This document shows, piece by piece, positions 1-64,000 of a stretch of 64,000 bases of DNA. This DNA comes from Malacoraja senta (taxonomy: Eukaryota). The DNA is taken from NCBI GenBank assembly GCA_038087875.1, contig CM075988.1:21950001-22014000 (forward strand), read 5' to 3'. The position numbers and the translations under genes were made by a program. Within the stretch, counting starts at the first letter, position 1. The number at the start of each line of letters is the position of its first letter. The notes below the pieces were generated by a model, which saw only the letters and a program-made list of their open reading frames with translations, had not been told where the DNA came from and did no database searches.

Positions 1-490
1 CCCCTATCCCATCCCCCGGCAATGGAAATCGCAATGTTTCTTTTTAAATGAAGCCCCACCCCCCCCCTCCACAATGAAAAGCGCGATAAAAAAAAAAATA
101 ATAATCAATGAAAATTGTGTTTTTTCTTTAAAATAACCTAAACACAATGTTAGCTGTTAATGAAAACAGAAGAATTTGATTTAAATGATTTTTAAAAAAT
201 AGTGATTTCTCATGTAAATGAGATTCAGGATCACATTGTGATGTCATTGTGACGTTGAAAATGGCTGACGGGCAGGGCAAGTGGAAAAGTGGTTTGAAAA
301 GTGTTTTTTGTAAAGTTTAAAACGTCCATAACTTGTAAAATATAACATCAATCCGAACAAAACTTGGTGCGTAAGGAGGGCCAAAATTGTAGCGCTGTTG
401 TGTACCGTTTTGGCGGGGTTTGGGGATCGCATGCACACGCATGCATACAAACAAACAAACAAGATGAGAGTTTTAGTAATATAGAAAGAT
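1..490 (-). mobile_element. Non-autonomous Helitron-like element fragment (5' end near 490)
   Basis: Reverse complement of the 'tctatattactaaaactctcatcttgttt(gttt)n' start, shared with copies at ~23108, ~25940 and ~26835; family assignment is inferred from the termini of those copies. Confidence 0.5.
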
Positions 491-669
491 ATAGATGGGT
501 CAACGGGCAGCTGGGATTAGTGTAGAGGGGTCATCTTGATTGGCGTGGGCAAGTTGGACCGAATATCCTGTTTCCGTGCTTTATGACTATGACACCATGA
601 CCATGACAAATAATTTGATTATTATCACGTTGTTATGTAAATTACCCTGCAAATCTCACATGCAGGGCC

Positions 670-1246
670 CCAGTGTGAGACCACACCTGGAGTATTGTGT
701 GCAGTTTTGGTCTCCAAATTTGAGGAAGGGCATTCTTGCTATTGAGGGAGTGCAGCGTAGGTTCACGAGGTTAATTCCCGGGATGGCGGGACTGTCATAT
801 GTTGATAGAATGGAGCGGCTGGGTTTGTATACTCTGTAATTTAGAAGGATAAGAGGGGATCTTATTGAAACATATGTGATTATTAATGGTTTGGACATGC
901 TAGAGGCAGGAAACATATTCCCGATGTTGGGGGAGTCCAGAACCAGGGGCCACAGTTTAAGAATAAGGGGTAGGGTAGGCCATTTAGAACGGAGATGAGG
1001 AAACACTTTTTCACCCAGAGATTTGTGAATCTGTGAAAATCTCTGCCTCAGAAGGCAGTGGAGGCCAATTCTCTGGATGCTTTCAAGAGAGAGTTAGATA
1101 GAGTCTTAAAAATAGCAGAGTCAGGGGATATGGGGAGAAGGCAGGAACGGGGTACTGAATGCAGATGATCAGCCAATATCACAGTGAATGGCAGTGCTGG
1201 CTCAAAGGGCCGAATGGCCTACTCCTGCACATATTGTCTATTGTCT
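670..1246 (+). mobile_element. CR1-type LINE 3' fragment
   Basis: RPHLEYCVQFWSP..IEGVQRRFTRLIPGM..RLGLY is the typical CR1 ORF2 C-terminus; ends in a (TATTGTC)n tail. Confidence 0.85.
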
Positions 1247-2477
1247 AAGTTGGCCTAGTCATGTCAAATGTAATTTTTAAATTCTTTAAATAAGTCTAGA
1301 AATTTCCCTTTGCCATTTTTCTCACTTTATGATGAATAGTTATCTCCCTAACTCCTTTGAAAGGCTAAAAGATTGCAAGGTTTATTCTCGCCCATTAAAA
1401 ATGTGTTAGGCTTCAACATAATGTTACTCCATTTCAGAAACAGCCAGAATTACCAGTTGAATTTAGAGTCATAGAGTCATGCAGCACGGAAACTGGCCCT
1501 TCGGCCCGACACCTCCATGCCAACCAAGATGCCCCATCTAAGCTTAGTTTAGTTTATTGTCACGGGTACCGAGGTACAGTGAAAAGCTTTTGTTTTTGTT
1601 GCGTGCTAACCAGACAGTGGAAAGACAATACATTATTACAACCGAGCCATTCACAGTGTACAAGGGAATAACGTTTATTGCAAGATAAAGCCAGTAAAGT
1701 CCGATCAAAGGTAGTCCGAGGGTCATCAAAGAGATAAATTGTAGTTCAGGACTGCTCTCTGGTTGTGGTAGGATGGTTCAGTGGTCTGATAACAGCTGGG
1801 AAGAAACTGTCCCTGAATCTGGAGGTGTGCATTTTCACACTTCTGTACCTTTTGCCAATGGGAGAGGGGAGAAGAGGGAGTGGCCAGAGTGATAAACCCC
1901 ATTTTCCCAGGTCTGACTCATATCCATCTATACCTCTCCTATCTAGCACTCTGAGGAGTGCAGGTAGATGGTTCCTTGAAAGTGGCGTCACAGGTAGATG
2001 GGGTGGTCAAAAAGACTTTTAGCACCTCGGCCTTCATCATTCAGAGTCTTGAGTGTAGAAGTTGGGAGGTCATGTCGCAGTTGTATCAGATGTTGGTGAG
2101 GATCAAGGTCGGCATGGGCCAGTTGGGCCGAAGGTGTGCTGTATGACTCTATGAGATGATCAAAGGGTTGAGCGACCTACTTCTTCTCCTAGTTGATTGT
2201 TTATTTGCGAGGATGTGTTCCTACATCCGGGTATAGTTGGGGAACCTTTGATAATTCAACAGGAAGATTAGCAATAGATGCCGCTGCTGCAGGCGATGCA
2301 AATGGCTGCCACTCCTCCACCAGTGGATCTCTCAGGCCAACAAAACATACAAGCACAACAAACTGGGATCACGTTGCCCTTAGAATTACTTCCTTAGAAG
2401 ACTGAAGTGCTTGAGTACCAGACTGAGGATATTTGGTATGTCGCCAGAATACTCTCTTGAAATTCTGTAGGTGGTGA

Positions 2478-2762
2478 GCGGTACAGTGGCGCCGCGGTAG
2501 AGTTGCTGCCTTACAGCTCCAGAGACCCTGGTTCGATCCTGACTATGGGTGCTGTCTGTATTGAGTTCTCCCTGTGACCCGTTCTCTCCGGGTGCCCCGG
2601 TTTCCTCCCACACTCCAAAGACATACAGGTTGGTAGTTTAATTGGCTTTGGTAAAGATTGTAAATTGCCCCATGTGTGTGTGTGCAGGCTAGAGTTAGTG
2701 TAGGGGGATTGCAGGTCGGTGTGGACTCAGTGGGCAGAACTGTATCTCTAGACTAAACTAAA
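2478..2762 (+). mobile_element. tRNA-derived SINE (V-SINE/HE1-like)
   Basis: tRNA-like head (TGGCGCCGCGG..GGTTCGATCC), conserved core GGTTTCCTCCCACACTCCAAAGAC, (CTAAA)n tail. Confidence 0.75.
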
Positions 2763-3614
2763 AAAAGGATGACACCACTGGCCGCTCAAAGCTCCCTCAC
2801 CATTCAATATGATCACAGCTAATCAGCCACAGGACTCAATTCCACCTCTGCGTCAATTCCCATAGCCCTCAATTCCCCAATCTTTCAAAATATTTGTCCT
2901 CCTCTTCATTAAATACCTCCAGTAACCTAGCCTCCAAAACCAGGGAGCAGAATCGGACTAATCATTTAAGTAACAGTTTTGAAATCTTCTTAGAGAAACC
3001 TGTATCTCTGTCAATGTACAGAGTCATTTCTTAGTGTGCAGGGAGGAACTGCAGATGCTGCTTTACACCAAAGATAGATACAAAATGCTGGAGTAACTCA
3101 ACGGGTCCGACAGCATCTCTGGAGATAAGGAATAGGTGATGTTTTGGGTCGAGACCCTTCTTCAGACCGAGAGTCAGGGAGAGGGAAATGTTTGGTTTGG
3201 TTTATAATTGTCACAAGCCTGATAAAGTCCAATGAAAGATTGATCAAAGGTCTCTAGTGAGGTAGATGAGAGGATAGGGCCATTCTCTAGCTGATGAGAA
3301 GGTAACGGGGCAAGATTTAATGGGAAACCGAGGGACAACTTCTTAAAAGTGCGGGTGTGAGCATATGGAATGAGCTGCCCGCAGAAGTAGTTGAAACAGG
3401 TAAAATACATTTAAAAGACATTTGGACAGGTACATGGATAGGGAAGGTTTAGAGGGAAATGGGCAAATGCAGGCAAATGGGATTAGCCTGGATGGGGAAT
3501 GGACAAGTTGGGCCAAAGGGTTATTTCCATGCTATGTCATTCTATGACTAACCTGATAATCAAATTTGAAAATATGTCTATTTGAAGATGATTATTCGGC
3601 ATTTTTCCTTTTGA

Positions 3615-3843
3615 GAATCTGGGTCTGTGGAATTCTCTGCCTCAGAGGGCGGTGGAGGCCGGTTCTCTGGATGCTTTCAAGAGAGAGCTAGATAGGGCTC
3701 TTAAAAATAGCGGAGTCAGAGGATATGGGGAGTAGGCAGGAACGGGGTACTGATTGGGGATGATCAGCCATGATCACATTGAATGGCGGTGCTGGCTCGG
3801 GGCCAAATGGCCTACTCCTGCACCTATTGTCTATTGTCTATTG
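3615..3843 (+). mobile_element. CR1-type LINE 3' end
   Basis: Same 3' sequence and (TATTGTC)n tail as 670-1246. Confidence 0.75.
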
Positions 3844-4119
3844 AGAATAAACTTGCAGTAGTTCAGCTACACAACACCATGACTGATTCAACTTATCATT
3901 TTACTTCGGAGTCACGTGAGTGACTACGTGAAGAAGACCCCGTCCAGCCGCACACGCGTCATATCATCAGACACATAGCGTTCATGACTGTGTGTGGAGG
4001 AGCAGGAGCTCCTCCAAGCGGTGAGTAAAGCAAAAAGTCAGAAGGTAAGTGCTTTCACTTTCACTTCCAGGAGCGCTTTTTCTCGTCAGACTTGTTGGTG
4101 GAGCTCCACCCAAGTTTAT

Positions 4120-5596
4120 TATGGAGAAAGGGCGTAGGGGAAGGAGACGCACCGCAGGTAAAACCCAAGTTCCCGAGGGTAGCGGGAGTCAGTTAGAGGA
4201 GTCAGTGGCAGCGAGGCCATTAACTCCCGTTGTGGTCGAAAGTGCCGTTATACCGCCTGCGGCAGGGCGCAAGGCAGGACAAAAGTCGGCCCAACCAGTA
4301 GACTCCGATGAGTCAGACCCGGAGGTATACCCTCCTCAGTCAGAAAATATAATGGCTGCTAGGGTCGCGAGTTTGGAACTTCTGATGGGGAAAATTATTT
4401 ATAAAGAACCCCACAGGAGGATTTCAGTCCGTGTTGGCCTATGGAGGATATAGCACAGGGGGTGCCTTGGATGGGACAGGCACAAGGGTGGCCTACAGGA
4501 GAGCCATCAGGAATGCCTGTGCAGAAACAATACAGTGGGTTGGCCTACAGGAGAGCCAGTGCCCGAAATGCCAGCAAAAAGGCAGTATATGTGTTGGCCT
4601 ACCGGAGAGCCAGTACTAGAAATGCCTGAACAAAGGCAGTACAAACATTGGGTGAGAGATGTGCCAGCACCGACAATTGCTAAAGAAAAATGAAGCATTG
4701 GCCTAGAATTGAGCCAGCGCCAGCAGCACCTGAAACAGGGCTGCCTATCCGTGGGCCTACAGGAGAGCCCGCGCAGGGGGAATCTGGCAGAGACCTTACT
4801 ATGCAAGGGCCAATTGAAGGGCCAGGGCTAGACTTACCTGAAACAGGGGAGCCAGAAATTTCCCATCAAGAAGAGGAACATCTAGACTCAGATGATGATT
4901 TGTATGAGGACCAGAGCCCATTATCAGAGCTCAAAGTTCCAGGGCTGGCACAAAAGTTTGCTGTTCCCAGAGTAACAGGGGAACCTTTGAGAGAGGAAAT
5001 AGCAATGACTATAAATTATCTGCTCTCCCATCAGCTCCAGGAATTAACTATGGATGAGACTTAAAAAATATGAGACCCCGGCAAATTGTTGATCTGCTAG
5101 CTGTCCCAGCGGTGAATAACTTGATATGGGGCTATTTCAGCATTGGATTACGCTCACAAGAATTGAAATTACAACGAGTGCTGAGATTGCTGGGGTCAGG
5201 CATTACGGCGTTCGCCAGGGGGTTGGATGAAGATTTTATATCTGATTCACAACAAGATGCTTTAGCACTCATGTGTAGTGCGCACTTTGAAATAAACTGT
5301 ATTCGTAAAAGTGCAATAAGACCGAATATTCATCCTAAGTATGCAGGCTCTGTAAACCATCCAATGTACAAATGCCTAATCTGCTTTTTGGAGAAAATCT
5401 AGCAAAGAAGCTAAAAGACCTAAATGAAGAGTCAAAAACCATGAGTGGTATGATGATGAAACCACCTGTGCTGAGCCAGAAGGCAGTATCCCTACAGACG
5501 GAATGCTGGTGCTGGAGAAGGAACAAGCCGATCATTCTCGTATACACATTGACGTGCTGCACCGGGGATGCGTGGAGGTTACAATGTGCCTACTAG
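4120..5596 (+). pseudogene. DIRS gag-like ORF1, fragmented
   Basis: Consecutive ORF pieces 4049-4453, 4441-4629, 4690-5064, 5070-5402 and 5372-5596 (LAVPAVNNLIW, LLFGENLAK) lie upstream of RT. Confidence 0.6.
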
Positions 5597-7564
5597 AAGG
5601 GGACAACATTTGCCGATGGCAAACCCCAAGGTAGGGGGGTCTGGTCTGGTAAGAAACACAACTAATGTTTTACACTCACAAGCAGGGGGAAGATTACGAT
5701 TCTTCCTAAAAGAATGGCAATTAATAACCAATGATTCGTTTATACTGTGCAGCATTGTGGGATTTAAAATTGAGTTCTATCTACATTTGGATCCTCCTAC
5801 TCAGCATATTTCAAACCGGTCACGTATTTTCTCAAAGGAAGAGAATACGCAGATCGAGGGAGAATTGAAAATTTTATGCGACAAAGGGGTAATAGAAAAG
5901 TCAGTAGTACAACACCATCGGTTTGTGTCAAGTATTTTTCCTAGAACAAAAAAGGATGGTGGATGTAGAATTATTCTGGATCTGACAAGTCTTAACCTTT
6001 TTGTACAATATAAACATTTCAAAATGGAAACATTTACTAATGCCATTCAGCTGGTCACAAGAAATTGCTACATGGCAAGCATAGATCTGCAAGATGCATA
6101 TTATTCTGTGGCAATGCATGGTAATGATCAAAGATATTTAAAATTTAGATGGAAGAGTCAGTTATGGCAATTTAAAGCATTGGCCAATGGTCTGACTTCA
6201 GCACCAAGGTTATTTACAAAATTACTCAAACCAATTTTAGCTCTGCTAAGAGCTGAGGGCCATGTATTAATGGCTTAGTTGGATGATATTCTGATTGTGG
6301 GGGACACTTTGGCTACTGCAAAGTTGTCAGTATCAAGAGTTAAGTAAATGTTTGAAAAAATGGGCTTCATTATTCACCCACAAAAATCGAAATTATTACC
6401 AAGCAATAAGATTGATTACCTAGGGTTCACAATTAACTCAGAACACATGGTAATCACCTTGCCAAAAGACAAAATGCTGCAGTTAATTGAAGGTTGCACT
6501 AAACTCATAAATGAGTACAAACCTTCAATTAGACAAGTGGCAAGCTTGCTGCGCAAATTAATTGCTGCTTTTCCAGCTGTAAGATTTGGACCATTGCATT
6601 ATCAGCATTTGCAGAGGGCTAAGGTACAAGCATTAAAGATGAATGCAGGGCATTTTCACAGGCCCATGCAATTGACAATTGAACCCATTACCGAAATAGA
6701 ATGGTGGATTAACAATGTCTCTAATGCTTCCAGAAAAGTTTTGGTAGAAACACCTTCCGTTATTCTACAGACTGATGTAAGTGCTCTAGGATGGGGTGCA
6801 ATGCAACTAACGTGGTTTCCAGCTGTGGAGGTAGGTGGAATGTGGATGAAGTACCTTTACTTGAAAATCAAGGTATAAATTACCTAGAGCTGTTAGGAGC
6901 ATTTTATGGGCTTAAAGCTTATTGCACTAATATGGGAAATGTGCATGTTCAGGTACAGGTTGACAATACTACAGCTGTAGCATACATAAATCACATGGGT
7001 GGTATCAAGTCAGAATCATGTGATAGATTGGCAAATGAAATTTGGACCTGGTGTATTGCAAGGAAAATTTGGCTGTCAGCAATATATTTACCAGGAAAAT
7101 TTAACATAATTGCAGACAAAAGGTCACGTAAATTTAATGATAATACAGAATGGATGTTGCATCATGAAATATTTAAGCAAATTGTAGCACAATTTGGAAT
7201 GCCAGAGATTGATTTGTTTGCATCAAGACTTAACCACCAATTGCCTAAGTATGTGTCATGGGAACCTGATCGTGGTGCAGTAGCGGTGGATGCTTTCTCG
7301 CTACATTGGGGTGATATGTTTCTGTATGCATTTCCTCCATTTTGTTTAATCAATCGATGCATACAGAAAATTAAACAGGAATCAGCCTCGGGGACTTTGG
7401 TGGTGCCAGATTGGCCTACACAGCTATGGTACCCACTGGTGTTAAACATGATCAAAAAAACCCTTATGGTTATTCCAAAGCAGGTGAAACTGCTTGTAAA
7501 CCCTGTAACTAATGAACCACATCCTTTACATGATCGTATTGGTTTGTTGATTTGCAGATTCTGA
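5568..7564 (+). pseudogene. DIRS RT / RNase H / methyltransferase-like ORF, disrupted
   Basis: GGRL..F..EW, RIILDL, HFKME, SIDLQDAY, GLTSAPRLFTK; the YLDD Tyr is replaced by TAG at 6276-6278; TDVSALGWG, INYLEL, DNTTAVAYINHMGG, DLFASRLN, YAFPP. Confidence 0.9.
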
Positions 7565-8167
7565 AAAGGCCATATCTTGGAAGAGGATTATCAGACCGTA
7601 CGGTGGATGTTATGGCAGCAGCCTGGAGGAATAGTACCCAGAAGCAGTACATTTCTTATATAAAGAAATGGGAGGTGTTCTGTTCAGAAAAGAATATTGC
7701 ATATAACATAGCAGAAATTTCAGATGTATTAGAGTTTCTTTCAACTCTTTACTTCGAATTAAAATTAAGTTATAGTGCAAACAATACTGCACAAAGTGCA
7801 CTCTGCATATTTAAGCAGTGAATCAGAACAAAATCCAATAGGATCACATCCTTGGGTCTGTAGGTTTATGAAGGGAATTTCAACTCCAATCCTCCTAGAC
7901 CTAGGTATACAGAAATCTGGAATGTAAAAGATGTACTGATGCTGCTGCGTGAATGGAATCCTATTGAAACTCTGTCATTGGCCAAAATTACCATGAAGTT
8001 GGTTATGCTCATGGCGTTAGTTTCAGCTCAGAGAGTTCAAACATTACAGAAATTAAGAATAGACGGAATGAAAGTAGGGGCAGATGCTGTTACATTCTAT
8101 GTCTATGATTTACTGAAACAAAGTAGACCTGGGTTCACGGGATGTAAGTTGGGGTTTTCAGCATATC
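7552..8167 (+). pseudogene. DIRS tyrosine recombinase, N-terminal part, disrupted
   Basis: AAWRNSTQKQY..W..FC SAM-like N-domain, then KLVMLMALVSAQRVQTL with the catalytic Arg; frameshifted and runs into the N gap. Confidence 0.85.
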
Positions 8168-8367
8168 NNNNNNNNNNNNNNNNNNNNNNNNNNNNNNNNN
8201 NNNNNNNNNNNNNNNNNNNNNNNNNNNNNNNNNNNNNNNNNNNNNNNNNNNNNNNNNNNNNNNNNNNNNNNNNNNNNNNNNNNNNNNNNNNNNNNNNNNN
8301 NNNNNNNNNNNNNNNNNNNNNNNNNNNNNNNNNNNNNNNNNNNNNNNNNNNNNNNNNNNNNNNNNNN
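8168..8367. other. Assembly gap (200 N)
   Basis: Run of N. Confidence 1.
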
Positions 8368-9202
8368 GTACCTGTTCCCCTTCTGCCCCCTCTGAAACAC
8401 CAAGAATCCTCAGATTCTGGCGTCTAGAACGAGCTTCCAGGTCCAGGCATTTGAATGAGACTTTCTCTAATTGAGTCCCCATTTGTAGTGATGCTTGTTC
8501 GTTTTCTCGCCTCATTTGCTCATGTTCTTGCCTCAATTTCGCCATGTCTTCAACCAGTCGTGCCGTATTTTTCTCCAATTCCGTGATTGTCTGCATACTT
8601 GCAGCTACTGTTTCAAGTACAGCCGTGAACTTATCCGTAGTAATTACATCCATCTTATCCATTTTCTCTGATAGTCCATCTTTCAACTCATCAATTCGTT
8701 TATTCATAGTGTCCAGTAAATCCGTCATATTCTTCTGGTTACCAGCATTTAAATCCTTCATCATCTTCTGCATTCCTTCCATCATTTTTGCCGAATTTTC
8801 CTTCATTTCCTTCTTATCTTCCACCCTATTATCCGAGATCTCATCTTTCAAATTTTTCATTGATTTTTTCAAGTCATCAAAGTCTTTCTTAGATCTTGTA
8901 TCCATTTCTGCAGCCACTTCAGAGACTTCAGAGGTAACTTCAGTTTCGAACTGTTTCGACAGTTTATTCACAGCTCTCTGAGGGCTCACAGCTGGAGTCA
9001 ATTTACTCATTTAAAGGGCTTCAAACCACCGTTTAAAACATCGCGTTTAACGATGACGTCATCAGCGCGGTAACCAGAAGCTCCGGTAAGGTTTTTAAAA
9101 ACAATCCCGATTTTCGGACCCGTTTTACACGATAAATCGTGAAGTTTTTCGGGAGAGGAGCTGGGTGCACGTCTGTTAGTCTAACATGACGCCACCGGAA
9201 GT
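8368..9202 (-). mobile_element. L1 5'UTR plus partial ORF1 (second copy, truncated by gap)
   Basis: Essentially identical to 15901-16735; ORF1 start at 9010. Confidence 0.9.
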
Positions 9203-10453
9203 ATAGATTGATAGATAGATAAATTAATATGTAAATTGGAAAAAAGAAAAAAGGAAAGAAGGGAAAGGAAGAAGGAAAAAGAAAAGAAAGAATTTCGAAA
9301 AAGATACGAAAAAGAAAAAAGAAAAACCCCTGAACTAACGAAGAAGTGAAAAAAAGCGGGATATATCCCACTACCCTTCCCTTCGCCCGCTCACCCGACC
9401 CTAGCGTTGGTTTTGAATTTGTGTTCAACCATTATGTTGTTGAAGATATTCAATGAAAGGAGACCATATTTGGAAAATTGATCTAATTTGTCAGACAAAA
9501 CAAGCCTTATTTTTTCTAAATGTAGTGTCTCGGTCATTTCTGTGATCCACATCTTCACTGTGGGGACTGTTATCCTTTTCCAGAATTTAAGTATAAGTTT
9601 TTTCGCAGTTATTAAACCATAGTCAAGGAAGCGTCTTTGGAATATCGTTAACTTAGAGCAGCCCTCTGACATCCCCAATATTATTAATTTTGAATCTGGC
9701 TACAATTGAATTTTGAGTGTTTTAGAAATGGTATTGAATATTCCAGTCCAGAAGTTTTGTATTTTTATACAGGTACAAAAGAATGGATTAGGGTAGCTTC
9801 TTGGAAGTGACATTTATCACAGAGAGGGGAGACAGTTGGGATGATCTTGTTCAATTTGGTCTTTGAGTAGTATAACCTATGCAATACTTAGAATTGTATC
9901 AGGCAATGCCTGGCATTTAAAGAACAGTAGTGTATGTATAGTAGGCTTTCCTCCCAAATATCTTTCGAAATGGGTAAACCCAGCTCGTCCTCCCATGCTC
10001 GCCTATAAATCTCAGAAGGTGGGGTGTCAATATTTAGAAGAGTGTTATAAATGTAAGATCAACTTACTTGTATCGACATGTCTATTCAAACAATCGTCTA
10101 ATATATCTGGACCCATAAGAGGACAGTCTTGTGTATATGTTTTCACATAATCTCGATTTGAAGGTATCTAAACAAATTGTTGGCGTTCAAGTGATATTTC
10201 TCCTGGAGTTCTTGAAAAGAAGAGAGAGTCCCCTTCTTATAAAGGTCTCCCACAGTATTAATTCCCAGGTTCTTCCATTGAACACCATATCTAAAAGCAG
10301 ACGGTTTAAACAAGGGATTGTTTGCAATAGGAAGAAGGAGAGACATGTTATTCAATTTTTTTATTAAAAAAAATTTTTTTTTTATAAGCAATGCACAGTA
10401 GTATAAACCAAGAATAACATAATACATTTCATGTACAACTTCTTGTTTTAAAA
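9203..10453 (-). mobile_element. Older L1 ORF2 3'/3'UTR fragments (duplicate of 16736-17987)
   Basis: LITAKKLILKFWK..LHLEKIR and LLPIANNPLF motifs are homologous to the ORF2 C-terminus; frameshifted. Confidence 0.85.
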
Positions 10454-10875
10454 TTTTTTTTTTTTTTTTTTTTTTTAATTTTTATTTATTAGAAGTACAT
10501 TACATCACAGCCACATACATTAATACTCGTCATTTATATCTTCTTACAATTAATGTACTCCCTTTATTTTATTTTTTTTACACTAAAGAAAGAAAAGATT
10601 GAAAGAGAGAAGAAAGTGAAGGAAAAAGTGCAAGTGTAGAAAAGTGTAGAAAATGTAACAACAAAAAAAAAGGACGAGGACCCTATGAGAGCGAAATTAA
10701 AAACAAAAAGAAAAAGAGTTAAGAAATAGGCCCTAAGAAAAGAAAAGAGAGAGAGAAAAAAAGAAAAACAAATGTTTTTTTTTGAGCATCACGTAAATAG
10801 GACATACCAACTCTTCAACTATCATCCCCCCTTACCCGACCTCAATTTTTTATTTTTTTAAAGTACTTTTGCACC

Positions 10876-13800
10876 CTATGTTTGTAATAATTCTATAAAT
10901 GCAGACCACGTCAGGTGGAAGTGATCTGGTTTACCTGCTAGGAGGAGTCTTATCTCTTCAAGGTGTAGTGTTTCAAACATATTTGAAATCCACATATTTA
11001 TAGTTGGTATTGGAGCCTTCTTCCAAAATTTTAGAATTAGCTTTTTTCCAGTTATTAACCCATAATCCATTAATTTCTTTTGAAACACATTTAGTTCTGG
11101 ATCATCTTCCGTTATTCCGAAGATAATCCATTCTGCTTTGGGTATCAGTCTTGTTTTAAATAACTTTGTAAAGATTTCAAAAATTTCATTCCAAAATTTT
11201 TGAATTTTTGTACAGAAGACAAATGAGTGCGCTATAGTTGCTTCTTGGGATTGACATTTATCACAAATAGATGATACGTTTGGGAAAATTTTATGAATTT
11301 TAGTTTTCGAATAATATAATCTATGTAAAATTTTAAATTGTATTAAAGTGTGTCTTACATTAATCGAGCATTTATGTACTTTTAATAAGTATTCATTCCA
11401 ACTTTCCTTTGAAATTTTAATAGCTAACTCTTGTTCCCAGTCTCTTCTGATACCCTCCGTAGATGGTATTTGTACATTTAAGATAATATTGTACAAATAT
11501 GATATTAAGTTTGCTGATTCCGCTTTTGTCTGCATTGCCTCGTCCAGTACATCTGCTGGGTTATTATGATGATCTTTTATATATTTTTTCAAATAGTCGC
11601 ATATTTGAAAGTATTTAAAATATTGATTATTTCCGAGTTTATATTTTATTTGTAATTGTTGAAATGAAAGTAATTTTCCAGTTTCATACAAGTCACCAAG
11701 CGTTTTAATTCCTAGTCTATCCCATTGTGTATAAGCTTTATCTATAATAGAAGGACTAAACGAAGGGTTATTGACTATAGGTAATAAAAGTGATAAGTTT
11801 CTTAATTTTAAATTTTGTTTTATTTGTTTCCAAATACGGATTGTACTATGAATAATTGGGTTCTTATTATAGTTTATGTTATTCAATTTCATTGGAGAGA
11901 GGAGGATCGCTCCAATGTTTCTAGAGGAGCAATCCTCTTTCTCCATTACAATCCAGTCTACTTGCTGGGCGGAGTTATCCATCAGTTGAATCATGTTTTT
12001 AATATTTACTGACCAATAATAATACATAAAATTGGGTAGTGCTAGACCCCCCAATACTTTAGATTTATTCAGATGGGTTTTTTGTATTCTATGTGATTTA
12101 TAGTCCCATATAAAATTAGTGATATCTGAGTCGAGTTTTTTAAAAAACTTCTTAGGTAAGTATATAGGAATTGATTGAAATAGGTATAAAATTTGTGGTA
12201 AAAAGATCATTTTTATTGCGTTTATTCGGCCTATTAAAGACATCGGAAGCGTTTTCCAGAATTTAATTAATGTATTCAGTTTATTAAGTAGGGGGTCAAA
12301 ATTTGCCCTGAGCATACCTTGATATGCTCTGGTAATTTCGATTCCCAAATATTTAAATTTTTCTGTAGCTATTTTAAAAGGGAATTTTAAAAGATGTGTT
12401 GAATCTTTCGGTTTTATTGACATAATTTCACTTTTATTCCAATTTATTCTATATCCAGAAAAAGATCCGAAGTCTTCAATTAAATTTAATATATTTGGTA
12501 TAGTGATTTGAGGTTTTGTAATATACAATAATATATCATCCGCGTATAAAGATATTTTATTATATGAGTCTTTAGTATTATATCCATGAATATCAGGGTG
12601 TATTCTAATTTTTTCTGCTAGCGGTTCAATAATGAGAGCAAACAGCTGTGGTGATAATGAGCATCCTTGTCTATTTCCCCTTGATAGTTGAAATTTCGAG
12701 GATAATATGTTATTAGTAAGTATTCTAGCTGTAGGTTTGTTATATAGTAACTTAATCCATAAAATAAAATTCTCTCCCAGTTGAAATTTTTGTAATACTT
12801 TATCCATATAATTCCATTCTACTTGATCAAATGCTTTTTCAGCATCCAGCGAAATAATTGATAATTCTTGATCTTCAGATTTGTGTGAGTGCATTATGTT
12901 GAGTAGACGTCTCATATTATTAGAAGAGTATCTCTTAGGGATAAACCCTGTCTGATCTGGGTTTATTAATTTACTAATGTATTTACTTAATCTTCTGGCT
13001 AATGTTTTCGCTAATATTTTTTGATCTGTGTTTAACAATGCTATAGCTCTATATGAGCCAGGTTCTTCTAAATCCTTATTTTTCTTAGGTATTAATGTAA
13101 TCGTTGATTCCGCTAATGTATCAGGTAGTATTCGTTTTTTAAAAGCGTATTGGTACATTTTTTGTAATCTTGGTATTATTTTATCATAAAAGTTTTTATA
13201 AAATTCATTAGTAAATCCATCAGGGCCTGGTGTTTTTCCATTTTTTAGTGAGTTTATTGTATCTTCTAATTCCTTAATTGAGATTTGTGCACCCAGTTCC
13301 TCTTGTTCCTTCAGCTCTAACTTTGGAAGATTACAGGTATCCAAGAACTTTGTGATATTATTGGAATCAATTATCGTTTTAGATGTATACAAATTCTCGT
13401 AAAATTGCGCAAATCTTTTATTAATATCCTTCGGTGTTGTTAATAATTCCCCTTTATCTGATTTGATCTTTGGTATAGTATGTTCCTTTTCTCGTTTTTT
13501 TAGCTGGCGAGCCAAAAGTTTATGCGGTTTATCCCCAAATTCAAAGTGCTCTTGTTTTGTAATTTGAAAAAGTCTTATAAGTTTGGCAGATAATAATTTA
13601 TTTAATTTAAATTTTAAAATTATTATTTTATTATGTTTATCTATTGTTGGATCTTTAGCATTATCTATATCCATTTGTCTAATAAGTTCTTCTAACTGTC
13701 TTTGTTCATTCTTATTCTTTTTATTTTGAAAAGCTTGATATGAAATTATAATACTCCTAATGTATGCTTTAAAAGATTCCCAAAGTAAAGTAGGCGATAT

Positions 13801-14667
13801 ATCTGAAGTATCATTTGTTTGAAAAAAGACCTCCATTTGTTCTTTTAAATATATACTCGCTTGTGGATCTTTTAAAATTTGAGAGTTAAATCTCCAGAAT
13901 GAATTATTCTTAGACAATCATTCCAGTTTTAAAAAGAAAGTTAGTGGAGAATGGTCTGAAATTGAATTTGTATGATATATTGCATTAGATGTTTGGGGGA
14001 TTAATTTTGTATCCAGCAGAAAGTAGTCTATACGTGAGTATGTCTTATGTACCATTGAGTAAAACGAATATTCCCTGCCAGTTGGATTCACAATTCTCCA
14101 AACATCTGCTATATTAGTGTTGTTTATGTAGGTATTGAGGAGTTCCCCAGTTTTCGATTTCATATTCCCTCTCTGTTTTTGACTTGATTTATCTAAGTAC
14201 GGGTCTAAAACACAATTAAAGTCTCCGCCTATTATAACATTTTGATAGTTTGACTCTGCAATTATATTGAAGATTTTATTGAAAAAGTGGGGGTTATCAA
14301 AGTTAGGGGCATATATATTTACCAAAGTAAGTGGAGTGTCATGGATTTCTCCATTAACTATTAGGTATCTCCCTTCTATATCTGTTATAATATTCTTTGC
14401 TTTAAATGGTATACCTTTTCTTATGATAATTGACGTGCCTCTAGATTTTGAAGTGAATGAAGAGTGGTATGTTTGACCTATCCATTTCGCCCTCAGCCTA
14501 ACTTGGTCCTGAGGTTTTAGGTGTGTTTCTTGTAGGAAGGTAATGTCAGAATTATACATTTTTAGCTGAGCTAATATCTTACCCCTTTTGATAGGTTCAT
14601 TAATACCTCTTATATTCCAACTACAAAATGAGACTCCTCCTAGGTTCTTTTGTGTGGTGTCATGCAT
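10876..14667 (-). pseudogene. L1 ORF2 (APE endonuclease + RT + C-terminal Cys motif) with a single in-frame TGA at 13918-13920
   Basis: WNIRG, LQETH, GGDFN, SRIDY, SDHSP (EN); PGPDG, SLDAEKAFD, RQGCSLSP, LYADD (RT); CDKC..H..C; ORFs 13918-14667 and 10876-13917 are contiguous and in one frame. Confidence 0.92.
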
Positions 14668-15472
14668 TTTGAATAATTATAGTACCTTTGAATCTTGTGG
14701 TGCGTCCATATCCCAGGTCTTTAGGTATTGGGGGAGTTTTTGAATTATTAACTTTTGTTGGTATGTCCATATTATTCTTATCACTAAACACAAAACACAA
14801 ACAAGTGATTTTATGTAATAAAAAAAAAACTAAAAAAGTGAGGCTACAGTGTCTATAGTCGGCACTGTAGCAAGTGACCCACCTGTAGGTGGGAAAAAAC
14901 CTTATTTTGACTTCCATTGCGTTGTTGCTCAACTCGCTCCGCTCTCTTAGTTAATCATAACATATTAAAATATTAAAACGAGGCCTCACATTCATATATA
15001 TAATACAATTTTACCCTGATATTTCCTTATAACATATATATATATCAGAGTTTAATTATTAAACCAATATTTTTGATTTCAATAAGAATCAGCTGTTGGT
15101 TGAAGGGGTTAACGAGACGTGCTCCTGGACATAAGCCAGGAGCTCGTTTCTCATCCCCTCCTCCCGCTTATAGACAAGGTTACAATTTATTAAAAATTCA
15201 TATTAGTATGTTAGTTCATTATTTTTTTGTTTTTTTTGTTAGTATTCTAATCTAACCTGCATAACTTTTAAAGTTGTTAATAGGATAAGTTCTTACAATT
15301 GGTTATAACATTTTAATCAATAAGCAATTATTTTCTAATTCATATCCCGTTATAAAGTTGTTTACACGTTTTGAACAGAAAATGTCCTTGCTTCAACATT
15401 CCGGAGATAACAGTGTAACTATCCCCAGACAAAACATAGCTGAGAATTATTCGGATCTGCCAAAGCTCCCTT

Positions 15473-16543
15473 TTATTTCTGTCTTTCAACAATCGTTTGG
15501 GCATATTTGAAAGCGTCTTCAGGCTTAACAAATGACTTTTCAAGACCATTAAAAGAAATACGCATTTTAGCGGGATAAAAAACCCCGAATCTGACCCCTT
15601 CTCTCCCTCTTAAAAGATCTTTAACCTTATCAAATTTGTTTCTTTTTTGCACAATTTCATGTGGGTAGTCCCTGAATATCTTAATAGTGTCTTTGTCCAG
15701 CCGTAATTGTACACCATATTTGATATGGGTCATAACATATTCCAGTTCTGCAGTGTCTCGAAATTTCACTATAATATGTCGTGGATAAGCTTTTCCCGCA
15801 TCAAATCTTTTTCCAAATCTTGGGACACGATGAGCCACTTCGATTTTCGGTTCCTTGGGAAGATTCAACAGTTGTTTCAACAAGCCCATGGCAAATTCAC
15901 GTACCTGTTCCCCTTCTGCCCCCTCTGAAACACCAAGAATCCTCAGATTCTGGCGTCTAGAACGAGCTTCCAGGTCCAGGCATTTGAATGAGACTTTCTC
16001 TAATTGAGTCCCCATTTGTAGTGATGCTTGTTCGTTTTCTCGCCTCATTTGCTCATGTTCTTGCCTCAATTTCGCCATGTCTTCAACCAGTCGTGCCGTA
16101 TTTTTCTCCAATTCCGTGATTGTCTGCATACTTGCAGCTACTGTTTCAAGTACAGCCGTGAACTTATCCGTAGTAATTACATCCATCTTATCCATTTTCT
16201 CTGATAGTCCATCTTTCAACTCATCAATTCGTTTATTCATAGTGTCCAGTAAATCCGTCATATTCTTCTGGTTACCAGCATTTAAATCCTTCATCATCTT
16301 CTGCATTCCTTCCATCATTTTTGCCGAATTTTCCTTCATTTCCTTCTTATCTTCCACCCTATTATCCGAGATCTCATCTTTCAAATTTTTCATTGATTTT
16401 TTCAAGTCATCAAAGTCTTTCTTAGATCTTGTATCCATTTCTGCAGCCACTTCAGAGACTTCAGAGGTAACTTCAGTTTCGAACTGTTTCGACAGTTTAT
16501 TCACAGCTCTCTGAGGGCTCACAGCTGGAGTCAATTTACTCAT
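15473..16543 (-). CDS. L1 ORF1p (coiled coil + RRM + CTD), 356 aa, intact
   Basis: Heptad-rich N-half, DLEARSRRQNLRILGVSEG, IEVAHR, IIVKF, YPAKMRI. Confidence 0.93.
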   Translation of the reverse strand: MSKLTPAVSPQRAVNKLSKQFETEVTSEVSEVAAEMDTRSKKDFDDLKKSMKNLKDEISDNRVEDKKEMKENSAKMMEGMQKMMKDLNAGNQKNMTDLLDTMNKRIDELKDGLSEKMDKMDVITTDKFTAVLETVAASMQTITELEKNTARLVEDMAKLRQEHEQMRRENEQASLQMGTQLEKVSFKCLDLEARSRRQNLRILGVSEGAEGEQVREFAMGLLKQLLNLPKEPKIEVAHRVPRFGKRFDAGKAYPRHIIVKFRDTAELEYVMTHIKYGVQLRLDKDTIKIFRDYPHEIVQKRNKFDKVKDLLRGREGVRFGVFYPAKMRISFNGLEKSFVKPEDAFKYAQTIVERQK

Positions 16544-16735
16544 TTAAAGGGCTTCAAACCACCGTTTAAAACATCGCGTTTAACGATGACGTCATCAGCG
16601 CGGTAACCAGAAGCTCCGGTAAGGTTTTTAAAAACAATCCCGATTTTCGGACCCGTTTTACACGATAAATCGTGAAGTTTTTCGGGAGAGGAGCTGGGTG
16701 CACGTCTGTTAGTCTAACATGACGCCACCGGAAGT

Positions 16736-18820
16736 ATAGATTGATAGATAGATAAATTAATATGTAAATTGGAAAAAAGAAAAAAGGAAAGAAGGGAAAG
16801 GAAGAAGGAAAAAGAAAAGAAAGAATTTCGAAAAAGATACGAAAAAGAAAAAAGAAAAACCCCTGAACTAACGAAGAAGTGAAAAAAAGCGGGATATATC
16901 CCACTACCCTTCCCTTCGCCCGCTCACCCGACCCTAGCGTTGGTTTTGAATTTGTGTTCAACCATTATGTTGTTGAAGATATTCAATGAAAGGAGACCAT
17001 ATTTTGGAAAATTGATCTAATTTGTCAGACAAAACAAGCCTTATTTTTTCTAAATGTAGTGTCTCGGTCATTTCTGTGATCCACATCTTCACTGTGGGGA
17101 CTGTTATCCTTTTCCAGAATTTAAGTATAAGTTTTTTCGCAGTTATTAAACCATAGTCAAGGAAGCGTCTTTGGAATATCGTTAACTTAGAGCAGCCCTC
17201 TGACATCCCCAATATTATTAATTTTGAATCTGGCTACAATTGAATTTTGAGTGTTTTAGAAATGGTATTGAATATTCCAGTCCAGAAGTTTTGTATTTTT
17301 ATACAGGTACAAAAGAATGGATTAGGGTAGCTTCTTGGAAGTGACATTTATCACAGAGAGGGGAGACAGTTGGGATGATCTTGTTCAATTTGGTCTTTGA
17401 GTAGTATAACCTATGCAATACTTAGAATTGTATCAGGCAATGCCTGGCATTTAAAGAACAGTAGTGTATGTATAGTAGGCTTTCCTCCCAAATATCTTTC
17501 GAAATGGGTAAACCCAGCTCGTCCTCCCATGCTCGCCTATAAATCTCAGAAGGTGGGGTGTCAATATTTAGAAGAGTGTTATAAATGTAAGATCAACTTA
17601 CTTGTATCGACATGTCTATTCAAACAATCGTCTAATATATCTGTACCCATAAGAGGACAGTCTTGTGTATATGTTTTCACATAATCTCGATTTGAAGGTA
17701 TCTAAACAAATTGTTGGCGTTCAAGTGATATTTCTCCTGGAGTTCTTGAAAAGAAGAGAGAGTCCCCTTCTTATAAAGGTCTCCCACAGTATTAATTCCC
17801 AGGTTCTTCCATTGAACACCATATCTAAAAGCAGACGGTTTAAACAAGGGATTGTTTGCAATAGGAAGAAGGAGAGACATGTTATTCAATTTTTTTATTA
17901 AAAAAAAATTTTTTTTTATAAGCAATGCACAGTAGTATAAACCAAGAATAACATAATACATTTCATGTACAACTTCTTGTTTTAAAATTTAATAGAAAAG
18001 TAGCAGAAGCAAGAAAAAGAAAGAGATAGTAAGAAAATAAAAAGAAAATAGAAAATAAAAGGGATATACCTGCTTCGTATCTTTGCACACACTTCACCCG
18101 GTTCTGAAACAGTTAGTTTCCAGGGTTATGTTGCACCATATGCTTGTATTAAATCGATAAAGGGAGACCAGATCTTTAAGAATTGGTCTGATTTGCCTGC
18201 TAGGACGAATCTCATATTAGATTAGATTAGATTAGACTTTATTAATCCCCTTAGTCAGGGGAAATTCAGATGTCCTTGCAGCACACTAATAAAAATCCAA
18301 CATAGTATTCAAAAAGAAGTTCAACACAAAAACACAAAAACATCCCCCCCACAGTGGTTCCCACTGTGGGGTAAGGCACATATCTTCGAGGTGTAACATT
18401 CCAGACATGTTTGAAATCCACATTTTAAGCGTAGGTGTGGGTGCATTTTTCCAGAATTTCCGTATGAGTTTTTTTGCCGTTATTAAGCCATAGTTAAGGA
18501 AACTCTTTTGGAACGAAGTCAGCTCAAAGCCGACTTCCAGTTTCTCAATTTAATACACTGAATTTCAGCTGTTTCCAGATACGGATAGTACTATGTATTA
18601 TCAGATTTTGCTCATACGTTGACTTATTCAAATGTATTGGAGATAGGAGGATCAAGCCAATACTAAAAGGCAAACAATCTTCCCTCTCCATTTTTAACCA
18701 ATTTACATGTTGACATGTATCGTCCAACCAGAAAGTTAAATATTAGTTGCCCAGTAGTAAAAAAGAAAATTAGGTACAGCTAATCCTCCATTTTCTTTGG
18801 ATTTGCACAAATGTATTTTT
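16736..18820 (-). mobile_element. Cluster of older 5'-truncated L1 fragments with a nested LINE tail at ~18215-18380
   Basis: Degenerate ORF2 C-terminal motifs, 3'UTRs, poly(T) on plus near 17890-17920; (TAGAT)n tail at ~18216-18236. Confidence 0.8.
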
Positions 18821-21101
18821 CAAATGCCGGCAGTCCGTTCGTATTTTCTTTCCTTTTGTTATTTTTTAGTGTGTTAAAAGTTTGTTTTAATGTTCCTCGG
18901 TTTGTTTTATGTGGGGGGAGGGGGGAGGGGATCGGGGGAAACTTTTTTTCAAGCTCTTACCTTCCCAGAGATGTGATAAATGTTCGGATCACATTCTCCG
19001 GGCTCTGCGGCCTACCATCGATGGAGCTGGAAGCCTCCTCGGACTGTCGTGAGCCCCACCGTGGGGCGCGGACGAAACATCAGAGCTGATCCCTTGCCTG
19101 GGATCGCTCCCACCGCGGAATCACCAACAAGGGCTCGCAGTCTGAGGTGAGGCTAGTCGAGAGCTCCAACGTCGTGGAAGGCTCGACTAGCCCCGACACG
19201 AGGTTCGATCGCCCAGTGCGGGGGGGGGGGGTTGACATCCCCCCGATGCTGGAGCTTGATAGCCTCGACGCGGAGGGCCCGAACGCCGCCGGCTATGGGA
19301 GTCAAGATCATCCCGTCAACGGGGACTCGAGGCGCACGACCGAGGAAGAACAAAGGGAGAGACTTGAACTTTATTTCGCCTTCCACCACAGTGAGGAATG
19401 TGTAGGAGTCACTGTGGTGGATGCTCATGTTAAAATGTGTTTTTTGAGTGATCTGTTGCTTTTAATTGTATGACTGACCTGGCCAATGAAATTCCTCGTG
19501 TTGCAAAACATACTTGGCGAATAAAGTGTGATTCTGATTCTGATTCTGAATATGTCAAAGTTTTCCTGAAGGATGGAACATCGACCAAGAATGTTGTAAT
19601 TAAACGAGTGCTTCGTTGAACGGACTTCTGAGGTAAATTCTCAGATTTTCAAGTTAAAGTTTGACCACTCAATAATGTCTCTATGTTAAAATCGTGTCTT
19701 TTTTTTCCATCAACAGCAGAGACATCGAGACGCAGTGAGCAGAACGCAACAAGAGACGCAACAAGAAAGAACTGAACTGAATAAATCTCATATTTAACGT
19801 TTAAATTGTTGTTGTATTTTAAGTTATTCACATTTTAAGCTTTAATAAATCCCTTTTCCACTTGCCATGCCCGTCAGCTGCGCCTGCGCAGTAATACCTG
19901 TGTTTGCTACGTCACAATGGGAACCCAATGGGCGGGAATGGCTGCGCCGCCGGCGAGCCGCTAAGAGTGGATGAGGGGAGGACGGGGGGATCAGGGGCGT
20001 CACAACAGGAATCCGTCAGCCGCGCCTGCGCAGTTGGGGGCTATGGGTGAGTGGTGGAATATTGCATTGTAAATCTCTGCATTCTTTCAGGCATTTTTTT
20101 TCAATAAAAGTTCTTTGGTAATAAGGAACAGTCTGGAAAGATCAGAACCGTCCCCAGTCTATGCCTGACTATTCCATCAAATGGAACTTTACTGCGTTTC
20201 AAGGGAATTTGTTCGGTTTTCATTCCGCCTGGAACCACCAGAGTTTCTGAATCAGTAATGAGAGCAGAGATCTGTTGCCTCTCCTCCCTCAGGGTTTGTT
20301 GCAGACTGCGGCAACAACATTTTGCACATCTTGAGAGCAGTGTTCACATTCCAGCACTTTAGATTTCAAAATTGTTATTAATCTATTATTGTTATTATTG
20401 CACTATTACAGTTTGTTTTGTATGTGTACGCATGTGTGCACGCGTGTGTATAAATATATATGATCTGTAAATATGTGAGTATGTGTATATACACACACAC
20501 ACTGAACTTTTTTCTCTCCTTAATTATATTGTTAATATGTTTACATATTCTCTTGTGCTGCCGCAAGTAAGTTTCATTGTTCTATCTGGGACATATGACA
20601 ATAAAACACTCTTGACACTCGAATTTCCAATGAGTGCAGTGGACAGTCACTGACTTTTGCTGACATCAGCTCATCGTCACAAATTGTCCACATCACCTGG
20701 TTCACAAAGAAATTGGCAACCATGATAGGGGTGGAAGATTGAAATCTTCATGTGGTCCAACCTGTTTCGACGAATGCCATCAACTGTACGTGCACAAACA
20801 AAATATCAAACAGAAAAAGTTGTCTTACAACTTTAGGCTGTGCACGCCCTACACAAGACGAAGTAGGCAACCAGGAAACAAAAGGGCGAGGAAAAAAAGC
20901 AGAAGAACCGAACCTTCAGCAAAACCAAGAATTACCATCAGCAGTTGGAATTGATATTCAAAATTCAAATTTGATATTTGATTTCCATATTTGTGGGAGG
21001 TGCAACCTAGATTCCCTTTAAATTAAACAGGATTCTCAGAACTAAAGCCACTACCAATACATCACGTCTTCTTGCTACCAGAGAGCTCCCAGCACAGAGA
21101 A

Positions 21102-21171
21102 ATGGCTTTAATTCTATCTGCACTCATCCTGGGCTTATTTCTTCAATGTGCACCAACCTATTCCCAGTCAA
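21102..21171 (+). CDS. Exon 1 of predicted GPI-anchored mucin-like gene: signal peptide MALILSALILGLFLQCAPTYSQS
   Basis: ATG in good context (gaaATGG), hydrophobic core followed by small polar residues, then consensus donor A|GTAAGT at 21172 (phase 1). Confidence 0.8.
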
Positions 21172-23193
21172 GTAAGTCAATGTTCAATCTCATCACGGGC
21201 GCAACCTGTTCTTTTATACAGCCTTTAGCTTTAAGCTTACAGAATTGCTTTAAAATTATTTTAGTCAGCAGGGTTTCCATTTAAGATCGTGAAATGTTGT
21301 TGGGAGTGTTTTGGGTATGGTTGCAAATCCACGTTGTTTTTGCATGAAGCTTTATTAATGTTTGGAAACTGAGGCGCAACAGGTTTGGCAACACAACTTG
21401 TACATATGTGGATGGGTATATGGAGATCCCTCTCGGTTCTCTCTCCCCTGACTCTCACTCTGAAGAAGGGTCTCGAGCCGAACTGTCACTTGGCCATGTT
21501 CTCCAGGGATGCCGCCTGACCTTCTGAGTTACTCCAGCACTTTGTGTCCTTTTGTGAAAACCTGCACCTGCAGTTCCTTGTTTCTACATCCTTTCTCTTT
21601 CTAAAGAGTTGTCTTAGATTGTTGAAACACTTGGCATGATGGAGCACCTCAGTCCTGGCGACAACGAACGATCCAATCCCATCCTGTGATTTACTCCAGC
21701 ATTGTGTGTCTATCTTTGGGCAGAGACACTTCTGCCATGAGCTAGAAGTGTCTATTCCTTCAAGTGGCATTCCTTCAGGTTGGAGAGGAACTTGGAATGG
21801 GAACGGAATTTAATTTAGTTTAGTTTATGGTCACGTGTTTATAACCATTACATATTCTTTATCTACCTTGACTCAGATTTACCCAGGGAAGTTTCCCAAT
21901 GCTCGGTCTCGGTTTTTGGCAAAGTTTTAAATGTTTCCCTTTGATTATGTTCCCTTTAAAGATTTTTTTTAACTGTTGGGGAACTACAGTTGAACATTGG
22001 GGAACTACTTTCAAACATATGACGGGAGACGAGAAATGGCTGATGTTTAAAGAATTCATATATCAGTTCCTAGAAATATATATTTCCCGATAGGGGGCCA
22101 TTATCAACAAGTGTTCATTGCTGGGTGTTGAGGGAATTAGAGGACATAGGGCTAGTGGAGGAAAGTGGTATTGGGAAAGGAATTACAGTGGGTTCAAGGG
22201 AAAAGCACAAAGTGCGGGAGTAATTCAATGGGTCTGAAAGCATCCGAAGAGGGAATGGCCAGCCAACGTTTCATAGAAACATACAAAATAGGTGCAGGAG
22301 TAGGTCATTCGGCCCGTTGAGCCAGCACTGCCATTCAATATGATCATGGCTGATCATCCAAACCCAGTTCCTCCTTTCCTGCTTTCTCCCCATATCCCTT
22401 ATGTCCGTTAGCCCCAAGAGCTACGTAAATCTAACTCTCTCTTGAATACAGGTCAGGTCGGGACCCTTCTTCCAGACTGATTGTAGGAGGTGGGAGAAGG
22501 CTTGGAAAAGATAGGTGGGGGCGGGAGAAAGCCTGGCAAACGATAGGGAAATACAGGTATGGGTGGGGTCGATTAGCAGCTGGGTGGAATTCATGACAAA
22601 CGCTGGTGGTGAAAATGGAGACAAAAGAGTGATCAAGTGTTGGCTGTGTTGGGGATTACATGGGCAATAAAGATAGAATAGTGACAGTGTATGGGGTGTT
22701 TGCTGGTCGGCGCAGACCCGGTGGGCCGAGGGGCCTGTTTCTGCACTGTATCTCGAAAGTCTGAAGTTTAAAGGCTGGTGAAGTCAGACAGTATTTGGTG
22801 AATGTCTAGGCTATAATAGAATCACAGTCCTCTGAATAATCAAATCCCTATGGCCCACCCTGGTACGCACTCATCCCACCCCACCTTCCCCATCCACCTA
22901 CATCCCTCCGCAGGCTTCACATTTCCCTCTTCCCTCCTAATCTCACAACCGTTTGCCACATTTTCATCTCCGGTATAGATACAAAGGTATAGGAGCTTGA
23001 AAACTGTAACATCCAGGTTCTGCAGCAGTTTTATCCCAACAACCATCAGACTAACTATCTATCTTCTATCTTCTATCTATCTATCTATATATCTATATCA
23101 ATATCTATCTATAATTACTAAAAGTCTTGTCTTGTTTGGACGTCTGTCTGTCTGCGTGCATGCGTGTGAGTGAGCTCAAGGGATAAGTATGTG

Positions 23194-24392
23194 ATTAGTG
23201 TGTGTGGGGGGGGTTAGTGTGTGTGGGGGTTAGTGTGTGTGGGGGTTAGTGTGTGTGGGGGTTAGTGTGTGGGGGGGGTTAGTGTGTGTGGGGTTAGTGT
23301 GTGGGGGGTTAGTGTGTGTGGGGTTAGTGTGTGTGGGGTTAGTGTGTGTGTGGGGGTAGTGTGTGTGGGGGGGTAGTGTGTGTGGGGGGGTAGTGTGTGT
23401 GGGGGGGTAGTGTGTGTGGGGGGTTAGTGTGTGGGGGGTTAGTGTGTGTGGGGTTAGTGTGTGTGGGGGGTTAGTGTGGGGGGTTAGTGTGTGTGTGGGG
23501 GTAGTGTGTGTGGGGGGGTAGTGTGTGTGGGGTTAGTGTGTGTGGGGGGTTAGTGTGGGGGGGTAGTGTGTGTGGGGTTAGTGTGTGTGGGGGGTTAGTG
23601 TGGGGGGGGTAGTGTGTGTGGGGGGTTAGTGTGTGTGGGGGGGTAGTGTGTGTGGGGGGGTAGTGTGTGTGGGGGGGTAGTGTGTGTGGGGGGTTAGTGT
23701 GTGTGGGGTTAGTGTGTGTGGGGGGTTAGTGTGGGGGGGTAGTGTGTGTGGGGTTAGTGTGTGTGGGGGGGTAGTGTGGGGGGGGGGTAGTCTGTGTGTG
23801 GGGGGTTAGTGTGGGGGTGGTAGTGTGTGTGGGGTTAGTCTGTGTGGGGGGGTAGTTTGTGGCGGGTTAGTGTGTGTGTGGGGGGGGGGTTAGTGTGTGG
23901 GGTTAGTGTGTGTGTGTGTGGGGGGGGGTAGTGTGTGTGTGTGTGTGGGGGGGGTAGTGTGTGTGTTGGGGGGGGTAGTGTGTGTGGGGGGGTTAGTGTG
24001 TGTGGGGGGGTTAGTGTGTGTGGGGGGGGGTTAGTGTGTGTGGGGGGGGGGTAGTGTGTGTGGGGGGGGGTAGTGTGTGTGTTGGGGGGTTAGTGTGTGT
24101 GTGTGTGTGTGGGGGGGGTAGTGTGTGTGGGGGGGTAGTGTGTGTGGGGGGGTTAGTGTGTGTGTGTGTGTGTGTTTGTGGGGAGGGGGTAGTGTGTGTG
24201 GGGGGGGGGGTAGTGTGTGTGTTGGGGGGTTAGTGTGTGTGTGTGTGTGTGTGTGGGGGGGAGGGGGGTAGTGTGTGTGTTGGGGGGTTAGTGTGTGTGT
24301 GTGTGTGTGGGGGGGAGGGGGGTAGTGTGTGTGGGGGGGTTAGTGTGTGTGTGTGTGGGGGGGGGGGGGTAGTGTGTGTGGGGGGGTTAGTG
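23194..24392 (+). repeat. G/T-rich minisatellite (GTGTGTG(G)nT(T)A)n
   Basis: ~1.2 kb of variable units with G-runs of 4-10 nt. Confidence 0.95.
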
Positions 24393-24742
24393 TCCAGATA
24401 CGACCTTGGTAAGGCCATCAAAAAGGCCAAAAGGGACTTCTGCTCCAAGCTGGAGGATGAGACGGATGTTCGGCAACTGTGGCGGGGCTTGAATGCAATC
24501 ACCTCTTACAAGGTGAAATCAGCAAGCAGCTCAAACAACAGCGAAGCATCACTCCCTGACGAGTCAATGCGTTTTACGCACGCTTTGATAGGGAGAACAC
24601 TGATGTGTCTTCCCAAGCCCCCATTCGCCGTGATGGTATTTCTGTCACAGTCACAGAGGCCGACGTCAGAAGATCCTTCAGGGGGGTGAACCCTCGGAAA
24701 GCGCCTGGACCTGATGGTATACCCGGTCGTGTTCTAAAAAGG
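24393..24742 (+). mobile_element. Rex1/Babar-like LINE ORF2 internal fragment
   Basis: YDLGKAIKKAKRDF..KLE and [25 protein letters not shown]. Confidence 0.75.
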
Positions 24743-24908
<166 letters not shown>

Positions 24909-25879
24909 ATATGTAATATCGGCCAAAACGGTATAGGTAGCGCTAAATTTTTTGCAGAACCCTACTCAGCTTTTTCCCTTCGTTGATCTAATCAACTTCC
25001 TTCAGATTTGATGTTATATTTCACAGGTTATTGACATTTAAAGGTTTAAAAAAAGCCAACTTTGAGAATGATAACTAACTGTGAGAGGGAGACATTTCTG
25101 GCAGCTTCCAGTGATATCACAATGGCATCTCACAGTCATCCAATCACAATGGGATCTCATTTACACAAGCTGTCGTGAACATTCCGACAACCGAAAATGA
25201 CATCACAATGTGATCTCTGCTGCCAAGTCACAAGCTATGAGAGTGTTTTTACATTGTTGTAAGGAGAGGGACGTAGTGGGGGAGATTTAAAAGTTTAAAA
25301 GTGACTTTAAAAGTTGGATTTCTTCAAATCTGCACTGGCAGTTAGGCAGTTATGATGTCACAATGCCCTACCGGCTACAATGTTGCTATCCCAGAACACT
25401 GAGTCCTTCACAGCAAATGTCCTTCAGGGGAAGAATCTGCCAGTCTAACCCAGCACAGCAAAGTTTAATAATTAGATTTGGATAACAAAAGATGGCCTTG
25501 TCGGTGGCACCTACATCACATTAAATCTTAGTGCAATTGCATTTTTTTAAAAGTTTAAAATGAGGTAGAATGCAAAAATCAGCCGACCTGCACAGTTGGG
25601 GACTATGGGTAAGTGGTGGAATACTACATTGGGGGAATGGGTTGCATTGGAGGAACGGGTGAGTGGTGGAATCTTATGAAGGGGAATGGGTTGCGTTGGG
25701 GGACCAGGCCTCCCGTGGGGGCTATGGGTGAGTGGTGGAATCTTAATTTTGTGGAACGAGTTGTGTTGGGGACCAGGCCTCCCATGGGGGCAATGGGTCA
25801 GTGGTCGAATGTTGCGTTGGGCTAATGGGTTACGTTGGGGGAATGGGCGAGTGGTGGAAACGGGTTGCGTTGGGGTAAC

Positions 25880-26895
25880 GGGTGAGTGGTGGATTATTGC
25901 ATTGGGGAACGGGGCCCAACGGGTCCCACTTGGTCTCGTATATATTACTAATACTCTCATCTTGTTTCTATATTTGTTTGATTGTTTGTTTGTGTGCCAG
26001 TATGTACCTATATTTATGCAAAAATGGTACATAATAGCGCTACAATTTTGGCCCACCTTACACACCATTGTCCTCCAATGTCAATGAAACATTTTTTGCT
26101 TCAGATTGATGTTATATTTTACGTTATTTACGTTTAAAACTTAAAAAATTAAAATAGCGCCCCCACTTGCCGTCTTTACTTGACTGGCATCACAAAGGAC
26201 ACCCAACAGGTCCTCAGCCCCGCCTGCGCAGTTGGAGGCTTCCCCATTTTCAGATCACCATATTTTTTCTTCGCGTCTACTTGCCTGCCCTCACAACATG
26301 GACCCAACAGCTCCACGGGTAAGTTTCCTATTTTACCAACGCTTCCACTGGTCCTTTCTGCCCCCCTGGCCCTGGGCTGGGGACGGAGCTGGTGCGGGGT
26401 CCGGGGGCAGGGAGAGGCCATGCCGGGGACCCAGGACCTGGGTGCTGCCGCTAGGAAACTTACCCATGGAGCCGTTGGGTCCATGTTGTGAGGGCAGGCA
26501 ACTAGACGCGAGGAAAAAAGATGGCGATCTGAAAATGGGGAAGCCTCCAACTGCGCAGGCGCGGCTGAGGACCCGTTGGGTGCCCTTTGTGACGCCAGTC
26601 AAGTAAAGATGGCAAGTGGGGACGCTGTTTTAATTTTTTAAGTTTTAAACGTAAATAACTTGTAAAATATAATATCAATCTGAAGGAAACTAGTTGCATT
26701 TACATCGGAGGACAATGTTTAGTAAGGTGGGCCAAAACTTGTAGCACAATCGTGTACCGTTTTTGCGCAAATATAGGTACAATCCGGCACACAATCAAAC
26801 AAATATAGAAACAAGATGAGAGTTTTAATAATATACTAGACCAAGGGGACCCGTTGGACCCCGTTCCTCCAACACAATATTCCACCACTCACCCT
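25880..26895. repeat. Large imperfect inverted repeat formed by opposed Helitron-like copies
   Basis: Arm ~25880-26330 is the reverse complement of ~26452-26895, with a 121-bp spacer; mirrored ORFs 26232-26606(+) and 26176-26550(-). Confidence 0.9.
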
Positions 26896-27358
26896 TAGCC
26901 TCCAACTGCGCATGGTGGGCTGACTGCTATCCTTCTTCCTACCCCTATTCTCCTCCATTCCCCATCGCCCAGCACTCCCTCCCCCTCCTCCCACCCCTCA
27001 CCTCTCCCTCCTTCTCCTTTCCCCATACTCAGTCACTCCCTCCCTCCATAACTGCTCTCCCCTCCCTACCACCGTCCTCTCCCTCTAACCCCCCTGCTCC
27101 CCCACTGCTCAACTGGCCCTCCTCACCTCCCCCCACTGCATTCCTCTCCCTCAATCCCCCAGTCCCTATCTCCCCCACTCCCTCTATCCTCCACTCTTCT
27201 CCCTCTATCCTTTCCCTCTCCTACCCCCTATCCCACCCCTCACTCTGCTTCCACACGTCTATATATATATATATATATAGAGCAAGGTAAAAGCAATTCT
27301 ATATTTTAAAAGTATTCAAAGTAAACTGTTTATGTGACAATGTGTTGTCTTTACACAG

Positions 27359-27391
27359 CGACCATGGACCCTACTCCCATCACTTCAATGG
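27359..27391 (+). CDS. Microexon 2 (33 nt): TTMDPTPITSM
   Basis: tgtctttacacAG acceptor, G|GTAAGA donor, phase 1-1. Confidence 0.72.
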
Positions 27392-28260
27392 GTAAGATAA
27401 CAGCAATTGATAGTACTTTCATGCTATTGTATGTGTTTTTCTGTAGCCTCTGCTCATTGCTAGTAATTCCTGAATAGTACAGGTGTCATGACATATGGGG
27501 AGAAGGCAGGGGAAAGGGGTTAGTGGGGAGAGATAGATCAGCCATGATTAAATGGCAGAGTAGACTTGATGGGCCAAATGGCCTAATTCTGCTCCTATCA
27601 CTAATGAACTTATGAACGTATAATTTTCCTCCCTTTTCCATCCCATCTCACATGGGTCAGAGGAACGTTACAACAGACAATAGACAAAAGGTGCAGGAGT
27701 AAGCCATTTTGCCCTTCGAGCCAGCACCACCATTCAATGTGATCAATGTTACAGCTGACTTAGACAACAAATCTCTTAAAAAGTGACACAATTGTCCTGG
27801 ACAAAGGGGCCCACACAGTCACTACAATGGAGGTCAGTTTGGGCAAGATCTTCAGACTTTACTTTACTTCAGAGATACAGCACGGAAACAGACCCTTCGG
27901 CCTGCTGAGTCCATGCCGACCAGCGATCACTCCATATACTAACACTATACTACACACAAGAGACAATTTACAATTTACAATTTTTACCAAAGCCAGTTAT
28001 CCTACAATCCTTTCATGGATCTGTGGTTCAATAAGCAGCATGTTTGCTTGTTCAATTCACACCGACACAATTCCAACCTAGCGGACAAATCACTGGATGT
28101 ATGTACATTTATAAATCTGCAACTGAGGGACTCTTCAGGTTGAATTTCTTGTCATGTTTTATATATATACACATATATATAGGGCAAGGTAAAAGCAATT
28201 CTATATTTAAAATGCATTCAAAGTAAAATGTTTATGTGACAATGTGTTGTCTTTACACAG

Positions 28261-28302
28261 AGACCATTATGACCATGGACACTCCTTCCAATACTCCATT
28301 GG
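28261..28302 (+). CDS. Microexon 3 (42 nt): ETIMTMDTPSNTPL
   Basis: Same acceptor and donor, phase 1-1. Confidence 0.72.
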
Positions 28303-29059
28303 GTAAGATCACAGCAAGTGCTAGTACTTTCATGCCATTATATGTGTTTTTCCGTAGCCTCTGCTCATTGCTACACTCCAAGAATTGCTGTTACAAACAG
28401 TAAGAAATGCTTGTCTTCAGTCTGAACAATGGTCTCGACCCGAAACCTCACGCATTCATTCTCTCCTAAGATGCTGCCTGTCCCATTGAATTACTCCAGC
28501 TTTTTGTGGCTATTATCGGTATAAACAATTAATTCCTACACATTGTAGTGTAGTACAAGTTCTCAAATATTCCTAAAAATTCATTCAGTGATTATGGTCA
28601 ATTTGATGTTGTTTTGTTATTCAATTACTTCATTTATTATAATTTGTTTAGCATTTCTGTATGGACAGATGGACATTCCATCCACAGATGCTGCCTGTCC
28701 CGCTGAGTTTCTCCAGCACTTTGTTTCTTCAGAATCCTATTCCATTCTGAAATTAAAGCAGGTGCATATTCGACCAATGGAGTAATAATATAAATTCCAC
28801 TAAATAGATTCAGAAATGCCAGTGAATTCCAGCAATATATTATTACTGGAGTTTCTCAACTATTGAGTGGAATTTAGTAATAGCCAAGCCAATCAAATCA
28901 AGTTTCTAATATTATTATTCTAATATTATTGAACTGCAAAACTTACCCAAACAGGTCAGTTTTATGTTAACATTCAACAATGGATGGGCAGTGTTCAATT
29001 GTCGTATATATTGACAAACAAAACAGTGAAATTCTTACTTGCAAGTTCACGTTCAAAAG

Positions 29060-29500
29060 TTATAAGAGTAGAATTAGGCCATTCGGCCCATCGAGTCATA
29101 CAATAATGGCCGATCTATGCTTGCTAATCCCATTTCCTGCCTTCTCCCCATAACCCTCTACATCCGTTCTAATCAAGAAGTTGTCTATCTCCGTCTTAAA
29201 AACATCCACTGACTTGGCCTCCACAACCCTCTGTGGCAATGAGTTCCACAGATTAACTACCCTCTGACTAAAGAAGTTCCTCCTCACATCCTTTCTAAAA
29301 GAGTGCCCTCTAATTCTGAGGTTACAACCTCTGGTCCTAGGCTCCCCCACCAATGGAAACATCCTTTCCACATCCACTCTATCTGTGCCTTTCATTATTC
29401 TGTAAGTTTCAATGTCCCCCCTCAACCTTCGAAACTCCAGCGACTAGAGGCCCAGTGCTGGCAAACGCTCATCATATGCTAACCCACTCATTCCTGGAAT
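29060..29500 (-). mobile_element. CR1 3' fragment carried in the repeat unit (also ~31350-31790, ~33835-34280, ~36570-36980, ~40600-41005)
   Basis: RGDIETYRIMKG.DRVD..RNFFSQRVVNLWNSLP, the CR1 ORF2 C-terminus. Confidence 0.85.
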
Positions 29501-30551
29501 CCTTCATGCAACAGCCTGTTAGGCTGTAAATACAATGCACATTGATAATAAGTAATGAACATTAACATCAATAAATTAATAACCCCAATACTAGTACAAA
29601 AACAGACCATCCATACTTCATAATTGAGATTAGTGTTGTGTAGCATTCAAGAACTTGAATGATGTTGAAGAATAGTTTCTTCCCAATGTATAAAGAACAT
29701 TTCCAAGATATATATTGGAATAATTTTTTTCCTACATATCTCTGTTATTTTTTAGAGAAAAACGTGACAATAAGGTCCCTGGATCCCTCCTGTTTATTCC
29801 CTGAACAGAGGCCCCAGGCAGTAATTCCAGATTAGTGGAGGTGTTATGAATTATGGGGAGAAGGCAGGAGAAAGGGGTTAGTGGGGAGAGATAGATCAGC
29901 CATGATTAAATGGCAGAGTAGACTTGATGGTCCAAAAGGCCTAATTCTGCTCCTATCACTTATGAACTTATGAACGTATAATTGTCCTTCCTTTTCCATC
30001 CCATCTCACATGGGTCAGAGGAACGTTACAGCTGACTTAGACAACAAATCTCTTAAAAAGTGACACAATTGTCCTGGCCACTTGATCCTGGACAAAGGGG
30101 CCAACACAGTCACTACAATGGAGGTCAGTTTGGGCAAGATCTTCAGACTTTACTTTACTTCAGATATGCAGCACGGAAACAGACCCTTCGGCCTGCTGAG
30201 TCCATGCCGACCAGCGATCACTCCATATACTAACACTATCCTACACACAAGGGACAATTTACAATTTACCATTTTTACCAAAGCCAGTTATCCTACAATC
30301 CTTTCATGGATCTGTGGTTCAATAAGCAGCATGTTTGCTTGTTCAATTCACACCGACACAATTCCAACCTAGCGGACAAATCACTGGATGTATGTACATT
30401 TATAAATCTGCAACTGAGGGACTCTTCAGGTTGAATTTCTTGTCATGTTTTATATATATACACATATATATAGGGCAAGGTAAAAGCAATTCTATATTTA
30501 AAATGCATTCAAAGTAAAATGTTTATGTGACAATGTGTTGTCTTTACACAG

Positions 30552-30593
30552 AGACCACTATGACCATGGACACTCCTTCCAATATTCCATTGG
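30552..30593 (+). CDS. Microexon 4 (42 nt): ETTMTMDTPSNIPL
   Basis: Same acceptor and donor, phase 1-1. Confidence 0.72.
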
Positions 30594-33032
30594 GTAAGAT
30601 CGCAGCAAGTGCTAGTACTTTCATGCCATTATATGTGTTTTTCTGTAGCCTCTGCTCATTGCTACACTCCAAGAATTGCTGTTACAAACAGTAAGAAATG
30701 CTTGCCTTCAGTCTGAAAAAGGGTCTCGACCCGAAACGTCACGCATTCCTTCTCTCCAGAGATGCTGCCTGTCCCATTGAATTACTCCAGCTTTTTGTGG
30801 CTATTATCGGTATAAATAATTAATTCCTACACATTATAGTGTAGTACAAGTTCTCAAATATTCCTAAAAATTCATTCAGTGATTATGGTCAATTTGATGT
30901 TGTTTTGTTATTCAATTAGTTCATTTATTATAATTTGTTTTGCATTTCTGTATGGACAGATGGACATTCCATCCACAGATGCTGCCTGTCCCGCTGAGTT
31001 TCTCCAGCACTTTGTTTCTTCAGAATCCTATTCCATTCTGAAATTAAAGCAGGAGCATATTCGACCAATGGAGTAATAATATAAGTTCCACTAAATAGAT
31101 TCAGAAATGCCAGGGAATTCCAGCAATATATTATTACTGGAGTTTCTCAACTATTGAGTGGAATTTAGCAATAGCCAAGCCCTAATCAAATCAAGTTTCT
31201 AATATTATTATTCTAATATTATTGAACTGCAAAACTTACCCAAACAGGTCAGTTTTATGTTAACATTCAACAATGGATGGGCAGTGTTCAATTGTCGTAT
31301 ATATTGACAAACAAAACAGTGAAACTCTTACTTGCAAGTTCACGTTCAAAAGTTATAAGAGTAGAATTAGGCCATTCGGCCCATCGAGTCATTCAATAAT
31401 GGCCAATCTATGCTTGCTAATCCCATTTCCTGCCTTCTCCCCATAACCCTCTACATCCGTTCTAATCAAGAATTTGTCTATCTCCGTCTTAAAAACATCC
31501 ACTGACTTGGCCTCCACAACCCTCTGTGTCAATGAGTTCCACAGATTAACTACCCTCTGACTAAAGAAGTTCCTCCTCACATCCTTTCTAAAAGAGTGCC
31601 CTCTAATTCTGAGGTTACAACCTCTGGTCCTAGGCTCCCCCACCAATGGAAACATCCTTTCCACATCCACTCTATCTATGCTTTTCATTATTCTGTAAGT
31701 TTCAATGTCCCCCCTCAACCTTCGAAACTCCAGCGACTAGAGGCCCAGTGCTGTCAAATGCTCATCATATGCTAACCCACTCATTCCTGGAATCATTCAT
31801 GCAGCAGCCTGTTAGGCTGTAAATACAATGCACATTGATAATAAATAATGAACATTAACATCTATAAATTAATAACCCCAATACTAGTACAAAAACAGAC
31901 CATCCATACTTCATAATTGAGATTAGTGTTGTGTAGCATTCAAGAACTTGAATGATGTTGAAGAATAGTTTCTTCCTAATGTATAAAGAACATTTCCAAG
32001 ATATACTGTATACTGGAATAATTTTTTTACTACATATCTCTGTTATTTTTGAGAGAAAAACGTGACAATAAGGTCCCTGGATCCCTCCTGTTTATTCACT
32101 GAACAGAGGCCCCAGGCAGTAATTCCAGATTAGTGGAGGTGTCATGAATTATGGGGAGAAGGCAGGAGAAAGGGGTTAGTTGGGAGAGATAGATCAGCCA
32201 TGATTAAATGGCAGAGTAGACTTGATGGTCCAAAAGGCCTAATTCTGCTCCTATCACTTATGAACTTATGAACGTATAATTGTCCTTCCTTTTCCATCCC
32301 ATCTCACATGGGTCAGAGGAACGTTACAGCTGACTTAGACAACAAATCTCTTAAAAAGTGACACAATTGTCCTGGCCACTTGATCCTGGACATAGATTAG
32401 ATTAGATTAGATTAGATTAGATTCCTTTATTTGTCATTCAGACCTTTCGGTCTGAACGAAATTCCGTTGCCTGCAGTCATACATATAATAATAAATAACA
32501 AAACACACAATAAACACAAATTAACATCCACCACAGTGAGTTCACCAGGCACCTCCTCACTGTGATGGAGGCAAAAGTCTTAAAGTCTTAAAGGGGCCCA
32601 CACATTCAGTTTGGGCAAGATCTTCAGACTTTACCTCACTTTAGAGATACAGCACGGAAACAGACCCTTCAGCCTGCTGAGTCCATGCCGACCAGCGATC
32701 ACTCCATATACTAACACTATCCTACACACAAGGGACCATTTACAATTTACAATTTTTACCAAAGCCAGTTATCATGTAATCCTTTCATGGATCTGTGGTT
32801 CAATAAGCAGCATGTTTGCTCGTTCAATTCACACCGACACAATTCCAACCTAGCGGACAAATCACTGGATGTATGTACATTTATAAATCTGCAACTGAGG
32901 GACTCTTCAGGTTGAATTTCTTGTCATGTTTTATATATATACACATATATATAGGGCAAGGTAAAAGCAATTCTATATTTAAAATGCATTCAAAGTAAAA
33001 TGTTTATGTGACAATGTGTTGTCTTTACACAG

Positions 33033-33074
33033 AGACCACCATGACCATGGACACTCCTTCCAATACTCCAATGG
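33033..33074 (+). CDS. Microexon 5 (42 nt): ETTMTMDTPSNTPM
   Basis: Same acceptor and donor, phase 1-1. Confidence 0.72.
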
Positions 33075-34432
33075 GTAAGATCACAGCAAGTGCTAGTACT
33101 TTCATGCCATTATATGTGTTTTTCTGTAGCCTCTGCTCATTGCTACACTCCAAGAATTGCTGTTACAAACAGTAAGAAATGCTTGCCTTCAGTCTGAAAA
33201 AGGGTCTCGACCCGAAACGTCACGCATTCCTTCTCTCCAGAGATACTGCCTGTCCCATTGAATTACTCCAGCTTTTTGTGGCTATTATCGGTATAAACAA
33301 TTAATTCCTACACATTGTAGTGTAGTACAAGTTCTCAAATATTCCTAAAAATTCATGCAGTGATTATGGTCAATTTGATGTTGTTTTGTTATTCAATTAG
33401 TTCATTTATTATAATTTGTTTAGCATTTCTGTATGGACAGATGGACATTCCATCCACAGATGCTGCCTGTCCCCCTGAGTTTCTCCAGCACTTTGTTTCT
33501 TCAGAATCCTATTCCATTCCGAAATTAAAGCAGGTGCATATTCGACCAATGGTGTGATAAATATAAATTCCACTAAATAGATTCAGAAAAGCCAGTGAAT
33601 TCCAGCAATATATTATTACTGGAGTTTCTCAACTATTGAGTGGAATTTAGTAATAGCCAAGCCCTAATCAAATCAAGTTTCTAATATTATTATTCTAATA
33701 TTATTGAACTGCAAAACTTACCCAAACAGGTCAGTTTTATGTTAACATTCAACAATGGATGGGCAGTGTTCAATTATCGTATATATTGACAAACAAAACA
33801 GTGAAATTCTTACTTGCAAGTTCACGTTCAAAAGTTATAAGAGTAGAATTAGGCCATTCGGCCCATCGAGTCATTCAATAATGGCCAATCTATGCTTGCT
33901 AATCCCATTTCCTGCCTTCTCCCCATAACCCTCTACATCCGTTCTAATCAAGAATTTGTCTATCTCCGTCTTAAAAACATCCACTGCCTTGGCCTCCACA
34001 ACCCTCTGTGTCAATGAGTTCCACAGATTAACTACCCTCTGACTAAAGAAGTTCCTCCTCACATCCTTTCTAAAAGAGTGCCCTCTAATTCTGAGGTTAC
34101 AACCTCTGGTCCTAGACTCCCCCACCAATGGAAACATCCTTTCCACATCCACTCTATCTATGCCTTTCATTATTCTGTAAGTTTCAATGTCCCCCCTCAA
34201 CCTTCGAAACTCCAGCGACTAGAGGCCCAGTGCTGTCAAATGCTCATCATATGCTAACCCACTCATTCCTGGAATCATTCATGCAGCAGCCTGTTAGGCT
34301 GTAAATACAATGCACATTGATAATATATAATGAACATTAACATCAATAAATTAATAACCCCAATACTAGTACAAAAACAGACCATCCATACTTCATAATT
34401 GAGATTAGTGTTGTGTAGCATTCAAGAACTTG

Positions 34433-34856
34433 GCTTATACTCGCTAGAATTTAGGAGATTGAGAGGGGATCTTATAGAAACGTACAAAATTCTTATGGGG
34501 TTGGACAGGCTAGATGCAGGAAGATTGTTCCCGATGTTGGGGAAGTCCAGGACAAGGGGTCACAGCTTAAGGATAAGGGGGAAATCCTTTAAGACCGAGA
34601 TGAGGAAAAACGTTTTCACACAGAGAGTGGTGAATCTCTGGAACTCTCTGCCACAGAGGGTAGTTGAGGCCAGTTCATTGGCTATATTTAAGAGGGAGTT
34701 AGATGTGGCCCTTGTGGCTAAAGGGATCAGGGGGTATGGAGAGAAGGCAGGTACGGGATACTGAGTTGGATGATCAGCCATGATCATATTGAATGGCGGT
34801 GCAGGCTCGAAGGGCCGAATGGCCTACTCCTGCACCTATTTTCTATGTATCTATGT
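34433..34856 (+). mobile_element. Young 5'-truncated CR1 insertion
   Basis: Intact C-terminal ORF LGLYSLEFRRLRGDLIE..; absent from sister units; flanked by AACTTG at 34427-34432 and 34857-34862. Confidence 0.9.
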
Positions 34857-35761
34857 AACTTGAATGATGTTGAAGAATAGTTTCTTCCCAATGTATAAAG
34901 AACATTTCCAAGATATACTGTATACTGGAATAATTTTTTTACTACATATCTCCGTTATTTTAGAGTAAAAAACGTGACAATAGGGTCCCTGGATCCGCCC
35001 AGGGTATACCCAGACCAGAGGCCACAGGCAGTAATTCCAGATTAGTGGAGGTGTCATGAGTTATGGGGAGAAGGCAAGAGAAAGGGGTTAGTGGGGAGAG
35101 ATAGATCAGCCATGATTAAATGGCAGAGTAGACTTGATGGGCCAAATGGCCTAATTCTGCTCCTATCCCTTATGAACTTATGAACGTATAATTGTCCTTC
35201 CTTTTCCATCCCATCTCACATGGGTCAGAGGAACGTTACAGCTGACTTAGACAACAAATCTCTTAAAAAGTGACACAATTGTCCTGGCCACTTGATCCTG
35301 GACAAAGGGGCCCACACAGTCACTACAATGGAGGTCAGTTTGGGCAAGATCTTCAGACTTTACTTTACTTCAGATATGCAGCACGGAAACAGACCCTTCA
35401 GCCTGCTGAGTCCATGCCGACCAGCGATCACTCCATATACTAACACTATCCTACACACAAGGGACAATTTACAATTTACCATTTTTACCAAAGCCAGTTA
35501 TCCTACAATCCTTTCATGGATCTGTGGTTCAATAAGCAGCATGTTTGCTTGTTCAATTCACACCGACACAATTCCAACCTAGCGGACAAATCACTGGATG
35601 TATGTACATTTATAAATCGGCAACTGAGGGACTCTTCAGGTTGAATTTCTTGTCATGTTTTATATATATACACATATATATAGGGCAAGGTAAAAGCAAT
35701 TCTATATTTAAAATGCATTCAAAGTAAAATGTTTATGTGACAATGTGTTGTCTTTACACAG

Positions 35762-35803
35762 AGACCACTATGACCATGGACACTCCTTCCAATACTCCAA
35801 TGG
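35762..35803 (+). CDS. Microexon 6 (42 nt): ETTMTMDTPSNTPM
   Basis: Same acceptor and donor, phase 1-1. Confidence 0.72.
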
Positions 35804-37914
35804 GTAAGATCATAGCAAGTGCTAGTACTTTCATTCCATTATATGTATTTTTCTGTAGCCTCTGCTCATTGCTACACTCCAAGAATTGCTGTTACAAACA
35901 GTAAGAAATGCTTGTCTTCAGTCTGAAAAAGGGTCTCGACCCGAAACGTCACGCATTCCTTCTCTCCAGATATACTGCCTGTCCCATTGAATTACTCCAG
36001 CTTTTTGTGGCTATCTTCGGTATAAACAGTTCATTCCTTCACATTGTAGTGTGGTACAAGTTCTCAAATATTCCTGAAAATTCATTCAGTGATTATGGTC
36101 AATTTGATGTTGTTTTGTTATTCAATTACTTCATTTATTATAATTTGTTTAGCATTTCTGTATGGACAGATGGACATTCCATCCACAGATGCTGCCTGTC
36201 CCCCTGAGTTTCTCCAGCACTTTATTTCTTCAGAATCCTATTCCATTCCGAAATTAAAGCAGGTGCATATTCGACCAATAGTGTGATAAATATAAATTCC
36301 ACTAAATAGATTCAGAAATGCCAGTGAATTCCAGCAATATATTATTACTGGAGTTTATCAACTATTGAGTGGAATTTAGTAATAGCCAAGCCCTAATCAA
36401 ATCAAGTTTCTAATATTATTATTCTAATATTATTGAACTGCAAAACTTACCCAAACAGGTCAGTTTTATGTTAACATTCAACAATGGATGGACAGTGTTT
36501 AATTGTCGTATATATTGACAAACAAAACAGTGAAATTCTTACTTGCAAGTTCATGTTCAAAAGTTATAAGAGTCATTCAATAATGGCAGATCTATGCTTC
36601 CTAGTCCCATTTCCTGCCTTCTCACCATAACCCTCTACGCCTGTTCTAATCAAGAATTTGTCTATCTTTGCCTTAGAAACATCCACTGACTTGGCCTCCA
36701 CAACCCTCTGTGGCAATGAGTTGCACAGATTAACTACCCTCAGACTAAAGAAGTTCCTCCTCACATCCTTTCTAAAAGAGTGCCCTCTAATTCTGAGATT
36801 ACAACTTCTGGTCATAAACTCTCCCACCAGTGGAAACATCCTTTCCACATCCACTCTATCTATGCCTTTCATTATTCTGTAAGTTTCAATGTCCCCCCTC
36901 AACCTTCGAAACTCCGCGTGTAGAGGCCCTGTGCTGTCAAACGCTGATCATATTCTAACCCACTCATTCCTGGAATCATTCATGCAGCAGCCTGTTAGGC
37001 TGTAAATACAATACACATTGATAATATATAATGAACATTAACATCAATAAATTAATAACCCCAATACTAGTACAAAAACAGACCATCCATACTTCATAAT
37101 TGAGATTAGTGTTGTATAGCATTCAAGAACTTGAATGATGTTGAAGAATAGCTTCTTCCCAATGTATAAAGAGCATTTCCATGATATATATTGGAATACT
37201 TTTTTTACTACATATCTCTGTTATTTTTGTGAGAAAAACATGACAATAAGGTCTCTGGATCCCTCCTGTTTATCCCCTGAACAGAGGCCCCAGGCAGTAA
37301 TTCCTGATTAGTACGTGTTACGAGTTATGGGGAGAAGGCATGAGAAAGGGGTTATTGGGGAGAGATAGATCAGCCATGATTAAATGGCGGAGTAGACTTG
37401 ATGGGCTAAATGGCCTAATTCTGCTCCTATCACTTATGAACTTATGAACGTATAATTGTCCTTCCTTTTCCATCCCATCTCACATGGGTCAGAGGAACGT
37501 TACAGCTGACTTAGACAACAAATCTCTTGAAGAGTAACACAATTGTCCTGGCCACTTGATCCTGGTCAAAGGGGCCCACACAGTCACTACAATGGAGGTC
37601 AGTTTGGGCAAGATCTTCAGACTTTACTTTAGAGATACAGCACGGAAACAGACCCTTCGGCCTGCTGAGTCCATGCTGACCAGCGATCACTCCATATACT
37701 AACACTATCCTACACACTATGGACAATTTACAATTTTTACCAAAGCCAGTTATCCTACAATCCTTTCATGGATCTGTGGTTCAATAAGCAGCATGTTTGC
37801 TTGTTCAATTCACACCTACACAATTCCAACCTAGCGGACAAATCACAGGATGTATGTACATTAATAAATCTGCAACTGAGGGACTCATCAGGTTGAATTT
37901 CTTGTCATGTTTTA

Positions 37915-37972
<58 letters not shown>

Positions 37973-38037
37973 AAAAGCAATTCTACATTTAAAATGCATT
38001 CAATGTAAAATGTTTATGTGACAATGTCTTTACACAG

Positions 38038-38079
38038 AGACCACTACAACCATGGACACTACTCCCACCGCTGCATTGG
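38038..38079 (+). CDS. Microexon 7 (42 nt): ETTTTMDTTPTAAL
   Basis: tgtctttacacAG acceptor, G|GTAAGA donor, phase 1-1. Confidence 0.72.
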
Positions 38080-38195
38080 GTAAGATCACAGCAAGTGCTA
38101 TAAACCTTCATGCCATTGTATATGTTTTTCTGTAGCCTCTGCTCAATGCTACACTCCAAGAATTGCTGTTTCAAACAGTAAGAAATGCTTGAATT

Positions 38196-38231
38196 CAGTC
38201 TGAAGAAGGGTCTCGACCCGAAACGTCACGC
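38196..38231 (+). ncRNA. Minimal hammerhead-ribozyme motif in a Penelope-type repeat
   Basis: CTGAAGA (38200-38206), stem II GGGTC-TC-GACCC, GAAA, then CGTC; stem I is weak. Confidence 0.5.
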
Positions 38232-39177
38232 ATTCCTTCTCTCCAGAGATGCGGCCTGTCCCATTGAATTACTCCAGCTAGTGTTGTGTAGCATTCAAGA
38301 ACTTGAATGATGTTGAAGAATAGCTTCTGCCCAATGTATAAAGAACATTTCCAGATATACATTGGAATAATTTGTTTACTACATATCTCCGTTATTTTTT
38401 AGAGAAAAACGTGACAATAAGGTCCCCGAATCCCTCCTGTTTATCCTCTGACCAGTGGCCCCAGGCAGTAATTCTTGATTAATAGGGGTGTCATGAGTTA
38501 TGGGAAGAAGGCAGGAGAATAGGGTTAGTGGGGAGAAATAGATCAGCCATGATTGAATGGCAGAGTAGACTTGATGAGCTGAAAGGCCTAATTCTGCTCC
38601 GAACACTAATGAACGTATAATTGTTCTATCTTTTCCATCCCATCTCATATGGGTCAGAGGAACGTTACAGCTGGCTTGGACAACAAATCTCTTAAAAAGT
38701 GACACAATTGTCCTGACCTCTTGACCCTGCACAAAGGGGCCCACACAGTCACTACAATGGAGGTCAGTTTGGGCAAGATCTTCAGACTTTAGAGATACAG
38801 CACGGAAACAGACTCTTCGGCCTGCCGAGTCCACGCCTTCCAGCGATCACTCCATACACTAACACTATCCTACACAATAGGGACCATTTACAATTTTTAC
38901 CAAAGCCAGTTATCCTACAATCCTTTCATGGATCTGTGGTTCAATAAGCAGCATGTTTGCTTGTTCAATTCACACCGACACAATTCCAACCTGGCGGACA
39001 AATCACTGGATGTATGTACATTAATAAATCTGCAACTGAGGGACTCTTCCGGTTGAATTTCTTGTCATGTTTTATATTTATTTATTTATTTATTTATTGG
39101 GCAAGATAAAAGCAATTCTATATTTAAAATGCATTCAAAGTAATATGTTTATGTGACAATGTGTTGTCTTTACACAG

Positions 39178-39234
39178 AGACCACTATGACCATGACCACT
39201 ACGACCATGACCACTAAACCCACCACTACATCGG
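39178..39234 (+). CDS. Microexon 8 (57 nt): ETTMTMTTTTMTTKPTTTS
   Basis: Same acceptor and donor; +15 nt relative to the 42-nt exons keeps frame. Confidence 0.75.
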
Positions 39235-39540
39235 GTAAGATCACAGCAAGTGCTAGTACTTTCATGCCATTATATGTGTTTTTCTGTAGCCTCTGCTCAT
39301 TGCCACACTCCAAGAATTGCTGTTACAAACAGTAAGAAATGCTTGTCTTCAGTCTGAAGAAGGGTCTCGACCAGAAACGTCACGCATTCCTTCTCTCCAG
39401 AGATGCTGCCTGTCCCATTGATTTAATCCAGCTTTTTGTGGCTATCTTCGGTATAAACAGTTAATTCCTACACATTGTAGTGTAGCACAAGTTCTCAAAT
39501 ATTCCTAAAAATTCATTCAGTGATTATGGTCAATTTGATG

Positions 39541-39710
39541 TTCAAGAAGGAACTTCAGATGCTGGAAAATCGAAGGTAGACAAATGTGCTGGAGAAACTC
39601 AGCGGGTGCGGCAGCATCTATGGGGCATCTATAGGCATCTACGTTGCCTATTTCCTTCGCTCCATAGCTGCTGCCGCACCCGTTGAGTTTCTCCAGCACT
39701 TTTGTCTACC
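39541..39710. mobile_element. Palindromic Penelope-type terminal-repeat remnant with 16-bp flanking duplication
   Basis: Self-complementary halves; TATGGTCAATTTGATG at 39525-39540 and 39711-39726. Confidence 0.65.
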
Positions 39711-41192
39711 TATGGTCAATTTGATGAAGTTTTGTTATCCGATTTTATACTTCATTTATTATAACTTCTTTAGCATTTCTGTACCATGGAGCCTGTATGA
39801 TCACAAACTGAATGTTCAGGCTCTTCAGCATGGAAGACGGCGCGCACCCCAGGCGACTATTTGCATGCTGGCCACAGAAGCACATCTACAATCACATATT
39901 ACCATCACTCCGCACTCTTCTCTCGACTGTAAATGCCTCGATTGTGATCATGTATGGTCTTTCCACCGACTGGGTAGCACGCAACAAAAGCTTTTCGCTT
40001 TACCTCAGTACAGGTTACAATAAACTAAATTGAACTAAACTGGAGGCAAGATCCGATAGTTTTGACTATTTCTAATTAGTACAGATTCTTTCCAGCTCCT
40101 GTTACGTAAGTTCCTTTTACCAACAGGGCATACAAAGTAATTTACCCGAGCAAAAAAACAAAGTGCTGGATGAACTCAGTGGGTCAGGCAGCATCTGTGG
40201 AGAAAAGGTGGAAATTCCCTCCACAGATGCTGCCTGTCCCACTGAGTTCCTCCAGCACTTTGTTTCTTCAGAATCCTATTCCATTCTGAAATTAAAGCAG
40301 GTGCATATTCGACCAATAGTGTAATAATATAAATTCCAGTAAATAGATTCACAAATGCCAGTGAATTCCAGCAATATATTATTACGGGAGTTTCTCAACT
40401 ATTCAGTGGAATTTAGTAATAGCCAAGCCGTAATCAAATCAAGTTTGTAATATTATTATTCTAATATTATTGAACTGCAAAACGTACCCAAACAGGTCAG
40501 ATTTATGTTAGCATTCAACAATGGATGGGCAGTGTTTAATGTTCGTATATATTGACAAACAAAACGGTAAAATTCTTACTTGCATCTTCACATTCAAAAG
40601 CTATAGGAGTAGAATTGGGCCATTTGGCCCATTTGTTCCTGCCTTCTCCCCATAACCCTCTACACCCGTTCTAATCAAGAACTTGTCAATCTCTGCCTTA
40701 AAAACATCCACTGACTTGGTCTCCACAACCCTCTGTGGCAATGAGTTCCACATATTAACTACCCTCTGACTAAAGTAGTTCCTCCTCACGTCCTTTCTAT
40801 AAGAGCACCCATTAATTCTGAGGTTACAACCTCTGGTCCTAGACTCTCCCACAAGTGGAAACATCCTTTCCACATCCACTCTATCTATGCCTTTCATTAT
40901 TCTGTAAGTTTCAATGTCCCCCCTCAACCTTCTAAACTCCAGCGACTAGAGGCCCAGTGCTGTCAAACGCTCATCATATGCTAACCCACTCATTCCTGGA
41001 ATCATTCATGCAGCAGCCTGTTAGGCTGTAAATACAATACACATTGATAATAAATAATGAACATAAACATCAATAAATTAATAACCACAATACTAGTACA
41101 GAAACAGACCATCCATACTTCATAATTGAGATTAGTGTTGTGTAGCATTCAAGAACTTGAATGATGTTGTAGGGTAGTTACTTCCCAATGTA

Positions 41193-42209
41193 ACTATGTA
41201 ACTCAGGGGTCTGTGTTGGGTCCACTGTTGTTTGTCATGTACATCAATGATCTGGATGATGGTGTGGAAAATTGGATTAGTAAGTATGCAGATGATACTA
41301 AGATAGGTGGAGAGATTTAGGCCATTTGGAAGAGTGGGCTGAAAGATGGCAGATGGAGTTTAATGCTGATAAATGTGAGGTACTACATCTCGGCAGGACA
41401 AATCAAAATAGGACGTACATGGTAAATGGTAGAGAATTGAGGAATGCAGTTGAACAGAGGGATCTAGGAATAACTGCATAGTTCCCTGAAGGTGGAATCT
41501 CATGTAGATAGGGTGGTAAAGAAAGCTTTTGGGGTGCTGGCCTTTATAAATCAGAGCATTGAATATAGAAGTTGGGATGTAATGTTAAAATTGTACAAGG
41601 CATTGGTGAGGCCAATTCTGGAGTATGGAGTACAATTTTGGTCGCCTAATTATAGGAAGGATGTCAACAAAATAGAGAGAGTACAGAGGAGATTTACTAG
41701 AATGTTGCCTGGGTTTCAGCAACTAAGTTACAGAGAAAGGTTGAACAAGTTAGGTCTTTATTCTTTGGAGCGCAGAAGGTTAAGAGGGGACTTGATAGAG
41801 GTCTTTAAAATTATGAGCGGGTTAGACAGAGTTGACGTGGATAAGCTTTTTCCATTGAGAGTAGGGAAGATTCAAACAAGGGGACATGACTTGAGAATTA
41901 AGGGACAGAAGTTTAGGGGTAACATTAGGGGGAACTTCTTTACTCAGAGAGTGGTAGCTGTGTGGAATGAGCTTCCAGTGGAAGTGGTGGAGGCTGGTTC
42001 GATTTTATCCTTTAAAAATAGATTGGATGGGTATATGGACGGGAAATGAATGGAGGGTTATGGTCTGAGTGCAGGTAGATGGGACTAGGGGGAAGTATTT
42101 TTTTTTTTTTTTAATTTAAAAAAATAAAAAATAAAAAAATGTTCGGCACGGACTTGAAGGGCCGAGATGGCCTGTTTCCGTGCTGTAATGGTTATATGGT
42201 TATATGGTT
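41193..42209 (+). mobile_element. 5'-truncated CR1 insertion
   Basis: QGSVLGP, YADDTK, RPILEYGVQFWSP..; (ATGGTTAT)n tail; AATGTA at 41187-41192 and 42210-42215. Confidence 0.9.
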
Positions 42210-42761
42210 AATGTATAAAGAGCATTTCCATAATATTAATTGGAATAATTTGTTTACTACATATCTCCGTTATTTTTTAGAGAAAAACGTGACAATAAGA
42301 TCCCTGGATCCCTCCTGTTTATTCCCTGAACAGAGGCCCCAGGCAGTAATTCCTGATTAGTACAGGTGTCATGAGTTATGGTGAGAAGGCAGGAGAAAGG
42401 GGTTAGTGGGGAGAGATAGATCAGCCATGATTGAATGGCAGAGAAGACTAGATGGGCCGAATGGCCTAATTCTGCTCCTATAACTTATGAACATGAACAT
42501 ACTGTAAAATTATCCTTCCTTTTCCATCCCATCTCACATGGGTCAGAGGAAAGTTACAGCCGACTTGGACAACAATCTTCTTAAAAAGTGAGGCAATTGT
42601 CCTGGCCACTTGATTATGGACAAAGGGGCCCAAACAGTCACTACAATGGAGGTCAGTTTGGGCAAGATCTTCAGACTTTACTTTACTTTAGAGATACAGC
42701 AGGGAAACAGACCCTTCGGCCTGCTGAATCCGCGCCGACCAGCGATCATTCCATACACTAA

Positions 42762-43070
42762 AGGGGCTGTCCCACGATGCGAGTTTACCCAAGGGCTCTC
42801 CCGAGTTTTAAAAAAAATCAAACTCGTGCTAAGTACGTAGAATGTACGTAGCGGGTACGTCGGAGCTCGTGGACGTCTCGTAGCGGCTCGTAACGCTAAC
42901 GGCAGGTACTCGGGAAACGCGGTAAGTTCGTGAAACTCGTGACGTTTTTTTCAACAGTGTGAAAAATTTCCAACAGTAAAAAAATACTCGTGATGAAGTA
43001 CCACGAGTTTGATTTTTTTTTTTAAACTCGGTAGAGCTCTTGGGTAAATTTGTATCGAGGGACAGGCCCT
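42762..43070. mobile_element. MITE with AGGG(G/C)CTGTCCC terminal inverted repeats
   Basis: AGGGGCTGTCCC..GGGACAGGCCCT interrupts a SINE remnant that is continuous in sister units. Confidence 0.7.
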
Positions 43071-43380
43071 GAACACTATCCTACACACAAGGGACATTTT
43101 ACAATTTACAATTTTTACCAAAGCCAGTTATCCTACAATCCTTTCATGGATCTGTGGTTCAATAAGCAGCATGTTTGCTTGTTCAATACACACCTACACA
43201 ATTGCAACCTAGCGGACAAATCACTGGATGTATGTACATTAATAAATCTGCAACTGAGGGATTCATAAGGTTGAATTTCTTGTTATGTTTATATATATAT
43301 TAGGCAAAGTAAAAGCAATTCTATATTTCAAATGCATTCAAAGTAAAATGTTTATGTGACAATGTGTTGTGTTTATACAG

Positions 43381-43431
43381 CGCCCACTACGCCCACTACG
43401 ACCATGACCACGAAATCCACCACTCCAATGG
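43381..43431 (+). CDS. Microexon 9 (51 nt): APTTPTTTMTTKSTTPM
   Basis: tgtgtttatacAG acceptor, G|GTAAGA donor, phase 1-1. Confidence 0.75.
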
Positions 43432-43654
43432 GTAAGATCACAGGAAGTGCTAGTACTTTCATGCCATTGTATGTGTTTTTCTGTAGCCTCTGCTCATTGC
43501 TACACTCCAAGAATTGCCATGACAAACAGTACGAAATGCTTGTCTTCAGTCTGAAGAAGGGTCTCGACCCGAAACATGTCACCCGTTCCTTCTCTCCAGA
43601 GATGCTGCCTGTCCCGCCGAGTTACTCCAGCGTTTTGTGTCCCTCTTCGGTGTA

Positions 43655-44297
43655 AAGAAAGACAGCGGGGAAACAGGCCCCCCTCACTGACCAGCCATCA
43701 CCCTGTACACAAACACTACCCTGCACACTAGGGACAATTTTACAATTTTTACCGAAGCCAATTAACCTACAAACATGTACGTCTTTTGAGTGTGAGAGGA
43801 AACTGGAGCACCCAGAGAAGACCCACACGGTCACAGGGAGGTGGACACAAAATGCTGGAATAACTCAGAGGCTGAGGCAGCATCTCTGGAGAGAAGGAAT
43901 GGGCGACGTTTCGGGTCGAGACGCTTCTTCAGACTGATGTCTTCAGATAGCCCTTGCCTTCTCGCTCCATCCCCTTCCCTTCCGAGTTCTCCCACTAGTC
44001 CTAGTGTCTCCGACTACATTCTATCTTTGTCCCTCCCCCTCTCCTGACAACAGTCTGAAGAAGGGTCTCGACCCGAAACGTCGCCCATTCCTTCTCTCCA
44101 GAGATGCTGCCTGTCCCGCTGAGTTACTCCAGCATTTTTTATCTACCTTCGATTTAAACCAGCATCTGCATAAGCATCTTTCTTGCACGGTCACAGGGAA
44201 AACGTACAAACTCCGCACAGACAGCTCCCAGAGTCAGGATCGAACCCGCGTCTCTGGCGCTGTGAGGCAGCAACTCTACCGCTGCGCCACCATGCCG
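43655..44297 (-). mobile_element. tRNA-derived SINE interrupted by an inverted Penelope-type repeat pair (~43841-44185)
   Basis: SINE head at ~44230-44296 and body at ~43660-43840; CACGGTCACAGGGA duplicated on both sides of the insert; hammerhead core at 44055(+) and ~43905-43935(-). Confidence 0.65.
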
Positions 44298-44431
44298 CTT
44301 GCTACCCAAGGGACTCCAAGTTTGAATTTACCATCACACTTGCTTATATTGTGCTCAATAGGACAATGCTATATTTGAAATGTATTCAAACTAAAAAAAC
44401 TCATCATGTAATGAATCGTTTTGTCTTTTAG

Positions 44432-44604
44432 TTAATATCAACACGAGGCAATCGATGAGGACCACCATCTACATGAGTACGACAACCAGCACCACGAGAA
44501 GAACAACAGTCACAACTCAAAACTCTGCACCTGGCATTAGCTCCAAGCCACTGCAAGCCTTTGTCTGTATGCTCCTGCTCCTCGTCACTGTGCCAGGGTT
44601 ATAA
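44432..44604 (+). CDS. Terminal exon 10: VNINTRQSMRTTIYMSTTTSTTRRTTVTTQNSAPGISSKPLQAFVCMLLLLVTVPGL* (Thr-rich stalk + GPI-type signal)
   Basis: ttttgtcttttAG acceptor in phase 1; small-residue N-S-A site, polar spacer, hydrophobic tail directly followed by TAA. Confidence 0.8.
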
Positions 44605-44800
44605 ACGGAATAAAAAGCTGCCTCTCAACCAACCTATTCCAAAAACACTTTTCCAACAACCTCCGAGCTTTCCTCTCACAGTACAGCATCAAACATTCTG
44701 TAGGAATGAGTCTTATCAGAACTTGTATTTCCTCAATGATAGAAACTTCACGTTATCGTCCCACTCCCGCTGTCTCGGGTCCCAAACTGAACTCAGCACA

Positions 44801-44806
44801 AATAAA
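44801..44806 (+). promoter_or_regulatory. Candidate polyadenylation signal (alternatives at 44609, 45193, 45886)
   Basis: AATAAA downstream of the stop codon; the site actually used is unknown. Confidence 0.3.
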
Positions 44807-46111
44807 TTCAGGAGACAGCATTCCTATCCTTGTTGGTCTTTGCAACTCTATTACCATTCAGAAACCCATTTATATATGTAAAAAATGCAGTCTTTCCTTA
44901 ATATTCACTCATTCAGTTAGTTTGATCGAATTGGCGTGTTCATGCAATTCGATTACCTCATCCATTATACTTTCTCTGTCGTTTCTATAGCAGGAGCCCT
45001 ATGTTATCATAAACTGAATATTCAACCTCTTCAACATGGAGGCAAAATCAGATAGCCTTCTGCGTTGCTGATCATCTGTGGAAAATGTCGATCTTTTCCA
45101 GTTGCTGTACACGAGGTTGCATGACCAACAAACCATCCGCGGTAATCATAAATCCAAAAGAATCCTCATCATCCTTATCCCTCCACTTTTAAAATAAAAA
45201 ATCTCTATGGCTCATGTTACTTTAAAATATCTATTCCATTCTGAGAGGTAGAGCAAGTATCTACTGGAATAATAGGTCAATAACCTAAACTTCACTAAAT
45301 AATTTTATAAATGTTAAGAAATTCTAATATATATTTTTAATGATCATATTAATTCCTCTGTTTGCAAATTCATAATGACATTATTAACACAGCTGAAGAA
45401 AGGATTGGATTCAGACTTTTGGAATAATCATTCGCTGAACCACTCTGTAATCATGTTAGTTGGTTTGCATCCAATGAATCCTCAGTGAATTTATTCAGCA
45501 TAAAAATACCCTTCGCTTTGCCCCCTGTCTCGAAAGTGCACTGGTTCATACTCACAAACAGCATGGTTCATCCAAAATGGCAACTTTTATTGAATGCTAT
45601 GGTTTCTTTGTTTTTCTTTTATGTCATAATGAACTTTGTTGATGTTTGTTAATGCAGGACATTGCACAATTCTAGACAATCTTAGCATGATACCAAAGGC
45701 AAAAATCTTTTAAGACAAAGACTATGCAATGAAGATTTGCAGAAACAGGTTTGCAGCCTGAAGAATAAATAGGTTATATTGTCCGTTAAGATAAAGCCAT
45801 GGTGGATATCTACTATAATGCATATATTACACAGTTTACCGATGCAATTAAGTGATTTATAAATATTTGTTGAATTCACCTTAATAATAAAAAATTGATC
45901 TTTTGAAAGTCTACAACTTTGTCAATAATATGAGCTTCTTGTCGACACTTGGCCTCTTAAGTGAGTCTGAATCGGGAATATTTTCCATTTTCAACACACA
46001 GTTTTAGCTTTGTTTGAAGAACGGTCCTGATCTGAAACATTACCTACTCATGTCCTCCAGAGATGCTGCCAGACCCCTTGAGTTACTCCAGCACTTTGTG
46101 TCTGCCTTTGT

Positions 46112-46417
46112 TTAGTTTAGTTTAGAGATACAGCATGGAAGCAGGTCCTTTGGCCCATCGAGTCACCCGTTCACACTAGTTTTGTATTATCCCACTTTCT
46201 CAACCACTCCCTGCACTCTAAGGGCAATTTTATAAAGGCCAATTATCCAACAAACCACCCGTTTTTAGGGATGTGGGAGTAAACCAGAGCACCCGAAGGA
46301 AGCTCACCCTGTCACAGGGAGAATGTGCAAACTCCGCATAGACAGCACCCAAGGTGAGAATCGAACTTAGTTCTCTGACGCCGTGAGGCAACGGTTCTAC
46401 CAGCTGCACCACTGTGC
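46112..46417 (-). mobile_element. tRNA-derived SINE (copy at ~54429-54734)
   Basis: Reverse complement of SINE head and core with (CTAAA)n tail. Confidence 0.7.
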
Positions 46418-47629
46418 TGTCCTGTGCATTTGTTGAAGAGCAGCTTTTCAAATTGCAGACAAATAATCGGTGAAGCGACTGAAAATGAAGAGATAGAAAT
46501 TTGGAAGTAGGAAAGGCAAAGAATTCCTGTTGTTAAATATCTACCTCTTGTGAAAGAAACTGAGATTTCTTGCACAGTGAAATTTGCCGCTTTTTCCCTC
46601 AGGACCAATTGTTCAGTTCAGTTTAGTTTATTGTCACGTGTACTGAGGTACGATGAAAAGCTTTCGTTGCGTGCTAACCAGCCAGCGGAGAGACAATACA
46701 TGATTACAATCGAGCCATTCACAGTGTACAGATACATGATAAGGGAATGACATGTAGTGCAAGGTAAAGACACTAAAGTCTGATCAAAGACAATCCAAGG
46801 GTCCCCGATGCAGTTCAACACTGCTCTCTGGTTGTGGTAGGGTGATTCAGTTGCCTGATAACAACTGTGAAGAAACGGTCAACAAACTGTACAAGGTTCC
46901 GTGTTTCCTAAATTACTTCTGGTTGAGGCAACATGGGATCTCCTCCAGAGAGATGCTATGTCACAATCTGTCTACCCTATCGGGGGAGATGCAAAGGATC
47001 TTACAACAAAATTACGTGGAAGAGTTGGAGAATTCTCCCCAGAATAGTGCTATCACAACATTTCGAAGATACTGTATTTGGACAAATACATGGATAGGAA
47101 AAATTTAGAGGGATATGAGCCTACGGGCAGCTGAAATTAGTGTGGAGCGGTCATCTTGATCGGTGTGGGCAAGTTGGGCCGAATATTCTGTTTCCGTGCT
47201 TTATGCTTCTATGACACCATGACCCTAACAAATAATTTGGTTCTTATAACTTTGTTATTATATACAGGGCTCTCACTTAACTTTTTTTCTCTGTTGCCAG
47301 CCGGGCAACCTAGGCAGCTTTTTAGGTTGCCAAATGACAGTTTAGGTGATCATTTAAGACGGCTTGCATGACACGTGCGATAATGTGCTCGGACGAAGTG
47401 CGTAGTTACCAGTCGGAATTATGGTCATTGAAGCATTCACATATTATTTTCTGCTTCAAATAAAGTCACAAACTAAACATATTCACCAATCAAGACATGA
47501 TATATACCACAATGACATGCAGCAAAATTACAATACAGTATCTCAACTCTTTTTACACATTGCAATGAATGCAATTTCTATTATTTCTTTCCACTTCCAA
47601 ACAAAAATCTGGTTGGATTATTCAGCGTA

Positions 47630-47960
47630 TGATCAACCTCGGTGAGACCAAGCGCAGGCTTGGCGATCGCTTCGCACAACACCTCCACTCAGTTCGCAAT
47701 AACCAACCTGATCTCCCGGTGGCTCAGCACTTCAACTCCCCCTCCCATTCCAAATCCGACTTTTCTGTCCTGGGCCTCCTCCATGGCCAGAGTGAGGCCC
47801 ACCGTAAATTGGAGGAACAGCACCTCATATTTTAGCTTGGGTAGTTTACACCCCAGGGGTATGAACAATGGCATCTCCAATTTCAGGTAGTCCTTGCTTT
47901 CTCCCTCCTTCCCCTCCCATTCCCAGCTCTCCCACAGCCTACTGTCTCCGCCTCTTCCTT
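47630..47960 (+). mobile_element. Penelope-like element GIY-YIG endonuclease 3' fragment (copy at ~55947-56277)
   Basis: GETKRRLGDRFAQHLHSVR..PVAQHFNSPSHS..RKLEEQHLIF.LGSLHPRGMN. Confidence 0.85.
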
Positions 47961-48161
47961 TCGTTATATATATACACACACATATTTATTTATCTATCTA
48001 TTTATTTATTTATTTATCTATCTGTTTGTCTGTTCATTTATTTATTTATTTATGTATATAGTTATATATTCATATATAAATATACACTGTTTTGTTTTCT
48101 CATTTATAACATTGTTTACAGAGTACTATGTTTACATATTCTGTTGTGCTGCTGCAAGTAA

Positions 48162-48350
48162 AGGGCCTGTCCCACTTAGGAGACCTCCACAGCAACCTCT
48201 GGTGACCTTGCCCGCCACCCATGGTCGCTGCAAGGTCGCCAAGAGGTCACAGGAGGTTTTGGTCACTCTCCCTAATGGTTGAAAGTGGCTTCAAGGTTGA
48301 AGGCACTCTTCTGGACACGCGGATTAGGTTGCCCAAGTGGGACAGGCCCT
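48162..48350. mobile_element. MITE, PIF/Harbinger-like (copy at ~56477-56665)
   Basis: TIR AGGGCCTGTCCCACTT..AAGTGGGACAGGCCCT flanked by TAA/TTA. Confidence 0.75.
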
Positions 48351-50543
48351 TTAGGGTTTCATTGTTCTAACTGGGACGTGAGAGAATAAAACACTCTTGA
48401 CTCTTGACTTGCGTCGCTAATGTGTGGGATTGAACTAGCGTACGGGTGACCGGTGGTCGGCGTGGACTCGGTGGGCCGAAGGGCCTGTTTCCACACTGTG
48501 TCTTTAAATTAAACTAAAAACACTAAAACCAGAGGAAATCTAAAGAAGGGTCTCTACCCGAAACGTCACCCAATTTCTTCTATCCAGAGTTGCTGGCTGC
48601 TCCACGGAGTTCCCCGCACAATTAAAGCATGGAATAATCTTCACCCTACCATAGTTACCCAACCAGACGCAACTAAATTTAACGTAGCTCTTATTTCCCA
48701 AGAACCCTTTTTTGCTTAAGTCCAAGTCACGAGTCAAGAGAGTTTTATTGTCATGTGTCCCAGATAGGACAATGAAATTCTTGCTTGCTGCAGCACAACA
48801 GAATATGTAAACATAATACAGAACAGGAGATAAAAGTTCAGTGTGTCTATATACCATAGACCATATATATACACAATAAATAAATAGATAAAGTGCAATA
48901 GGCTATTATTTTTCAGAGTTTGGAGTTTGGTGGTGGTGGGTCCACTCCTGTTTAAATTCTATTTGGAATATTTTTGGAGGACCAGGAAACCAAGAAGCAG
49001 GAGTTACTCCAGGGAGTTACTCCAGCTCCCTGGAGTGATTCTGCGTTGGTTTTCAGCGGTCGCAGCAAGGCGGCGACCAGACAGCAATGGCAGCCAGATC
49101 TCCCACAATGCAAAGGGATGGAGAAACTGGCCGACACCAACCAGTTGCCGTGGCAGTGCGCATGTGCAGGGCGGCCGATGATGTGCTGGCCCTGGTTGTG
49201 CGCATGTGCAGGGGGAGGATGTGCAGGCCACGGCAGTGCGCATCAAAGATCCTATAGTGATAGGATCTTTGGTGCGCATGTGTAAGGCGTCTGGCCGTGC
49301 TGGCGGATGAGGAGCAAGCGGAGAGCGGAGACCCGAGACCCGGACACGGATACGGATGGCGGGCGGAGACGGAGAGTGACACAGAGACAGAGATAGAGAG
49401 GAGGCCCGCTCAGAATTAAACGATAGGTGTCCCGGTTGCTTCCCAAGCCGGGCAAATGGCATGGCATTTAGGTTGCCCGGCAGCACTTTAGGTCACCATT
49501 GGCACCCGGGCAACCGCTAATTTCGAGCCCTGATCAGCCATGATCACAGTGAATGGTGGTGCTGGCTCGAAGGGCCGAATGGCCTACTCCTGCACATATT
49601 GTCTATTGTCTAAGATGGCCTAGTCATGGCAAATGTAATTTTTTTATTCTTTAAATAACAGTCTAGAAATTTGCCTTTGCCATTTTTCTCACTTTATGAT
49701 GGTTATCTCCCTAACTCCTTTGAAAGGCTAAAAGATTGCAAGGTTTATTCTCACCCATTAAAAATGTGTTAGGCTTCAACATAATGTTACTCCATTTCAG
49801 AAACAGCCAGAATTACCAGTTGAATTTAGAGTCACAGAGTCATGCAGCACGGAAACTGGCCCTTCGGCCCGACACCTCCATGCCAACCAAGATGCCCCAT
49901 CTAAGCTTAGTTTAGTTTAGTTTTGTTTATTGTCACGGGTACCGAGGTACAGTGAAAAGCTTTTGTTTTTGTTGCGTGCTAACCAGTCAGTGGAAAGACA
50001 ATACATGATTACAACCGAGCCATTCACAGTGTACAGACACATGATAAGGGAATAACGTTTAGTGCAAGATAAAGTCATTAAAGATAGCCCAAGGGTCTCC
50101 AAATGAAGTGGATAGTAGTTCAAGACTGCTCTCTAGTTGTGGTAGGATGGTTCAGTTGTCTGATAACAGCTGGGAAGAAACTGTCCCCGAATCTGGAGGT
50201 GTGCCTTTTGCCCGATGGGAGAAGAGCCAAGAGGGAGTCTCCAGGCACACAGACCCCATTTACCCAGGTTTGGCCCATATTCCTCTACACCTCTCCTATC
50301 TAGCACTCTTTGTCAGGATCTCAGGAAGCAGCTCTTGATGGACCACACTGTAACACAAGCTGTAGTATCTAGCTATTGGGAGCTACTAACAAGGGAAGAG
50401 TGCGCACTACAAACAGAGTGATGGTCATTTGGAATATTCATATATGAAGCAGCAGAATATTCAAATAGTAAGCATCAGGGAATTGAGAGCTGTGGGGATT
50501 AGGCACAGAGGAGGAGTTGAGACCTGGAGCAGTACAACAGTGC

Positions 50544-50903
50544 GGGGCCGGTCCCACTTCGATCGCCGGAGCCGCATGGAGTTGTGCGGAGCTGGTCCCG
50601 ACATCGCGCGGGGCTCCGAAAAACTGACACTGTTCAAAAATTCCGCGCGGCAACGGCCTGCTGCCCCGCAGCCGCATCGAGGCCGTGCGCGCCGCATCGA
50701 CGGCCGTGCGCACCGGTTTGACGTCACTCGACCCCCGCGCGGTCCCCACTTCCGGTTTGGTAGCGCTTGCCGCATGCAGCCGCATGCTCGTGGGACCGGC
50801 CCTGTACGGGGATCACTCGACCTCCGCGCGGCCCCCGCGCGGCCCCTGTTTGCGGTTAGGTCGCGCTTGCCGCATGGAGTCGCATGCCCGTGGGACAGGC
50901 CCT
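50544..50903. mobile_element. GC-rich MITE of the same TIR family (copy at ~58859-59218)
   Basis: GGGCCGGTCCCAC..GTGGGACAGGCCCT; internal duplicated GCGCTTGCCGCATG blocks. Confidence 0.65.
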
Positions 50904-51752
50904 TAAGGGTAGGCTGGAGGTATCAAATACCTTACTGATCCTCCTATTTTCCTTGCAATAGCAGGGGAATCGGCATAGCCTTCACAATGGAGAACAAGTA
51001 GAGGTGGCACAATGGCGCTGGGGTAGAGTTGCTGCCTTACAGCTGACTACGGGTGCTGTCTGTGTGGAGTTTGCACATTCTCTCTGCGACTGTGTGGGTT
51101 TTCTTGGGGTGCTCTGGTTTCCTCCCACATTCCATAGACATGCTGGTTTGCCTTCTGTAAATTGGATAGAACTAGTGTATGGCGTGAGTGTTGGTCAGTG
51201 CGGACTCAGTGGGCTGAAGAGCCTGTTTCTACGCTGTATCTCTAAAACTAAAGAACCCGCACAGGTTACTGAACATGCTGGCAGCCGTCTCTTTAGATGC
51301 ACAACAGAACACCACAGGAAATCATTTTTCCCTGTGGCTATTAAACTGTACAACTCCTCCCCCTTCTGTCATGGGGCAGACTGACTCCAACCCCCCCTCC
51401 CCCCCCCCCTCCCCCACCCCCACCCCACCCCCAAATCTTTGCACATCCACAATCCTGGACATTTCACTCATCACTTTAATTAGTTTCATGTATCTTGTTG
51501 TGTTATATGACTGATGGCAGACCAATTTCCCTCCTGGGATAAAGAACGTTCCATCGTATTGCGACGTATCGCACGAGGGCATACAGCGAGACGTTGCCAG
51601 TAAAATGGAAGAGTAGCCCGCACAGATGTTGTCTCCGCCCAGAAGCGGTATCTCGAAAACTAAAACCAAAGAGACACCAGCGGATGCGCTGGACATACTT
51701 TCCCAGGAAACATTTGATAAGGTGGCATATCAAAGGTTCTTGTGGAAAATAA

Positions 51753-52100
51753 CAATAGACAATAGACAATAGGTGCCGGAGTAGGCCATTCGGCCCTTCG
51801 AGCCAGCACCGCCATTCAATGTGATCATGGCTGATCATCCCTAATCAGTACCCCGTTCCTGCCTTCTCCCCATATCCCCTGACTCCGCTATCTTTAAGAG
51901 CCCTATCTAGCTCTCTCTTGAAAGCATCCAGAGAACCTGCCTCCACCGCCCTCTGAAGCAGAGAATTCCACAGACTCACCACTCTCTGTGAGGAAAAAGT
52001 GTTTCCTCGTCTCCGTTCTAAATGGCTTACTCCTTATTCTTAAACTGTGGCCCCTGGTTCTGGACTCCCCCAACATCGGGAACATGTTTCCTGCCTCTAG
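51753..52100 (-). mobile_element. CR1 3' fragment (copy at ~60070-60415)
   Basis: MFPMLGESRTRGHSLRIR..; (ACAATAG)n tail on the plus strand. Confidence 0.85.
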
Positions 52101-53388
52101 AAACATTTGATAATGTGGCATATCAAAGGTTCTTGTGGAAAATAACAGCTCCGGAGGCAACATTTTGGTGTGAACAGAAGACTGGTTGGCCAAGGGGAAA
52201 GAAAGAATAGACAGGGACGGCACAGTGGTGAAGCAGTAGAGTTGCTGCCCTACAGTGCCAGCGAAGACACCACAGAGGGTTGAATGCATCCATGGCGTGG
52301 ATTGTAAGGTAGCTGTTAAATAGTTTATCGACTGTCGTGTATTATGGTGGAGGGTTCTGTTTTGTTTTTAACTGTGCTGTATATATTATTTTAATGTTTG
52401 AATAAATATTTTTGATTAAGAAAAGAAAAAAGTGGCAGCGACCCGGGTTCGATCCTGACTACAGGTGTTTGCCTGTACGTCCTCCCCGTGACATGCGTGA
52501 GTTTGCTCAAGGATCTCCGCTTTCCTCCCACACTCCAAAGACGCACAGGTTTGTAGGTTAATTGGCTTGGTATAATTGTAAATTGTCCCGAGTGTGTGTA
52601 GGATAGTGTTCTTCTTCCTCGTGTCCGGCCATCTTCCATATCACGTCTTTCCGGTCGGTCAGTGACGGTTGACGGTCGGTGGTTGCAGAATTGGCTACTT
52701 CAGTCAGTCACTGTGGTACAGTTTCTGTCGTCAGCATTGCCTGGGATGCGCCTCGTGGAGGCTTCTGCTTGCATCCCTAGGATAGTGTAAGAGTGCGGGG
52801 ATCGCTGGTCAGCGCGGACACGGTAGGCCGAAGGGCCTGTTTCTGCGCTGTATCTCTGAACTAAACATAAATGAATCATTGTCTACTTGGCAAGATGTAT
52901 CGGCTGATGTCCCACAGTGATCCATAATAAGATAAAGAGATCCTTTATCTACACTTTGACTCTTTGAGATGATCAAAGGGTTGAGTGACCAACTTCTTCT
53001 CCCAGTTGATTGTTTATTTGCGTTCCTAGATCCGGTATAGCTGGGGAACCGTTGATAATTCAACAGGAAGATTAGCACTACATGCCGCTGCATACGTCCC
53101 CTCTCTCTCCATCCCAATCCCACCCCCATCCCCTTCCCCCTTCCCCCTTCCCGTGTTCTCCCAATAGTCTTGTGTCTCCGACCACATTTGATCTTTGGCC
53201 CGCCCACTCCACTGGCATCAGTCTGAAGAATGATCTCGACCCGAAATGTCACCCATTGCTTCTCTCCAGAGATGCTGCCTGTCCCGCTGAGTTACTCCAG
53301 CTTTTTGTGTCTACGGACAACCAGCTTAGTTCAGCTTGGTTTAGATTAGTTTGGTTTATAATTGTCACAAGTCTGATAAAGTCCAATT

Positions 53389-53588
53389 NNNNNNNNNNNN
53401 NNNNNNNNNNNNNNNNNNNNNNNNNNNNNNNNNNNNNNNNNNNNNNNNNNNNNNNNNNNNNNNNNNNNNNNNNNNNNNNNNNNNNNNNNNNNNNNNNNNN
53501 NNNNNNNNNNNNNNNNNNNNNNNNNNNNNNNNNNNNNNNNNNNNNNNNNNNNNNNNNNNNNNNNNNNNNNNNNNNNNNNNNNNNNNNN
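53389..53588. other. Assembly gap (200 N)
   Basis: Run of N. Confidence 1.
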
Positions 53589-56500
53589 ATAGGTCAATAA
53601 CCTAAACTTCACTAAATAATTTTATAAATGTTAAGAAATTCTAATATATATTTTTAATGATCATATTAATTCCTCTGTTTGCAAATTCATAATGACATTA
53701 TTAACACAGCTGAAGAAAGGATTGGATTCAGACTTTTGGAATAATCATTCGCTGAACCACTCTGTAATCATGTTAGTTGGTTTGCATCCAATGAATCCTC
53801 AGTGAATTTATTCAGCATAAAAATACCCTTCGCTTTGCCCCCTGTCTCGAAAGTGCACTGGTTCATACTCACAAACAGCATGGTTCATCCAAAATGGCAA
53901 CTTTTATTGAATGCTATGGTTTCTTTGTTTTTCTTTTATGTCATAATGAACTTTGTTGATGTTTGTTAATGCAGGACATTGCACAATTCTAGACAATCTT
54001 AGCATGATACCAAAGGCAAAAATCTTTTAAGACAAAGACTATGCAATGAAGATTTGCAGAAACAGGTTTGCAGCCTGAAGAATAAATAGGTTATATTGTC
54101 CGTTAAGATAAAGCCATGGTGGATATCTACTATAATGCATATATTACACAGTTTACCGATGCAATTAAGTGATTTATAAATATTTGTTGAATTCACCTTA
54201 ATAATAAAAAATTGAACTTTTGAAAGTCTACAACTTTGTCAATAATATGAGCTTCTTGTCGACACTTGGCCTCTTAAGTGAGTCTGAATCGGGACTATTT
54301 TCCATTTTCAACACACAGTTTTAGCTTTGTTTGAAGAACGGTCCTGATCTGAAACATTACCTACTCATGTCCTCCAGAGATGCTGCCAGACCCCTTGAGT
54401 TACTCCAGCACTTTGTGTCTGCCTTTGTTTAGTTTAGTTTAGAGATACAGCATGGAAGCAGGTCCTTTGGCCCATCGAGTCACCCGTTCACACTAGTTTT
54501 GTATTATCCCACTTTCTCAACCACTCCCTGCACTCTAAGGGCAATTTTATAAAGGCCAATTATCCAACAAACCACCCGTTTTTAGGGATGTGGGAGTAAA
54601 CCAGAGCACCCGAAGGAAGCTCACCCTGTCACAGGGAGAATGTGCAAACTCCGCATAGACAGCACCCAAGGTGAGAATCGAACTTAGTTCTCTGACGCCG
54701 TGAGGCAACGGTTCTACCAGCTGCACCACTGTGCTGTCCTGTGCATTTGTTGAAGAGCAGCTTTTCAAATTGCAGACAAATAATCGGTGAAGCGACTGAA
54801 AATGAAGAGATAGAAATTTGGAAGTAGGAAAGGCAAAGAATTCCTGTTGTTAAATATCTACCTCTTGTGAAAGAAACTGAGATTTCTTGCACAGTGAAAT
54901 TTGCCGCTTTTTCCCTCAGGACCAATTGTTCAGTTCAGTTTAGTTTATTGTCACGTGTACTGAGGTACGATGAAAAGCTTTCGTTGCGTGCTAACCAGCC
55001 AGCGGAGAGACAATACATGATTACAATCGAGCCATTCACAGTGTACAGATACATGATAAGGGAATGACATGTAGTGCAAGGTAAAGACACTAAAGTCTGA
55101 TCAAAGACAATCCAAGGGTCCCCGATGCAGTTCAACACTGCTCTCTGGTTGTGGTAGGGTGATTCAGTTGCCTGATAACAACTGTGAAGAAACGGTCAAC
55201 AAACTGTACAAGGTTCCGTGTTTCCTAAATTACTTCTGGTTGAGGCAACATGGGATCTCCTCCAGAGAGATGCTATGTCACAATCTGTCTACCCTATCGG
55301 GGGAGATGCAAAGGATCTTACAACAAAATTACGTGGAAGAGTTGGAGAATTCTCCCCAGAATAGTGCTATCACAACATTTCGAAGATACTGTATTTGGAC
55401 AAATACATGGATAGGAAAAATTTAGAGGGATATGAGCCTACGGGCAGCTGAAATTAGTGTGGAGCGGTCATCTTGATCGGTGTGGGCAAGTTAGGCCGAA
55501 TATTCTGTTTCCGTGCTTTATGCTTCTATGACACCATGACCCTAACAAATAATTTGGTTCTTATAACTTTGTTATTATATACAGGGCTCTCACTTAACTT
55601 TTTTTCTCTGTTGCCAGCCGGGCAACCTAGGCAGCTTTTTAGGTTGCCAAATGACAGTTTAGGTGATCATTTAAGACGGCTTGCATGACACGTGCGATAA
55701 TGTGCTCGGACGAAGTGCGTAGTTACCAGTCGGAATTATGGTCATTGAAGCATTCACATATTATTTTCTGCTTCAAATAAAGTCACAAACTAAACATATT
55801 CACCAATCAAGACATGATATATACCACAATGACATGCAGCAAAATTACAATACAGTATCTCAACTCTTTTTACACATTGCAATGAATGCAATTTCTATTA
55901 TTTCTTTCCACTTCCAAACAAAAATCTGGTTGGATTATTCAGCGTATGATCAACCTCGGTGAGACCAAGCGCAGGCTTGGCGATCGCTTCGCACAACACC
56001 TCCACTCAGTTCGCAATAACCAACCTGATCTCCCGGTGGCTCAGCACTTCAACTCCCCCTCCCATTCCAAATCCGACTTTTCTGTCCTGGGCCTCCTCCA
56101 TGGCCAGAGTGAGGTCCACCGTAAATTGGAGGAACAGCACCTCATATTTTAGCTTGGGTAGTTTACACCCCAGGGGTATGAACAATGGCATCTCCAATTT
56201 CAGGTAGTCCTTGCTTTCTCCCTCCTTCCCCTCCCATTCCCAGCTCTCCCACAGCCTACTGTCTCCGCCTCTTCCTTTCGTTATATATATACACACATAT
56301 TTATTTATCTATCTATTTATTTATTTATTTATCTATCTGTTTGTCTGTTCATTTATTTATTTATTTATGTATATAGTTATATATTCATATATAAATATAC
56401 ACTGTTTTGTTTTCTCATTTATAACATTGTTTACAGAGTACTATGTTTACATATTCTGTTGTGCTGCTGCAAGTAAAGGGCCTGTCCCACTTAGGAGACC

Positions 56501-59500
56501 TCCACAGCAACCTCTGGTGACCTTGCCCGCCACCCATGGTCGCTGCAAGGTCGCCAAGAGGTCACAGGAGGTTTTGGTCACTCTCCCTAATGGTTGAAAG
56601 TGGCTTCAAGGTTGAAGGCACTCTTCTGGACACGCGGATTAGGTTGCCCAAGTGGGACAGGCCCTTTAGGGTTTCATTGTTCTAACTGGGACGTGAGAGA
56701 ATAAAACACTCTTGACTCTTGACTTGCGTCGCTAATGTGTGGGATTGAACTAGCGTACGGGTGATCGGTGGTCGGCGTGGACTCGGTGGGCCGAAGGGCC
56801 TGTTTCCACACTGTGTCTTTAAATTAAACTAAAAACACTAAAACCAGAGGAAATCTAAAGAAGGGTCTCTACCCGAAACGTCACCCAATTTCTTCTATCC
56901 AGAGTTGCTGGCTGCTCCACGGAGTTCCCCGCACAATTAAAGCATGGAATAATCTTCACCCTACCATAGTTACCCAACCAGACGCAACTAAATTTAACGT
57001 AGCTCTTATTTCCCAAGAACCCTTTTTTGCTTAAGTCCAAGTCACGAGTCAAGAGAGTTTTATTGTCATGTGTCCCAGATAGGACAATGAAATTCTTGCT
57101 TGCTGCAGCACAACAGAATATGTAAACATAATACAGAACAGGAGATAAAAGTTCAGTGTGTCTATATACCATAGACCATATATATACACAATAAATAAAT
57201 AGATAAAGTGCAATAGGCTATTATTTTTCAGAGTTTGGAGTTTGGTGGTGGTGGGTCCACTCCTGTTTAAATTCTATTTGGAATATTTTTGGAGGACCAG
57301 GAAACCAAGAAGCAGGAGTTACTCCAGGGAGTTACTCCAGCTCCCTGGAGTGATTCTGCGTTGGTTTTCAGCGGTCGCAGCAAGGCGGCGACCAGACAGC
57401 AATGGCAGCCAGATCTCCCACAATGCAAAGGGAGGGAGAAACTGGCCGACACCAACCAGTTGCCGTGGCAGTGCGCATGTGCAGGGCGGCCGATGATGTG
57501 CTGGCCCTGGTTGTGCGCATGTGCAGGGGGAGGATGTGCAGGCCACGGCAGTGCGCATCAAAGATCCTATAGTGATAGGATCTTTGGTGCGCATGTGTAA
57601 GGCGTCTGGCCGTGCTGGCGGATGAGGAGCAAGCGGAGAGCAGAGACCCGAGACCCAGACACGGATACGGATGGCGGGCGGAGACGGAGAGTGACACAGA
57701 GACAGAGATAGAGAGGAGGCCCGCTCAGAATTAAACGATAGGTGTCCCGGTTGCTTGCCAAGCCGGGCAAATGGCATGGCATTTAGGTTGCCCGGCAGCA
57801 CTTTAGGTCGCCATTGGCACCCGGGCAACCGCTAATTTCGAGCCCTGATCAGCCATGATCACAGTGAATGGTGGTGCTGGCTCGAAGGGCCGAATGGCCT
57901 ACTCCTGCACATATTGTCTATTGTCTAAGATGGCCTAGTCATGACAAATGTAATTTTTTTATTCTTTAAATAACAGTCTAGAAATTTGCCTTTGCCATTT
58001 TTCTCACTTTATGATGGTTATCTCCCTAACTCCTTTGAAAGGCTAAAAGATTGCAAGGTTTATTCTCACCCATTAAAAATGTGTTAGGCTTCAACATAAT
58101 GTTACTCCATTTCAGAAACAGCCAGAATTACCAGTTGAATTTAGAGTCACAGAGTCATGCAGCACGGAAACTGGCCCTTCGGCCCGACACCTCCATGCCA
58201 ACCAAGATGCCCCATCTAAGCTTAGTTTAGTTTAGTTTTGTTTATTGTCACGGGTACCGAGGTACAGTGAAAAGCTTTTGTTTTTGTTGCGTGCTAACCA
58301 GTCAGTGGAAAGACAATACATGATTACAACCGAGCCATTCACAGTGTACAGACACATGATAAGGGAATAACGTTTAGTGCAAGATAAAGTCATTAAAGAT
58401 AGCCCAAGGGTCTCCAAATGAAGTGGATAGTAGTTCAAGACTGCTCTCTAGTTGTGGTAGGATGGTTCAGTTGTCTGATAACAGCTGGGAAGAAACTGTC
58501 CCCGAATCTGGAGGTGTGCCTTTTGCCCGATGGGAGAAGAGCCAAGAGGGAGTCTCCAGGCACACAGACCCCATTTACCCAGGTTTGGCCCATATTCCTC
58601 TACACCTCTCCTATCTAGCACTCTTTGTCAGGATCTCAGGAAGCAGCTCTTGATGGACCACACTGTAACACAAGCTGTAGTATCTAGCTATTGGGAGCTA
58701 CTAACAAGGGAAGAGTGCGCACTACAAACAGAGTGATGGTCATTTGGAATATTCATATATGAAGCAGCAGAATATTCAAATAGTAAGCATCAGGGAATTG
58801 AGAGCTGTGGGGATTAGGCACAGAGGAGGAGTTGAGACCTGGAGCAGTACAACAGTGCGGGGCCGGTCCCACTTCGATCGCCGGAGCCGCATGGAGTTGT
58901 GCGGAGCTGGTCCCGACATCGCGCGGGGCTCCGAAAAACTGACACTGTTCAAAAATTCCGCGCGGCAACGGCCTGCTGCCCCGCAGCCGCATCGAGGCCG
59001 TGCGCGCCGCATCGACGGCCGTGCGCACCGGTTTGACGTCACTCGACCCCCGCGCGGTCCCCACTTCCGGTTTGGTAGCGCTTGCCGCATGCAGCCGCAT
59101 GCTCGTGGGACCGGCCCTGTACGGGGATCACTCGACCTCCGCGCGGCCCCCGCGCGGCCCCTGTTTGCGGTTAGGTCGCGCTTGCCGCATGGAGTCGCAT
59201 GCCCGTGGGACAGGCCCTTAAGGGTAGGCTGGAGGTATCAAATACCTTACTGATCCTCCTATTTTCCTTGCAATAGCAGGGGAATCGGCATAGCCTTCAC
59301 AATGGAGAACAAGTAGAGGTGGCACAATGGCGCTGGGGTAGAGTTGCTGCCTTACAGCTGACTACGGGTGCTGTCTGTGTGGAGTTTGCACATTCTCTCT
59401 GCGACTGTGTGGGTTTTCTTGGGGTGCTCTGGTTTCCTCCCACATTCCATAGACATGCTGGTTTGCCTTCTGTAAATTGGATAGAACTAGTGTATGGCGT

Positions 59501-62500
59501 GAGTGTTGGTCAGTGCGGACTCAGTGGGCTGAAGAGCCTGTTTCTACGCTGTATCTCTAAAACTAAAGAACCCGCACAGGTTACTGAACATGCTGGCAGC
59601 CGTCTCTTTAGATGCACAACAGAACACCACAGGAAATCATTTTTCCCTGTGGCTATTAAACTGTACAACTCCTCCCCCTTCTGTCATGGGGCAGACTGAC
59701 TCCAACCCCCCCTCCCCCCCCCCCCCTCCCCCACCCCCACCCCACCCCCAAATCTTTGCACATCCACAATCCTGGACATTTCACTCATCACTTTAATTAG
59801 TTTCATGTATCTTGTTGTGTTATATGACTGATGGCAGACCAATTTCCCTCCTGGGATAAAGAACGTTCCATCGTATTGCGACGTATCGCACGAGGGCATA
59901 CAGCGAGACGTTGCCAGTAAAATGGAAGAGTAGCCCGCACAGATGTTGTCTCCGCCCAGAAGCGGTATCTCGAAAACTAAAACCAAAGAGACACCAGCGG
60001 ATGCGCTGGACATACTTTCCCAGGAAACATTTGATAAGGTGGCATATCAAAGGTTCTTGTGGAAAATAACAATAGACAATAGACAATAGGTGCCGGAGTA
60101 GGCCATTCGGCCCTTCGAGCCAGCACCGCCATTCAATGTGATCATGGCTGATCATCCCTAATCAGTACCCCGTTCCTGCCTTCTCCCCATATCCCCTGAC
60201 TCCGCTATCTTTAAGAGCCCTATCTAGCTCTCTCTTGAAAGCATCCAGAGAACCTGCCTCCACCGCCCTCTGAAGCAGAGAATTCCACAGACTCACCACT
60301 CTCTGTGAGGAAAAAGTGTTTCCTCGTCTCCGTTCTAAATGGCTTACTCCTTATTCTTAAACTGTGGCCCCTGGTTCTGGACTCCCCCAACATCGGGAAC
60401 ATGTTTCCTGCCTCTAGAAACATTTGATAATGTGGCATATCAAAGGTTCTTGTGGAAAATAACAGCTCCGGAGGCAACATTTTGGTGTGAACAGAAGACT
60501 GGTTGGCCAAGGGGAAAGAAAGAATAGACAGGGACGGCACAGTGGTGAAGCAGTAGAGTTGCTGCCCTACAGTGCCAGCGAAGACACCACAGAGGGTTGA
60601 ATGCATCCATGGCGTGGATTGTAAGGTAGCTGTTAAATAGTTTATCGACTGTCGTGTATTATGGTGGAGGGTTCTGTTTTGTTTTTAACTGTGCTGTATA
60701 TATTATTTTAATGTTTGAATAAATATTTTTGATTAAGAAAAGAAAAAAGTGGCAGCGACCCGGGTTCGATCCTGACTACAGGTGTTTGCCTGTACGTCCT
60801 CCCCGTGACATGCGTGAGTTTGCTCAAGGATCTCCGCTTTCCTCCCACACTCCAAAGACGCACAGGTTTGTAGGTTAATTGGCTTGGTATAATTGTAAAT
60901 TGTCCCGAGTGTGTGTAGGATAGTGTTCTTCTTCCTCGTGTCCGGCCATCTTCCATATCACGTCTTTCCGGTCGGTCAGTGACGGTTGACGGTCGGTGGT
61001 TGCAGAATTGGCTACTTCAGTCAGTCACTGTGGTACAGTTTCTGTCGTCAGCATTGCCTGGGATGCGCCTCGTGGAGGCTTCTGCTTGCATCCCTAGGAT
61101 AGTGTAAGAGTGCGGGGATCGCTGGTCAGCGCGGACACGGTAGGCCGAAGGGCCTGTTTCTGCGCTGTATCTCTGAACTAAACATAAATGAATCATTGTC
61201 TACTTGGCAAGATGTATCGGCTGATGTCCCACAGTGATCCATAATAAGATAAAGAGATCCTTTATCTACACTTTGACTCTTTGAGATGATCAAAGGGTTG
61301 AGTGACCAACTTCTTCTCCCAGTTGATTGTTTATTTGCGTTCCTAGATCCGGTATAGCTGGGGAACCGTTGATAATTCAACAGGAAGATTAGCACTACAT
61401 GCCGCTGCATACGTCCCCTCTCTCTCCATACCAATCCCACCCCCATCCCCTTCCCCCTTCCCGTGTTCTCCCAATAGTCTTGTGTCTCCGACCACATTTG
61501 ATCTTTGGCCCGCCCACTCCACTGGCATCAGTCTGAAGAATGATCTCGACCCGAAATGTCACCCATTGCTTCTCTCCAGAGATGCTGCCTGTCCCGCTGA
61601 GTTACTCCAGCTTTTTGTGTCTACGGACAACCAGCTTAGTTCAGCTTGGTTTAGATTAGTTTGGTTTATAATTGTCACAAGTCTGATAAAGTCCAATTAA
61701 AAGACAGTTCAAAGGTCTCCAGTGAGGAAGATGAGCGGTCAGGACTACACTCTAGCTGATGAGAAGTTAAGAGGGCAAGATTGAATAGGAAACCGAGGGA
61801 CAACTTCTTAAAACTGCGAGTGTGAGTATATGGAACGAGCTGCCCGCAGAAGTAGTTGAGACGGGTACGATAACAACATTTAAAAGACAATAGACAATAG
61901 GTGCAGAAGTAGGCCATTCGGCCCTTCGAACCAGCACCGCTATTCAATGTGCTCATGGCTGATCATCCCCAATCAGTACCCCGTTCCTGCCTTCTCCCCA
62001 TATCCCCTGACTCCGCTATTTTTAAGAGACCTATCTAGCTCTCCCTTGAAGACATTTGGACAGGTACATGGATAGGGAAGGTTTAGAGGGAAATGGACAA
62101 ATTCAGGCAAATGGGATTAGCCTGGATGGGGAATGGACAAGTTGGGCCAAAGGGTTATGTTTGGTTGGGCAAAGCTGTGTTTTGGTGTAATTATGAATAA
62201 TTAGTGTCAGGACATCTGAAATGTTCTGATTTAGAGGGATATGGGCCTCTGATACTTTGTGAGCACTTTAGTATAGGGCTTCCAACGACACCACAGTGTA
62301 TTTGCAGGTGCAGAAGATCCACTTTAACATTGGCAATGGGCCATTGGGTAAATACACACCAGAGCACTGTTTTACCGAGGCAGCCCGAGACAGCAAATGT
62401 TTACAAAACTATAAAAGACCTTTTTCCTGAAGGCAAGGTCACAGTGACGACAATCCTGCACTTGACACCGCCTCGTTCTTGCAGTACGTGACTGCAGTTT

Positions 62501-62969
62501 ACTGTCTAAACAAAGGATTACAGCACCTTGAACATTTAGTCTCCATTAAGTTTGAATCTGAAATGAATACAACTCCGTCACAAGATACAAAAAGCTGGAG
62601 CAACACTGCGGGACAGGCGGCATCTCTGGAGAGAAGGAATGGGCGACTTTCTGGTCGAGACCCTTCTTCAGACGTACAACGCTCAATACAGACAGCACCC
62701 ATGGCCAGGATCGAACCCGGGTCTCTGGTGCTGTAAGGCAGCAACTCTAACGCTGCGCCACTGTTTTGATAACCAGCATCCCCAAGTGCCCACACTAGTG
62801 TCACACTGGATCTCCCAGTACAAACTCTATGCAGCAGGCTTGCAGATGGTCCTTCCATAAATGAGGGTATTGTCCGCTTCACCTCTACCCCATTGAGGAC
62901 ATTGGGATTTAGTCTATGGAATTGGAGCACTACAATGCTGAGAACCATATTCTGCACTCTGTGTCCTTA

Positions 62970-63195
62970 AGGGCCTGTCCCACTTGGGCGTCATTTGCGC
63001 GTAATTTACGCGACATGATTTCTGCGTCCCGACACACGACGTGCGCGTCGTGCCGCGCACGTGGTGCACGCATTGTGCGTGGTGATGCAGGCAGGGACGC
63101 GCGGTCGCACATGGCGCCCCAGGATTTTGGGATGTACAAAATCTTTGTGCGCCATCTGCGTGACGCGCAAATAACGCCCAAGTGAGACAGGCCCT
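62970..63195. mobile_element. MITE of the same TIR family
   Basis: AGGGCCTGTCCCACTTGGGCG..CGCCCAAGTGAGACAGGCCCT, flanked by TTA on both sides. Confidence 0.8.
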
Positions 63196-63519
63196 TTACC
63201 CTTTGCTCTACCTAATGTACGTGAGTTTGACTTGATTGTATTTGTGTATAGTATTATCTGGTCTGTTTAGAGCTTTTCACTGCACCTCGGTACACGCGAT
63301 AATAATAAACCTAATATAAACATGAGTGCCTTTGTCTTCAAACCTCAAACTGTGCCGTGCCTGTCAGTGGCGAGGGAGGGAGCGTTCACGGGCGGATGTG
63401 TGAAGTGTCTGAATTGAGGCTATTGCGGACTGGGCCTCTGGAGGCCCTGCAGCAGCCTGGGACTCAATTAGATCGGCCGCCGCTCCAAGTGGCCTAGCAC
63501 GTGGATCGGACGCAGCTTG

Positions 63520-63975
63520 CAGAGGCTGAGGAGGAGGCTCAAGAAAGCCCACCTGTCCCCCCAGATCCTGACCAACTTCTACCGGTTTACCATCGAGAGC
63601 ATCCTGACCACCTGCTTCACGGTATGGTACAGCAGCTGCACTGTTGCGGACAGGAAGGCACTACAACGGGTGGTGAAAACCGCGCAGCACATCATCGGTG
63701 CCCCGCTCCCTGCCATGGATGCCCTCCACCGAAAACGGTGTCTGAAACGGGCTGGGAAGATCATTAAAGACCCCTCCCACCCCAACCATGGACTTTTTGC
63801 CCTCCTCCCATCAGGGAGGCGGTACAGGAGCCTCAGGTCTCGTACCAGTAGGATGAGGAACAGCTTCTACAATTATACCGTCGCATTGTTGAACTCGGAG
63901 TCCCGCCGACAGATTCCTCCGGTCCCACCGTCCCCATTGTTAATTATTCTGTATTTTTGATTATTCTGTATCCTC
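63520..63975 (+). mobile_element. Rex1/Babar-like LINE ORF2 3' end
   Basis: LRRLKK..ILTNFYRFTIESILT.C.TVWY..DRKALQRVVKTAQ..DPSHP.H.LF.LLPSGRRYRS. Confidence 0.85.
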
Positions 63976-64000
63976 TTTTTTTTTAAATTTCTATATTGCG

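Follow-up and report, generated by a model that had tools for sequence, protein, structure and literature searches.

The window, the whole 64,000-nt stretch of Malacoraja senta DNA analyzed here, carries on its forward strand a gene with ten predicted exons. The exons and the regions related to them are as follows.

21102..21171, + strand: exon 1; signal-peptide codons, with a phase-1 end at a GTAAGT donor
21172..27358, + strand: intron 1 (6187 nt); full of repeats, with no trace of the relatives' Reeler-domain exons
27359..27391, + strand: stalk exon 1 (33 nt, phase 1-1); the 5′ side of its unit is truncated at a TA run (near 27270), and DNA past the GPI fossil is deleted
28261..28302, + strand: stalk exon 2 (42 nt)
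30552..30593, + strand: stalk exon 3 (42 nt)
33033..33074, + strand: stalk exon 4 (42 nt)
35762..35803, + strand: stalk exon 5 (42 nt)
38038..38079, + strand: stalk exon 6 (42 nt)
39178..39234, + strand: stalk exon 7 (57 nt); its intron holds the most complete putative last-exon fossil
43381..43431, + strand: stalk exon 8 (51 nt); two other organisms also carry DNA of this unit
44300..44431, + strand: flank on the acceptor side of the last exon; shares homology with the DNA preceding every stalk exon
44432..44604, + strand: terminal exon 10, coding part; Thr-rich stalk, GPI-type hydrophobic tail, and stop
44605..45500, + strand: 3′UTR; reaches at least 45500 in an RNA-type contig of one relative
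45193, 45764, and 45886, + strand: AATAAA candidates in or after the 3′UTR

The eight stalk exons (33–57 nt, spanning 27359–43431) account for 351 of the 594 coding nucleotides. Splice acceptors and donors are intact in all eight, and the reading frame is open through to the stop. With phase-1 acceptors and donors throughout and lengths that are all multiples of 3, each of these symmetric exons could be skipped or copied without a frameshift, adding only Thr-rich stalk. The gene is predicted to encode a GPI-anchored mucin of 197 aa with 62 Thr residues within a 148-aa stalk, and no N-glycan sequon (N-x-S/T) is found in it. The mucin is likely to serve as an O-glycosylated surface spacer or anti-adhesive coat, and both exon number and skipping probably determine its length. 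The last exon gives no Pfam family at E 1, and no Rfam match lies within 20500–47000.

Relationship to PLET1-like proteins

The signal peptide encoded by exon 1 is homologous to that of PLET1-like proteins (tblastn, E 1.6e-5 and 2.8e-6 at 21102–21173), with identities of 17/24 to the N terminus of Amblyraja P0003 and 16/21 to that of Rhinoraja P0006. A Ser/Thr-rich stalk and a homologous GPI-type tail (34.3 bits), from which anchor attachment is predicted, are also present in the window copy. All full-length relatives found, several of which are named PLET1-like in their database records, have a Reeler-fold domain of ~110 aa between the signal peptide and the stalk. Pfam Reeler is detected in 11 of 26 relatives. 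The top eight Foldseek matches of the relatives' domain are F-spondin reeler structures (E 3e-6 to 9e-5), and its Atlas value is 0.90. In the window, tblastn finds no Reeler domain, and the best E of the domain HMM over six frames is 0.65; a 30-aa piece used as a control scores E 3e-11. Intron 1 contains no N gap. The window copy apparently lacks the domain, the exons being gone from a repeat-rich intron in one assembly.

The isoforms of the relatives should be noted, their exon structures being inferred from protein isoforms, not genomes. The three isoforms of Amblyraja are common over residues 1–142 and have three different last-exon versions. The five isoforms of Leucoraja vary in an 11-aa stalk piece and carry two versions of the last exon, and the two of Hemitrygon differ by a 22-aa stalk repeat. 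These annotated isoforms fit cassette use, and the skate isoforms that differ in both stalk exons and last exons likely represent an intermediate state. None of 88 candidates provided a longer Amblyraja isoform (339–2000 aa).

Last-exon sequences around the stalk exons

Each unit, consisting of a stalk exon and its flanking DNA, was compared with the terminal exon 10 region by Smith-Waterman alignment with 200 shuffles per comparison. The strings quoted in the original prediction are all present at their positions, and the homology it proposed for the acceptor-side flank of exon 10 is confirmed: 44309–44428 scores 44–67 against shuffle maxima of 33–47, above the shuffles in all eight units. 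The GPI-signal codons of exon 10 (44527–44627), which had been aligned behind the donor with a 1-nt gap, are indeed colinear directly behind each donor, with one 1-nt and one 6-nt gap. As DNA this match is weak (29–41 against maxima of 28–38), exceeding the shuffles in 5/8 units and again in 5/8 against whole introns; under stricter scoring it falls below them (19 against a maximum of 24). When the stretch is translated with X at the 1-nt break, 6/8 units score 9.8–16.6 bits on a GPI-tail profile built from 11 non-skate tails (sharks, rays, and chimaera), while the maximum among 17,857 like-built peptides from the rest of the window is 6.9 bits.

The predicted match between the 3′ region and intron sequence is found, after repeats were stripped, as two blocks. 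Positions 44954–45040 and 39748–39834 are identical at 67/86 positions (score 63), and 45231–45313 and 40276–40357 at 59/82 (score 42), the shuffle maximum being 32 in both cases. Extending this match to each unit was too strong, as both blocks are kept in five units (2, 3, 4, 5, and 7) and deleted from units 1, 6, and 8. The putative fossils are located as follows.

39246..39343, + strand: fossil GPI-signal codons and old stop position of unit 7, behind the donor
27403-27455, 28314-28411, 30605-30707, 33086-33188, 35815-35912, 38106-38144, and 43460-43540, + strand: fossil GPI-signal codons of the other units
39715..39834, + strand: fossil 3′UTR block a of unit 7; copies at 28570-28661, 30861-30952, 33342-33433, and 36071-36162
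40261..40384, + strand: fossil 3′UTR block b of unit 7; copies at 28722-28848, 31013-31139, 33494-33621, and 36225-36350

The four blocks homologous to the terminal region are colinear and in the same order. The UTR stretches 44630–44890 (260 nt) and 45350–46000 have a match in none of the eight units. No homology was found past 45350, where 45873–45895 and 41036–41058, around AATAAA, agree at 19/23 positions with a score (26) below the 95th percentile of the shuffles (29). Most of the unique DNA of each unit has no match in the terminal region, the upstream parts of the unit have none in intron 1 or the downstream DNA, and four codons at the donor mismatch exon 10 at the same place. A read-through of unit 1 with a tail-like peptide end was rejected as a fossil, being the product of a deletion joint.

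The GPI fossil appears to retain older states. The Phe residue before the K/Q-P/S-L motif is shared with all 11 non-skate tails but with no skate-type last exon, and the end is of the Glu-Leu-Leu type, as in 8/11 non-skate tails. Flanking the eight stalk exons are decayed remains of the last exon, namely its acceptor flank, its GPI-signal codons, and its 3′UTR. The eight units descend from one copy and count as one event, not eight.

In the RNA-type contigs of relatives, in both such runs, coverage extends from 44511 onward (to 45500 in one), with zero depth in 43181–43504 and 44315–44476. The 3′ blocks are 3′UTR, and exonic, in these relatives. Of 24 runs, the 20 whose word share was small do not enter the comparison. 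Among the 15 joints listed for these contigs, with a further 2146 beyond the listing, none links a stalk exon to exon 10.

Direction and age of the conversion

The p-distance from unit to exon 10 is 0.37–0.41 (about 39%), whereas that from unit to unit is 0.008–0.141 (1–14%), suggesting one old conversion followed by recent amplification. Judged from these distances, the conversion is old and only the amplification is recent. Unit DNA is found in two other organisms, whose contigs differ from the UTR in the window by ~4–6%, and a contig of one relative bridges the donor of stalk exon 8. In a tree of the eight units, only the clade of units 2–5 has fair support (91), and the support elsewhere is so low (42–78) that no duplication order is claimed.

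We consider it probable (roughly 0.78) that the eight exons arose from one old tandem duplication of a PLET1-like last exon, with splicing of the upstream copy established at an internal phase-1 GT directly ahead of the anchor signal. By homology, the tandemly duplicated segment began 130 nt or more ahead of the acceptor and ran 750 nt or more into the 3′UTR. The downstream copy would then have supplied a new acceptor, allowing splicing at a GT that lay in the upstream copy close to its predicted cleavage site. The sequence beyond this GT, with anchor signal, stop, and UTR, would have turned into intron and degenerated through a 1-nt loss, a changed stop, and SINE and LINE insertions. Divergence shows that a 1–4-kb unit was copied to eight thereafter, units 2–5 recently, and in the assembly the Reeler-domain exons appear to be gone. 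Block homology and the order of divergence support the course originally predicted, in which the last exon was duplicated along with its acceptor flank and 3′UTR, an internal phase-1 GT donor was used in the upstream copy, and amplification followed.

The region is dense in repeats that we take, from their look, to be SINE- and LINE-like; SINE-like ones occupy 43546–44299, 5′ of the last-exon acceptor flank. This density might suggest that the shared sequence stems from some unrelated interspersed repeat, but the matches survive masking, run in colinear order, have no counterpart elsewhere in the window, and include family-specific codons, as judged by the tail profile. They are also low in depth in the relatives' DNA: in two DNA-type runs, the summed contig depth is 9–105 in terminal unique bins and 66–414 in unit bins, against 1e5–4e7 in SINE bins. 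The repeat explanation is refuted within the window, and we give it practically no weight. It is hardly credible, too, that the polarity was the reverse, with an internal exon duplicated and its last copy losing the donor and reading into the intron to yield a new GPI tail and UTR. Reading in frame through each donor does give a short hydrophobic stretch and a stop, and introns can mimic a tail in this way. However, the fossil fits the tail profile only across a frameshift. Homologous tails occur in sharks, rays, and chimaera, and the tail greatly predates the unit; skate last exons score 26.7–34.3 bits on the non-skate profile. This conservation out to chimaera supports the direction from last exon to intron. 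A variant of the favored route, plausible though somewhat short of even odds, is that the ancestral last exon already contained a latent donor, harmless there because no acceptor followed it, which the duplication activated immediately with no need to gain a GT. A latent donor was found in the case of the potato RdRp gene (PMC4974935). Gly-Asn, which could be encoded as G-GT-AAY, stands just before the tail in 3/11 non-skate tails (P0016, P0018, and P0022), and the fossil reads Gly-Lys there. On the other hand, exon 10 now has no GT at the homologous place, and in skate relatives duplicated last exons seem to persist as terminal ones, suggesting that duplication alone does not always convert. 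Batoid genomes offer a testable series for a gained versus a latent donor.

The original prediction started from a two-exon CD24/CD52-like gene, as the signal peptide, stalk, and tail of the window gene might suggest. This ancestor is very improbable and the claim is abandoned, since all four matches of the last exon are skate PLET1-like proteins with a Reeler-fold domain, the vertebrate matches of that domain also carry it (forms of at least 99 aa were searched), and no Pfam family is found for the last exon. Judged from these relatives, the CD24/CD52-like look is derived, via domain loss. It is unlikely, but deserves some weight, that a real array sits in a mis-assembled copy or a paralogue in decay, with the domain exons dropped during assembly or the gene now silent. 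A 1.2-kb GT-rich satellite in intron 1, the cut of unit 1 at a TA run, two near-identical duplications beside N gaps in the window, and the two paralogues of Rhinoraja point that way. Contrarily, 21102–45500 contains no N gaps, the eight splice-site pairs, frame, signal peptide, and tail are intact, and the units are not haplotype copies because they have private insertions and differ by at least 2–3% over kilobases.

Implications and comparison with known systems

For most gained introns and short exons the source is invisible, while here it is legible: the intron sequence still appears to spell an anchor signal, a stop position, and a 3′UTR. The case would show a path from last exon to internal cassette, a clear way to build new exons, and it predicts that stalk exons of other GPI proteins bear similar fossils behind their donors. 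A PLET1-like receptor has apparently been pared down to a pure mucin. More speculatively, and with doubt prevailing, skates may keep the whole series of exon birth in one family: duplicated last exons, still intact, as alternative ends, a converted cassette, and a domainless eight-exon array forming a new CD24/CD52-like mucin, varied by splicing in length and perhaps, through donor read-through and intronic polyadenylation, in anchor. If true, this series would be a vertebrate micro-exon gene caught in the making.

Schistosome micro-exon genes have most of their coding sequence in symmetric exons of at most 36 nt. In these genes and in the stalk cassettes of CD45, CD46, and CD55, short symmetric exons are skippable in frame, and the length of an O-glycosylated stalk is varied by splicing. 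The stalk exons here are likewise symmetric, short, and skippable in frame. They differ from those systems in being 33–57 nt long with 351/594 coding nucleotides and in their visible last-exon origin; only 1/8 is 36 nt or shorter, though 8/8 are symmetric, so the gene is not of the schistosome type. CD24 and CD52 consist of a signal peptide, a glycosylated unstructured peptide, and a GPI anchor with no globular domain, and have two coding exons and a very short N-glycosylated mature peptide. The window copy resembles them in its signal peptide, stalk, and predicted anchor with no globular domain, an analogy reached via domain loss, but it has ten predicted exons, a 148-aa stalk, and no N-x-S/T. 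No sequence homology to CD24 or CD52 was found by Pfam at E 1 or among the last-exon matches.

Mouse Plet1 (PLET1, placenta-expressed transcript 1) is described as GPI-anchored with a predicted Reelin-N fold (PMC6492104). The window copy shares with PLET1-like Reeler-domain GPI proteins a homologous signal peptide, a Thr-rich stalk, and a GPI-type tail, but lacks the Reeler domain and has a stalk from eight exons.

The closest parallel is the intron gain of potato RdRp by tandem duplication across an intron-exon boundary (PMC4974935). In both cases the acceptor flank and the exon are duplicated, the acceptor is inherited, the upstream copy provides the donor from sequence that used to be exonic, and one extra exon results. 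The potato junction has RNA proof, while the skate junctions are predicted from DNA sequence. Unlike in potato, the source here is a last exon, so that the GPI signal, stop, and 3′UTR would have become intron, and the new exon was amplified eightfold after an old event. The source of the new intron is identified as a former exon plus a copied acceptor flank, and the mechanism is not unprecedented, being a variant of the known route in which a tandem duplication spanning an intron-exon boundary yields a new intron.

Gene model and repeat units

The predicted gene consists of the following parts, all on the + strand.

21102–21171, + strand: signal-peptide exon (exon 1), ending in phase 1
27359–43431, + strand: eight short stalk exons of 33, 42, 42, 42, 42, 42, 57, and 51 nt (predicted splicing)
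44432–44604, + strand: coding part of terminal exon 10 (predicted splicing)

All eight short exons have an AG acceptor and a G/GTAAGA donor (predicted splice sites). The joined exons form a single open frame of 197 codons, and the predicted product is a signal peptide followed by a 148-residue stalk (62 Thr, no Cys) and a hydrophobic tail. Each short exon lies in its own tandem unit of ~1–4 kb, and the units are 85–98% alike over long stretches and contain private insertions. The insertions at 34425–34859, 41196–42208, 32393–32600, and 42762–43071 could serve as markers for the duplication order; from their look, we take the unit-specific insertions to be LINE-like pieces, a TAGAT-headed element, and an element with inverted ends, and the class names used here (SINE-like, LINE-like) are presumptive in the same way. 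Read-through past each donor stays in frame (e.g., 39235–39335) for 18–33 residues, longer in unit 8, and would add a hydrophobic stretch before reaching a stop. AATAAA sites are also found in the intronic parts of the units. Alternative C-termini through donor read-through or these sites are possible.

Homology of the units to the last exon

The original prediction regarded each unit as a duplicated last exon converted to a cassette exon by an internal GT donor, and all strings quoted in it were found in the sequence. The upstream flank of exon 10 (44309–44428) matches the flank before all eight units, in each case with a score higher than any of 200 shuffles. The GPI-tail codons align directly behind each donor, exceeding the shuffle maximum in five of the eight units but not under stricter scoring. 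The match of the 3' region survives repeat stripping as two blocks (67/86 and 59/82 identical; scores 63 and 42 versus a shuffle maximum of 32). Both blocks are retained in five of the eight units, and two further UTR stretches of exon 10 have matches in none of them. Within the units, the homologous blocks follow the order they have in exon 10. Since the units share one ancestor, these counts describe a single event. In the last intron, solely SINE-like repeats (43546–44299) lie between the fossil tail (the decayed intronic copy) and the exon 10 acceptor flank, the remaining unit being absent; a breakpoint or deletion may lie within these repeats.

Contigs of relatives from four of 24 listed runs were compared over 43100–45500, with the run type (DNA or RNA) being an automatic guess. 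In both RNA-type runs, the exon is covered from 44511 into the 3' region (to 45500 in one) and depth over unique intron bins is zero, indicating that the 3' blocks belong to the UTR. The unit-8 flanks are covered in both DNA-type runs (two other organisms, UTR ~4–6% different). A single contig from a DNA-type run spans 43351–43559 across the unit-8 donor, where no change is found among the matches listed. Contig depth on the shared blocks is 3–5 orders below that of the SINE bins, so the shared sequence is not a high-copy repeat.

A tail profile was built on the C-terminal 36 residues of 11 non-skate relatives, and for scoring, the fossil was given an X at the 1-nt break that the DNA alignment had located. 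Skate last exons score 26.7–34.3 bits, and the fossil tail scores 9.8–16.6 bits in six of the eight units, 4.1 bits in unit 6 (extra insertion), and 0.2 bits in truncated unit 1; the maximum among 17,857 like-built peptides from the remaining window is 6.9 bits. The fossil retains a Phe that is Ser in skate last exons but is present in all 11 of the non-skate tails. It ends in a Glu-Leu-Leu type, like eight of the 11 tails, and its next codon aligns with the stop of exon 10. These older residue states indicate that the intronic copy derives from an earlier form of the last exon. In alignable flanks, divergence is 0.37–0.41 between units and exon 10 versus 0.008–0.141 between units, which argues for a single old conversion followed by later amplification, most recently of units 2–5.

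A probable PLET1-like ancestor

The last-exon search found four proteins among 58 candidates (Amblyraja, Leucoraja, and Rhinoraja), all with a ~110-residue domain between the signal peptide and the stalk. A search with that domain gave 32 proteins. Among the 20 looked up (from rays, sharks, chimaera, coelacanth, amphibians, and reptiles), five are named placenta-expressed transcript 1 (PLET1) or -like and one is named as a Reelin-domain protein, the remainder being unnamed or uncharacterised. Of the 26 aligned family members, 11 are recognised by Pfam Reeler, which misses the Reeler-like domain in the other 15, and the best structural match of the predicted domain model (pLDDT 85) is F-spondin reeler. 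One relative seems to have a tandem pair of Reeler-like domains (proteins P0033/P0024). Mouse Plet1 is described as GPI-anchored, with a predicted fold resembling Reelin-N (PMC6492104).

The window contains both the signal-peptide exon and the terminal exon, but no piece of the domain was found in it. Since the relatives bear the domain, the ancestor would be PLET1-like rather than the two-exon CD24/CD52-like gene originally proposed, and, provided that the assembly is correct, the CD24/CD52-like outline is secondary and came about when the domain was lost. Features of CD24, CD52, and schistosome micro-exon genes served for comparison. Judging from the relatives' proteins, the missing module would be phase 1 on both sides, so that its loss would leave the frame intact. 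Intron 1 (21172–27358), without Reeler-domain exons, contains a 1.2-kb GT-rich satellite (23200–24393) and repeated elements that terminate at TA runs. The upstream flank of unit 1 is cut at a TA run near 27270, perhaps the 3' end of a Reeler-exon deletion. Near-identical duplications adjoin 200-N gaps at 53389–53588 (45272–53388 and 53589–61698, 99.7%, the former beginning within the 3'UTR) and at 8168–8367 (8368–10456 and 15901–17990, 99.9%), and are probably assembly overlaps.

The exon structures of relatives were taken from annotated proteins. Amblyraja isoforms X14–X16 (at least 16 are annotated) have residues 1–142 in common and then diverge into three last-exon versions, all with a complete tail. 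In Leucoraja, five isoforms carry one or two stalk pieces of 11 residues, joined to one of two last-exon versions. In Hemitrygon, two isoforms are distinguished by a stalk repeat of 22 residues. Proteins P0003, P0007, and P0008, and P0004 and P0009–P0012, represent alternative last exons in skate relatives, each with a complete GPI-type tail. The last exon thus appears to have been duplicated repeatedly in the PLET1-like family, with some copies still terminal. The single stingray repeat of 22 residues (isoforms P0045 and P0017) is Thr-rich and suggests a duplicated stalk cassette beyond skates; the cassette may be as old as batoids. Split-codon logic and the relatives' contigs suggest that their stalk exon corresponds to the unit in the window.

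Exon birth and known systems

Tandem homology, polarity, relative ages, and intact splice sites are established at the level of sequence. The proposed mechanism, in which a last exon was duplicated, turned internal, and then amplified, is largely right, although its ancestor was not and the conversion is old. The internal donor, whether gained or latent, would have come into use after the downstream acceptor existed, and the tail and UTR, once intronic, would have decayed. The units would then have been amplified by unequal crossing-over, helped by exon symmetry, and the product would be a length-variable O-glycosylated GPI mucin. A last exon that gave rise to new exons has left a real and well-preserved record here.

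In a listing-level literature search covering few subscription papers, a weak negative, we found no report on a last exon becoming an amplified internal exon and none on skate PLET1-like genes. 'Imprecise' intron gains through latent splice sites have been reviewed (PMC3443670). In a potato gene, a tandem duplication spanning an intron-exon boundary is described, in which the acceptor was inherited and the donor came from exonic sequence (PMC4974935). The case in the window is a variant of the same kind of event.
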